A DNA stretch of 64,000 nt from Raillietiella orientalis (taxonomy: Eukaryota), in assembly GCA_036172245.1 (NCBI GenBank), contig JAYWIR010000054.1, forward strand, positions 744,001-808,000, in the 5' to 3' direction. Of the stretch, positions 1 through 64,000 are shown in pieces. Each line of letters opens with the position of its first letter. Positions within the stretch are counted from its first letter, which is position 1. The position numbers and the translations under genes were made by a program. The notes beneath the pieces are model-generated. The model was not told the origin of the DNA and searched no databases. It was given only the letters and a program-made list of their open reading frames with translations.

Positions 1-13
1 AAACCGAACCAAG

Positions 14-1107
14 GAAAAAATTTAGTTTGGGGAAGGGAAAGCATCACGTTTCATGAGGGGTGGGGCCTCTGCATCCGTTGAAGGATGCCGGTGAGCCCCT
101 CCTTCTCCCTTTCCAGGTGGGGGCATCCCAAAGCTACTCGCAGGAAGCAGATGGCGTGCAGGACACCCTCCCCCCGTCGCTTCGGCCTCCCTCGGCGTCG
201 CACTTTGCCGCGACGACACGGCTCACGCAGCACAGCGCTGCGATTGCGGCTGCAGGTGTCATGGCGTCCCGCACGAATAGGGGTCTCGAAGAGTCTCTGG
301 GATGGTCCGCGGGGTGAGGAAGGGACGTCAACATTCCCGCAAGACTCGGAGAGCGATGCACTGCCGGCGCGCATTGCACGGAAGACCCAGTGGAGTATCA
401 TCAGCGCCGATTGGTGCCACTTGAGGGGAGGCAGCTTTTTGTCCATAAACACGGGGGGCACTTCCAACTCTTTGGGCCGAATGGAGAAGAGTTCGCCCCA
501 ACGTTCCAGTCCTTTGGAGACGGGGGTTCTTGCTGTTGCCGCGTCAGCCAGCTGACGCGGCAACAGCAAGGCCGAGTCCAGCCACCGATAGTCCTTTTGC
601 GTGCGAAGATCTTGCAGGAAACCTCCCACTTCGCCGGTAGGCAGGCGCCATGTACCCTGATAGAGGAGGACACTGCTGCGGCGAAGGGGATGGCTGGTAA
701 GTAGGCCAACATGGTCAACTCACTACCCACCGTCCCCAGTGTTCTTCCACTGTTATTCCAAAACTCGCTGCAGCGGGTAACTTCCGGCGGGGCCCGGGTA
801 AGCTGGGATCACGTCCTTACTTTCTCCTGCCGCCAGGACGGAGTATTTGCAGGGCGTCAGCGAATCCACGTGTTCGCTCTCAGCAGAGCAGCGACACACC
901 AGAGAGGGAAGCCGCGGGATGGGGGTCGGCGGTGTTGACACGCAAACAGGTTGCGAGTCCTTCGCCACTGCCCTCCAGCTGAGAGAGCAAACGTGCAGGG
1001 GCGCACCAATGGGTGGTCCAGTTGTGTGCTACGAAGGCCAGTCTTTAGAAGCTCAGTTAAAATAAATGCGCTCCAAAGTCAGGGCTCCAAGTCCTCCATC
1101 GCGGCGA
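14..1107 (-). mobile_element. L1/Tx1-like LINE 3' fragment (post-RT and C-terminal zinc-binding region); direct repeat of 9735-10815
   Basis: Highly similar to 9735-10815, which is contiguous with an RT YADD motif. The minus-strand ORF RWGELFSI...KLPPLKWHQSALMILHWVF...SCGNVD resembles the L1-type C-terminal domain. Confidence 0.75.
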
Positions 1108-1559
1108 GGAGATGAATCCTGTGACTGCAGCACTCTGCTGCATCCAGTCCGTAGTGACAGCCCGCCGCCTGCTGGAGTCAGGTTCGCGACGAAGAGAGAC
1201 CATCAGTATGACAGCAGCAGTTTTCATGAAGACAGCAGCAAAGTGACCTCATCTGCCAGCAAAATTCGCCGGGAAATCGCAACCGACCAGAGCTGCTTGT
1301 AGAAATGAGGAACGTCTTTAACCAAAGACCTCTGTCCTCACCTTTGCGTCCTTTATTTATTCATTTATCGTCTCTTCCCTCCGTTCCCTACTTTTTGGAA
1401 GGCGGCTTGCATGCCGGTGGTTATCCCAGATGAACTTCCTTTTTTTCGTTTTTTGCTTTCGAGGAGTTCTTTTTCCCATCTTACTTGTAGTTCTTTAAAT
1501 GAACGACCCGGCGTCAACCGGGTGGAAACCAGTATCAAGATAGCAAAAGGGAATAGAAG

Positions 1560-3050
1560 ATGCAGACAAAATGACATTGCAACATCGCGATCAGAGAGAC
1601 GCAGTCCTTCTGTTATTCATTTTCTCTAAATTGGAACCCATGGAAGGATAATCTCTTCTGTAACTGCATTCTCGATGAAAAGCTTGCTCGAGACTTTATT
1701 GAAAATCTTGCATGCGTAGGAGCATGTCATCCGGTCCTTCGAGCCATTCACCACCTTTTAAGGAGTTCTCAAGTGTTGGGAAGCATTCTGATGGGAGGCT
1801 GCCACTTGCAGGCATGTTCAAGAGTTGGCGAAGCGTTCCAGCAATTCGAAAGCAGCATGACACATGGGGATCCTACCTCTCCAAGTTCTTTGCGAGACAG
1901 TGTTTCGATGGGGCGGAACGTTTTTCCTTCGGCTTACAGTCCGCAACCCGTTTTCCTTTTACAGATTTTCAAATCAAAGATGCTGCGTTCCGACAGCTTG
2001 GATTTCATGAGTCAGCGTTGCGTTTCCTAATCATCCTCTTCTTTTTCTTTTTCGATCTTTATGCAAGCAGCGTTCGTGCACAGCAAAAAAGTTGGATGCT
2101 CTTCTCAGCAGTAAGCCATGCCAATCGATAGAAGGTAATTTTTGTGGATGGATAGTGCCCTCTTCCCAGGGAATCCAACTGGGCTGCTAACATTCGATCC
2201 AGCAAGAATTCAGTTAGCAATTAAAAAAAGGGGGAAAAAAAAATGCAAAGCGATTATGAGGACCGACCCGTCCACTTCTAAATGGACAAGAAGAAAATCC
2301 ATCTTCCAAGGAAAATAAGAGAGGTAGATTTAGGCTCGTTTTTGTGATCCGATTCCAAGAGGAGAAATCGTTCCATTTCTCAAGCAGCAGGAACTGATAA
2401 GAGAGGGCAGAAAAGGATGGAAAAGGATTTCATCGATGGAAGAGGTTCATTAGCCTCGTTGCAAGTCATCCCGTGAGAATACAGGATGGCAGTGACTGTA
2501 TGCTTAGAGCTCAGCCTTCAGAAAATCCTCTTTTAAATGGAACCCGAGGAGACAGGAATTGGATCCAAAGCAACACGCCTGCGTGTTCCCGTTTATGAAA
2601 GGGAACCTGATCAACATTAATATTGCTCGATTCCTCTGCAGAATGGTTCCTCGATGGAGGGAAGCTGCTGAGAAATCAATCCAATTGCATAGGCATCAGA
2701 CCGAAACTTCCCCCCCCCTTTCGTGGATGCGCAATTTATTTCTCATCTTCGGTTGGAAGCAGCGCTGTGCCCTTCCGTATAAAGTCCAGGGAGCTATTCA
2801 ATTAAGAGATGATTCAGTATGCATTGCGGAGCTTCTTGACCCTCCGAAAATGCAATTTCTTGATTTCTTCGGAGATTTTCAGGACGCGTGGGGGACGCGA
2901 ATTCGCCTTCAAGTGCTGCGGCGTTTCCATCGCGCGCGCTTGGGTTTCCTGAGATGGTTGCTGAGCTGTGTCTCAGCCCATCTGAAGAGAGGAAGCACAC
3001 TTTTGGGTTCCCAGGAACAGCATCCGCTCTGACAATGCCTAGAGAACGCG
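1560..3050 (-). mobile_element. Highly decayed LINE ORF2 fragment (APE to RT start)
   Basis: Scattered minus-strand motifs FLLVHLEVDGSVLIIAL (APE-like) and GPDD (KSPGPDG-like), with many stops. Confidence 0.4.
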
Positions 3051-3214
3051 GTCATTTCCTCTCGACAGTCTGCACCTGCCATGTTCGCCGATGCAGTTAC
3101 TTCCCCGGTGTCGACGACGTGTCATTCACAGCCGCTGCACGGCCGACGGCTCTCTTTCCGGAGCCTCGCTGCAGATCGGGGTGGGGCGCCGCGAGCTCGT
3201 GGGCGGGGTTCGCG

Positions 3215-3905
3215 TTTTTCCTTCGGGCTTTTCTTTTGCTTTTTTCGGGTTTCCTTTTCTTTGGTTCGCCAAGTACCCAAGAACCATCTGCTTGGGGGCG
3301 AATGAGGCTCTTCAGCACTGTCCACGGCACTCGAGGGTGCGCGTGACTCGTCAAGTTACAGGGGATAACCCCGTAGGGACCACCTTATGAATTCAGGAAG
3401 GCTCGGGAGGAAGGAATCCGTTCCTTTTACGCTTGGTAAGGAACCTTCGCCCTAATTGCCTGTGAAGGGAATGTCGTCCTTATTCCGGAGGGATCTCCTG
3501 GAATGGATCCACTCCCGGTTTACTCCGAAGAGAACCCCGAAGGGATGCTGCCAATTTTCTCCAAAGGACACAGCCCGAAGATAGCCACGTGCTTCTTGAC
3601 GCTTCGGAGAGTACCCGCGAGGGAGGGATGGTTTCATTTTTACAACTGGAGGGAAACCCTGAAGGGCTCCTTGATTCCTGGAAGGACCCCGGAGGATCGA
3701 CTTCCAATCCCAGAGGCCAGTTAACGGGGGTTCCGGCTTCCATGGGCGCCTCACATGAATAGGCCAACCAGCGTCATCTCGTGGGTGAGGGACTCGAAAT
3801 CCACTACGCACCCCCATTTCTTGGCGTTGATCCTTCCTCTGGGTGGGATTCGAACATGCTCGGTGCCAAGCGCGGAGACCGCATCCACGAGGCCGCCTAG
3901 GCGGG
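3215..3905 (-). repeat. tRNA-headed ~0.7-kb dispersed repeat, copy A
   Basis: B-box-like GTTCGAATCCCACCC at 3841-3855, core GATGACGCTGGTTGG at 3764-3778, and an A-rich tail at ~3215-3260 on the minus strand. Confidence 0.6.
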
Positions 3906-4811
3906 CAGGGCGTTCCTGCCCTGCCGCTGGCCTCGTCCATCGTCATCTGAAAACGGATGGTCCCGTTGTGCGTTCTGCTGCCTACCCTTCCAGACAAGTC
4001 CGTCCTTCGGTCTCGTGAAAAGGATGCAAGTAGTCCTACAGTCATGGGACACCCGCTTCCTCCTCGCGCATTCTTCCTGGCCCCCGCACCAGAAAGTTGT
4101 TTCCTCGGAGCTCCTCCTGGTTTCGCTTCAGCACTGAACCCTATCATTTTCTGATCAAGCAATCATGTGGATGGCAGGTGAAAGGGCTTTCTTCTCCGTC
4201 GCCTACTTCTTGAGACTCTGGGATACCACCGGAAAGACGAAGATTTGCTCCCCGACTTAAAAGGCACAGCGCGCCTTTAGGTGCGGAGACCCCGAGGTCG
4301 AAATCAACGGAGACACCCGCTTTGATAAGTCAACGAGTAGGAAACTCATAACGAGTGGCCACGATCTCCAATGCGGTGATGCCCGAATCTCCTGATCGAA
4401 AAGCCCAGTCCTGAGGGAAAAGTCTTGTTCGGTGTTGGACCCCAAAGAGCTTCGAATGGTTTCCTGGCAACCGGAGACCATCTTCGCTTCCCCACTACGA
4501 GTTGCTTCGTTTTTCAGCACATCGGTTCCGACAGAAGCTGCTGCAAGAAGCAGAAAGGACATCGTTCTTGAAAAGGGCGCTAGGTTTTCTCCCAAAATCT
4601 GCTCACGAATTGATCCGAGGAAAGGATGAAAGCAGATGAGAAGGAATTTATCATCTTCATCTCCACCTGTCTTGATCTTAGCTCTTCCCATGATTTTGGG
4701 AGTCTGAAAATGGAGACTCCCAAATTCCGGTGCTTCAGTTTGTAATCCTCTGGGTCTACGTTACCAGCTTGGCCCATGCTTTCTCCATAAGTGTTCATTG
4801 GCGGGCGATGC

Positions 4812-5610
4812 TGCGCCGGAGGCCACATGGTTGCTTCTATTTCCGCGCGTTGCACCTCCAGGCGGGTTCGAATACTCGGAAAGAATCGACGCCGAGAGAT
4901 GGGGGTGAGCCGTGGATTCGCGTTCCACCCGCAAGATGACGCTGGTTGGTTTTTATTCGGGCGCGGCACTGGTAGCGGTTGAAACAGGATGACCACGATG
5001 AGTAGCCGGGATCGGCAGTCGACCTCCGGGTCCTTCCAGGGATCAAGAAGTGAAAGTTTCCCTCCGGTTGTGCAAGGAAACGCACCTCTCCCTCCCCTGG
5101 GGGGAAACCTTTCGTGGAGTAGGTGTGCCGCCACCTCTCCAGAGTTCAGTGAAGCGTGCCGCTCCCTCCGGGGAAGCAGCGCCCTTCTGAATTTCGGATG
5201 CGTCCTTTCGGGGTTCTCTTCAGAGGAATAAACAGGAACGGTTCCGGGGTTCCTCTGGAGAAAAAAAATGGAGCGGTCCGCTTCGGAGGGTCCTTTCGGA
5301 GAGGATGAGGCAGAGGTTACCTTCGGAGACAACCAGGGTTGAGGGTTCCCTTCGGGGATCACTCCCCAGGAGTGAGAGGAACGGGACTCCCTTCTCCAGA
5401 GTTTTCTTTTGGTTTCATAGGATGATTCCCTCCCGGGGTACTCCCTGAATTTAAGAATCACATGCACCTTCGGGTGACGTGGAACTGCGTCAAAGAGCAG
5501 CGGGGGCCGCCGCTAGGGGCGCGACGGTTCTTGAGGCATTCAGCGAACCCCAAAAAAGAGAACCCGAAAACGAAAGGCGGGAAGGAAAACAGCGAAGACA
5601 GAAAAAGTAC
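4812..5610 (+). repeat. tRNA-headed dispersed repeat, copy B
   Basis: GGGTTCGAATAC at 4864, identical core GATGACGCTGGTTGG at 4935-4949, a body homologous to copy A, and an A-rich tail at ~5550-5610. Confidence 0.6.
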
Positions 5611-6269
5611 CACAGTTAGAAAGAAAACTGCGCTATGGATGAGTCCGTGACCTGAGGGCTAGGGGCGTCCGCCTCCGGAAGAATGGAATGCAGAAATGCG
5701 ACGCGGCGTTTCCCGGGACTTCGATACTGAAGCTGGCAGGGATCCCTTCCCGTATTTGCAAATCCGCTTGGGGAGTGATTGCCTATACGGCAGGCGGTGA
5801 GACACCTCGTTAGAGAGACTAAAGAATATACGGAAAGCGGGAGGTAGGCAGCTGGCAGTCCCCAAGGAAGTTACAGGAGTTGGCTCCGCCATCGGAACCC
5901 GAACAATCCTCCAGGAGGAGAGTCGGTTTTTGCGTCTTAGGCTTTGCACGGAGGCAGTGTCCTAGTGAAGGCGGGAACGGAGACTGCGATGATCACCAGA
6001 TGGGGGCTGTCCCCTTTGGGAATGCAGCATTCAAGCCTGAGAGAAGAAAAAAAGGGAACACCGAAACTTTACCCACCAATACCGAGTCCCAGGCTGCTGG
6101 AAAGCCTCAGGGTTCTTAGGGTTCTTATGGAAGACGGAACTCATGGTGGGGAGAAAACGAGGAAACCAACGGTCATCTCTCATATTGCATGTAGGGGAAG
6201 AATCGACTCAAACGTCCTTCGAACGATGGAGCGGGTCCACTTCTTTTCCTTTTGTTTTTTTGTCATTCA

Positions 6270-6990
6270 GGATGATGAAAATCCTTTCGAGTTTTTCGGG
6301 TTTTTTGTTTTGCTTTTTCTGGTTTGCTAAGCACTCAAGAACCGTTCGCCTAGGGCTCCCGGAGCTCTTTGACGCTGTCCATGCTACCCGGGGAAGCGTG
6401 TGTAACCTTTCGGATAACAGACATCCGTAGGACCACTCTATGAATCCAAAAAGTCTCCGGATGGAGGTAGTTCCTTTTATGCTTGGTAGAAGACCCTCGC
6501 TCTGGTTGCCTGCGAAAGGAACCCCGTCCTTATTCCGGAGGGACCCCTGGAATTGATCCATCCCCAGTTTACTCCTCCGAAGAGAACCCCAAAGGGACTC
6601 TGCCAATTTACTCCGAAGGATGCAACCCGAAAGGTGCAACGCGCTTCTGGGCACTCTAGAGAGGCAACCCTCTACGAGGGGTGTCAACAAGCTCCATGGT
6701 ACCAGACGGAAGGTCTCCCTCCTTAGAAAGGACGACTCCATCTGCACGACCGAAGGGAAACCCTGAAGGGAACTCGCTCCCTGATTCCCGGAAGGACACC
6801 GGATAGTCAACTTTCGATACTTGCCAGCATCCAGCATCCACCACTACCGCACCCGAGGACTACAGCCTAATCAGTGTCATCCTGAGAAAGGGAAGGGGGA
6901 ATCTCGAAACCCAGGACGCATCCATTTCTTTGGCTTCGATCCTCCACACCCTCTGCACCCCATGCGGCAACCCCAGGGACGCAAGGAAAC
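6270..6990 (-). repeat. Same dispersed repeat family, copy C
   Basis: Body clearly homologous to copy A (e.g. gtccttattccggagggac and gaagagaacccc), with an A-rich tail on the minus strand. Confidence 0.6.
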
Positions 6991-7439
6991 CCCTCTTCGC
7001 GCACGATCCAGAAGCATCCCCAGCAGTTTTCTGCTTCCGAAGAGGAACTTCGAGGCTTCTTGATGCTCCGAAAAGATCCTGGAGGGCCGACTTCCAAACC
7101 CGGCCAGTCAGCGAAGGCATCCGATTTCCGGCTTTCACCAGCGCCCTTCTTCCCGTTCAAGGCCCGCTGACACCATTGGACACGAGGGGAGGAGGCGGAC
7201 CAAAACTGTGCAGAATGCGGGGAGCGCAAATCCCTCCCGCACTTCCTAGTAGATTGTGCTGCCCTCTGGCCTCTTTGTAGACGCTTTTCCTTGACCCTTG
7301 GAACCCGCCGGCGGAAACGCCAGAGACGTTCTGAAGCGTCTTTTCCAGAGTGACGCCATCACGCAGCACTCCCAGCAGCACTTTGCTGCTCACGGGGCGG
7401 GATCGTGTGCACATGGAGCAATGCCAGAGGCCAGAACGA

Positions 7440-7635
7440 TAGAAGCGCCATCTACTGTGCTCTGCTCTTCATGAGGATAGAGTCAAGATGACTCCATCTG
7501 GGAGTCTTGAAACAGGAACTTGCAGGCATCCTTACAAGGATGCAGAGGACACCCTCCAGCACTCGGTGATTCCTTCCCAAACCACTCCATTTTTTGACTA
7601 CATGTTTTTTGTTTCATTTATTTTTTGTGTTTGTC
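7440..7635 (+). mobile_element. LINE 3'-end fragment homologous to the ends at 14-115 and 9741-9835, in opposite orientation
   Basis: ggcatccttacaaggatgcagagg...ccttcccaaac followed by a T-rich tract. Confidence 0.55.
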
Positions 7636-7754
7636 TCCCCTTCCCTTGTGCTGCCGAGGCGAACCTCGATGACCCGCGTGGCAGTTCTCGGCTGGTTCCT
7701 CCTCGTAGTTACAAGTAACGTGGCGGGATCAAACGTCCTGCCACAGACGTGTAT

Positions 7755-7965
7755 GTTTATGTTTATAAATAAACGCTCCGGCGTGACCAGGTCTTAACCA
7801 GCGCCTCACCCGAGAAGCCTGTAGGTTAATCAGCGTCGCCTTACGGGGGAAGGGGACTCGAAACCCACGACGCGCTCTTTTCTGGACGCCGACACTTCTC
7901 CGGTGGGATCTGAACCCGCAACGCTTGGCCACTCACGGAGACCTCAGGAAAACAGCCACCAACGA
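7755..7965 (-). repeat. Short SINE-like copy (head only) of the same family, copy D
   Basis: Minus strand GGGTTCAGATCCCACC (7902-7917), then CGTGGGTTTCGAGTCCCC...GACGCTGATT, ending in TTTATTTATAAACATAAACATAC. Confidence 0.55.
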
Positions 7966-7999
7966 GAGTCTACTTCTTCAGCTGCATTTGAGAGTGGTT

Positions 8000-9475
8000 T
8001 TGATCTTTTACTGTAGACTGCTGGAGTTCCATCGTGCTGAGAGGGCTCGCAGTCATCCATCCTCTGCCCCAACTTCCTGTCTTCGACATCCATCATCCAT
8101 TGCTGACGTGGATGGTGTTGTGGGATGATGGTCTTGAGAAGGGAACACGAATATCGTAGGAATATCATCTCCTCTGGGTGTCGCGTTGCTTATGAAACTT
8201 CATCTCCAGATGAATTTCTTCACAGGAGCTATAAGCTCAAGAAATGGATGAGGAAAGGGGCTGGAGTCACAAGACGTTGTCCATCCAGAGGGCTTGGACT
8301 GCCGTTTGATTTCAAAACACATCATGGAATTGCTGGCTGGATCTGTTCAATAGCGAGTAGAGTGAGGGTGGATGCAGCAAGCAGGGCCGGGGAGGTCTGG
8401 CTCGCAGCTCACAGAGACCTGTTACCGGATCGAGCATCACTTTTAAATTCGTATGCTGAGATTGCCAACTAAAGTTGCAACTGAAGCTGCTGACGACCTC
8501 CAGTTCAGTCTCCATGATTACAAGGGAGCGATCCCGAGCAACGAAGCGAAAGTGCTAAGGGTTCTTCTGAATGCTCAGGGGGGCACCCGGAATTCTTGGG
8601 CGCACGCCAATCGCTCCTGGAGGCCAGCGAACCGAATGGACAGGAAGACGCCAGCTGAGAAAGCACTTGGAAAGTCGTTGTCGGAGAAGCGATCACGGAA
8701 AGTCTCTTTCTCCTTCGATGGCCCTTCAGGTCATCCTCCAGCAGCGGGAGAAAGAAATGACAAGTTTCGCTGGAAACCAGCATGAGCCTCTGCTGGAAAA
8801 ATCGACAACGCCCGAGCGCCAAGTCGAGATGGCCTGAGATTGATGCTCGAAGAGCTGGGGGTTTCGTTCTTCGTGTGGGTTCATTCTGACTAGCGGTTCC
8901 GTGACCAAGTGCTGCGTTTCAAAGGAACCCACAACTCGTCCGTCCATTCGCGACCAAAGGGACGCACACAGACCCGCTCGCCATCCGCTTCGGCTGTCTT
9001 GGAATACCCTTCGAAGAGCTCGTGGCTAATCCTCTGTGTGTGGACACTTTCGTGTTCCCGCTCCGGCGTAAACAGGACGTTCTTCTGTTTAACAGCGCAG
9101 GCACCTGTTTTACGAGGGAGTTCTTTCTCCTCGAACTGCTCCAGGCGTGGGGCGATGGAATCCCTTCCACACCTCCTGTTGGACTGGAGAACCCTGGAGG
9201 ACTTGTGGCGGAGACTCGCTCCAACAACCGCAGGACACCGCTTTGGACTCGCTGCGACTCTTCTTCACCGAAAACGGACTGAAGAAGAATGCTGTGATTT
9301 CACACCGGAATGCGCCGGGGCGTTTGTTACTCTTACGGTTTTATCGATGGAGTCAAAAGGCCTACCGATTCCAATTATTACACTGAAAAAAAGAAAGGGA
9401 GAGGCCGGCGAGGTTCATCACGTCCTCAAAGGGAAAGAGGAGTGAAAAAAAAAAAAATAGAAAAAAAGGAAACAA
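8000..9475 (+). mobile_element. Decayed L1/Tx1-like LINE ORF2 3' half with an A-rich end
   Basis: SYAEI (YADD-like) at ~8450, EFLG at ~8590, and SNCSRRGAMESLPHLLLDWRTLEDLW (C-terminal CCHC-like) at 9130-9210. A-run at 9445-9470. Confidence 0.65.
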
Positions 9476-9479
9476 ACAA

Positions 9480-9735
9480 TAACTATAGCTTCCTGCGGAT
9501 AGCTTTGAGGTGGCCCAACCTGGAAGAACGCTGTGATCTCACACCCGGGTATGCAGGGGCGCTACAGGAAATCCATGGAGCCGATGGCCCACCAATTCCA
9601 ATTGTTACACTAGAAAGAAGGAAGGGCCGGAGTGGTCCATCATGTTCACGAAGGGGAAGAGGGATGAAACAAAAATATAAAATGAAAACAAACTACAACA
9701 AACAGCAAAACAAAAACAAACAAAGAAAGAAAAAA
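9480..9735 (+). mobile_element. Second LINE 3' end, a tandem diverged copy of 9283-9470
   Basis: The pattern gaagaa.gctgtgat.tcacacc...attccaatt.ttacact.gaaa...ggaagagg is repeated, followed by an A-rich tract. Confidence 0.6.
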
Positions 9736-11300
9736 AAAAATTAGTTGGGGGGACAGAAAGGGATTACATTTCGTGAAGGGTGGGGCCTATGCATCCGTTG
9801 AAGGATGCCGGTGAGCCCCTCCTTCTCCCTTTCCAGGTGGGGCCATCCCAAAGCTACTCGCAGGAAGCAGATGGCGTGCAGGACACCCTCCCCCCGTCGC
9901 TTCGGCCTCCCTCGGCGTCGCACTTTGCCGCGACGACACGGCTCACGCAGCACAGCGCTGCGATTGCGGCTGCAGCCGTCATGGCGTCTTGCACGAATAG
10001 GGGTCTCGAAGAGTCTCTGGGATGGTCCGCGGGGTGAGGAAGGGACGTCAACATTCCCGCAAGACTCGGAGAGCGATGCACTGCCGGCGCGCATTGCACG
10101 GAAGATCCAGTGGAGTATCATCAGCGCCGATTGCTGCCACTTGAGGGGAGGCAGCTTTTTGTCCATAAACACGGGGGGCACTTCCAACTCTTTGGGCCGA
10201 ATGGAGAAGAGTTCGCCCCAACGTTCCAGTCCTTTGGAGACGGGGGTTCTTGCTGTTGCCGCGTCAGCTGGCTGACGCGGAGTCCAGCCACCGATAGTCC
10301 TTTTGCGTGCGAAGATCTTGCAGGAAACCTCCCACTTCGCCGGTAGGCAGGCGCCATGTACCCTGACAGAGGAGGACACTGCTGCGGCGAAGGGGATGGC
10401 TGGTAAGTAGGCCAACATGGTCAACTCACTACATATCGTCCCCAGTGTTCTTCCACTGTTATTCCAAAACTCGCTGCAGCGGGTAACTTCCGGCGGGGCC
10501 CGGGTAAGCTGGGATCACGTCCTTACTTTCTCCTGCCGCCAGGACGGAGTATTTGCAGGGCGTCAGCGAATCCACGTGTTCGCTCTCAGCAGAGCAGCGA
10601 CACACCAGAGAGGGAAGCCGCGGGATGGGGGTCGGCAGTGTTGACACGCAAACAGATTGCGAGTCCTTCGCCACTGCCCTCCAGCTGAGAGAGCAAACGT
10701 GCAGGGGCACACCAATGGGTGGTCCAGTTGTGTGCTACGAAGGCCAGTCTTTAGAAGCTCAGTTAAAATTCCATGCGCTCCAAAGTCATGGGTCCAAGTC
10801 CTCCATCGCGACGAGGAGCACACAAGTCTTTTAATCTACTCGGGACCTTCCATTGCCCAGTGGACTTTTCGAAGAAAACCCTTCGTCCGTTTCACCACAC
10901 TGGAGGAAGCGGAGCAAACAAAAAGCAGAGGTCGGAAAACGAGGGCCACAAAAGTGTTCGAAATGACGGTCCTCACCAGCAACTGGAAGTTGCCTCCTTG
11001 GAATGGGCAGAGCACCGACTCTGCCTTCTAGAGGCAGTCGGACCACGCTTTCGTAGGGGAAATGCCCCCATCGGCACTCCTAGGTATCTGAAGTACGGAG
11101 CCGTGGGGATCCGCAAACAGATCCAGTCGGACTGCCTAGCCCACGTCAGGCCGACTGGGCACACGCTTGACTTTGCTCCATTCACCTCCATGCCCACTAC
11201 CCTGCTTAACAGCTTGAAGAACTCCTCAAGTGCATTTGCAGGAGAAGACAGCAGGAGCAGCAGCAAGAGGTCATCTGCATAGGCTGAAACTGCCGGCATA
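9735..11300 (-). mobile_element. L1/Tx1-like LINE ORF2 3' half (RT thumb plus C-terminus), degenerate
   Basis: ORF 10973-11299 contains AVSAYADDLLL, GMEVNGAKS and FRYLGVP, which are non-LTR RT motifs. Downstream sequence is frameshifted. Confidence 0.85.
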
Positions 11301-11597
11301 CTTCTTCCGCTGTAATCGGAATGAGATATTGCATCCGCGCCGTATTGCTGGAGTCAGAAAGGCTGAGGAAGGGCGGAGAAGAAAGGCCACCAGCATGGCA
11401 GCAGCAGCCTTCATGAAGACAGCAGGAAAGTGGCCTTATCTGCCAGAAGTCTGCAAGGAGATCGCCAGAATTCAGAGCCGCTTTTAGAAGGAAAGGAACG
11501 TCTTATACCAAAGACCCCTGTTCCCACCTTCCCGTCCTTTATTTATTCATTTATTGTCTCTTCCCTCCGTTCTTTACTTTCTAGAAGAAGGCCTGCG

Positions 11598-12380
11598 TGC
11601 CGGTGGTTATCTAGATGAATTCTCTTTTTTTTATAAATTTCTCTTTTTTTGAGGGCATACCTTTCCCCTCTAACTGGTAGTTCATTTTTTTGGTTTTGCA
11701 TAAACGTCCCGGTGTAACCGGGTTCGAACCTCGGCTGCGCACTTGTCCAGAGATGCTGGCAAAGCGTGGGTGCATACAGACGATTCCGCACCGGGTCTTC
11801 AAGCGGAAGACGAAAAGCGCATTCAACAGGACAAGAACAGTGACAGGTGCGTGGCAAGTCTTCCCTACAGGGCAAAACAGGACCTCGTTTTCCCGTTCAA
11901 GAGACTGGGGAGGTTTCCTTGCCTTGTGATATCTACAGGGCAAAACAGTTAGTGAGCACCTTCCTCCAGAAATCAGCGAAGTTATCTCGTGGGGGATGTT
12001 CAAAGAGGTGAGCAGCAGGCTCCATTGTGACAAGGTGGCCTGCTCACTGAGCACAGCTTGAGGCAAAGGCCCGGTGTTCTATGAGAAGGCACCCCCGTCG
12101 AACTGCGGTCCTTTTTGCCAGCGTTTAATATTTTCCTTGTTGGCCCAAACCAGGACGTCCTTACGGGGTGAAGTGAAAAAAACTGATGACTCAGAGAAAC
12201 CCACTGAACGAGGGAGGTTCCGTCTCGAGTCAGGACAGCTCTTTGAGATCCCACGACCTCATGCTGTCAGGCTGCAGAGCGGCAAGCAATTCCGGAAGAG
12301 TTGGCGAGACGCGAGCACCTCTAAACATTTATTTCTACCATGATGCTGAAGAAATACGTAGAACGATGTAGAAGAGCTTG
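11598..12380 (-). mobile_element. LINE-like 3' fragment; terminal module also at 1412-1530 and 13355-13470
   Basis: Minus-strand ORF remnant 11611-12066. TGCCGGTGGTTATC(N)YAGRTGAA is shared by three loci. Confidence 0.5.
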
Positions 12381-13019
12381 AATGGAATCCTTTTTCTTGT
12401 TTCCGAATGGCATCAACCTCCAAGGACAGTACATAGCACCTCCAAATCCTCATTGTGCTTGCTAGAGCAAACAGTGTAAATCCAAATGATCCAAACAGTA
12501 ATTTGTCTCCTCATAACAACCAAATGCAAAATTTACAATTTCCATTACATCACCTGAAGTGCAATTTCCATTACAATTCCAGAGCTCCAAGGTTGATTCG
12601 TTTCGTATGCCTGACGCATTTACAGGCACAGAATGAGCAAGATTTCTTTTTATTGATCACCGACTCAAATAACACTTTGAGTCACAATCCGATTCAGACC
12701 TCAGACCTCCATATGCATAGAACGCACAAATTATTTCCTAAGTCCTCGATCCTGAATGTAACGAGCGTACTTTGGCACATCAAAGAACTTTTCTCCTCAT
12801 GTATGAGCAAAAGCTCCCTACTGAGCTCATTCTTGACTTCGAATTTAAAAGCAAAACAAAACAAGAAAAGGAAAATCATCACTTAAACATTTGAAAGAGG
12901 AATAGCTTTTCATTGCTTTTGAGATTTCCATTTTTAGTTACTGAAAACCACCTGGTACCTGTTTGTTTAATTTGCAATAATTCTTAAGCAGCAGATTTTG
13001 CTTTTCATCTTCATGTGCC

Positions 13020-13180
13020 CCCATGATAATACGGTATGTTACACGCATGTGGACACTTTGAACACCTGTGCTCCAAGCATTCCAAAGATGTAATTCATCT
13101 CAGAAAAAATATGTAATTCATATGCGAAAACTGTCAGCAATGGACACAGCATCATTAAATGCCGATGCAGCCCATGGATT
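13020..13180 (+). mobile_element. Degenerate gag/ORF1-like CCHC zinc knuckles
   Basis: Frameshifted CY..CGHFEHLC and CENCQQ..GHSIIKC. Confidence 0.4.
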
Positions 13181-13799
13181 TCCGCCACTGGTCAGGAAAT
13201 TATTCCTTTGGGTCGTAAACGAAGCGTTCCAGTGAAACCAGTTCTGAGTCTTCACATAAACCAGGAAAAGACAAAATCACAGTTAAGTGCCCCTATAAAT
13301 CACATAAGGATTTTAGAGTACTAAAATTTTTCAAATAATTTTTGCATTACACATTGCCGGTGGTTATCTCAGGTGAACTTCGTTTTTTTGGCATTTCCTC
13401 TCTTACTTGTAGTTTTTTTTTCTCGATTAAATCTACCGTTATCATCGGGCAAAAACCGGGGGTTGAGCGCTTCTATGGGAACCGGGGTACCATAAGAAGA
13501 TAAAAGTTTCTCATGTCAGAATCGGGGAGAAGGCAAGATTCCGTGGACCCTGCGCTTCTCTGGCAGTGGCTTCCCATGTGTACAGCACATGATGGCAGAC
13601 GGATGTCCGCTCTCCGTCTCTTGAGGATGCCAGTAACGGTCTACAGGCATCGCAGTTTGAGACATCCAGCATCCTCCATCCCCGAAGTGCGAGGGAGAGA
13701 GAAGGATGGAAATGGGAAACCGAGAGCCACCCGCAGAAAGGGGCTGCGGAGTTGCCGTCTGTCGATGACGCGATCTAGAAGGTTCCCGTAGCTTTTCTA

Positions 13800-15300
13800 G
13801 GTCGTGGTACTGAGGAAATGGGCCGAACGAGAACAGCGGAGTTTTCTTCCATCTCTCTTCTTTTATCACCACTTCAGCCAAGTGGACATTGGGAAGCTCT
13901 TCCTGGAAAAGCGAAATCTGTCTTTCTCAAACGTTTCGGTAGGCAGCACACTCCAAGAGGGATAAGGAGCCGTTAGTTTTTCTAGGAAGGCCTGCAGAAT
14001 TTTTGAAGTTTGAAGAACCCAAGATGCCTAAGGCGACCTCCAGAAGAAATGGAAAAGATTCTTTCAAAGGTGCCACAAGATACTGTTGAAGAAACATGAG
14101 GGAGTAAAGAGAGAAGAAGTGGCGTTTAGCAGCTGGTCTTCTCCCAATGATGCCTGGGTATTCTTTTTTGCTCTTTGTTGAGAGGCCAAGGACCGCGAAG
14201 TCCGAGAAAGTAAGGGAAAACCACGGACGAGAAAGCAAGGACGAAAGCCCTCAGGTGCTCTTACTCAACACAGGAACAGGTCTTTTCATCGCAACTTCTG
14301 AAACTGAGTAGAAACGCAGAGCGCCACACAAAACGACGGCTCATCCGTGACCTCTGCGGACCGCAGTCATAGTCGAAATTTTGGAAGCGCAGAGTTGAGG
14401 CCTCCCGCAGCGGAGACAATGCTTGTGACACCGAACCGGCGCCCGGATGCTTTTCTTTCGAAGTCCGTCCCAACCACCTGGACCACCATCAAATCGGCTC
14501 CTTCGCGCAGACTCCAAGCATGGGGAGTAAGGGAAGAAGGCCTTCACTCCCGAGGGAAATGTAGTCCCCAGACGACCGCAAGTGCAAGTAAAGACTCCAG
14601 GAGAAGCGAGCGTTGAGAGCAAGACGCCGACCACGAGAGCTCTTCTCATGTTCTTTTCCGCGGTGCTTGCCACCTTCCCCTCCCATTAGACCCGTTTGTA
14701 GTTTTAGAAAATGGCTGCAAAGCATGAGGGCAGCTTACTAGACTGAGCAAACGGAGCAGGTGAGAAGGAGACCGATGTTGGTATCGAAATCCACAGTGCT
14801 TTCCGTCCTGAATTCAAAGACTCCATCAGTTCCATGAAGATGCGTTGCAAAGCTTCCTAGTACTCAGTGACTCAGTACTGTGATTCCTGGATGCCGGAAC
14901 CTGGAAACATTTAAGCGATTCTGCCTTTCTGCGAAGGGAATTTTCACCGATCTGACAGAATGCTGTGGGTTTCTTCCACCTTGGCCGTAAACGCAGACAC
15001 TCCGGAGTCTGACGGAGTCAGAGGTTCGCGAAAGTCACGTGCTCAGAGAGATACCCTCGGATCTGAGAAGTGTTCGTTATCGTTGAAGACATGGTTAACC
15101 TTAGTGAGCTCGTTCAACTTAGGCATGCGTATTGTGACACGAAAGGCTTGCTTGGATGAAGGCTTGATCTGACGTGTGCAGCTTTTTCTCTTCTGATCTA
15201 CCATGAGGAATGTGGTCAAGCCGCTGTCTCGTTTGCTCTAGAACTTGCCTACCTATGCAACTCCAAGAGAAAAGCTGAGAAAACCACGGAATAACACTTC
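13800..15300 (-). mobile_element. Decayed LINE ORF2 (APE region)
   Basis: Motifs VEETH (LQETH-like), VDFD (GDFN-like) and WDGLRKKSIR occur in the expected order on the minus strand. Confidence 0.4.
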
Positions 15301-15769
15301 CATCAGGAAGCAAAAGGAATGTTTCATAAACAAATATGGACTATGTAGAAGCGGTGCAAGAACATTCACCGACTCTTTCGCACGAAGTGCTCTTTTCCTT
15401 CCTTTAACTCGAAGCTTTTCACGGTTTCGGTTCTTGAGGACTAAAGAAACCGTTGCTTCGTAGCAGTTTCTATAGAATGAAGATGCTAAGGTTTGAATCT
15501 GGTGTACTTGAGTGGCTTACAAAATCGCATGTGCGATGAAGACAGTGCAACAGAGACAGGACGGACAATGTTCAGCATTGTACGTCCTGTCTCCTTCTGC
15601 ATACCTGGGATAATCTGCGGTTCTGCCACTTGATGCACTCTTCTCGGCTGGATCTGCTGGCCGTGAGAGCGGTGTGGAGCGAACGTGCGAGAGTGGCTCT
15701 ACAAGGGACAGGAGCTTGTCGCTCCTGTCGAGCTCGACGGCTTGACAAGACTGCCTCCCTTGTGAGTTC

Positions 15770-16095
15770 CCTCCAGGGAAGAAATTCCTGATCAGCAGAT
15801 CCTTTCCAGGTTCCCTTCAGAGAAGAAAGAATGCAGCGGACCCCCCAGGGATCCTCCTTAGAGAATAAGGAGGAGATTGTCTTGGGGATTCCCCTACGGA
15901 GACAACCAGGGTGGTGGGGATCTCCATTTCCGGAGACTCTCACTAGGCGCGACAGGAAGGGATTCCAAGTCCTTCCTGGATTCATAGGGCGGACCCCTCC
16001 CGGGATACCCCCTATCTTGAAGAATCACCCACCTTCGGGTGGCGTGGAATTATGTCGAAGAACTGCGAAGACAGAAAAGAAAGGATTTTCATCAT
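15770..16095 (+). repeat. 3' part of the same dispersed repeat family, copy E
   Basis: Homologous to 5230-5500 (ggagacaaccagggt; ttcatagg...cctcccggg; aagaatcac..accttcgggtg.cgtggaa). Confidence 0.55.
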
Positions 16096-16474
16096 CACTT
16101 TGATCTTAACCAAAAGGACGAGAAGTCGGCGCTGTCATCGGAAACCTCTCGGTTCACACTTCCAAAGGAAAATATTCTTCGGAATGGCATTCGAGGCTTG
16201 GCAAAGAGCTTGGCACACTCTTATCTCTGCAGACGTTTCCACAGAGTAAGCCACTTTGAAACCACCCATCTCAAGTACAGTTCCACGATGGTGACGTTGA
16301 CGTCAAGGCGAGCAATCGGCATAGCTGTCTGCAATGCAATCCAAAAATGGAAAGTGAACGGCTTGAAAACCGTCCCTCTCCAAGCACTGAAGTCTCTCCT
16401 TGTTCCCCTTTCCTCACCCTATGCGTGGGCACCCTCCCTTTGGTCTCAAGGCCGGGTTTGAGGAGGGCCGGCGT

Positions 16475-16670
16475 GAAGCCGCCCACCGTGTATTTTTAGG
16501 TTGCATTGTTGGATGACATGCTGATCGTGCACGCTGACGTCACGCCCCGTAGCCGGACTCGAGGCGGCCCGATCGGAAGCCGCTCACCGTGTATTTTTAG
16601 GCTGCATTGTTGGCCGCCGTGCCGATCGCGCACGCTGACGTCACGCTGCGAAGCCGCATTTGAGGAGGAC
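16475..16670 (+). repeat. Tandem ~101-bp CpG-rich monomers with CRE (TGACGTCA); candidate LINE 5' promoter
   Basis: gaagccgc.caccgtgtatttttagg.tgcattgttgg starts at 16475 and 16576. TGACGTCA at 16535 and 16636. Homolog at 36228-36340. Confidence 0.75.
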
Positions 16671-17280
16671 TGGTTCAAAGTATGCATGTAATTCAGATGC
16701 ACCTTTCTGCCCACGCTCTCTCCTTTTTCTTCGCCTGCAATAGGGAATACTGCTCCTTCCTGACGAGAACCCTGGTTCCGTGAATCTTTGGCGAAATTTC
16801 ACAGCAAAGCAAGAACTCCTGCAACTTTTCGTGGGAATCAGAATACCCAAACTCTGAGGTTCAAGGTTGAAGACTTCAATCAAGGTGCCCCAGAAACGGA
16901 ACCTGCTAAGGACTCGCTTCCGAAGGCCGGGAGTCAAATGTGAATGGAGGAGGTCAGGAGCAAGTGTTTTCCCGTTTCCGCATCGTGCAGAAGTCCCTCT
17001 CAGAGACCAGGAATCCTCCTCCTCCAAACGTAAGCAGCACTCCGTTAAGAGTTCTATAAGGACAGAAGGACAAATAGAGCAATGCCTCATCCAGGATGGA
17101 GAGATTCTGAGCAGGAGAGCAATCCAAGGAAGCCAACGCGAAGTTCCTTGATCCTCTGCAGCCATTTTCTAAAGTTGTGAACGGGAGTAATGAGCACCGG
17201 GCTATCCAGACGCTCAAATTGTTCTCGATTTCTTGCAGTCGTGAAAAGCAAAGTTCCGAGTTTTCCGAAACACATTTTTA
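16670..17280 (+). mobile_element. Decayed LINE ORF1-like segment
   Basis: Follows the monomer repeat. STGLSRR...VVKSKVPSF resembles Tx1-type ORF1. Confidence 0.35.
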
Positions 17281-20200
17281 CGTGGCAGCAAGTAACGCTT
17301 AGGATAACAGGAGTTATTGTGTGTGTTACTGTAATGGTTTCAAAATATGATGGTTTCAGTCAGTATAATTTCGTTTGTATCTCAATGAAGAAAGTTCGAA
17401 GAAACTGCCTTGGATTCTGCAGTTTTTCGAATAATACAATATATTTTCCTGAATCTCATGAACTCTGTCAGATTCGTGCTAAGTGCTACTTCCAAATTAC
17501 TGCCTCAATGGAGAAAAAACTGCTATTCTCTTTACAAAGGTTCCTTTTTTTGTTTTGTTTTGTTTTCCACTCCATTCTTCATTTTCGAAAGCAAATGCTT
17601 TACAGAAGCATCTTTATAAATTTTACATCTTTATTTATATTTAAGGCATCTTTCACTGCCTTTATGCGACCCGGCTTTGGTGATCAAGTGAGTAGATTAA
17701 GATTTCGTTTCTCGGAGTGCCTGTTTCTGTTGCAAATGCTGCGTTGGCTGCAAAATTGCTTTTGTTATCTGGCTGAAAATTAGATTGCACACAGGAAACA
17801 ACTTTCGAAAATCGTTTCGAGACAAAGAGAATCATTTGATACGAACTGTATTCAACAATGTGCACTTCTGAATATTTTTTATTATAACATTTCACTATTA
17901 TATTTAATTACAGCAGTGAGATCGTCTCAGTCTCATTCATCAATCATTTGCTACCAAATTATCTTACTCCATGCACTGTCTTTTTGCTCATGTGACCGAT
18001 CAACAGACTCATGGTCCTCTTTTGTGATAGCAACAAAATATCTGTGGGTTGACAAAAACACAATAATAAAATGCTTCATTATATTTATTGAGAAGCGGCC
18101 TTATTTTCTTGGATTCATTGCTTCCCGTTTGGCGAAATGAACTCCCGTTTTTTCCTATTGCCCATCTCCATAAAAGAACTATAGTGGAATGCTCCTGTCC
18201 CTTAGGAAACGATGTCTGTTGCCATGAACGAACGAGTATTGCTGGAAAAGACATTTACAACATTAGAATACAAGCAAAGCTCAAGACAAATAGCTTCAAG
18301 ACATGCTCGCGAACTGGTTGCCTCCGCGTCTTTCTAACAAGCATGATGATCCTCGTTCCTCGAATCAGTGTCATCGAGGCTGAGCGGAAGTACAGAATGC
18401 TGCGATGCGAATCGCAAAGAATAGAAGCCGGAATAAACAGCTTCAAATTTGTGTCAGCATCACTGTCCGTCCGCGAGCTTAAAGAGGTGCTTTCGTACAC
18501 TACGAATGAGCACTGCGGCAACAGGCGAGACTACACAATAAACGCTTGGCAGATAATTAGCATGATGAGCCATGAATACCCAGAAAGGGAGCCCATTGCC
18601 TGCACCGGACGTTGCACCGTTGTGCCCCACCGGAGCGTTGAGAGCGACACCTGGCCGCTATCAAAGCATTCTCGGCCCCATGAATCACTACTCATGGTTT
18701 TAGAAAAAGCGTTCGCATGCTCTTTACTCGGCCTTTTCCAAACTCAGGCTGAAATGAGAAGCCAGCAAATGGCCCATTTTGTAATTCCATGCGCAGAGAG
18801 GTCAATGAGCGAAGTGAATGAACGCATTCTAGAGATTGCCTGCCTTCTCCCTTGCTCCCTGGTTGGTCAGCGCAAGGAAGTCGTCGCCCTCTCTCCGGTG
18901 TTCCTCACCAGTCTTTCTTGTTTCATTTCTACACAAAAAAAAACAAAAAGAAGAAGAAAAGAAGGAATCCCGATGCTTGTCTTCTCTGCTCCTCATCTTT
19001 TCTTTCAGCTCTGGTCACACCAGAGGTGCAAAAACTAGAGCAAAGAAGGGCTGAGATGGTTCGTGAAACCGACAACTACTTGACCAGTCGCGTAGAGCCC
19101 GATCGCGCACGCGAGCCGCGGAACTACCTAATGAGATGAGAGGGACAGGGAAGCGTTTGACGCCTACGAAGAGAGAGACAGCGACAGCATCCTGAAGCTG
19201 TAGTCAATGCCTTTGGTACAGAACTGCAGCAGACGCATGAAAAGAAAGCGTGGCCGAATCTTCAGAGTAGAAAATGATGCAAGGAACGTTGGACGAGCAA
19301 CAGCACAGGACAAAACAAAAAGAACAGAAAAAAGGCAGAACAGAGCAAGAAGTGTTCAAATCCTTCTTTCCTTTAGATGGGCTCTGATGAACCTCCTGGT
19401 GTCTCAGGGCCAGCCATGCCCGAAACGTGAAGCGCTCTCTAACGTCAAACGCCCTCTGGAGGAAATGCAGCAATAACCACTCACACATGCACTCACGAAA
19501 TCCCAAATGCGTCTGAAGTGCAGCTGACCAATTTCGCCGCAAAGCGTACTCCTGTGAGGGAGGGAGAAGGAAGGTTATGCGCGATCAAATAGCCGCCTTG
19601 TGCCGAATGGACCGCTTAGACGAGGGGGCAAATGCGCTTGCTGGCAGGTGGAGCGTGTGCACCAAACCCGTGTTCTCTCCCTTGCTCACTGACGTGTTGC
19701 GTTGGTGGAACTGGCGGTGCTTGCAGGTGGCAGTTCACTGAGTGGGAATATAGACAAGAGCACTCGGCTGTTTACTAAGGAACCAAGCGCAGACTTGCGT
19801 AGTCGAAACATTTGCCAGAAGAGACAAACCTTTGACCCCGCGATAACAACCAAGTCTAGCCCAGTGGACTTGCCGCGGGTTGAAAACGCGGGGCGAACCC
19901 GCTCAGCAATGCTCTCACCTCACCTGCGGAACGCTCCCGAACATCGGACATGCACCAACTTCTCTTCGGCAGCGAGAAAACTGAACATGATCATGAAATG
20001 GTTTTTGAAAACAGTCTCCATCATGGAAATCTTGGGGGTCTGCGGCTAATGACCCTGATGAGATTTCAGCGATAAAGAACGGACTTCAGTAGCCTCTGCT
20101 GAAAGGCGAAATGCAAATGGGTTTCAAAAACGCTGCTTTCTGCTGAGGGAACGGAGACTCCCTTTTATCAATGGGGAAAAAAAAAATAACTTCCCAAGCA

Positions 20201-20729
20201 AAGTTTGCAATCTCTAGGAAACGACCTGCTTATTTCCATTCACTCTGACTGAAGACAGGCAACTCAGCCAAATCATCTCATGGAGAAGGAAGATTTAAAC
20301 ATGTAATTTCAAAAAGCATCAACTGCTTCAGTCTTGCCGCTCACTGATCCTTTCTTCTTAACAAATATAGATTCCACTGTCACATCTGGTCTATTCAGTA
20401 AAGAAGACCTGAACTACATGATTCACTTCAAGGAAATGATTGGATCGTAAAAGAAATAATGAGCGTTGGCCAAAATGGAGTAACATTAAAGACGCAAGAT
20501 ACAGACATAAAGAAAAGAACAAAAACAAAAAGGATCAACAGCACAATTCACTTAGCACAGAAGAATGGAGCTCCCACTTGTTTTCGAGACTTCAGCAAAA
20601 GTTGTTTGATAATAAATCTCACCTTATCTGACCTTTTCTAATTCGTGCGTCTTCCGCGAAATGGATAGTCAATGTTCAATTTTTTCGTTTGATGTGTCAA
20701 GTCATACGGACCCATTGGAACGAAGTGGC

Positions 20730-22428
20730 GCGAAGTGGCGGTGCGCCAACTCTGTTTTAAGGAGAGGCAGAAAAACCACGCGTAAAATTCGATACCAAGC
20801 GCCAAAGACTCCAAGCTCTCGCAAACTCAACAGCTAAGCGACTCCCACCATTCATTCCTTGGGGATACGTTTCTCCCCGCGCCACTCGCGCGAATGGGCC
20901 TCCGCAGCAGCGTGCCCACTCGAGAAACAGCACGCCGTCTCACAGCGGGCAGCGCGAACGCCTTGGATGCGACAGACCTACGTGCGAGGAAAGCAAAGTG
21001 GGACGGACAAGCAAGCAAAGAAGGACGCGCAGGCCCTCATTGCATTTCCGCCCTCGAGCACATTCCTCCTCCGGCGAATCACTCTCCGCAGACGGAACTC
21101 ATCACCTCTTTCACGAAACATCCGGGACAAAAGGAAGGCATGAGTCCGGCAACCACGAACTTAGTACCTGATCCAGTCAACCTTTTTTCAACATTCACTG
21201 CCCAGGGCGCGATTCCCGACGAGCACGCGGATTGGGCCCACTATCCGTGAGAACCTCTCGCAGAAAGCCCCTCCAACGAAACGCCCTCATGATAAGCATG
21301 CCAAGTTCTTCACGATCGAAAAGAAACCACCTCAAGCCACATAGAGTCGTTCCCGACTCGTCCTCTGGAAGAAAAATCTGCAGCAGGAAAGAAAGCAGGA
21401 AGAGACAGCAGACAAATGCTCCGATCAGAAACAGCAAAGTGCCAACTTGACCTCTCTGGTTCCATCACCGGTCGCTGTCGGGTACCGACATCAAGCGCCA
21501 CGGGACAGCACGAAAAAGAGGTCTCTACCTTCGCACGAGATGCGGTTTTGGCCTTCCGGTCATTCGACCATTCTCCAGTTTCGAGCGTTTCTCAGGATCG
21601 GAGTGACCTTATTTTCGTGCGAGGCAACCACCTTCGCAGCCTCCACCCAGACAGGAGGGATGCACTTCCGGACGAGCTACGACGCGAATGGTTTTTCCTC
21701 TCTATTTGGCGCCCGCGCGAGACAGCGTACTTGACCTCGTTTCCTCCCTATGCACCCTTTTGTTCCCGTGACCACCCCAGTCTGGGCGACCTTCAGCGAA
21801 GCGCTTCGCCGAGCAGAGCTCGGACGAACGAGCCCTTGCTCGAGCGCCGTTTCTCGGCAGCATCTCCAGGGAAGTGCCGGGAATCGCGGAAGCGCGGCTG
21901 GACGCGCTGCAAACGCTGGCAATTTGGGGCAATTTGTGGGTACGAACCCTGACTGCCCGTTTGGGGAGCGCACCGTGTCATTGAAATCAGCCGACCGAAG
22001 TGCGAGCGTGCACGTGCACGCGAGTACCGATGATTTTCAGAGATTCGAGCACATTCTCCGAGATGGCATGCGGGAAACGCTTCCGTTGCTCTTGCGTGCA
22101 ACCCGTGAGAGGGTGACCCGACGGAAGTCGGCCGTCGCAACGCATCGTTGTCGTGACGTGTTCTTCCTGCGGGTGTTCGCATGCGAATCCTTCCGACAGG
22201 ACGCACCAAACAAATGAGGCGCGCGGTCGCTTCCTGGCGGGGCGTCGACGGCGACGTACTCGACGGATGTTCGTCTATCGTGACGTTGTCTGGGGCGAAG
22301 CGCCTCGGATGACGGGAGCAAAGGAGGAGAACGCCCTTTCGAAGAGAACACATCTGAGTATGCATTTGCTGATTTGCAACGTGTCTGCCCGTGGAGGGAC
22401 GCGTTTAAGCGCGTCCACCGTTTCGTTT
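20730..22428 (+). repeat. 1.7-kb repeat, copy 1 (inverted relative to 53799-55498)
   Basis: Near-identical reverse complement of 53799-55498 (about 18 differences counted by eye). The ORF track shows mirrored ORFs such as MLRSETAKCQ and MRSPNGQSGF. Confidence 0.97.
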
Positions 22429-22599
22429 CGTTTAAAATTTTTGGATGTGGTATCACTGCCTGTGTTGAACGCGCGTGCCGTATGGGATGTTACGTGTACG
22501 TTTAGGAATCCGTGCTGTACTGAAAGTCCCGTACGTCAGGTTAGGAAGTTGGAACCCTTTAAGAGTAAACCAAATCCCAAACCTGTTCTATGAAGGCGC

Positions 22600-24450
22600 A
22601 ATCCACCTACTCGGCTAGAGGAAGCGGATCCATACATTCGCGTCCACAGACCGTCCACGAGAGAAGTTACTGTCGGGCTCCAACATCAAGCTCCATGGGG
22701 GGCACGAAAAATAGATTTCTACTCTCTCACATGATGCGGTTTTGGTCTTCCACTCATTTGACCATTTTCCCGTTTCGAGTCGTTGCGGGAATCAGAGTGA
22801 CCCTTGTTTTGAGCAAGGCAACCTCTATCCAGGGAAGAGGGATGCGTTTCTGGAGGAGCTGAGCCGTTAGTGGTTTCCGCTTTATTTGGCTTCCGCACAA
22901 TTTCAGTCAGGCTGGATTGGATGTTGAAGAGTCGAGGGGAAGAAAGGTTTTCAAAAACCAACAAAGGCTCCAGCCTTTTGGCACAAAATGATTGATGCTG
23001 CATGCATAATCATGCGTCATATTCGTAAGTTACGGAGACTGAATCATTGCACTGAACGCATGCTGCTCGTTATCACTGAACACAAAGCAAAGTGGCAGGG
23101 TTCGAGAAAGCACATGAAAGAATTTGTTCCTTCCAATGTCTTACAAGCATGAGCCTGTTTACGATCAACGGTTAGGGAATCTTCATCATCTGGCTGATTC
23201 TTCTACTCAAGGCTAAAATCACACCACGGTTTCTTAATGTCGTCTTGTGTCTTAATCTGTGTGCCTCCAGTGGATTTTTCTAGATTGATTGATTGATCAA
23301 AGTATCACAGTGATTAAAGTATGCTAGGGCAGTTCCCTCGTCATGAGCGGACCGCGAATGAAGTTTCAGCAGCTTCATCTTCATTTGCTTCATCAAAATG
23401 GACTCGTCTGCGTGCACTGCGTTGTCCTCATTGCAGCTCTTTTTTTCCTTTAAAAAAGGAAAAAACACAATTGCTGAGAAAAAGCACTTCGAAGGATTCG
23501 TAACAGGAATGAAAAATCCCTAATCTGGTGGTAGATGCGAGATGTAACGCTCTTTTTCGAAAGATGCCTATCGTGGATTCTCGATTTTCAAAATCGTAAC
23601 AGACCCTTCGAACCCTCTTCATTTCTGGAAGACCATTCTTTTTCCAAGTTTGTCATTTGCTACTGCTCTTCTGAGACGTTTCACAGAGGCCAAATAGAAA
23701 TGAACACCCAGAAAAGATGTATGGTCATTTCCTTGCACACAACCTGTGCTCCTAAATCTTGCATTCAGGATGCTTGCACAGAAGTCTTCTGCAGAGCGTT
23801 GCTTTGACAGATAAAAGATGTGAAGGAGATGTGTCAGAGTATTCACACAAAGATTCGTGATAGAGTAATTGTGAATTTCATCCCAATGGGCAGCGTAGAA
23901 AAAGAAAGCAAGAGAGTGCTGACGCATGTGAGGATAGCATGAGATTCATTGCTGTCGTAAATTGTACTACGGCATCGTTAGTGTCAATGTCACGCAGCCG
24001 TAAGCTGCGACACAGAAAGGCGGAGTGATGCTTCGATCACGATTGAGATGGATGCTTCGATCACGATGATAAGTTCGCAATGCCCACTTTCACGAGGGAT
24101 GAAAACGAAGAGGATGAAAAACGGTGTACGCCTATTTTGAGAAGTACCTACTTCTCTTGCAGAGCACCTACTTGCTTGACAGTCGGAGTTGCGTCTCAGA
24201 GACGTGGCTGCATTCACGTTTTCAAGAAAAGCAATCTTCACTAGTCAAGGGAAGAGCGCGAAAGTGGCAGAAAGGAACTTCGGAACCGTGAGGTTTCAGA
24301 TGGACCACACCCAACAGAAAGCGTTTCTTGAACTTGTGGGCAAATGACATCTTAAATGGAGGACTCTACGAGTTGCGATTTCGAAGGAGAAGTGTCAACT
24401 TTCTTGAAGTGTCCCGTGTTCCTGAGTTGCACAGGAAATCCTTAACTTCT
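22600..24450 (-). mobile_element. Decayed LINE RT fragment
   Basis: Ordered minus-strand motifs YSITNLCVN (RPITLL-like), TGCVQG and PEMKRVRRV (DxxKAFDRV-like). Segment 22690-22860 is a diverged paralog of sequence inside the 1.7-kb repeat (~21490-21680). Confidence 0.5.
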
Positions 24451-25699
24451 TGCTTAGTAGAGACGTTTCGAGAGAAGCACCAATTTTACCTTCCAGAATG
24501 AAAAAAAAAAGAGAAGGAGGAATTCAATTTCGAACCCAGCACTGCGCCTCCTAGTTTAGCTCGAATCGCTCTTCTGGAGCTTTTGGAGTTTAGCAAGAAA
24601 GCGTCACCACAAACTATCTCTGGGAGCTGTGCTGTCAATCACGCCTTAGATCTGGGATTTGCCGCACCTGCCACACATTCTCTCGAAAAAAACTGATGCT
24701 GCAGATTTCCCAAGATCATTCCCCTTTCACGGTGCTTCTACTTGGATCGCCTTTGTCGGCTGACGTGATGTCCACTCTTGCAGTGCTCCATATCATGAGC
24801 ATAGCGAGCATCCCTCCTCAATACTGCAAAAAGTGGTTGGTTCCAAAGCTCTCTTCTTGCAGCACCGTTCTCTCTTTCTTTTCTCTCTTTCTCTCGTTCT
24901 CTTTCTTCTGAAGGAATACGATGCTCAGCGCGAATTGGATGCGCTGCTGCTTTTCCTCTGCACAAGCTAAACCACGTAAACTACATGTTCACGTAGACAG
25001 AATATACATATACGTATTTCTATACATGTCTCTAAAGTGTGAGTGAAAGGATACAATACATTTCTTCGGCATACGTGTACTTACAACTGCGTAGAAACAC
25101 GCACATAGACTTTCTGAAAAATGTTAAGACTTCGGAGCAACCAACTTTCGCGAAATGGAAAGGAGTCCTTGTCAACTTGTCAAATCCCAGGAGCAGGCGC
25201 AAAAGCAAGGAAAACAAGGATTTATTTAAACCCATCTCGGATGCAACTACAGGCGAGCACGCGAGACCCGCCATGGGGTCTTTCGGAACGGAGAAAAATT
25301 TTCCCTGCTGGGAGCCAGCACGCTCCAGATGTGGGCCGCTTTCAGACCGCCGGCCCGTATCTCCTAAAGGGCAGTCAGGGGAACACTTGAGCTTTTCCCA
25401 GTCCGACCAACCTGTCAGTTCTTTCTATTCCGGTAGAAGAAAGCTTCAGCTACCTTCTGAATCAAGATTTACAACCACTAGCTTTAAGTTCTTAGTCTTT
25501 CCTAACGCTCCTTGGATTTCCAGCTATCAGGAAGCGGCCGAAGGCGAGCGACCTGCTTTCTTGCCCTGTGAAAATCATCGCATTGCAGGATTGCAGCCGT
25601 CGGATTCGTGATGTGTAGCATCACGACTGGTGGCAGACTGAGGAGAGGGTTCCTAGCCTGAATCCTGCCCTTTCCTCCAGGCAGGTAAAACGTGAGTGC

Positions 25700-26450
25700 T
25701 TGCTGGCTCGTTCGAGAAGCGCACGAACGGGACAGTCCTCACATGAAGCAGAAGAGATGCCACAGTAAGGACAGAGCCGTCACCAAAAGGATGTTTCGAA
25801 ACAAGTCTGTGCTTGCTGAAGACAAGCAAGAGTTTTCAAATGGTTACGTCACCGTACACCAAAAAGTTCAAAAAAACTAAGCGACAACCCTTCAAATGGA
25901 TTTCTTGAGGATGGAAAACGCGGGAGCGAATGAGCAACGAGATGGCGGAAAGATTGGAAGTCGATCATAGAATGCAGGTCTCAACCTTTTTGATCATCTA
26001 AGAGGCAGCGATAGAACGAGAACACACCAGAAAGAAGGCAACCTTGCGTGAATGACGATTCAAGTAGGAAAAAACCCATTTTCTTCAAAGACCCTGTGTC
26101 TTTGAAGAATCGTCCCACGCAGTGCGAAGAAAGAATCCTCGATCTTCCTCTGGACCGATCACAGTGTGTCAGAATTCCAGCATCAAGCATTTAGGTTCCA
26201 TTTTCTTTTTTTTTTTTTCATCCATTAAAGAAATTCTCCTGCGAAGTAGCGAGGGGTTGCCATTCAGTCCAAGAGGGTTGCAGCTTCCTTTCAAGGAAAG
26301 GGTCGTGGAGGCCGGTTTCCTTAATAATTTATCCGTTAGAATGCAACACTCCACGCCTTTCGCACTCCTCCACACAGGTCCACTATTCTTACTAGAGACC
26401 CCCACGAATTCACGTGGAACACGTTCTCCCCTTTCCCGTACTTTTCCTGT
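25700..26450 (-). mobile_element. Decayed LINE APE N-terminus
   Basis: SCNPLGLNG...RRRI (SxNVRGL-like) and HSRKVAFFL (SRGVAIL-like). Confidence 0.4.
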
Positions 26451-27399
26451 ACTTGAGACTCCTGAAAAGGGCCACCTGCGGGTTGTCTACAAGGTGCGCT
26501 GGCGCCTGAGTCTGCCGCTCTCAGTGGCGTCATTGCAACACGTGAGTACCAAATGCCACTCTCAGAAATCGGCTGCCAGCTGGCTCTCACCGTCTGTTAT
26601 TCGCACCCAGCATCAGGAGCCCGTGTGCCCTGTACGGCTTTTACTTCCGTGAACGCGGCGTCGCCGCCGAATCCACAGAGATTTCAGCAGTGGTGCTCAG
26701 ATTTGCTCAGCCTCTGCCAATTATTGCATCTGTAGCATGATTAAAGATTTGTCGGAATCGCTTCGCGCTCGAGTGGACGGATAATGGGTTGCCGTGGTAA
26801 TCGTTTTTCATGATATACCTTTAGATCATCCCGCTTCCTTCTCGAGCACCTTAAAACTATTAAATGCTCACGAATCAATGAGATCTAGGAGATACACGTT
26901 TTCATCCATCTCGGATGCAGGGGATGCAATCAGAGCACGGATCTGCAAGCAACCGAGTGTAATTCATATATTTCCAATCTCCCTTGCAGCAAGAGATTTT
27001 TATTTTTATTGGGTTAGTACTAACGGTGATTTATGGGTATCAGATGTTGAGTGGGTTGGTAAGGGGTGTTAATGATGATGTGGAAGGGGGTGTTGGGCTA
27101 AAGTCACACCATATTGTGTTGTGTTAATGGGGTTAGGGGATAGACGTGGAACTTTTTACTCCATGCAACTTCAGAATACAGAATGCTTTAGAGAAAAACG
27201 CATTGAAAACTACAGGAACCAAAATGGGACAAAAGCGGGACTTCGAGCTACACAGAGGGCTGTCTTTCTGTAGTAAAGGGACGCGAAGAGCAGTTGAAGA
27301 AAGGTGCGCTCGAGGTCGCAAGGTATTAAGCCTGATTTCTTAAGGTTCCAAATTAACGACAGTTCCTTCATTTGATTTCGCTACTTTGTATAGGTGCTC

Positions 27400-30300
27400 G
27401 CTAATTTCATCGGTCCAATATGAGGTCACTGATCTTTCTCCAGTTGTGAGTGCTGGGATGTAATCTTGTTGTCGCAGTTTTCCGTAACTTCAACTCACAG
27501 CAGCGTGCAGCGTTGCCGCGCAATTCATGCGGAGGAAAAGCTTAGAAACCAGGCGACGTCGAACTTTCGATGGCATTTTAGCAGGGCACTGCCTACACAG
27601 TTGTGGAATCTTTCATTTTTGATGTCACGAAGCGAGGTAAAGCTCATTCCGCAGAGCATCCGAGGTACGGTTCTCAAGCGTGCCCTCGACTTTGGGTTCA
27701 CATTCTGCACGACGGCAGACCCCCCCTTTGCATGACAGGAAGTCATTTCCGGCGACTTTTCAATGTTTGCTTCCACATGCAATGAGTGCTCTGATTTAAG
27801 CAAGGGAGTCTCATAGCAGGGGAGCTCAGTTCCAATTTCAAAAAGTTCACGCGGACCACACAGCAGAGAGACTCCTCGGGTTGAAAATGTGACCAGGCCG
27901 CAGCTTCCACAGCAGGAACTTTAGAGGGGAGGGATCGCAGCCGGTAGCAAATACATTCGGATACGTCTGGGACCAGCTGGATCAGCATTTTTTTTTCGAA
28001 GGTACTCTTCGGAATCGCATCTTGGGGTCGTTATCGACTCCACGCTGACGTGAGAAAACCTTTTGCTAATAAAACAAAATAAGCTGAGGTTGGAAAAATG
28101 TTGCTGTTCGTATGCAAAGCACGAGATGATGCATGGCTGCACGCCACAAGCTACAATTAAGAGGCACGCATTACGTTTCTTCCCTGTCTGCCTTTGTTTC
28201 TCTAAGATGGATAGCTGGAAGACATCTTTGAAGGAAAAAGCCATGGAGATGCACTGTTGAAAATAGGTCGCTCGATTAGCTGATATTTTGAATAGATAAG
28301 CAACTTCTCCTAAAAAAAATCTGATGAGGGAGATGCAGAAACGAATCCTCGCTCCTAATTCGAGATGCATGTAGTGACAAGCACGGCACTCCAAATTCTT
28401 CTGGGAGAAGTTTCATAAACAGGATCTTTTGCGATCATCGGACAAAAGTAGCTGTCTTCCAAGATATCGCAGTTTCCTCACAAGTAGTTGGAACGTCTAT
28501 TTTTTGAGGATGCGCCTATGGTTCTTCATAACGAACCAGAACAGTGGTCCTTGATCGAAAGTGGGTGGGAGGTCGACGAGTTTTCTTCCTTTTCTAGCAT
28601 GCAAGCAGGTAAAAATTACTACTGGCAGAAAAAATTCCACGCCCGTCTGGTCATCACGCTTAAGATGAGCTTGCTGGAAACGTCGGGAGAGATTAGGGAG
28701 CAAGTAACAGACTGAAAGATGTAGGGGTATCGGTGTGGTTGCTGATTTGCAGAGTCGGTTCTCAATGTTCATCTCGGAGGAGCACTGAGTTTCACGTGAA
28801 GGTAACAAATTGCACAAAGCGCACTCAAGCATAGCAACTGTATCGTGTCTGTTAATTACGTGAATTTTCGAAAATAGTGGTGGCGTTGGTACTATCGATC
28901 CAAAATAGTATATCTTTATCACCATTAGGAACTTAACAAGTAAAGGCTGTGACAAGAGTGATCGTCAGAAGAGGAAGCGAATTCGGCATCCACATGAGTT
29001 AGCGTGCAATGGCTCGTGGTCTCTTGCATTCGGGAAACGCGATGGCTCCTCCTTGAAAAGAAAAAGTTCCAGAAACATCCTGGATCCACCACTCTTCATT
29101 CTGTAACCCGCAAGACGAAGATCTCTTCCATTCTCTTAAGTGACACTGACAGGATGAAGGGTCACGCTGTGGGGCAAGAAGGCAATCAAATTGGAACTTC
29201 CTTGCTAGGAAAGTTCGACGAGCGGAAACTGGTTTCCATGGCTAGTGCACACGATCGTGGGCCTGGGTCTCTTGTCAGCATGTTGTCCACGTGATAGCCA
29301 AAAGCAAGGGAGTTCGGGGTGGTTCTCAAAATCAAGCACCCCTGCTGGTCGTCGGCGAAATTAGGTGGATTGATGTTTCAGCCGGGTTTCGACATGAGAT
29401 GAGCCACGTGGAGGCTAAAGTTTTGCCAATCATCCTCCAAAGTAACAAGAAGAAATCAATTGCGCTGCTGCTCATGGAGGCTTCCGCGGATTTCAATGCT
29501 TCAGCATGAAATAGATAGATGAAATGCGATCGAAGTGAAATTCAGACTAAAAAAAAAAAAAATTGCAGCTCAATCGTTGAACCGATAGATAAAATTTTGA
29601 AATCCTGTTGCCAGTTTTGCATAATCCTTTCCGTGTTGACAGAAGGGGCTAAGAACGCGGGAACCACTGCTGGCTTACCCAATGGTACAAAGATCGAGAT
29701 GAATATGCAAACAGAATGCTGGAGCGTGCAGACAGTAATTCTAAGTCATCCATTGCAGTGCTATATGAATTTGATCTCTTCCCCCGTGAATCTCAACAGA
29801 TCAAACCCAGTAGAATTGAGTCCATCTATGTAATCTCTGACCAACTGAGTTAACTAATTCCAATTTCAACAGCAAGGAATTCGTCCAAACGTGTTACATC
29901 AGACGATGCATTTGTAGTTTGGTGCAGCCCACCATTCTTCAGCAGTCCACAAATGGTAATGAAGGCACCGAAAACAAATGCAAAAGCTCTGTTGAGTGTG
30001 TACAACGTAGTGACATGCACTTTACTTCAGAGCTCTTGGTGATAGCGAAGACTCTGGTTCTCTCAACAAGAGCGTTTTGATTAAAGCGCTTGCTGTCATC
30101 GAGCATCATTTTGGTAATTGCAGAAGGCACTCTGCGTCAACCAAAGGTCACAAGTCTTGCTGTGCCCGATGGACACAGCACTTCTGTACTCTGCTTGACC
30201 TGCAGTGTATCTTCATCTGGTGTCTTTTCGGGTCCTTAGAAGTAACATTCCAATTTCGCCAGTGTACGATAGGCGGCTTGTTGAAGAGGTTTAAGGTTGC

Positions 30301-32260
30301 CTAAACGGAGTTTTTCTTTCCCTCAATTGCCACCTGAACCTCGACCCTTCCAGCTTCCTCGTTGTCGACGAGTAACCGTGGCGACTGCTACATGGCGGAT
30401 GTCCACGGATGAGAGGATTTTCGCGGTGAGGTGAGCGCTGTTTTTCGCAGCCTTGAGTTAGGCGTGGGGAGGTTTCGCTGTTGTCTCCAGTCCTCCTGGT
30501 TGCATTCCGAGTGCATGGCGGGAAAAAAGGTCCCAATTTACGAATAAGAATGGAAACAGTCATCCGCCCATTCATGAGCATTTGAAATATGGATCAGTGC
30601 AAAATCAGAAATCTCCAAATCGAAGACTTCGACCTAAACATGGAATAAAAAGCCTCGACGCTCACAACGACCGATTCCAAGAAAGGCGCTTATTTGCCCT
30701 TGTTTTCTGCACTCTGCTGTCACATCCAGCGAAACTTCGGACGCATTCATGCCTTCGGTGACCTCGACCAGGAAAGCTAGAAAATTCCGTCATGCACGCT
30801 TCACCGACTCGCGCTCACAATGGGTCAGTTTTTCCCCTGAACGTTTAATTACATCCCTCAAGGCTCTCCTGTTATCTGGAATCACCTTTTGCAATAATCT
30901 GACTAGATCAGTAAACAGGGATCCGTCAGTGGATCCTTGGCTACTGTTTGTATCTCCGCGGTGGCAAGCTGCAATCAGGAAACACGCATTCCCATCAAGC
31001 TCTGAAGAGCTTCAAAACTTCGACAGAATGGCGCAGGAGAGAGACGAATTCTGAGCTCGAGATCCTCGAGATGCAAGAAAAATGAAGCACTTTGAATGAG
31101 TCGTTTGTTCTTCATAAAAACTGCTTATGGCTGTATGAGACTACCACTGGCGCCTCAATGGAGACTACGGCAATTTTAAGTTCTGCTCGGAATTAGAACA
31201 AGGGAGTGTCATTCGCGTTGCGAGATCGGCCCAGCTACTCTGCGTCGTCATAGCACACTTCCAGCACTTCCTCTCCATAGTTTTTGCTATTTCAAACTTT
31301 ATTCACTGGCATGTGATAACAAGATCCCCACCATTAAGAACGCCATTTTTCTCGATGCTCATTACAGTAAACACAACCTGCTTCGCTCATCGCTTTTCAA
31401 GATTCGTGGGCATTTCACAACGCTACCCGGATGATCCAGACATCTTCAGATTAAGAAACAGAATTTCATCCTTGATTTTCTCAATCTCCACGTTCCTAGT
31501 CATCACCGTAGGAAGAATAAATAATGAACAAGAAAGCATAGGCCATCCCTCGACATGTGACCCACTGCAGCGCCTCCGGAGCTCCTCCTAGGCAATCCAC
31601 TCACGCCCAGATCTCGACGATCACTCTGGTATGGCACGGTTAATGCTCTGGAGCTTGGATCCGCACATAGTGTAGAGCGCTACTCCCAGCTAACATTCCA
31701 GAATTCGTATTCTCCTTCCAGACCGCATCGTAGTAATTGTAACCACCGAATGCCTAGGAACTTTCCATACACCACAGGCTGAACAACGCCAATCTGCTGC
31801 TGGCAAACGCTACCAGGCAAAGAATTCATCCGAATCTCTCATCCTTCCGTTCCGCAATGCATCACAATCGTCTTCCTCCCTGCACGTCGCATACCTCCTA
31901 GGTGGGAACCATTCCCCTTTAGCATCATCAAATCAACCGCCAGCTCGAAACTCTGAACGCGCGAATCCTCAACGACACCAGCAGCACGAACCCTAACACA
32001 GAGGATCACCTGTCCTCACCAATGGACACTGTAAATCTCATAGTCATCCTATTATCAGACGTCGTCCACCCGTCCACCCACCACTAGGACTCAGCGTCAT
32101 CCTCATATGAGTCAATCGACTTCCTATCCATCCTGGAAGACAGACCAGGAATTCCGTTCAAACACTGCCCAGAAATCTGCTGCATCAGTCACAGATTCAC
32201 ACATGTCCAGCTCAAGTTCATCAATCCTCCATGAAAATAGCAGACAGACTATCAGTGTAT
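27400..32260 (-). mobile_element. Near full-length, heavily decayed L1/Tx1-like LINE (ORF1-APE-RT-C-terminus)
   Basis: In order on the minus strand: VSGLPRR..GAAVGHMSRD (ORF1 knuckle, ~31590), NGRMTV (APE, ~30570), QAHDRVH (KAFDRV-like, ~29255) and RHDT (YADD position, ~28845). Confidence 0.55.
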
Positions 32261-33217
32261 TTCCAGCTAAGAAAAAAAAAAAATGAATTGTCGAGATTGC
32301 GTTTCTTTTCAGAGTCTTGACTGCTGGTCTAGGATCGCGAGAGCTGCGAGCGCGTGGACTGTGTCCTCTCTCTTCCGCGCGGCAGTTTCAGAGACCTCAT
32401 GAAAGGCATCTTATCAAAGCGGTGATCACTACAATGCGTTTCACCTGCGGGACTGTCCTGGAGAGGGTTGAACTCCGCCAACGAAGGCGAGTGGCAATCA
32501 GCCTCGCGTCCCACCAGTTCCGAAAGGCACTGCAGTGGCTCCGTCTGGATCCACGGCCCAGAGGAGGCGATGCAGGGGCGCAAGGGAGTGCAGGACATGC
32601 GTGATTCCCTCCCACACTCTTTGCATGACAGGAAACTTTTATCTCTTTCTTTGATCTTTCCCTCCGTTCCCCGCTTCCGGACGCTCACCCTCAATCGCGC
32701 AGCAGCGGCTTCCGTTCTTATTGTCTTCACTTTGTTTTTTTATGTGTTTCTTCGCTGAATAAACCTGGCGCGAGTCGCAGCACACGAAAGTTCAATGTTG
32801 CACTTGCCTGAGTTTCTGTGCATCTGACTCCCATCCAACCACCATGACGACAACGGAAGCAAGAGTTCAAAAACCGAAAAAAGAACGAGTACAAAGTTCA
32901 TCGATGCGCAGAAGAGAATGCGAGGCGTCAACGAGGGGGATGTAGTTATTTGGGTTTGAAAGTCAACGGTTCCAGGAGGAACAGCCACCACACTTTGGTA
33001 ACAGGACCGGCGATAACGAAAAACAATGGACACATCGCTAATGATGCTAACTGCAAAGATTTCCTCGCGTTCCAGTGGAAAAGAGTTCCATGTCCTGGCA
33101 GTTGCATGCGCCTTTCCGCGGAGCGCGTACAAAACCCTTCACGTCCCCAAAAGAGTTACCCTTCGGGTTCAAGTCGCGCCAGCCCAAACCGGAAATTCTT
33201 CCCAAAGACCCCTCTCT

Positions 33218-33274
33218 TCACCCCGCCTGCCAATGTGCCACCACGCTCGGAGCTCGCGTTGGCGGCGGTGGAAA
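33218..33274 (-). CDS. Possible terminal exon of the receptor (C-tail FPPPPTRAPSVVAHWQAG*)
   Basis: Acceptor catctcttccag after a 65-nt intron, phase 0, ends at TGA. Alternatives are read-through of the donor to the stop at 33169 or splicing further downstream. Confidence 0.35.
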   Translation of the reverse strand, partial: FPPPPTRAPSVVAHWQAG

Positions 33275-33339
33275 CTGGAAGAGATGACCATGCATGCGAT
33301 TCCGGGAGGTAGATCCCTGTGTCTTGTTGCCCAGCTTAC

Positions 33340-33478
33340 CTTCACGCAGCGGTGCCTGTTCAAATCGAACGAGCAGTGCACGAAAGGATTCATGCAAGAG
33401 TTGGCACAAGCGAACAAGAACAAGGATTTTTGGATTCTTTGGTCCAGAGAGTGATAGGATTCAGAATCGACCCAGAAC
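33340..33478 (-). CDS. AKHR: AKH/RPCH-type receptor coding exon 6 (ECL3, TM7), after a ~12.4-kb intron
   Basis: Acceptor ataattttag completes W (TG/G) in phase 2. Translates FWVDSESYHSLDQRIQKSLFLFACANSCMNPFVHCSFDLNRHRCVK. The DQRIQKxLFLFACxNSCMNP motif is characteristic of AKH receptors. Donor GTAAGC at 33339. Confidence 0.93.
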
Positions 33479-33519
33479 CTAAAATTATCATTTTCTTATG
33501 AAGACATACTTTTGGCTTT

Positions 33520-35570
33520 CTTTCAGTTCCAATTTTTTTCGAAAAAAAAAAAAAACATTCTCGTCGGTTGCGAAACTCGACTGACGCCAGCAGTGCCGCA
33601 TGCTGATGCCAAGGATCGTTTTCATGACGCAATCATGCAGGCAATCACGGATCGACAAAATTCGCTTCCCATGCGCAGGTTGCGGAAGTTTTGCCCATGG
33701 TTTATAGCAGGGCTTCGTATGCCCCCCTACCGGTGTTCCGAAGCGTCTATGTGGACGGGAAACCGGAACCTTGAGCTCTCGACTCGGGAAGAAACGTGGT
33801 GCTGGCGACCAGAGAGAATGGTGCCGTGGTGGGCAAGAGGTGCAAGACTTGCCGATGTCAGTAGCTCGAAAATCCCGGAGCCTTGCAGAGGAAAGCCGTA
33901 TCCCCGGGAGGGATTTCAGAAAGCGTGGAAGTGTGGAGGCAAATGTCGAGGATTGGCTCTCCACTTCTCCTCCAAAGCTGTGCGCATCACTATGGAGTGC
34001 AATCGTGTTAGGACTTGGATCCTGGGACTCGATCAATGATGAATTACCAGGAAAATTGAAAAATTCCCTAGAATGAAGCGGGACAAATTGGAAAGGAAAT
34101 TGTTTTTTCTAGCAAACAGAAAGCTATGGAGGAGAGCAAGTGTTTCTTGACAAGGGAAGTATGCTTGGAACCGTTTTGTGAAGACACATTGAAGAACGTG
34201 GAAAGAAGCATTGAATGAGCGGCTCGCAGTCGTGGTCCCTATTGCCGCAAGCACAGTTTCATCGAAAACCTAATCTTAATCCAGTACCTTCGGCTCGTCG
34301 GTCCGAATCAGATGTCGAAAATTATGCCATGTCGAGATAATTCGTTCCACTTTTCAGGATGTTTAAACTCTCGGTCGTACGTCATGCAATGGAAAATTCT
34401 TCTTCAATCTTCAACCGAACGCGAAACCAAGGATGACGCCGATCATGTTTCAAAACAACGTTATTGGCTATGCTTCCAAAGGTGACTACAAGTTCGTCAA
34501 CTGCAGCATCTCCTTTTCATGGAAAGAAGATGACATTTTCTGTAAAAGCGTCACCTAAACTCCGCAACATCACTCCAGAAATCGTTGCGCTCGAACTTCT
34601 GGGCATCTACCACAGTATTTCAAAGTGCCTCATTTAGCATTCCTATTCCGAGCCTCCTTCAGTTCAGAGGGCGAAGGAAAAGAGCTACTCGAACAAGAAC
34701 TTGTATGATGAAACTGAATGCTCGGGTTCCATAGATTTCTTTTCGTCCTCACTCACAGTACTGATATAGATGAGACAATGAAGGAAGTCCGGAGGGGTAT
34801 GGGATTAGAACTTCGAAGTCTGCAACTGATTCTTGGAGCGTCTCAGTAGAAAGGATGAAATGGGATGCCTTATACAACGAGAGGCTTTACAGCTCATAAG
34901 AAGTTAAAATCAGTCCGAGCATCAGTTCCCTTATCTGAGGTGCGAGGTGCGAAAAGGCTGTGGTTCGAGTGCTTCAGCTTCGAAGGATGAGAACTTCACG
35001 TAGCTAAAGAAGGCAGATTTCTCTTGACTCTTTTCATCTCGTGCATTAGGATGCATTAATGAACGTCAGAGAGTTGGAATTCACCTTTTCGGAAGATCAA
35101 GTATCCAGTAATAAAAAATGGTCACCGGACACAAAACTAGTAAAGTCTTCTTTTTTGTGTGTTGGAGGCAAATTTTAGACGATTCCTTTCCAATGAGTTT
35201 TGTTTTGATGAGAACTCACTTTCGTATCACCTTGACTCATCAAAACTGTCCTTAGCAGGAAACAAAGTATTTTTCCGAGGTAAGAATATCCAACTTCGTC
35301 TTTGAACAGAAGAAAAAGAAAAATAACTCTTCAATAACAAAGGGAGTCGACTCCTTTCGTTCATAGTTTTTCGATCTTATGTGGAAGCTGAAGCCGAAAG
35401 TGGAGCGGAACGAATCAAGAATAATTTTCCCAAGGAACAGGACTTTCCATTTCGAAGACACAGAAGACAACAAGGTGAACAAAGATTGAGGTACGGAGAC
35501 CTGGATCTAGAAAAGGTAATCAAAAAGGCAGAGAAATCTTTGCCCAGCCACACGGTGCCATATTAACTTG
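33520..35570 (+). mobile_element. Decayed LINE fragment (APE to RT start) in intron 5
   Basis: RITMECNRV, ERLAVV and LEKVIKKAEKSLP (KSPG-like), with many stops. Confidence 0.35.
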
Positions 35571-36227
35571 AGGGTTACCCTGAGCCCATCAAATGCCTGC
35601 ATTGGAATCAGTTATGGATGTTACTTTGAATGAATGGCCAAGGCACGAATTCAACTGAAGGGTGATAAAATTTAATGCTGCTATCTGATGCCACTGTAAC
35701 ATCGGAAAGATAAAGCTGAATGAAATGGAGCCACACGAAGCTTCAGATAAGAGCATATCGTGAACAGATTCTCCTCTGCATGAAACTGCACGATGGCCAA
35801 GATATCCACTTGGTGGACCACGCGGAGATTTAAAACCTCTAGGCAAATTATCGGAGAAAGCAATCGGAGACTCTGAAATAACTTTGTTTGGAATCATGTC
35901 TGTGATAATTTCAACCAGTTTCAATTTCATCAAAATGGGAATAGAGGAATGGATAAATTAGTGCTCTCAAAAGCATAATAGCAAGCAGGAAATGATCTAT
36001 GGGAGGACTTTGATACGGTAGTGCTTATGGGAACTATGTATGAAAAGTAGGAAGAGCAGCTGACGCTGGTGTTGCACCTCTATAGCATCAAAACCATCAT
36101 CAGCCTTATCCAGGTGCGAGCGGCTTAAAACGGTCTGGGAGAAGTTTTCCTTTTGTCTATCTTATGCATTGCAGTCTACTTTTCCTCTCAAGGTCAGGTC
36201 TCAGAAAGGCCTCTTTCAGGTCTCTCC

Positions 36228-39200
36228 CCGTGTGTTTTTAGATCGCATTGTTGGACGCCGTGCTGATCGCGCAGTCTGATTCGAGGAGGGTCGCGCATTG
36301 TTGGCCTCCATGTCGGTCGCGCGGGCTGACGTCACGACGCGCCCTGTGCTGTTCACGGGGCGTGCTTTTTCGAACACCGCGAATGCTGCCGTTCGAAAGC
36401 AGCGAGGCTCTCAAGTCGGCCTTGGATAAGGAAGGCACTGGCAGTCTGTCTACACGAAGCAAAGAAAATTTCCAGCTTGCAGTTTTCCCGCAACAAAAAA
36501 ACCGGCACGCTACGTTTCGCTGCAAAGCCAGATCTGAGGCGGGCAAGAATGCAAATTCTGTCCACTTTGTTCTTTTGACTAATGATGCTTCCACTTCGGA
36601 TCGAAAGCAGCGGGGAAAATGACCGTGGAAACATGGATCACGGATTTCCTTCAGTTTGGAGAGTGTGCCACAGGGCGGCTTATCACGATGACTGCCAGCC
36701 TTAGATGATTGGATTTGCATCAGTGTTGCAGATCGTGCCGTGATTACCAACACGTAAGCTTCGACTCCAGGGAATATGTAAGTCTCTGGTCTCCCAAGGA
36801 GTTGCAAAGAATGCATGAAAAACATCGCCAGGGAGACTGATGGATCCTTCGTGATGGAGAACCGTAGTGCACAGAACCAGAAGGTGAACACGTCTCGAAA
36901 TGTGCATCCAGGAAAGACAGAAATATTGCATCTGAATTCGTTTTCTTGGACGTCCTGCATTAGACTTAGAAGAGAAAACACTATCATAAGAACCTCTGAC
37001 GCTGCAAAACGAAGTCCAGTCGAGTAGATTCTGTACAGCAGCCAAACTTTCGGCTATCGAGACTGCGGGTTCGAATTCCGGCAGAGAATCATTGCGACAA
37101 AGACTTCTGGACCTAGTCATACAGGGAAGAACACCTCTTGCTATCCATGTTCCTTTCCTTTGAACGCGCATTCCTCATCCGACAACGGAGAACCTAGACG
37201 AAGAGTGGAAAGAGCTGCGGGAAAAGAAAAACCCTCACTTTCATTTCAGGGATCTTCTTTCGATGGACGTAAATCTACGTCACCTTCGACTGCCCTTCCT
37301 TTAGAGAAACGTACGAAAGGTCATTTCGAGATCTTGAGGGCATTCCAGTTTCTCCTTCCGAGGGGATACGACTGCCCATAGCACTCCTCAAAAGGACGAG
37401 TGAAGGACATCAAAAGGACATTGGAAGGAGTTGCGAAGTGCTCTTGGTTCAACTATTCTCGCCTATTTCTTCCGGCTCTCGCCCCTACTGAGATAAAGCA
37501 GTCCATTTTACTCAAGATAGCCAGATCTTCTCGTTCGGTTTTCTCAGAGATTCTCGGATGATCTTTAATTGGATCTCATTTTTTGGTCTTTTCTTCGTAT
37601 CGTTTCTCCTCGTCTGAGAACGCTTGGCTTGAGAACGCCGGTTCCATCTGGATGTAGGAATACTTCCCGTAGAGCAGGTAGCTGAGGGTGGAGTGATCTG
37701 CGGAGGCTTCGAAAGCGATGGAGGTCAAAGAAACCAAGGAAAGAAATCAGGTATCTCATCCTGGCTGGAGCAGAGACTGGAAACGCCATCATGGTTTTGA
37801 GAGTTCCTTCCTGACTGCTATTTATGCCGGGCATTTCTCAGGTGCGCAGCTGAGGGAGAAGTCCGGGAGAAGCAAGAAACCACAACTCGTGAATCGTCTT
37901 TGGGTTTCTCCTTGCAAGAGTCGAAGAGGGTCGCCGCCTCTCTGGCTTGAGCTTCTTTTGTGCCTTCTCCCCTACTCGTTCGAAAAGCTGACTCACATTC
38001 GATCCCAAGGGACCCAAAGCAAGCGGTTCGGGCGACAGAAGTGCAGCAGACCACAAAAATTTTCTGGTTGCCAGCCAGAGTGGACATCTGAATATCAAAA
38101 GTACTGTTTGTTGCTGCCAAAATCTGTAACCCGCAAATACCTACGCAAAGTCCAAAAAGCACCCATCACCCACCTCAACCTATCCACATCCTTTTCCATA
38201 AATATCGCAATCCTGAAACTACACTTTCATTTGTGGTTTCCTGTACCAGTGAGATGATAGCAAGCAGCAAGAGAGCACATGAGCTAATGAAACCGTTGCA
38301 GCTATTTAAAGTGACTCCAGTTAGCGGTATGCTAGGTATAACGACTCATGAAATGAAGACGCCCTTCGGAAGTCCCCAGTGACCTTGGACAATCATACAT
38401 ACACTCAAGGAAGGCTTCCTGAAGGAATGGTGAATTTTTTCAGTAAAATGAAACCACTGACGAAATAGTAGGAAATTCACCGTCAGTGCTGCCTGTGACT
38501 GCTGATGCCTTTTCCAGTGGGATTATGATAGACCAAGGAGGTACGTGCGTTCCCACAGTAAGAAAGTCATCAGCTCATCAACCCATGCTACAAGCTTTCA
38601 AAAGACAAATGCGCTCGTAGGGATCGCAACGTCCGCTATATCAATTCTAAATGACTTTAAAAAGCATTCTGAAGATTATAAGGGCTCACTTCTCAAAATG
38701 ACGAACGTCTTCCATCCCCATCCCTTCTTGAAAGTGGCAGACTAGAACATGCAGAAGTGGAGCTGCTCATTTAAAAGTTTGTTATGGCTGCAAACTTTTA
38801 AATGTTTCTGTTTGTTTAAAAACGGCTTAACATTGACGTTACAAATGATGAACAATTTGTCTTCCACTTCCTTTTCCTTGCATTTCCTACGGCTGTGTAT
38901 AATTCAGCCTACTGAGAGATGCTTTATTCTTTAGCAATTGCCTGCTCTTAAGAGCCGTCACATTATTCTTCCTGAGCTAAGATTAAGGTGAAACTAAAAT
39001 GAAGTCCGTGAAGCTTACAGCTGGAGAACAAAAAGGAATTCAAGACTTATATCGAGTATCAATTTTTCGCTTCCATTTCCTCTAATCGCGGCTTGCTCCT
39101 CACCATGTTCGCATCCTCTGTATGCAAACTCTACCAAAACCGCTTCTTTTGCTTAAGCTCTCAAACCCCGCTGTCAGTTTTGCTGTCAAGTCCGAACTCC

Positions 39201-39400
39201 GTTGGAAAGAGCAATGAGCTCCCGTGCGCCTTTCGTATGCTCCAGAAATGTTTACCTCCAAATTTTTGATGACTTACACGCACGATTATCATTAGTAAGA
39301 GGATTGCGGTCATATAAAACGCAGCCAGACCAGTACACTCCCATCCACTTAAGAGGCTGTCCCTGGCATGTGACGTCACAGAGAGCTAGTCAGCACGGTG
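36228..39400 (+). mobile_element. Decayed LINE with 5' monomer, ORF1, APE and RT remnants in intron 5
   Basis: 5' monomer homologous to 16475-16670, then VSGLPRSCKEC (ORF1), TAIYAG (APE) and SAISILNDFKK (RPISLLNxDYK-like). Confidence 0.55.
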
Positions 39401-40896
39401 TGAAAGGAACACAACCGTTTCTTTCATCAAGCAACAAGTCATGAAACGTCTCGTGTTCAGTCGAGTTCGTGTTGAGCTATTTCCTTCTACCTTCGTTCAG
39501 TGTCAATAGCAGCGCCATCGACGCAGAGTCCAAGCAGAACACCGGTGCTGTTCTCAAAGGCCTTTCGTCTAACACCATGGAAGCGAATCAGCAAAGAATA
39601 CTTGATCATCGATGTGTGCGCGTGCTCACCATGCGGCTGTTGGATCCTTAAGGTCACTGGCTGAGGGATTCATCCAGAGTGCTGTGACGCTCTCTCTGAC
39701 CTGATCCGAGCGCTCCAGATCAGCACAGAATCCCAGTGCAAATGATAGGAATGCAGCAGCGCCGCGGTGCAACCACGAAACGTCCGGTTGCTCGCTCCAG
39801 TTGGCACCTCCTGCGCGCGGCAGAGGACTGGTGTGTTTCGGCTGAGAACTCGAAGAGATTGCACCTTCGCGATCTTGATTTCTGTAGTAACCACCGGCAC
39901 GATCGTTCGTGCCTTATTCATGCTTCGCAGCTCTCTGCTGCGGCCTTCAAATGGCTTGCCGCTCGCTCTTGTCCTTCCTCTCCTTTCGACTTGCTCTCCG
40001 AGAGCTGAACGTCCGGAAGCGCGGCGGGCAGGTGAATCGCCTCTCTCCGTAGGCTGTGGACGATGACATCCGTCGATGTGTTCCGATGGCAACCAGCATA
40101 CGGTACAGCAGCTTCCCACGGTGCGGATTTTTCGGTTTCCAGTTTTTCTTGACTGTCCTGTCTGTTCCCCGCACCGAGGACAGGAGAAGGTTGCGACCGG
40201 ACGTTGTCCTAACGTCCGGCGGAATCGGGCGACTCCCGAGACGGCGGAGGGAGTTTCTTTGGTTTCTTCTGCAGCTCCGCATCGCGTCTCGTGTGCCGAT
40301 CTTGTTGAGAATTTCGGGAATCTGCCATGCGTTCTTCGATGCGTGGGGATGATGTCCATTGCCGTGGTCCCTTGTTCCGTCCTGAACAAGTAGAGAGAGT
40401 CTTCGACGTGGTCCACGAGAAGAGATATCTTTCTATAAACTGCTTTTTTTTTGCTGTAAGTGCATATTAACTTTCATCGAGCATTCCGAGGAGCCTGTAA
40501 TGAAAATCAAGCAGTCTCAGGGTGACTGTGAGAATGCCCCCAAACGGCACATGGAAGAGCTCAAAACATTGTCGGTGCAGAGAGACTGCACTAAAATGGG
40601 ACCACTTAGCAGTACGTGACTATGGATGCACTTTTAGATTCACTTATCGGTTTTGGGGGAAATTTTCATATCTGGCGATCAGCTTGAGCACTATCGCAGT
40701 TTCTTGAAGATGGAGTCTGTGGAGCACCAACACGTTTCGTGCTGGGGGAGCGGTGAAATCCAGCCGGTATTTCCATAGCTCTCTGGGACCGCTTTTCCTC
40801 TGCCTGAGTCTCTGTGTCCTGGTGAGGACACCTGCCTGTCTTTTGGTTATCGAGGGAAGCAAGCCGAAGGAATAGAAGTTATCATCAGATGCGACA

Positions 40897-41016
40897 AATG
40901 TTAATGCATATATATATATGTAACATATACATTAACATTAAATTCATAAATTGATGCTGTATATATATATGCTAATTAATTGATGCTATATATATATATA
41001 TATAGCATCAATTAAT
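40897..41016. repeat. (TA)n microsatellites within a perfect 42-bp palindrome and a second hairpin
   Basis: 40975-41016 is ATTAATTGATGC(TA)9GCATCAATTAAT. There is also a 10-bp inverted repeat at 40897-40906/40930-40939. Confidence 0.95.
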
Positions 41017-41385
41017 GTATCCATCTATGCGCATAAGAACGTACATTCTCGGATCCGTGAGTTTGAAGTGCATCTCTTGGAACACCTTTAAAAAAAAGAC
41101 AGCATGGTTTTATCTAATCGCCAGATACACAAAGAGATTCCAAATGGACCGTGGAAACATTCAGGTTTGCCCCTCTCATAACGGATTCATTCAGCACGTG
41201 GAAAAACCACACGGATGCGAGCAACATCAAGAGGAATGAGGTATCATGTGAGAGAGCATATCTAAAGAGCGACAGGGCTTCCCACTTGAGGCGACATGGA
41301 GGACATGTCAAGGGGCACATGTGACTGTGGTTCCTCGAGCATTAAGGAGGCACGTACGAACGCGTTTCATGGAAGAATCGAGAAT

Positions 41386-41733
41386 TTAGTCGAAAGATCC
41401 AGTAGAAGGAAGTGAATGGAAAATTGACTGCAAACTTTGAAGATTAGAAAACGTGAAGAGAACAGGAAGAAAGAGTAAGGATGTCATAGTAGGGTTGAAT
41501 GGAAAGTGGAAACTACACGAGGAGACAATCCAGTGAAGCTTGCCATAGTCGGAAAAGCAATGAAGTGTGTTTGACACGTAGTATTTGGGGTGAAATGAGG
41601 ATTTCAGGGAGAGAAGCGGAGGTCTCACAGGCAAAGTGCAAGAGCAGAGTAGATTAACAGAGGAGCGGTTGGTAGAGTTCGGGCAAACAGCGACAGCGAG
41701 TGGATGTGGCCAATGAAAATCGAAGATATTCAT
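41386..41733 (-). mobile_element. Possible CR1/L2/Daphne-type LINE 3' end
   Basis: SFHFPFNPT...LPVLFTFSNLQSLQS resembles the SFFP.T...WN.LP...NL..FK terminal motif. Confidence 0.35.
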
Positions 41734-42604
41734 CTGCGTGTAAGTAGCTGGTTAATTGCATACCATTTACGTATCTACCGATGATAATCATATCTACTGA
41801 TGTACTTATTTATTGGTGTAGCGTCTCATCTACTGCGACATATCAGTCAACGGCCACTGATTTTCGTATGACGAAATTCAACCGGTTGCCATACTTGATG
41901 ACACAGCGGCAATAACAAGAAGTCCACTGGTACCACTACTCACATCTGTTTTTCTTGCTGATTCATTGAATTTGCGACCATCCACTTATCTGTTCCATCT
42001 GCGAGGAATCCTCGATTTCTTATTCTCTTTCTTGATCTAATTTTGCCTCTTTGGCACACTGTGTAGGCCGGGACGATTCCATCACTCACAGAAATAAACG
42101 CAATCTGTGCTCCAAGTTTCCTTAGGGCGTGTATTCAAGAAGATTTTGATTGCTTCCTGTACCAGAATGAGCTGGGACAGCATTCCCAGCTCAACTTCGT
42201 AAATGCTTATTCCCTCTCTATTCTGAAGACCTGAAGAATCATTGCATATTCCATGCACATTTAGTTTGTCCACCTTTTGGCCAATCAGATGAAGAGCTTT
42301 CTTACTCATAGATGTCTGCGGGAGTTCCGAATTGTAGGTGAAGCCTCTCGGCAGATGAAGTTTAATTCTCGCATTATTCGGACCCGAGTGAAGACTCCAG
42401 GACTTGGTAAGGCTGGGTAGGTGACACAAGATTCAGGATAAGAGATGGGTTGTTGGGTTCTGTGATTCATCTGCGGATCAAGAGGGCTGTCCAAGGTAGG
42501 TGGTGGGAGTTGTGATAACTTCCAGTCAACGCATCCCCAGAAGATTCTCGAAACTGCTTCAGTATTCTGTGCCTCGGAGTGAAGGGGAAGCTATCATAGA
42601 AATC

Positions 42605-43285
42605 CTTTTGGATCCCGTTTTCTCTGCTTTCCTTCTAGCTTTTTGTTTTCGGGTATCTTCTTTTATTTTCGGCTTGCTAAGTACTCCACAGCCGTTCGTC
42701 CTTGCTAGAGGCACACGAAGCTCTGTAAATTGTCCACGCCACCCGGGGCTGCATGTCACTCTTCTTCAAGTTAAAGGAAGCACCACGAAAGGGGAACAGC
42801 CTATAAATCCAAGAAGGCTATGGTGGAAAAGGATTTTTATCCTCTTACACTTGAAGGGAACCTGGAAAGTATCCGTTCCCTGCTTCCTTCTCTCAAGAGA
42901 GCCCAATTTCTCTGAAGGGCGCTCCCCAAAGGGAGCAGCGCGCTTCATGCACTCGGGAGAGACAACCCCCTCTGGGGATGTCAACCAACTTCATAAAACG
43001 GCTCAATTTTTACAAACGGATGGAAACCCCGAGGGTCCTTGTTTCCTGGAAGGACCCCGGAAGGTCAACACCCGATTCTGATCAGTGGACTGGTGCATTC
43101 GGGGACTTCCGGATTCCACCAATGCTGCATTCAAATAGGCCAACCAGCGTCATCTTGTGGGGGAGACTCGAAATCCATGAGGCACCTCCCATCGCTGAGC
43201 GTCGATCTTTCCCCGGGAGGAATCCGAGCTAGCAATGCCCGGTGTCACCCGCGGAGACCGCGGCCACACGGCCTCCAGGAATCGG
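42605..43285 (-). repeat. Same dispersed repeat family, copy F (receptor intron 5)
   Basis: Core ccaaccagcgtcatc at 43140-43154; body and A-rich tail homologous to copies A and C. Confidence 0.6.
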
Positions 43286-43899
43286 ACGTTTCGAGTTCAG
43301 ATCCCACCCGGGGAAAGATCGACACCTAAAGATGGAAGGTGTGCTTCTACTAGTTCTCTGCTGAAGTCTTGTACGAATCTTTTGCTTTTTTTTCTCCAGT
43401 CATCTGCGAAGTGGCAAGCAGAAGGAAATAGCAAACGAATAGGCTATCTTCGTTTTGACGGCAGAGAAGTTCCAGCATTCGTCCCAGAGCACCAGGGAGG
43501 GAACGGTGCTCTCCTACACACGCTTCTCTAGGAAGATCTACCGGTGGCATGAGATGGAGCACCAGCCGTGATGAAGGGGACAGCAACACAACAAAGATGA
43601 TGATGAAGCATCTCTTGGAGACTAGTTGAACCTCCTGACACGTCATTCGTGAACGCAGACACGAGCAAATAAATGAGTTGTTCGATCATATTCAACAGAG
43701 GTTGCAGCGGCAAAGAGAACAGCAAGATTGACTAAAGTTTGCAAGTTTTGACTGTCGACGATTTGTTCTAATCCTGTTGAGGAAATGAGCTGTTTTTTGG
43801 GAAGCCAATATAGGATCGTAGAATAACAGAAGATTCCAGGAGCAATAATATAAGATTTCATCTTTTTGTCAGGTTTCTCTTCTTTCTCTTTTTGTTCTC

Positions 43900-45200
43900 T
43901 TATCCTCCCCAGTCTTTCTCTTATCGTAAAAGCTGTGCAGGCGTACCAAAGAGGTACCCTTCTTGCTTGACGAACTCACTGGGGAAACAGCCCCGAGGTC
44001 TGACGTCAGTGTCCATTCATTGGAGAATGGAGCGGTTCTTCGGAAAGGACCCGTCCTGGTACTGGCATCAGCATCCGAGGGCGAGCTAAACATTCTGACC
44101 CAAGGGATGCACACTGTTGATGTCGTGGGCATCTTTCATGATACCTGGGTGGGGCCCTGCCCTTAAGCCCACGCACCCGTGGCAATGCCACGTGCCACGG
44201 GCATCTCGGACGCACTTGGCTGGAGAACTTGAATTTTCTCATCTGGAAGCGCATTCCAGTTGGAGCGAATCCCTCGGAAGGAAAAGACAGGCCAGGTAAC
44301 AAGAAATGCATGCTATCGATTAAGAGAAGTTTTGCAAGATCAAGAGAACATGGAAATTCCACGCAAGGTTGGCTTTACGAAGATTTCTTCTGATAAAACA
44401 GGTGTGCAGTATGTAAAGAAAAACATATCATCCCCTTGATACGAATGATTTTGCCATGGACCGGATCTTCATGTCTGATTACCTGGCGAGACGTGAGCGT
44501 ACTGAGTAATGAAGTCTAAGAAATGTTTGGAAAGTTGTTGCCTGGATTATGGAAACTGGCAGACCAATTTCAGCATGACTGGTTTCTCTGCAGGACAAAA
44601 AGGGAATTGCCAGGAGAAACCAATGAATAAAGCCTCGAGCAGCATATGAGAATAGGAAACGAAGGTCCATGGAAGAACCTGTGAGTGCCCTTGCTCGTTA
44701 AAGATTTCTTTACACAAAGGGAGACGCTGGTGGGGAAAACAGGAAAAAAAGAAAAAGAAAGGGAATAGCTTTGACGGGAAGCATCAATTTGTCCGGGAGC
44801 ATTTCTTGTGAGATATCTTCTTAGAGCGGAAAGAAAAAGAAGCCATCAGTGTCGGCAAGTCTCTGCACGTAGAAACTGCAAGCTTCCGAAAATTACATGG
44901 GATTACTTTTGACCATACCTCTGGAAAACTATGGATGAGAAGATGAATGTAAAAATCGGAATCGTTTAATGATCACTTCCCTGACTGAAACTTGCTTAAT
45001 TACTTTTGAGCTAATGTTTTCTTGAAGAAAACACTTCCACAACGTTGGAAACTAATGTTCACTGGCCCCAAGTACTAATTCTAAAAGTAGAAATCCGTCT
45101 CAGGTCAGCGAAATCGTCCATCGAAAATGCTCTCTTGTTCTCTTAGTAGCTGTTGTCCCTCCCCTTGTGCAAAAGATTCCACAGAGGAGGAGTCGTAAAA
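43900..45200 (+). mobile_element. Decayed LINE RT fragment in intron 5
   Basis: TGETAPRSD (GKAPGxDG-like), SAFQLERI and LQDQEN (LDQEKAF-like) occur in order. Confidence 0.45.
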
Positions 45201-45835
45201 ACTTGTTGCATGTTAGAATGCCATCCGTTCTGGCATAGGGCGGATTAATGATCCGTTGATTTGTGTGAGAGCAATTGGTCCTGCTTCGTGATCTGCTTCG
45301 TGATCATTTTCGTGGCAAACCGACAGAAAATCACCATGGACAGCACCGAAACAAGCACAGGGAAACGTGAAATTCCGATCTTTAACTGTAGAAAGCCTCG
45401 AGAAGGCTTTCAGGATTGGGTTCCCCTCAGAGAAGCTCCAGGCTTGGCGTTCAAACAGTTACTTCCGGAAAAAAGAAAATTCGGTGTAATCTCAAAAAGA
45501 CATTTTTCCTCTATAGAGATTTCTCATTGGTGCTTGTCTGATAGCGAAACAAAGAAAACCTCTCTTGAACATATCAATATTCAAAATTCCTGTCTTTCCA
45601 TGGTAACCATGGTGTGAAGTTGTAAGTTTCGTATGGGATTCCATTTCGCTTCCGTAGACGGTAACGGCCCGGCGTTCAGCTCGAACAGTTCGTTTCTTAG
45701 GAAACGCACGAAGCTTGAAAGATTGGGAAGCTCCGCGTGAAGCGGAAGGGCTCGAGCCCTCCTTCCTCATCTGCGCCCTCCGCGGGAGTTTTCCTCCGTT
45801 CTCTTTTTCATCCGCGGAGCGAGCCGTGCACTCAC

Positions 45836-45956
45836 CAAATGGAGATGACGTGGTAGGGCGTCCAACAAATCACAAACACCAACAAAATCACAACCGTCAT
45901 CTTCAGGGTCTTCGCCCTTGCTCTCCCGAAGTTGCATTTGCTGCTTCGAAGGAACC
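45836..45956 (-). CDS. AKHR: AKH/RPCH-type receptor coding exon 5 (ICL3, TM6)
   Basis: Acceptor ctctgcgtttcag, donor GTGAGT, 121 nt. Translates GFLRSSKCNFGRARAKTLKMTVVILLVFVICWTPYHVISIW, with the RAxxKTLKMT and CWTPY motifs. Confidence 0.95.
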
Positions 45957-46069
45957 CTGAAACGCAGAGCGTTCCCGTTTTAAAGTTTCTCGCGCCAGCG
46001 ATAAGTAACGCTGCGCCGCCATCGAGCACGCGAAAGAAAGAAAAGCTGATTCAGAGGCAACCTCTCTAC

Positions 46070-46283
46070 CTTTGTTGCGGATGCCCTTCCTCGATTTGGA
46101 GAAAATTTTTATCATCACAGCGATCCAGCTTATAACAAGAACAATGAGCGGCAATCCGTACATCACCATCATGCCGAAAACGGCGTACAGCAGCTCGAGG
46201 GCTGGGGATGGGAAGGAGTTGAACGTGACGCACTGCTCGTACCACGGATACTTGGGATGGCGCTCTACGTGAAAGATGAACAT
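46070..46283 (-). CDS. AKHR: AKH/RPCH-type receptor coding exon 4 (ECL2, TM5)
   Basis: Acceptor gtgttttgcag, donor GTAGAG, 214 nt. Translates MFIFHVERHPKYPWYEQCVTFNSFPSPALELLYAVFGMMVMYGLPLIVLVISWIAVMIKIFSKSRKGIRNK. The IFH..HP....QCVTF motif is typical of AKH/ACP receptors. Confidence 0.95.
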
Positions 46284-46299
46284 CTGCAAAACACAGGGG

Positions 46300-48200
46300 T
46301 TTATGTCGATGGGGATACACCGAAGGACAGACAGGTGCATCCTTCCCCACTTTGAGAAACCCACGCTGTGCTTCCTTCGCTCCCGGTCGAGCTTGCGCCG
46401 AAGAGGACCTCGGTTCAAGTGGAAGGACGACGGCGCGGAAACGGTAGCCGGCCTTGGTCTTAGCTCCTGGAAGCTTCCGGAGGCTGCGCCAATGATCGAG
46501 AGCGCGAGAAGGAGCGAGCAGCGCGAAGAAGACACGCTCACGCTTGCGCCTCAGCAGACGGAAAGGGTTCCTTTTATTGCAATTGGCCAGGAATAGGGTG
46601 AGAGCCCGCTGGCATCTTTCGAAATGATGACGACGACGGTGACTGCTGAGGGCGGAGGAACTTTGGAACCCTAGGCCTTTGACCCCGTGGAGTTCAGCGT
46701 GCTCCTGGGAACGGAAGCCGGACCCCGTCCAGCTCAGTCACTACCACTTCTCAGAAAATCGTTTCGGGCCAGGCCTTGGAGGGCATGGAACCTCTCTTGG
46801 AGACAGCGGTTGCCGGCTCGCTCTTTTTGTCCACTTCTTCCTGGCCAGGTAGGCGAGGTCCGGTTCCCAGAGATGCCTCGCGGTGGACGCAAGCATCACT
46901 GAAATCAGAGCAGAGAATCTAACGCCTCTAGCGACGCGAAGGATCACAGATCAGGCAGGATGTCCGACGGGTCGCGCAGCCAGGTGGCGTCCGAGCGGCA
47001 GACTGCTCTGTGTCGCGCGGTTCGTCGCTTCCGGAGATGCTATGGCGGAGCACAGGGAGCAGCTTGCCCGGGGGCTGAGAGATGGTCCACCTCTTGGCGG
47101 CGCTGATACGGTGCTGCTCACTGAGCTGACCTCTATGCTCTCCTCCTCACCGCCGAGAACAATCTCCAAACAAAAGCGGCTCATTTCCTCGTTAGAGGAG
47201 GTAAGCGAGAACGAAGAGGGGTCTTTGGGTCAACCGAGTCGCAATTCCACCAGACAGGCAGCAAGAGAATATGAAAAAAAGGACATACACATGTAATCCA
47301 AGAGCTTCACCTGCGGTGCGCTGCACACTGCAGATATTATCCAGGATCCCCATAGAGACCAGCGCCACCTCGAGGAAGAGTGGATGTTTCTGAGAGGACA
47401 ATATATGGCGAAGCATCTAAAAAGACAGGGAAAAGGATCATCTTCCGGAGAGCTCAGGAACCTCCCGATGGACGCAAGCCCCGCTTTCTCTTGGCCCCCC
47501 GATGACCTCTCAGCTGCCTCCCTTCCTGCTCCACCGGCCAAGTTCTCCTCCATCTTTTCTCAGCCTCGGGATGAAGTTTGCTCCCCCGGCAACGCCGTCA
47601 GATCAAGGGAACCTCCGAAGCAGCCACGACTGATGTTTTGCTTCCGCTCGAGATGACCATCGGCCCTGCACTGAGGCTGAGGTGCGACCGCAACCTTCTT
47701 TTTAGGCGCGGACCATCTTGCGAACACCAACGCACCTCTCGCAAGCGACGGAAAAGGAGAACTTCAGGAGAGAATGTGTATCGAAAGTTGCCATAGCTTC
47801 CAGGGGCGCTGCGAGTGTTCAAACTTCCTTGGTGCAGTCGTAAACGAAAGCTGCGTCCCCCCACATGCAAGACTGCCCCGGTCATAAGGGCCAAGGATAA
47901 AGAGTCGGTAACCGGGTTAACGCTCAGCCGGGTGCTCTATCTCGTGCCGGTGGAAGGGAGGTCCATCCACTGCCTCCAGGAGGCTCTAGGAGGATCGCAA
48001 TAGCGACAAGTAGAGAAACGCGAGATCTTTTCCCGGCGACAGAAGGAAGGAGTAGCAGCTGAGAGGAGGGAGGGGATTCCCGGAACGCACTCCAGATCCG
48101 AGAGAACACATCGTCTTCGTCCTCTCCTCCTTCATGTCCTACCCAGTGGTTCATCGCAGGACCAGAGAGAGAAGCAGGGAAGGGGGCAATTGCATACAAG
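46300..48200 (-). mobile_element. Decayed LINE ORF2 remnants on both sides of receptor exon 3
   Basis: VGGRSF/PGSYG (APE-like) and EKAGLASIGRF lie upstream of exon 3. IATRL, RGGPSLSP, AYLA and KLDRERRKHSVGFSKW lie downstream. Confidence 0.45.
47311..47416 (-). CDS. AKHR: AKH/RPCH-type receptor coding exon 3 (ICL2, TM4)
   Basis: Acceptor ccctgtctttttag, donor GTGAAG, 106 nt. Translates (R)CFAIYCPLRNIHSSSRWRWSLWGSWIISAVCSAPQ and completes the DRC motif in phase. Confidence 0.93.
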
Positions 48201-48229
48201 AGAAACTCTCATAAAAACGTTTCTCCGGG

Positions 48230-48745
48230 TATCTCAAAAAGAAGAGAAAAAGAAGCAACAGCAATAATTGCGGCAGCAGCAGTGACAGTGTCAGCAGGAA
48301 GAGAAAAAAGATAAACATCAGCAGTTGACAAAGATGAGGAAGGAAGAGAATAATTGGCAACAGTAGCCTCAGAAAAAAAAAGAGAAGGGAAAAGAATCAA
48401 TAGCAACAGAGGACGACGAAAAAAAGAGAAGATAGTCAGCAACGGCAGCAGCAAGAGAGCATGGGAAAGGAGACGAAACAGCAGCAGAAGAGGAAGCAGA
48501 GGAATGTAAAATAGAACAAACATCAGCAGTAGACGGAGACGAAGGAGGAGAAGGACACTTGGCAATAGCTGCAGTAGCAGGAAAGGAAGAGAAGGTGGGA
48601 GAAACAGCTGTAGCAGCAGGAGACGAGGAAATAAAAAGAAGATAAACCGGGACAGAAGAAGAAGAGGTAGAAGAAAGATAATGAGCAGAATCAGAAGCAG
48701 GAAGAGAAAGAGAGAAATAAGATGAAGAAACAGAAGCGGATCAAC
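48230..48745 (+). repeat. Purine-rich low-complexity tract (degenerate GAA/CAG)
   Basis: Sequence is almost entirely A/G with scattered cagcag runs. Confidence 0.85.
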
Positions 48746-48929
48746 AACAACGGATCTCTGACACCAGCATTCGTCCTCAGCAGAGAGGACGGAGGCAGAA
48801 GCAGCATCAGAAATGGAAGCAGCACTATTGCTTCTGCTTCCCTTTCTGTTATCTCTTTCTCCAGTCCCGCTGTTGCAGTCCGTCGTCTCCTCTGCTAAGG
48901 ACGAATGTTGGTGCCAGAGATCCGTTGTT
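48746..48929. repeat. 40-bp inverted repeat (37/40 identical) with a 104-bp spacer in intron 2
   Basis: 48746-48785 matches the reverse complement of 48890-48929 with three transition mismatches. Confidence 0.92.
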
Positions 48930-51900
48930 TGTGCGCAGCAGTGTGACTAGACGGGTGCGTCTTCCTCCAAGGTTCAGCGACTCCTCCAGAAAGTTGAGCA
49001 AGGGAATCTTCCCGTTCGTGGAGGTGGATCCAAAGGAGCAGCGAAGGGTCCGAAACTGCACCCGCCGGACATCCCTGATCCTTGGACCTCGAGTGCAACT
49101 GTAAAGTCGTACCCTCTCCTTTTCGCGCTTCTCGAGCGCGCAAGGTTGCACCCGGAAGCATCGGTTCCCAGTTTCCGGAACGAGAGCTGCTCACCTGTCC
49201 AGGCTGATGCAAATGATGAGGAAGCTGGACACGTAGAGGCCGTAGATGCGAAAGAAAGCCATCACACGGCACATGGCCTCTCCCGCCCACCACGACACTG
49301 TCGCCGCCCAAGCGATCTCCAGAGGCATCATCAGGAATGTGACCTGAAAACCAAACAGCAAGGGTCACTTCTTGTGGCTGCGGTGGCAGCTCATGGAGAC
49401 AACGACAGAAAGGGAGCTCCTCCTTTCCTTCTGAGCTCCTTTTTCCTTCGGCAAGAAGGGGGAGCACGTGGTCCAAAGACCAGAAGAAGGGAAGAGTAGC
49501 AAAGGAGAGTCCGCGCGAATCGTGAGGATGCCTCAAACAGCCACCAGGGTGAGCGTACATCGGAGCGGGTGAGCACGGGGAGCGCTCCTGAGGTTCGAAG
49601 ACTCCCTTGGTTCCCTATGAGGGAAGCAGAAATGCCCTTTGGAGCACTCCCCTCCGTACGAACAGGACTGCATCTTCCACCATAATGCAGCAGCTGCGCC
49701 GGACAGTGCTTGCCTCCAGGACCGGACCGATCCCTGGTCTGTTTCTCCTGCAGCGGTCTCTCGCTCACTGCACCACCCGATGGAGATCGCTTAGGATTGT
49801 GTGTGCCCGCATGCAATAGACGGTGTGTGCGCCATTAAATCACGTGTCTTCATGCACACGAGACTGCGTGTGCTTAGGTGCGCAGGGCAGGGAGTACACG
49901 TGAGCAATAGGAATCGACATTTAGGTGACTCAGATCAGCACACACTGCCCCAGAATAGGTGCGGTGGTCCGATGCATTTCCAGACGGTCGTGACGGAGAC
50001 AGCAGTGGTGGAGAAGTCGTGTCTATCCCCTTCCGTCTCACGTCTGATCGTTGAGCTCAGCGACGAAATAGCACAAGTACCCCATCGCAGCTGGAGGTTC
50101 CCCATTCCTTCTTGCTCGCATCTGAGTGCCAACTTCCGTCACTCTGCCCTCGAAGCGGTCGCGCCAGATTGCGTTACCCTGAGCACCGGAACGAGTCTCA
50201 GCGATCCGCAATCACCCTTCGGTGCTTGCGGGTCGCTCGTTTCGGTGTCTGGCACTCCCTCTTTGCGTTCCTCTGAGGAGCCGCCATCCTGTCGGTTTTG
50301 TAACCCTCTCTGCAGAGCTAACGAACAGCGGTGCCGCGGTGGCATTGAACGCTCGAGGTCGGAGGGCGGCCGAACCTTTCAAGAAACAGAGGAAGACCCG
50401 TTGGCACGGTACGGGGAGAAACACAAGAGGCTGGAAGGTGGGAGAGCGGTCAGGAGAAGACTCAGTCACCGCCTTAGGGCTCTGTCGGGTAGCCACCTTG
50501 AGCGGAGAGCCTGATGGAAAATTCCCACTTCCTCCGTGGGATTGACAAACGCGTGTGAACCTGATGAGGGTACTGACACACTCTCTTTCTGCTCCTGGTT
50601 CGGTGACTCGCGGCGAGACCACAGATGCAGCGACGGCGACGAGGTATACCGTCGCGAGAGGTCGTACACGCGTCGATGAACCGGCACGGCATGGCAGGTG
50701 CGGCGCGCAGCGGAGCTCCCTGCTGGCTGGAATCGCCTTAGCGAATTCCTGCCCGGAAGGTTACCTAGGAAACAGTGAAGGGTAAGGGGTAAAGGGAGGA
50801 GGCAAGCGGAGCGCTTCGCCGCAGAGAGACCAATGCTTGACCTCATTCGGCCAACGATCCCATGGTGCAGCGTCTCCCACGCATGGCGCGGTGGTGACCG
50901 TTTTGAACCCGCTCCTCCACCTCCCGGAGGAGGGGTCGATGCCAAGCGTCTCCTCAGGCCATGGGAGGATGAGGAGACGCTTCTTCGGCATTGCTGGCGG
51001 CAGCCCAGCCGAGTTCCTCGAGCCGAAGAAAAGAGTGCCCGGGCCGGCACTCATCTCCTGTCCAAGATATACGGCTCGCGGTCCTCATCAGGCGAGGAGG
51101 AGGAGAAGGAATGAAAGAAGCATGAGAGAGCAAACCTCCTTCTTCCGAGTCCGCGAAGGAGGATGCCGTCCTCCTTCAACGAGAAAATCTTCCCCATCTG
51201 AGGACAAAGCGCGCATGGCCTCATCCCGTCGAAGGTCGCGTCGGATCATGTGGACGAGTCGTCTTTGATTTGCATTCCGGCTGCAGACTCCGCGCCTCCG
51301 GAGCGGAAGGAACGACCATTCAAGCGGGGTCCCCCACCAAGCAGAGTCACCTGGGAGACCTGACCAGCCGAAAGAGGTCAGGGTGAGGTCACGGTGAGGG
51401 AGGCTCCATTCCCGTTTGGCAACCTCGCTCTGACAAAGTGCAGCGCGGAGAGCGACACCGCACTGCCCAAGTGAACACGGCGGTGGACCGGGTTGGGGTC
51501 CACCCTTGTTTCTCCCCTTTCTGGCAAGACTCGATGTCTTAAAGCTTGTCCTTTCAGAGCTCCGCTGTCCTCTTCCCCATCTCAAGCGCAGCCAGAGAAA
51601 CCTCGAGGGAGTTGCATTTTTCCAATGTGGTTGGAGTCTTCATCGCGCGACCTATTCGTGCAAAAGGCTTGATACGGGATGCGAGTCGCCCAGGCGACGA
51701 GCGCGTTCCGGACCGCTACTCTCCTGTTGGCTGCCAGGTGAGTGAAACTACTCTCTCCGTGTGGTCCGTCTCGTCTCCGTGGAGACGGGAGACTATGTAC
51801 CCAGCTATTAAGCCTGAAGAGCACCAGAGGATTGAAGAAGGCAGAAGGTGCACTAGCGATGGCAATGGGCAGGGCGCCTTATAACGGAGAAACCTCAAGG
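48930..51900 (-). mobile_element. Decayed LINE ORF2 remnants on both sides of receptor exon 2
   Basis: CLVGDP (~51335), WDRWPNEVK (~50860) and GHTILSD (~49800) lie upstream of exon 2. SRSKDQGCP (RGVRQGCP-like, ~49075) lies downstream. Confidence 0.45.
49195..49343 (-). CDS. AKHR: AKH/RPCH-type receptor coding exon 2 (TM2-TM3)
   Basis: Acceptor tgtttggttttcag, donor GTGAGC, 149 nt. Translates VTFLMMPLEIAWAATVSWWAGEAMCRVMAFFRIYGLYVSSFLIICISLDR, with R split in phase 2. The ORF track does not show it in this frame. Confidence 0.95.
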
Positions 51901-52149
51901 AAAAGTGGCGTGAGGAAAGAGCAGGATGGTCTAGGCCACCTCTTCTTCCCAGCTTGCCCTCCCTGAGCAAGAACGAGGGTGACTGCACATCCCCACTGCA
52001 GTCCACTGTCTCCCTCTCTTTCTCCCTGTCGCGCTCATGCACCAACCGACGGGTCGCGTGTCACCCTAAACGTATCGGGATGAGGAAGCGAGAGCGGTAG
52101 CCCTGGAGATGGTGGTCGGCTTGGACACGAGCGCACGCAGCCCGAATTT

Positions 52150-52420
52150 CCTATTCTCTGTTCCTACCGCCATCATCGTTCGTCGTCGTGACACTGTCTC
52201 CTGCGTCGCCATGAGCAGTCAACCAGAACCAATCACCTCGACCTTCGTAACCATCGCTACCGCCATTGGGATTGCTATCGTCATCGTCATGTCTTTTCGA
52301 ATACCATCGCAATTGTCTTAGCATCACCGGCACCGCCGTCACAGTCGTCGCCATGATGATTGCAACTGCAGCCGCCACCATTACCATCCTCCTCGCCGTT
52401 GTCAGCAACCACCACCGTTC
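52150..52420 (+). repeat. Degenerate trinucleotide low-complexity tract (CAT/CGT/CCA)
   Basis: Runs such as catcatcgt, tcgtcatcgtcat and gccgccaccattaccatcctcctc. Confidence 0.7.
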
Positions 52421-53426
52421 TCTCTCTAGTCGCGATCCACCAAATGCTCATCGGGGACCGTCAGCGCGCGCGTGAGTTTCTACCATTGTAACCTCCTCTC
52501 GCAAATCTGTCGCCACGGCTCCTCTCCTTTACGTACCTCCCACAGGGTTCATGAGGGGGACTATAGGAGAACACCCTACCTTCCGGAGCCAGCCGATGAG
52601 GCTTCTGGTTCGTAGCCTCCGGTGGCACAGGAATATTACAAATTTCACTGACTGCGTTCTCTCCCCGCGGCGAAGACTTTCCGTTGACCAGTCAACCTCA
52701 TTCACTCCGGAGCTCCCCTTCTTTCCCTCGGTTCGCGCTGTCCAAGGGACAATTAGAGCAGCGGCAGTGGTTCATGGAGGGCTCGGCCGCAGGATCAGTC
52801 TTCCGCGGACATCAGGCTCTCGGAAGGACAGAGCATGGTGCAGGATATTCCTGACCAAATTCGTCTTCCGCGCGCAGGTTCGGATACGCGGGATCAGGGA
52901 AGCAGCATCCCGTCCTTCCGATTCTCAGCCTTTACCAGCCTTCGAACGCATTCTCCCGAGGCTTTCTAGATTGGAAGACAAACCAGCATTCCCTGGGAGC
53001 CTGCTCGACCAGGATGCGCCTCCTTCCTGGAGCCCGAACCGCATGCTTCGGGAAGGAGCGCGATCATCAAGAGCGACTATCCGCAGGAGGAACTTTCTAC
53101 GGACAGTCGCTCTTGATGGGAAAAAGATCGTGACCCAGAAGAAACGTAGTATGATCCTTAAAACTTCCGTCGCGAGTGATAGGTTCGTGCTAGCCTCCAG
53201 CGAAAAACAGTCTCTTTCCGGAAGACAAAAAACTTCTTCCCGGGAAGGAGCAAGATGAGCTCTGATGCACTGCCCTTTGTTTGCCCGGGCGTAGCATAGC
53301 TCACTTGAGACCGTCCTGGACGGACGGCGCGTGCCCCGCTCATTGTGAACTCAGGTCACCCTTCCGAAAGTCGGGAAGGGCGGCGACGGGGAGGGATGAG
53401 GTGGAACGCGATGCTGCTGGCCCTAC

Positions 53427-53666
53427 CATGAGATCAGCCGCCGACAGATGAAGGAGCATCAGGTTCATCCTCGACAGTCCACAGTGAAACTTCATCCTCA
53501 GGAGCGTGAGGCTGACGTAGATGTTCCCAATGGCAGCCAGGATCATCATAACGCTGTACACGCTTATGGAGATGATATGACCGTCGTTGAACTTCATATC
53601 GACGGGGAATTCGAACGTCGAGTTCGGTTCCGCGTCGAGCGTATCGTTAATCCAGACTCCAAACAT
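53427..53666 (-). CDS. AKHR: AKH/RPCH-type receptor (GnRH-receptor superfamily GPCR), coding exon 1: N-terminus, TM1, start of TM2
   Basis: Translates MFGVWINDTLDAEPNSTFEFPVDMKFNDGHIISISVYSVMMILAAIGN...LLHLSAADLM. The DMxFNxGH..SI..YS motif is typical of AKH receptors. TM1 GN, TM2 LxxADL and two N-glycosylation sequons (NDT, NST) are present. Donor GTAGG at 53426 (phase 0). An upstream acceptor (ttgcag/G at 53715) suggests a 5' UTR intron. Confidence 0.93.
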
Positions 53667-53672
53667 CGCGGT

Positions 53673-53693
53673 CTAATCCTTTGCCGTTTGCAT
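53673..53693 (-). promoter_or_regulatory. Upstream ORF (MQTAKD*) in GCCGCCATG context, in frame with the receptor start
   Basis: Minus strand reads GCCGCC ATG CAA ACG GCA AAG GAT TAG ACC GCG ATG TTT. The uATG is 27 nt upstream of the main ATG. Confidence 0.6.
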
Positions 53694-53798
53694 GGCGGCG
53701 CGGATGTCGTAGGACCTGCAACGAACACCAAATCCACACTCAAGAATCGTTCTCTACAGACAGCAATATCAAATTCAAAAATTACAGAAACAACAAGA

Positions 53799-55498
53799 AA
53801 ACGAAACGGTGGACGCGCTTAAACGCGTCCCTCCACGGGCAGACACGTTGCAAATCAGCAAATGCATTACTCAGATGTGTTCTCTTCGAAAGGGCGTTCG
53901 CCTCCTTTGCTCCCGTCATCCGAGGCGCTTCGCCCCAAACAACGTCACGATAGACGAACATCCGTCGAGTACGTCGCCGTCGACGCCCCGCCAGGGAGTG
54001 ACCGCGCGCCCCATTTGTTTGGTGCGTCCTGTCGGAAGGATTCGCATGCGAACACCCGCAGGAAGAACACGTCACGACAACGATGCGTTGCGACGGCCGA
54101 CTTCCGTCAGGTCACCCTCTCACGGGTTGCACGCAAGAGCAACGGAAGCGTTTCCCGCATGCCATCTCGGAGAATGTGCTCGAATCTCTGAAAATCATCG
54201 GTACTCGCGTGCACGTGCACGCTCGCACTTCGGTCGGCTGATTTCAATGACACGGTGCGCTCCCCAAATGGGCAGTCAGGGTTCGTACCCACAAATTGCC
54301 CCAAATTGCCAGCGTTTGCAGCGCGTCCAGCCGCGCTTCCGCGATTCCCGGCACTTCCCTGGAGATGCTGCCGAGAAACGGCGCTCGAGCAAGGGCTCGT
54401 TCGTCCGAGCTCTGCTCGGCGAAGCGCTTCGCTGAAGGTCGCCCAGACTGGGGTGGTCACGGGAACAAAAGGGTGCATAGGGAGGAGACGAGGTCAAGTA
54501 CGCTGTCTCGCGCGGGCGCCAAATAGAGAGGAAAAACCATTCGCGTCGTAGCTCGTCCGGAAGTGCATCCCTCCTTTCTGGGTGGAGGCTGCGAAGGTGG
54601 TTGCCTCGCACGAAAATAAGGTCACTCCGATCCTGAGAAACGCTCGAAACTGGAGAATGGTCGAATGATCGGAAGGCCAAAACCGCATCTCGTGCGAAGG
54701 TAGAGACCTCTTTTTCGTGCTGTCCCGTGGCGCTTGATGTCGGTACCCGACAGCGACCGGTGATGGAACCAGAGAGGTCAAGTTGGCACTTTGCCGTTTC
54801 TGATCGGAGCATTTGTCTGCTGTCTCTTCCTGCTGTCTTTCCTGCTGCAGATTTTTCTTCCAGAGGACGAGTCGGGAACGACTCTATGTGGCTTGAGGTG
54901 GTTTCTTTTCGATCGTGAAGAACTTGGCATGCTTATCATGAGGGCGTTTCGTTGGAGGGGCTTTCTGCGAGAGGTTCTCACGGATAGTGGGCCCAATCCG
55001 CGTGCTCGTCGGGAATCGCGCCCTGGGCAGTGAATGTTGAAAAAAGGTTGACTGGATCAGGTACTAAGTTCGTGGTTGCCGGACTCATGCCTTCCTTTTG
55101 TCCCGGATGTTTCGTGAAAGAGGTGATGAGTTCCGTCTGCGGAGAGTGATTCGCCGGAGGAGGAATGTGCTCGAGGGAGGAAATGCAATGAGGGCCTGCG
55201 CGTCCTTCTTTGCTGGCTTGTCCGTCCCACTTTGCTTTCCTCGCACGTAGGTCTGTCGCATCCAAGGCGTTCGCGCTGCCCGCTGTGAGACGGCGTGCTG
55301 TTTCTCGAGTGGGCACGCTGCTGCGGAGGCCCATTCGCGCGAGTGGCGCGGGGAGAAACGTATCCCCAAGGAATGAATGGTGGGAGTCGCTTAGCTGTTG
55401 AGTTTGCGAGAGCTTGGAGTCTTTGGCGCTTGGTATCGAATTTGCCGCGTGGTTTTTCTGCCTCTCCTTAAAACAGAGTTGGCGCACCGCCACTTCGC
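53799..55498 (-). repeat. 1.7-kb repeat, copy 2, ending ~85 bp from the acceptor of the receptor's first coding exon
   Basis: Reverse complement of 20730-22428 at ~99% identity. Confidence 0.97.
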
Positions 55499-58249
55499 TA
55501 TGTTGTCGTTCGAAAAATCACTCGGTGCGAAACACAAAGATGAAACCAGGAGTTGCTCGAGGATGTGACCACGGATCCACTATGAGTACTCCCAGGAAGA
55601 GGTGATGTGCGTCCTTGCTGGAGCTTGCGGGTCCAAAGGGTGGTAAATTTTTCTAGCCATTCTGTGCGGCTTCTGTTCTGCCGCCTTGCAGCAGCATTTT
55701 TCTGCACAAACATAAAATCTTGATCTCTTTTTAAAAATGCAGAGCAACGGTGATGAAAGAAGCACTCTCGATCAATGGAGGGGAACTTTGGCTCCAGAAC
55801 ATCGCTCTGCATAACGGATGCTGTCGCAGCGAATTCCCGACAAACTGAATTCGAGGAAGTGCACAGGAAACATTTTTCCAGGGATGCCACTGCATTTCTG
55901 AGCTGCCCTTCGTTGCTTAGGAATGCAGGTGTGAAAAAGGGTTGCTGTAGTGCTGTACAGATACGCAGTCTGCGCGGCCCATGTACAGATACGCTTTGTA
56001 CTTTGGGGATGCCTTTGATGGAGATTTTGCCCGAGATCTGAAATTCGTCTGAGATTCTCTCCCGACGCATTGGGTTGGAAAATTCCTTCTCATACTGGAC
56101 ATTTTTGGAACATCAGCGACCCCGGGTCGGACAACTATTGAGTGAATTGAACGCTTGGATTGCCGGGAGCTGAAGGGAAGGCACACGCGCCGTTTTTCTT
56201 TGGATTAGTCAAAAGTCGTGAGAAGTTGCTCCTGAAGAATCGTGAAGGTCATCCTCTGGCAGACCAGGTGAAGGAGATCGAGAGATCAAGGGAAACGGAT
56301 GCCAGAGGATAGGGAGAGAACAAACAAACAAACAGAAGAATGCCTTATGGAGGTGAATTTTCTGCTTGGATGTGAAGTACGTGTCTGATGATGGCAAGAG
56401 TATTTAGCGACGAGTGGCACTCCCCACCATCGCCGTTTCTCTCTCCGCGCCGCAGCTCGTAGACAACCGTGCGAAAGGAATCGGTCTCTTTTCACGAAGC
56501 AAAGGACTTCTCTCTTGGTCCTTGATCGAAGGAGCGGGTGCTGGGAGCACAGCTTCATTCGCTACGACAGAAGGCCAGTAACGTGCCAGGTGCCAAAACT
56601 GCGGTGGGCCACCGACCGAGTACGCAGCGGCAAGAAACGAAAACCACGGCGGCTGGAGCGATCCACGGCCGCGTGGCACCTGCTGGAGTGCGTTTGCGGA
56701 CTCGTCCAGCTCTTCCTGACCAATGCTATCACACTCTACAGAGTATACAGAGTTCTCCTTATGGAGCTACCCCTCTAAGAGAGGGTTGAAAGAGTCATTC
56801 GACCCCTTCGGTGCTGGTGCGCTCCCTCTTCGTTGTTTTCTAAGGTCCACTACCTCTGCCCTTCCGATTCGAGCAGTAGCTGTTCTCTCGGTTCCTCTTT
56901 CTTTTGGCTCTTTAGCCTCCATTTTTCTCCTAAGTGAGATCTCTCCAGCAGTCCTCGTCTCCAGTGGAAAAATCGCATCGACCACTTGCTCCATGGTGCA
57001 GAGATAGAGGAAGGATAAACATCCTTCCTCTCTCTCTTCTTTCCGTCGAATTAAGGGAAAGGGGAAAACTCCGGATGGATCCGGGAGGCAGTAGGGTTGC
57101 TTCATACGCGGTGTTTCTAGCAAAAGGAGGAATCCAGGGTCTGGGGGACAACCGCCATGCATATTACAAGCTCCTTTTCCTAGAGGATGATCCTGAAGGT
57201 CATCTTTCCATTAGCACCACTCTTATCGGGATTCTGTTCTCTATCCCTTCTTCCAGTCCTGTCATGACGCGGTCGATTTGGCTGGAAGGTTGATCTTCCT
57301 TGTTGCAGCGTAGGCTGCTGCGATGCCCGAGACACTCGATTTATGATCAGCATGGTCGGCTGGAATAGGAGGGGGTCTTCGGGGAGTTCTTCACAACAGC
57401 AGCCCGCTGGCCGTACACTGCGCAACTATGAAGGGCAGTCACTAGAAACCGCAGTCGCTTGCCAGGTGCTTCGTCCGGGTAACCAGGGAGGTCGACTAGT
57501 CAGCGCTTGCTTCCGCGCGCTCGCGTCTGTCTCTCTCTCTGTCCTGAAGATCTCCCGTCCGCGAATGACGACGGGGGCGCCTCCGGTGAGGGACGCGCTC
57601 CAGGTGCTGTCGACTTGCTCTGAGCTTGTCCAGATCATCCCAGAGCTCCTCCTCTTCTCCCATCTTCTGTGATGCTGGAGATGGAGCGAACGGCTGGTCC
57701 ATGCTCGCGTATTTGTTTTTCCAGAATATTTCAAGCAGTAGACGACGCGAAAAAGGCATAAAACCACGGAACAGAAGGAGCTCGATGAACCAATCAGACT
57801 ACACTTTGATCTTAGCCAAAAGGCCTAGAACAGATTCTAGAAACGTTCTGGAAACAGATGCTGAATGTATGTTCGCCGCAAGACATCCTGCTGGATATCC
57901 TGAATGGAGTGTCACTGCATGTACGTGACCTGACCATCTGAAAATCGCGATCTTCGCAGGGCGGCACGAGAACTTTCTCAGCGGAGGTCTCGCTCGTATG
58001 AGGGGAAAGCCTCGCCGACCAGACCATGGTCGTGAAAGGATGGAAACCTCCAGAGAGCGAGGAGAACTCTTCTTTCCATCTCCATTCCGACAAGCAAGGT
58101 TACGGTCGCATTCTGCGGGCGGCGGACTGTGTCATTTCGCAAAGCGGATGACCTTCTGTTTGGTTCGTAGAGTACCTCAAGAACCGTTCGCCGTCCCGCG
58201 TCTCACGAGAAAAAAAAAAAAAAAAAGAACCAATCAGAGGGAAAATTGA

Positions 58250-61200
58250 GGTGACTTAAGGAAATATTGAAGAACTTGGATGACCAAAGATAAGCCGGAT
58301 TTTGGTTGGATGCACATCTCTTTCAGTGGATGCCCTTTACGCTTATCTTCCTCTTTTTTCATTTTCCGAGATTCCAAAAACCCTGAGATGCTTTCTCTTA
58401 CTAGTATGAATGATGTAAAAAATTCTCAGGTGCACCCTGGTGAGCAATTTCGTGTTGGTACTCCAGTTGAAATGAAAAGCTTTACGACATTTGCTTCTGG
58501 GGATCATCAGAATGTCCCGAATTGTCGACTCCTAAATGAGATGGTGACACAATCCTGGATCATGACTCCATTCTTCGATGCATACCACTGTGGTAAAGAG
58601 AGCGAGTGCAGTGTTTACGAGGAGTGTTACTTCCTGTTCCAATGACTTTAAATCTTCAGCGTGGAGGCCTTGTTGGCTTCGTCGTTGCGGTCGAAGCATT
58701 GGCCCTGCGATCAGTGTTTGTGAGTATGAAGCGTTCCTAGGAGAGGTCGAGCTGCCTCACCACTAAGAATCAGGGGTTAGTTGATCAAAAGCTGTTGGAG
58801 CAAGCCTGCTTGCTTGATCCAGCAACTCCAATCTGATGGTCTTCTGGATATTCGACTTGATAGATCCGAAGTCGTTGCACAGACGATAGTGCTTCAGCTG
58901 GCGCGTCTAATAAGTTTCTGGGCTATGCTGAATGTTGAATGACACGACCATCTTGTCGCATATCTGTGGCATTCCTGCATACTCAGCGACAAAGCACATC
59001 TCTTCACCAATTGTAGACGGCAACGGAGGAGAGATTGGAAGTGGTATCCTATCAGAAGTTCATATACGAAGTAAACTCTTGCTTCCGTATGGATCCTGTA
59101 TTGCTCAAGGGAAGCAGAACGGTCATCCTAGACGTTTCGTGCTCCTTAGAGAGCGCTCTTGCAGCATTCAGTCATGTTCGAGTAAGGAAAGGGGATGTAT
59201 AGGCTTCTCTGCCTCCCTGTAGGCTGTGGATGTTCAGGTGGCTACCGGAGTCCCAAGAACAACTCTCTAAGGTTTTGGGAATCGACAAATTGAATAGATG
59301 ATGAAATTGCAGGAGTTATCACGGCTACACTTTGACAAAATGAGTAACCTTATAGTTGCACTAAAATCCTGACGCTCTGTATATCGAACCCAAAAATTGG
59401 GATATTGCCCAGAAGATCGATGCTCAAGAAGAACTGGGATCAACCGATGAGAATCAGGAGGAGGATTTTGTGAGTGATGGAACAGTCTCATGAGTACAGA
59501 AGAAGAATGTGCTCACGGCAAGAAGATGAGGAACACAAATATCCTTACCTCTCTTTTCTATGCAATACCTCTTTGTACTCGAATAAACAGAGCTGGTTAG
59601 CACACACACTCGTTGAACTTTCAACGTCGTCAGGACTTCGTTTTTGGTACCTCGGGAAACCAAGGACTTGTGAATCACGCTAGCCGAGACTTAGATTCCT
59701 TCCTGGTGCGCAAGCGAGGGCGAGACCGCCTAGGTTAACGGGATAGCCGCAACAGCGGTCGCCGGTCACTCCCGTGAGCCTCCGGCGGAATCACCAGACA
59801 AACCAAGGAGAGTTCCCTCTTCACCTTGCCAACCAAGAAGAGTCAGCATCCATCAGTTACCTCACTGGAGATTTACTTGGCCAATCGGCTCCTCAAGAGA
59901 GTATCATGTTTCAATTGATAAGTACCTAGAAAAGTGAGGTACTGGTGAATGCCTATTGTACGGGAGCAGCGAAATGTGTTTCAAACAACAGGATCCTATG
60001 AGTTGCCTCTTTCGGGTGGTCCTCTTTCTGCTTTCTCAGATTTCATCAAAAGAAGTCATTCGCCTGTTTTTGTTCGTTTGGCATCTGCGGCTCTCAAGGA
60101 GGGTCTTAAAGATGATAGAATGGAAACCATTCGGCCCTCCTCTCTAGAAGAAAATGACTTTTCCAGAGTTTGTCTTTCAAGCTCGTGAAGACATCTTGCT
60201 TTTGCTTTCCGGCGCGTCCATTATGGACACCTGAATAACGGCACTGCACATCGATTTGCCCTGCATTCTTCTCCGGCTCTTTCAGAATCCTTCTGCAGTG
60301 CTATTTCATTCTATTTTTCCCTTGACACTTCTTGAGGATGATTCCGCGACAAAGACCGAGTTGGAAGTCTGAAAAGGTGACCTTCGGCCAAGTCTTCTAG
60401 AGTACCAGAAGTCTCGAAAAATTCCGAAACCGATTAGAATCTTCCGAGAAATGGACCAGCAAGCTTACTTCCGTCTCCGATTGGGGAGTGGAGTTCACTG
60501 AGGCACACGCACGCGCACCCTTTCCTGATAATGAATTCCTTCACTTCAAGCGGTTGAGTGACTCTGGATCAGGATGCCGTATCAGACCTTCAGTGATTTC
60601 AAGAAGTGTGTGCTGCCCAGAAATAGAGGGAGCAGTTGTTAGAGTGACTTCCCTGAGGTCATAGGGAAACGATTTTGATGCATTCATGTTTCCAGTTTCT
60701 GTTTAATGTACTCTATGATATCGCATCAGTCAGATCATTAAGGATCGCATGCTCTGATGAAGTGTAACAACAGTCTGCGCTCAGTTCATTTCGGATCGGT
60801 ACCCAGGACTACGATCCTTCCCTTCCTCGAACAGCAACTCTTCATTGCTTCCCATCACTTTGACTCTTTGAACCCCCCCGGTGTGAGACGGCATGTTCAA
60901 AATGTTGAAGGGTCCTGAAGCTGTGATGGCACCTATTATTCCTCGCGTACTACTTCCTGAGTGACCTTGCGTTGACGGTCACGCAGCTCTTTAGTGTCAG
61001 TTCTCGTGATCCATTTCGGTCCATTGGAACCTCGAGATCCCAAGAACGGTGAAGTTCTGAGAGGTTAGGAAATAGCAAGAACGCTCAAGGACGATCTCTG
61101 TTTATTGATTGAGTCCTTACAGTCTCCATCATCTTGATATCTTGTCATCATCTTGTTCCGTTCGTATGAGGTCACCAGTTTGCTTCCAATAATCCTTCAT

Positions 61201-61700
61201 CTACATCCGTCTCTCTTACTTCCAGCTCTGTTTGGAAGTTTGTTTTATCAAGACGGTGCCCCAGACTGAGTCCAATGGATGTCTCGGTCATATTCAATGC
61301 CAAAGGTTCCTCACTTCTAAAATCAGTCAGCAGATTGCACTCGACTCCCAGGAATGGAAAGCGACTCCTTGGGCCGAGGGAATGATTTTTGGATGGAAAT
61401 GAAAACCAAAGAAGCGCTTTCCGGGAAGACAAACTCCATTTTGTACTGGCCTTACTGGTACATTCCTGTTGCTCATTTTCGACTTGACCGTACCACTTTT
61501 CGCTTGCCGACGATAAGTTTCAGATCGCCACTCGGCCTTTTGGCTAAGATAAAAGCGTAGTCCCAGGCGCACTCGTGCACTCTGTGAGAGAGCCAAGGTG
61601 AGAGAGCTGGGCTATGGATGTTCTCGACTTGAGAAATCTGAGGGCATTTGGAAGAACCACAATCTCTTTTGCTACCATCTCTCAACCAAGCACAGGAAAA
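58250..61700 (+). mobile_element. Decayed LINE ORF2 (APE and RT)
   Basis: IRLDR (~58855), TIRPSSLEENDF (~60130), SLD..DRV (~60320-60360) and SGCRIRP (~60570) occur in canonical order. Confidence 0.55.
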
Positions 61701-62799
61701 TGGACTTTCGCGGTGAAAAACTGTAAACGTTTAGATCTATACGGTTCCATGAAATTAAATTTTGGGACGAAGTTGCTGTACTTTTGAAGACTTTGGCCGA
61801 AAACCCCAAAGAACCAGGATGATTCTAACTAGTAACTCCAAGCAAGAAAGATTAGAATCAGATTTACAATAGGCAAGTTCCCTCTGAAGTTTCTTCCTAT
61901 GCCGTCTTGGGCTAGAAAGGTGCCTTAAAGCTTTGGTTCCTTCTTCTACTGTATTAAAGATCGAGCTTTAAGGACCTAGAGGGAATGTACAGAGACAAAT
62001 GCTACGCATGGAGAAGTGTTCCCGTCTCAAAATTGACAGAAACGAACCTCGAAGATACATATCTTGTTCTCACTACTGAGTTCATTGACACGGAGTCGAT
62101 GCACTTTTTACATTTCTGCCACAGAGTATTCCAATAAGCGACCTATCCGAATCGTGACAAGAGACGCCAGCTCAAGAAACGATACCAAGATTGCACCCAT
62201 TTTCTCGTGGTTTAATCTGGTTCCAAGGAGAAGTTGTTTCCTCAACGTTCACACCACCCAGAAGGAAAGTGCGATTATTGCTTTCATTCCTCCAAGGAGA
62301 TCTTCATTTTTCTGTGTCCCTTCATTACTCCTATGCCATCTCCGTGTTTCTCTTTGCAAGCTGTTCACTAGCCCAGTGTTCAGTGCTTCCAGAAGTGATC
62401 TCCTGCTGAGACCGTTGCTAAGTACCTTGATGTAGTGAAACAACAGATGACTCGTCCTGTGATCAAAGTTAGAGTTTGAGTCTTGGTCAGAAGGATGTCG
62501 ATGTACTCCGCGATCCCTCACTTGAGCTATGGGGAAAGTATCCCTGACTCTCTTCCGAAGGCGATTTCCCCAGACGGAGAGAGCGCTGGGATTGTGCCTC
62601 CGCCGAGCGATGGAGCTCCGACTTCAGCTGGGCATTGGGTCATTTCATTTTGCTGAACTTAAGTTTTCCCATCTACTCTAAAGACAATCTTTTTTTTTTC
62701 ATTCCTTTTCCTTTGCCTTTGCAGGTACAAGACAGAGTCTCTCCCAAGGTAGTCAAGAGCTACCCGGTTTAAGGTGGCTGCCGCTGTTCTCTGCTTCCA

Positions 62800-64000
62800 G
62801 CATGCCTACACAGACGTGAACTCTCTGTGGTGTTCAGCGCATTGGCCCTCCCCTGGGAGAGCTGAAATCTTCGACAGCCACATTCTGCATGCCAGCATCT
62901 TCTTGCTGTCCCTGTTGCCTAGAAGTGGGCTTGGTTCCATCTCGGGAGCAAACAGTGTCAAATTCAAGTTCCTGTACATCCTGGTTCTGGGAGCTGCCTT
63001 CAGAGACGAATTCATCTGCCGGGACCGAACCGAAGGCCTCGCATTGGCGCATTGGCGTCTCCTGTTTTTTCCATTCGGGAAGCATTTTTTCCAGACCCCA
63101 ACGAAGTATTTTAAAGCCAATTTTTCTACCTGAGCAGCATGAGAGCAGACACTCAGCGTTTTCGAACCGCGATAAAAAACTCCAGCAGAAGACTCTGGAA
63201 TGTTCCAATCTTTAGCGAGCCGATGCCGTGTTTTCGTGGTTGCGTGAGCGCTCCATCCGTATTCTCCAGGAGGATTTTTGGAAACGCGGATTTTTTATCT
63301 TTTGATGGAGCGTGGAAGGCGAGCCAGACCTTCACAGACCTCGTTTTGTAAACGCAGCACGATCTAACTCGATGCTGCCATGGTTACAAAGTAGTGTCAG
63401 AGAAGAGGGAACGCGAGATGTCAAGCTGTGGATGCAGTGAGGGCACGTGAAGAAGACAGTCAAAATTCAGGTGCTGTCGGAGGAGCATAACATGCCTTTT
63501 AACACTTTTTTTCTCATTTTCCGAAGAGGAAGTGTGCGTGGGATGGTGGTGGATGGCGGAAGGTTGAAATGAGAGCAAACTTGACTATTTCGTTCCTGAT
63601 GATTGAGGTAGCAGGCCAACAGGACAAATTTAGACAACACGGAGAAAGGTCGTAAGAGGAACTCCAACTCTTCTGGTGCGACCCCAGAGGAACGGGAACC
63701 TCGCCGTGCTCCTCGCAATCGGAAACTGGCGACAAGATCAGGGCACCGAATCGTGAAAAGGGATATTTTGGTCATCCGTGAGAAAACTTTGGGGCGGAAA
63801 GAGTGCAAATGGAACGAGAAACACACATCCGATGTCAAGCACACCGGCCATGAGGTTTTCCGAATGCTTTTCCATTTCGGCGCGACATTTCTCCCGGCCG
63901 TGTCCGTATCACCCAAGCCTGCGTGCATCCGAGCTCCACCCTCGTTGCCCGGACGGAAGACTCACTCCACATATCCCTTTACCTGTAGAATTCCAGGTCC
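62800..64000 (-). mobile_element. Decayed LINE RT fragment, running off the window end
   Basis: FRLRGARRGSRSSG..EFLLR (F.L.RGVRQG.PLSP-like) in ORF 63467-63928. Confidence 0.5.

Follow-up and report, generated by a model that had tools for sequence, protein, structure and literature searches.

A six-exon gene occupies positions 33340-53666 on the minus strand of the window, by which we mean the whole 64-kb stretch of DNA that was analysed. Its introns are of the GT-AG type, and the joined exons give an open frame of 323 codons (969 nt) without a stop. The exons, with what they encode and the positions of the family HMM that they match, are as follows.

Exon 1, 53427..53666, minus strand: ATG, N-terminus with two N-x-S/T sites, TM1 (N1.50), ICL1 and the start of TM2 (LSAADL, D2.50); family HMM 30-97, E 4e-20.
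Exon 2, 49195..49343, minus strand: the rest of TM2, ECL1 and TM3 up to D-R, with C3.25 present; family HMM 97-146, E 1e-28.
Exon 3, 47311..47416, minus strand: C3.51 (TGC 47415-47413, DRY changed to DRC), ICL2 and TM4 (W4.50); family HMM 145-184, E 5e-6.
Exon 4, 46070..46283, minus strand: ECL2 (CVTFNSFPS, with the disulfide Cys), TM5 with P5.50 and W5.58 (TGG 46127-46125), and the start of ICL3; family HMM 179-255, E 2e-28.
Exon 5, 45836..45956, minus strand: the end of ICL3 (KTLKMT) and TM6 with CWTPYH (H6.52, CAC 45852-45850); family HMM 251-292, E 8e-18.
Exon 6, 33340..33478, minus strand: ECL3, TM7 with NPFVH (H7.53, CAC 33378-33376), C7.54 (TGC 33375-33373) and the start of helix 8; family HMM 293-340, E 2e-16.

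We located the exons by tblastn with four homologs and by running the family HMM against all six-frame ORFs of the 64-kb window, and these six pieces, which tile HMM positions 30-340, were the only matches. The R codon of D-R is split between exons 2 and 3; exon 2 is 76% identical to the Strigamia homolog, and exon 3 is the most divergent of the six. All 10 intron boundaries are AG/GT, the start ATG is present, the splice phases are compatible at 5/5 junctions, and the exon limits are those at which the tblastn alignments with homologs break off. Across the 323 codons we found none of the marks of a pseudogene (stops, frameshifts, lost splice sites or a lost start). GC3 reaches 0.72 in the CDS, compared with 0.51 overall, and the window contains no N bases. 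A strong GT donor stands at the end of exon 6, and the true 3' end of the gene is either a seventh exon or a read-through to the stop at 33169.

Four introns measure 113-4,083 bp, whereas intron 5 reaches 12,357 bp. A second TM7 exon was sought in the 64-kb window by tblastn and with the family HMM on six-frame ORFs, and none was found; given that a single exon set was recovered and that the next HMM match had an E of 0.4, an alternative TM7 exon within the window was ruled out, there being one TM7-like ORF in the 64 kb. The gene is by prediction single-copy within the window and protein-coding. Searches of the window for other genes and RNAs returned no Rfam family, no tRNA and no Pfam family on 24 long ORFs, and no tandem repeats were found in 30000-57000. 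On the upstream side of the ATG, a 99%-identical repeat copy of 1.7 kb comes to within 132 bp of it, where it could have disturbed the promoter.

Judged by its sequence, the encoded protein is a class A GPCR of the AKH/RPCH/ACP kind, within the protostome branch of the GnRH-receptor superfamily. Named insect AKH receptors were 50-55% identical to it over ~300 residues in blastp (E down to 1e-128), and the top matches were either named AKHRs or sequences auto-named as AKH, ACP or GnRH-II receptors, the NCBI auto-names among the homologs being a mixture of AKHR, ACPR and GnRHR. The closest named proteins were the AKHRs of Nasonia vitripennis (P0073), Apis mellifera (P0038) and Locusta migratoria (P0051), with relatives in Daphnia, Strigamia, molluscs, Owenia and Priapulus, and with all of these the window protein shares TM2 LSAADL..VTFxMMPLEIAW, ECL2 CVTFNSFPS, CWTPY, and the NSCMNP stretch of TM7. 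The first-pass annotation had described an AKH/RPCH-type receptor with an intact frame over six exons and canonical splice sites, and the exon joins, tblastn and HMM results bore out every part of that description.

The Pfam family 7tm_1 (PF00001), which every full-length homolog carries, was detected by exon-wise scans in exon 5 (31.6 bits, cut-off 30.5), exon 2 (28.1) and exon 4 (15.1), with no match at E <= 1 in exons 1, 3 and 6. The class A anchors N1.50, D2.50, R3.50, W4.50, P5.50, CWxP6.50 and NP7.50 are all present, as is the TM3-ECL2 disulfide. Missing are the class A microswitch tyrosines Y5.58 and Y7.53, in whose places stand W and H; these tyrosines are highly conserved, though not strictly class-A-defining.

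In quick trees, built from a sample without reliably labelled ACPR or CRZR, the window protein sat on a basal long branch (SH-aLRT 80-83) and inside no starred set. Its end branch was the longest in both trees, at 1.9 against medians of 0.34 and 0.55; other lone lineages were long-branched as well (Daphnia 1.25-1.35, P0158 1.16-1.27). A protein search for orthologs with exon 4 gave four matches, the best at 58% identity, and one with exon 6 gave no candidate; exon 1, compared with 1.84 billion representatives, gave 313 matches at E <= 0.001, of which the best 150 were at most 55% identical, and the best identity at full length was ~55%. Among metagenome contigs there were 428 pattern matches, of which 0 were confirmed, and the ESM Atlas searched with exon 4 yielded generic 7TM fragments only. 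Given that no close relative was present in the searched libraries, the end branch is long partly because of missing neighbours. The protein looks to belong to a lineage without a close relative in the searched protein libraries, and the similarity of its extracellular half looks arthropod-like.

To place the substituted residues in the context of the family, we used a MAFFT alignment with 123 homologs from insects, a centipede, crustaceans, molluscs, an annelid and a priapulid. TM5 of the window protein reads YGLPLIVLVISW, and the codons for W5.58, H6.52 and H7.53 were all found where the first-pass annotation had placed them. In the protein, W5.58 is residue 218 and H7.53 residue 311. Solved structures confirm the numbering: the window W aligns with the TM5 Tyr of the GnRH receptor structure 9u4y_R, and the TM7 H with Y323(7.53) of human GnRH1R (7br3_A). 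Position 5.58 is Tyr in 123/123 homologs and Trp in none, and 7.53 is Tyr in 122/122 (with one gap) and His in none. The loss of both tyrosines, previously put forward as unusual, is thus unique among the 122-123 sampled relatives, and alignment to AKH-family receptors shows that W5.58 and H7.53 are not common among them (0/123 and 0/122). A non-Tyr residue at 5.58 or 7.53 did occur in 10/148 further representatives, which were set aside after inspection by eye as misaligned or mispredicted, being short fragments or having the flanking motif missing. No paper in the literature searched mentions 'NPxxH'. The third change that had been singled out, Y6.52H, turned out to be ordinary family variation, the homologs having Y in 102 cases, N in 7, F in 7, H in 4, W in 1 and Q in 1.

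Two extra changes, absent from the first-pass annotation, lie at 3.51 and 7.54. DRY has become DRC, where the homologs have Y in 111 cases, F in 9 and C in 2, and the invariant G at 7.54 is Cys, a residue found there in 0/121 homologs. Together with these new cysteines, His and Cys residues in helix 8 flank the Trp/His pair. Compared with the AKHRs and their relatives, the window protein has W for the invariant Y5.58 and H-C for the invariant Y-G at 7.53-7.54.

Of the least conserved columns, 37/42 (0.88) differ from the family consensus; in the class conserved at 95% or more the figure is down to 11/88 (0.12). The curve is similar to that of bona fide distant family members, and this fall with column conservation argues against long neutral decay. 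The 11 near-invariant columns changed compare with 6 in the next sequence and a median of 1; of these 11, seven carry a conservative substitution (L>M, D>E, F>Y, L>V, A>S, I>L, I>V).

The changes are also sided. Among columns with at least 80% consensus, 25/68 are changed in the intracellular half and 12/87 in the extracellular half (Fisher p = 0.001), with the split taken from Ballesteros-Weinstein positions and drawn after the data had been inspected. The intracellular half of the window protein is the most changed of 122 sequences (0.37; next 0.22), and its extracellular, ligand-facing half ranks 18/122 (0.14). Scatter of the kind expected in a pseudogene, blind to conservation or to the side of the protein, was not seen in either the gradient or the sidedness. 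Daphnia and Palaemon, the crustacean comparators, show a weaker excess of changes on the intracellular side too, so part of the sidedness may stem from an insect-heavy consensus. On the extracellular side both disulfide Cys columns are kept (the Cys column is 122/122 in the family), as are four pocket-side Tyr columns that are at least 97% Tyr in the family (window residues 37, 198, 207 and 271). Given its rank of 18/122, this half departs from the consensus no more than it does in ordinary family members, and the earlier suggestion of shifted ligand specificity found no support.

The reading that we favour, with a probability of about 0.5, is that the gene encodes a functional or until-recently functional receptor whose ligand pocket would have been kept and whose activation and transducer core would have been remodelled, so that hormone binding is probably retained and signalling probably altered. 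The ligand-binding half would be under ordinary purifying selection, with the N-terminal glycosylation sites, TM3-ECL2 disulfide, ECL2 motif, pocket tyrosines and CWTPY all kept, and given that all of these features are kept we infer that the protein, presumably produced, most likely still binds an AKH/RPCH-like peptide. On the cytoplasmic side, the Tyr5.58-water-Tyr7.53 lock, which stabilises R3.50 in the active state, would be replaced by Trp5.58 and His7.53, and the remodelling would extend further to the cysteines at 3.51 and 7.54 and to changes in ICL2, TM5 5.54-5.64 and helix 8. Activation and transducer coupling would then differ from those of canonical AKH receptors in one of two ways: a hydrogen-bonding or stacking Trp/His pair might stand in for the Tyr pair, with G-protein signalling persisting, or signalling might be weakened or biased, with low efficacy, arrestin bias or ligand-sink behaviour.

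Human GnRH1R (PDB 7BR3) shares the superfamily of the window protein and, of the solved structures, is nearest in sequence to the TM7 exon; nearest to the TM5 exon is the GnRH receptor construct 9u4y_R. Both GnRH1R and the window protein are without Tyr at 5.58, having Asn and Trp respectively, whereas GnRH1R keeps Y7.53 where the window protein has H7.53, and swaps N2.50/D7.49 where the window protein keeps D2.50/N7.49. Human GnRH1R also has DRS where DRY is usual. PMC11484851 treats Y5.58 and Y7.53 as central to the activation mechanism that class A receptors have in common. Human GnRH1R carries a natural N5.58 and yet signals through Gq, its Y7.53A mutant has activation abolished, and its Y7.53F mutant is only partly active (PMC7576152); from the behaviour of these mutants, H7.53 could be disabling.

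The ETB receptor has a natural NPxxL, activates G proteins by a different TM7 movement, and has a Y5.58 that hydrogen-bonds R3.50 (PMC11484851). From that account it is, like the window protein, a peptide-hormone class A receptor without Tyr7.53, but it keeps Y5.58, has a hydrophobic Leu rather than His at 7.53, and is not a close relative; changing that Leu to Tyr (L7.53Y) costs ETBR its signalling. The natural receptors without one switch Tyr (GnRH1R, NTS1R and ETBR) each showed a different active-state stabilisation, and a receptor without both, in an otherwise invariant family, would be a natural experiment on whether the Tyr-water-Tyr lock can be replaced.

In atypical or decoy class A receptors, for example the atypical chemokine receptors, the ligand-binding half is kept and transducer-side motifs are altered. 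The general pattern of the window protein is like theirs, with no sequence relationship beyond class A; unlike them, it keeps the D-R of DRY and KTLKMT at the ICL3/TM6 junction. The case also bears on whether there is a non-canonical or decoy receptor in the energy-mobilising AKH/RPCH hormone system. A bolder reading, which we regard as doubtful, would have the ligand pocket stay under selection and the Trp/His pair serve as a different but functioning switch for a class A receptor, with the His/Cys cluster maybe making it responsive to cytoplasmic pH, redox state or metal; or it would make the protein a dedicated AKH/RPCH sink or arrestin-biased receptor. Were it such a sink or biased receptor, the AKH system would gain its first known atypical receptor; were the gene a freshly silenced copy, it would be ordinary. 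Among the matches listed in a literature search on paralogous AKH receptors of chelicerates and crustaceans, none was relevant.

The first-pass annotation had suggested, rather than a pseudogene, a co-evolved atypical receptor (altered coupling or basal activity, or a decoy/scavenger) or a divergent duplicate. The clustering of changes in the intracellular half and a divergence that follows conservation are easier to reconcile with altered coupling than with a pseudogene long dead, and to that extent the suggestion is supported; co-evolution and a decoy or scavenger role would be conjecture. A recently silenced copy we consider somewhat unlikely. In such a still-open unitary or duplicate pseudogene, the switch-residue changes would be early decay before any stop or frameshift, set off perhaps by a duplication or by the disappearance of the ligand system. 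The longest end branch and the most near-invariant changes point this way and could reflect relaxed constraint, both of the residues lost are considered essential for activation (PMC7576152, PMC11484851), and the repeat copy upstream of the ATG is young. The frame, being still open, limits any neutral phase: the probability of no stop under neutrality is ~0.7 at 0.01 substitutions/site and ~0.5 at 0.02, where an open frame is fairly likely, and falls to ~0.17 at 0.05, 0.03 at 0.10 and 0.001 at 0.20. On the other hand, neutral decay is expected to be equal in the two halves, yet they differ (p = 0.001) and rank 1 and 18 of 122; most of the near-invariant changes are conservative, the intron boundaries and ATG are all intact, and GC3 still stands at 0.72. 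Given that Tyr (TAY) to Trp (TGG) takes two base changes in one codon, W5.58 would be improbable at the divergence that an open frame allows.

It is unlikely, in our judgement, that the gene is an ordinary ortholog of an unsampled lineage in which all AKH/RPCH receptors carry W5.58 and H7.53 and signal normally through Gq/Gs, the oddity being a gap in taxon sampling. The low identity of the best matches and the long branches of other lone lineages are what such a gap would give, and a single non-Tyr residue at 5.58 (GnRH1R, PMC7576152) or at 7.53 (ETBR, PMC11484851) is compatible with signalling; however, no sampled sequence from insects to the priapulid is non-Tyr at either site, and the intracellular half is far more altered than in any of them. 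An artefact, whether of assembly or base errors or of an exon 6, 12.4 kb downstream, taken from another or fragmentary copy, is suggested by the length of intron 5 but is very improbable, given that four separate Tyr codons differ from the family by substitutions and not indels, that phases and exon ends fit at the five junctions, and that the window has one TM7-like ORF and no N.

A general loss of tyrosine was also considered and rejected: 5/11 conserved Tyr columns are changed against 32/144 other columns, a difference that is not significant (p = 0.13). The Tyr content of the window protein is 3.4%, against a family median of 4.1%.

The receptor gene lies on the minus strand in six exons, which when joined give 969 nt (323 codons) in frame with zero stops.

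Exons of the receptor gene (coordinates, strand, feature)
53666-53427, minus: exon 1, family profile positions 30-97
49343-49195, minus: exon 2, family profile positions 97-146
47416-47311, minus: exon 3, family profile positions 145-184
46283-46070, minus: exon 4, family profile positions 179-255
45956-45836, minus: exon 5, family profile positions 251-292
33478-33340, minus: exon 6, family profile positions 293-340

Every internal boundary reads AG...GT, with acceptors rich in pyrimidine, and the window contains no N bases. The first-pass annotation had described this intact frame with canonical splice sites, and had placed Trp at 5.58 and His at 6.52 and 7.53; both descriptions hold. Read as the reverse complement, TM5 is ...MYGLPLIVLVISWIAV... 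with the W5.58 codon TGG at 46127-46125, TM6 is ...VICWTPYHVISIW with the H6.52 codon CAC at 45852-45850, and TM7 is ...NSCMNPFVHCSF... with the H7.53 codon CAC at 33378-33376. Given that the 3' end of exon 6 is a strong donor (AAG/GTAAGC), the true C-terminus is either a further, seventh exon or a 57-codon read-through to a stop at 33169.

Searches by tblastn with four homologs returned one match per exon. A family profile built from 121 members was run unfiltered against all window ORFs of at least 12 residues in the six frames and matched exactly six pieces, the seventh-best match having E = 0.4. Neither approach turned up another exon for TM7 within intron 5 (12,357 bp) or a second receptor gene copy in the 64-kb window, and since the profile matches were limited to the six exon pieces, we conclude that the 64 kb hold neither. 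The least family-like exon is exon 3 (47311-47416, ICL2/TM4), which scores 22.6 bits vs 57-97 for the others and reads RWRWSLWGSW where relatives read RRGK.ML..AW.

Exon 4 alone, when used as query, retrieved four proteins, all from arthropods and bearing the names ACP or GnRH receptor-like, with identity of no more than 58%. A full-length centipede homolog (P0002) then gave 487 relatives; insects are in the majority among the best 120 of them, which also include Daphnia, bivalves, gastropods, a chiton, Owenia, Priapulus, and AKH receptors so named by their source (Apis, Locusta, Nasonia and others). The spliced protein is 50-55% identical to these relatives over about 300 residues, and keeps the class A anchors N1.50, D2.50, R3.50, W4.50, P5.50, CWTP and NP as well as both disulfide cysteines. 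These features place it among class A receptors, in the AKH/RPCH/ACP branch of the GnRH-receptor superfamily; the earlier label of AKH/RPCH-type receptor stands as to branch, the AKH/RPCH subtype being assigned by best-hit similarity only. Two quick maximum-likelihood trees put the receptor on a basal branch with no well-supported set containing it, and its end branch was the longest in both (1.92 and 1.9 vs medians of 0.34 and 0.55). No close relative was found in any protein or metagenome library searched.

The 5.58 and 7.53 numbering was fixed by alignment to solved structures, in which W5.58 falls opposite the Tyr in TM5 of a GnRH receptor construct (9u4y_R) and H7.53 opposite Y323(7.53) of human GnRH1R (7br3_A).

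Residues of the receptor and of its homologs (position, receptor, homologs)
5.58: W; Y in 123/123
7.53: H; Y in 122/122 (1 gap)
7.54: C; G in 121/121 full-length
6.52: H; Y 102, N 7, F 7, H 4, W 1, Q 1
3.51: C; Y 111, F 9, C 2

Of the three residues initially flagged as atypical, W5.58 and H7.53 are exceptional, occurring in none of 123 and 122 homologs respectively, while H6.52 does not belong with them. CWTPYH is also found in sawfly, braconid and weevil sequences, and DRCFA in a termite, and the residues at 6.52 and 3.51 are ordinary family variation. C3.51 (DRC) and C7.54 are changes beyond those first listed. Among 148 newly fetched representative proteins, 10 had a non-Tyr letter at 5.58 or 7.53; these were short fragments or lacked the flanking motif, and by inspection only were judged misaligned or mispredicted.

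Departure from the family consensus falls from the least to the most conserved class of columns (37/42, 37/54, 31/57, 26/67 and, at >=95%, 11/88), and the same falling profile is seen in Daphnia, Strigamia, Priapulus, Owenia and a chiton. That mismatch falls as conservation rises argues that the receptor has been under purifying selection for most of its history. At the >=95% columns it is nonetheless an outlier, with 11 changes (7 of them conservative) vs 6 in the next sequence and a median of 1. The changes at columns with >=80% consensus are concentrated in the intracellular half (25/68 vs 12/87 in the extracellular half; Fisher p = 0.001), under a division by Ballesteros-Weinstein positions that was our own and drawn after inspection of the data. 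The protein ranks 1/122 in the intracellular half (0.37; next 0.22; median 0.06) and 18/122 in the extracellular half (0.14), a value that falls among those of ordinary members from insects, molluscs and annelids; the divergence of exon 3 is a component of this intracellular remodelling. Daphnia and Palaemon share the bias more weakly, so an insect-heavy consensus accounts for some of the excess. A general loss of tyrosine was considered and set aside (Tyr columns 5/11 changed vs 32/144 others, p = 0.13); tyrosines on the pocket side are retained, and the losses are confined to cytoplasmic ones.

When class A receptors are active, R3.50, Y5.58 and Y7.53 cooperate, Y7.53 contacting Y5.58 directly or via water and Y5.58 holding R3.50, as described in two papers (PMC11484851, PMC7576152). 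There are natural exceptions. GnRH1R carries N5.58, and its signalling is lost if that residue is made Tyr; its Y7.53A mutant is dead while Y7.53F is partly active (PMC7576152). ETBR naturally has L7.53 and moves TM7 in another way, and L7.53Y impairs it (PMC11484851). The present receptor resembles GnRH1R in lacking Tyr at 5.58 (Trp rather than Asn) and ETBR in lacking it at 7.53 (His rather than Leu). From this mechanism and its exceptions we infer that the receptor would retain binding of an AKH/RPCH-like peptide on a rebuilt activation core. Coupling may be preserved by a substitute contact, polar or stacking, between the Trp, an indole NH donor, and the His imidazole; alternatively, it may be weaker or redirected. 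The cytoplasmic face also gains Cys and His (C3.51, H7.53, C7.54, plus H and C in helix 8), and sensitivity to pH, redox or metal would be pure speculation.

A recently silenced copy is the most serious alternative, though the less likely reading. In its favour, the end branch is the longest in the trees, residues essential in other receptors are lost, and a 99%-identical copy of a 1.7-kb repeat ends 132 bp upstream of the ATG. Yet neutral decay would hit both halves, and the extracellular half is spared. The open frame, moreover, restricts how long a neutral phase could have lasted: a random base change in the CDS creates a stop in about 3.6% of cases, and the probability that none arises is about 0.5 once 0.02 substitutions per site have accumulated, 0.17 at 0.05, 0.03 at 0.10 and 0.001 at 0.20. 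Intact splice sites and the lack of frameshifts would shorten it further, and loss of both invariant tyrosines within it would be improbable, especially because TAY to TGG requires a two-base change. GC3 of the CDS is 0.72 vs a GC of 0.51 for the whole CDS. It is less likely still that this is an ordinary ortholog from an unsampled lineage with normal signalling, and an artefact is very improbable.

The gene is of a known kind; the new part, among the family members sampled, is the W5.58/H7.53 combination, seen in one sequence. 'NPxxH' was absent from all 8.4 million full texts searched, and search listings gave no description of an AKH-family receptor without Y5.58/Y7.53. Resting on this single sequence, the receptor would make a clean and testable natural experiment for the Tyr-Tyr lock, the Y5.58-(water)-Y7.53 contact supporting active-state R3.50.

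No other recognisable gene was found in the 64-kb window (0 Rfam families, 0 tRNAs, and no Pfam family among 24 long ORFs of 162-322 aa). The 1.7-kb repeat is an inverted pair, 20730-22428 (+) and 53799-55498 (-), of 99.0% identity, which flanks the entire receptor gene; between the end of its upstream copy and the ATG at 53666 lie 132 bp. No Pfam family matches the long ORFs of the pair, which probably represents a young interspersed repeat, and the upstream copy could affect the receptor promoter or 5' UTR. A pair of direct repeats about 1.1 kb long (15-1111 and 9734-10818, 95.7% identity), whose ORFs likewise lack a Pfam match, has a weaker continuation at 1191-1446 vs 11378-11631 (81%). 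Within receptor intron 2, a low-complexity stretch at about 48200-48950, in which TRF found no tandem array, has strong strand skew and yields long pseudo-ORFs rich in Leu/Phe or in Glu/Lys/Arg; the AT skew in 48001-52000 is 0.169.
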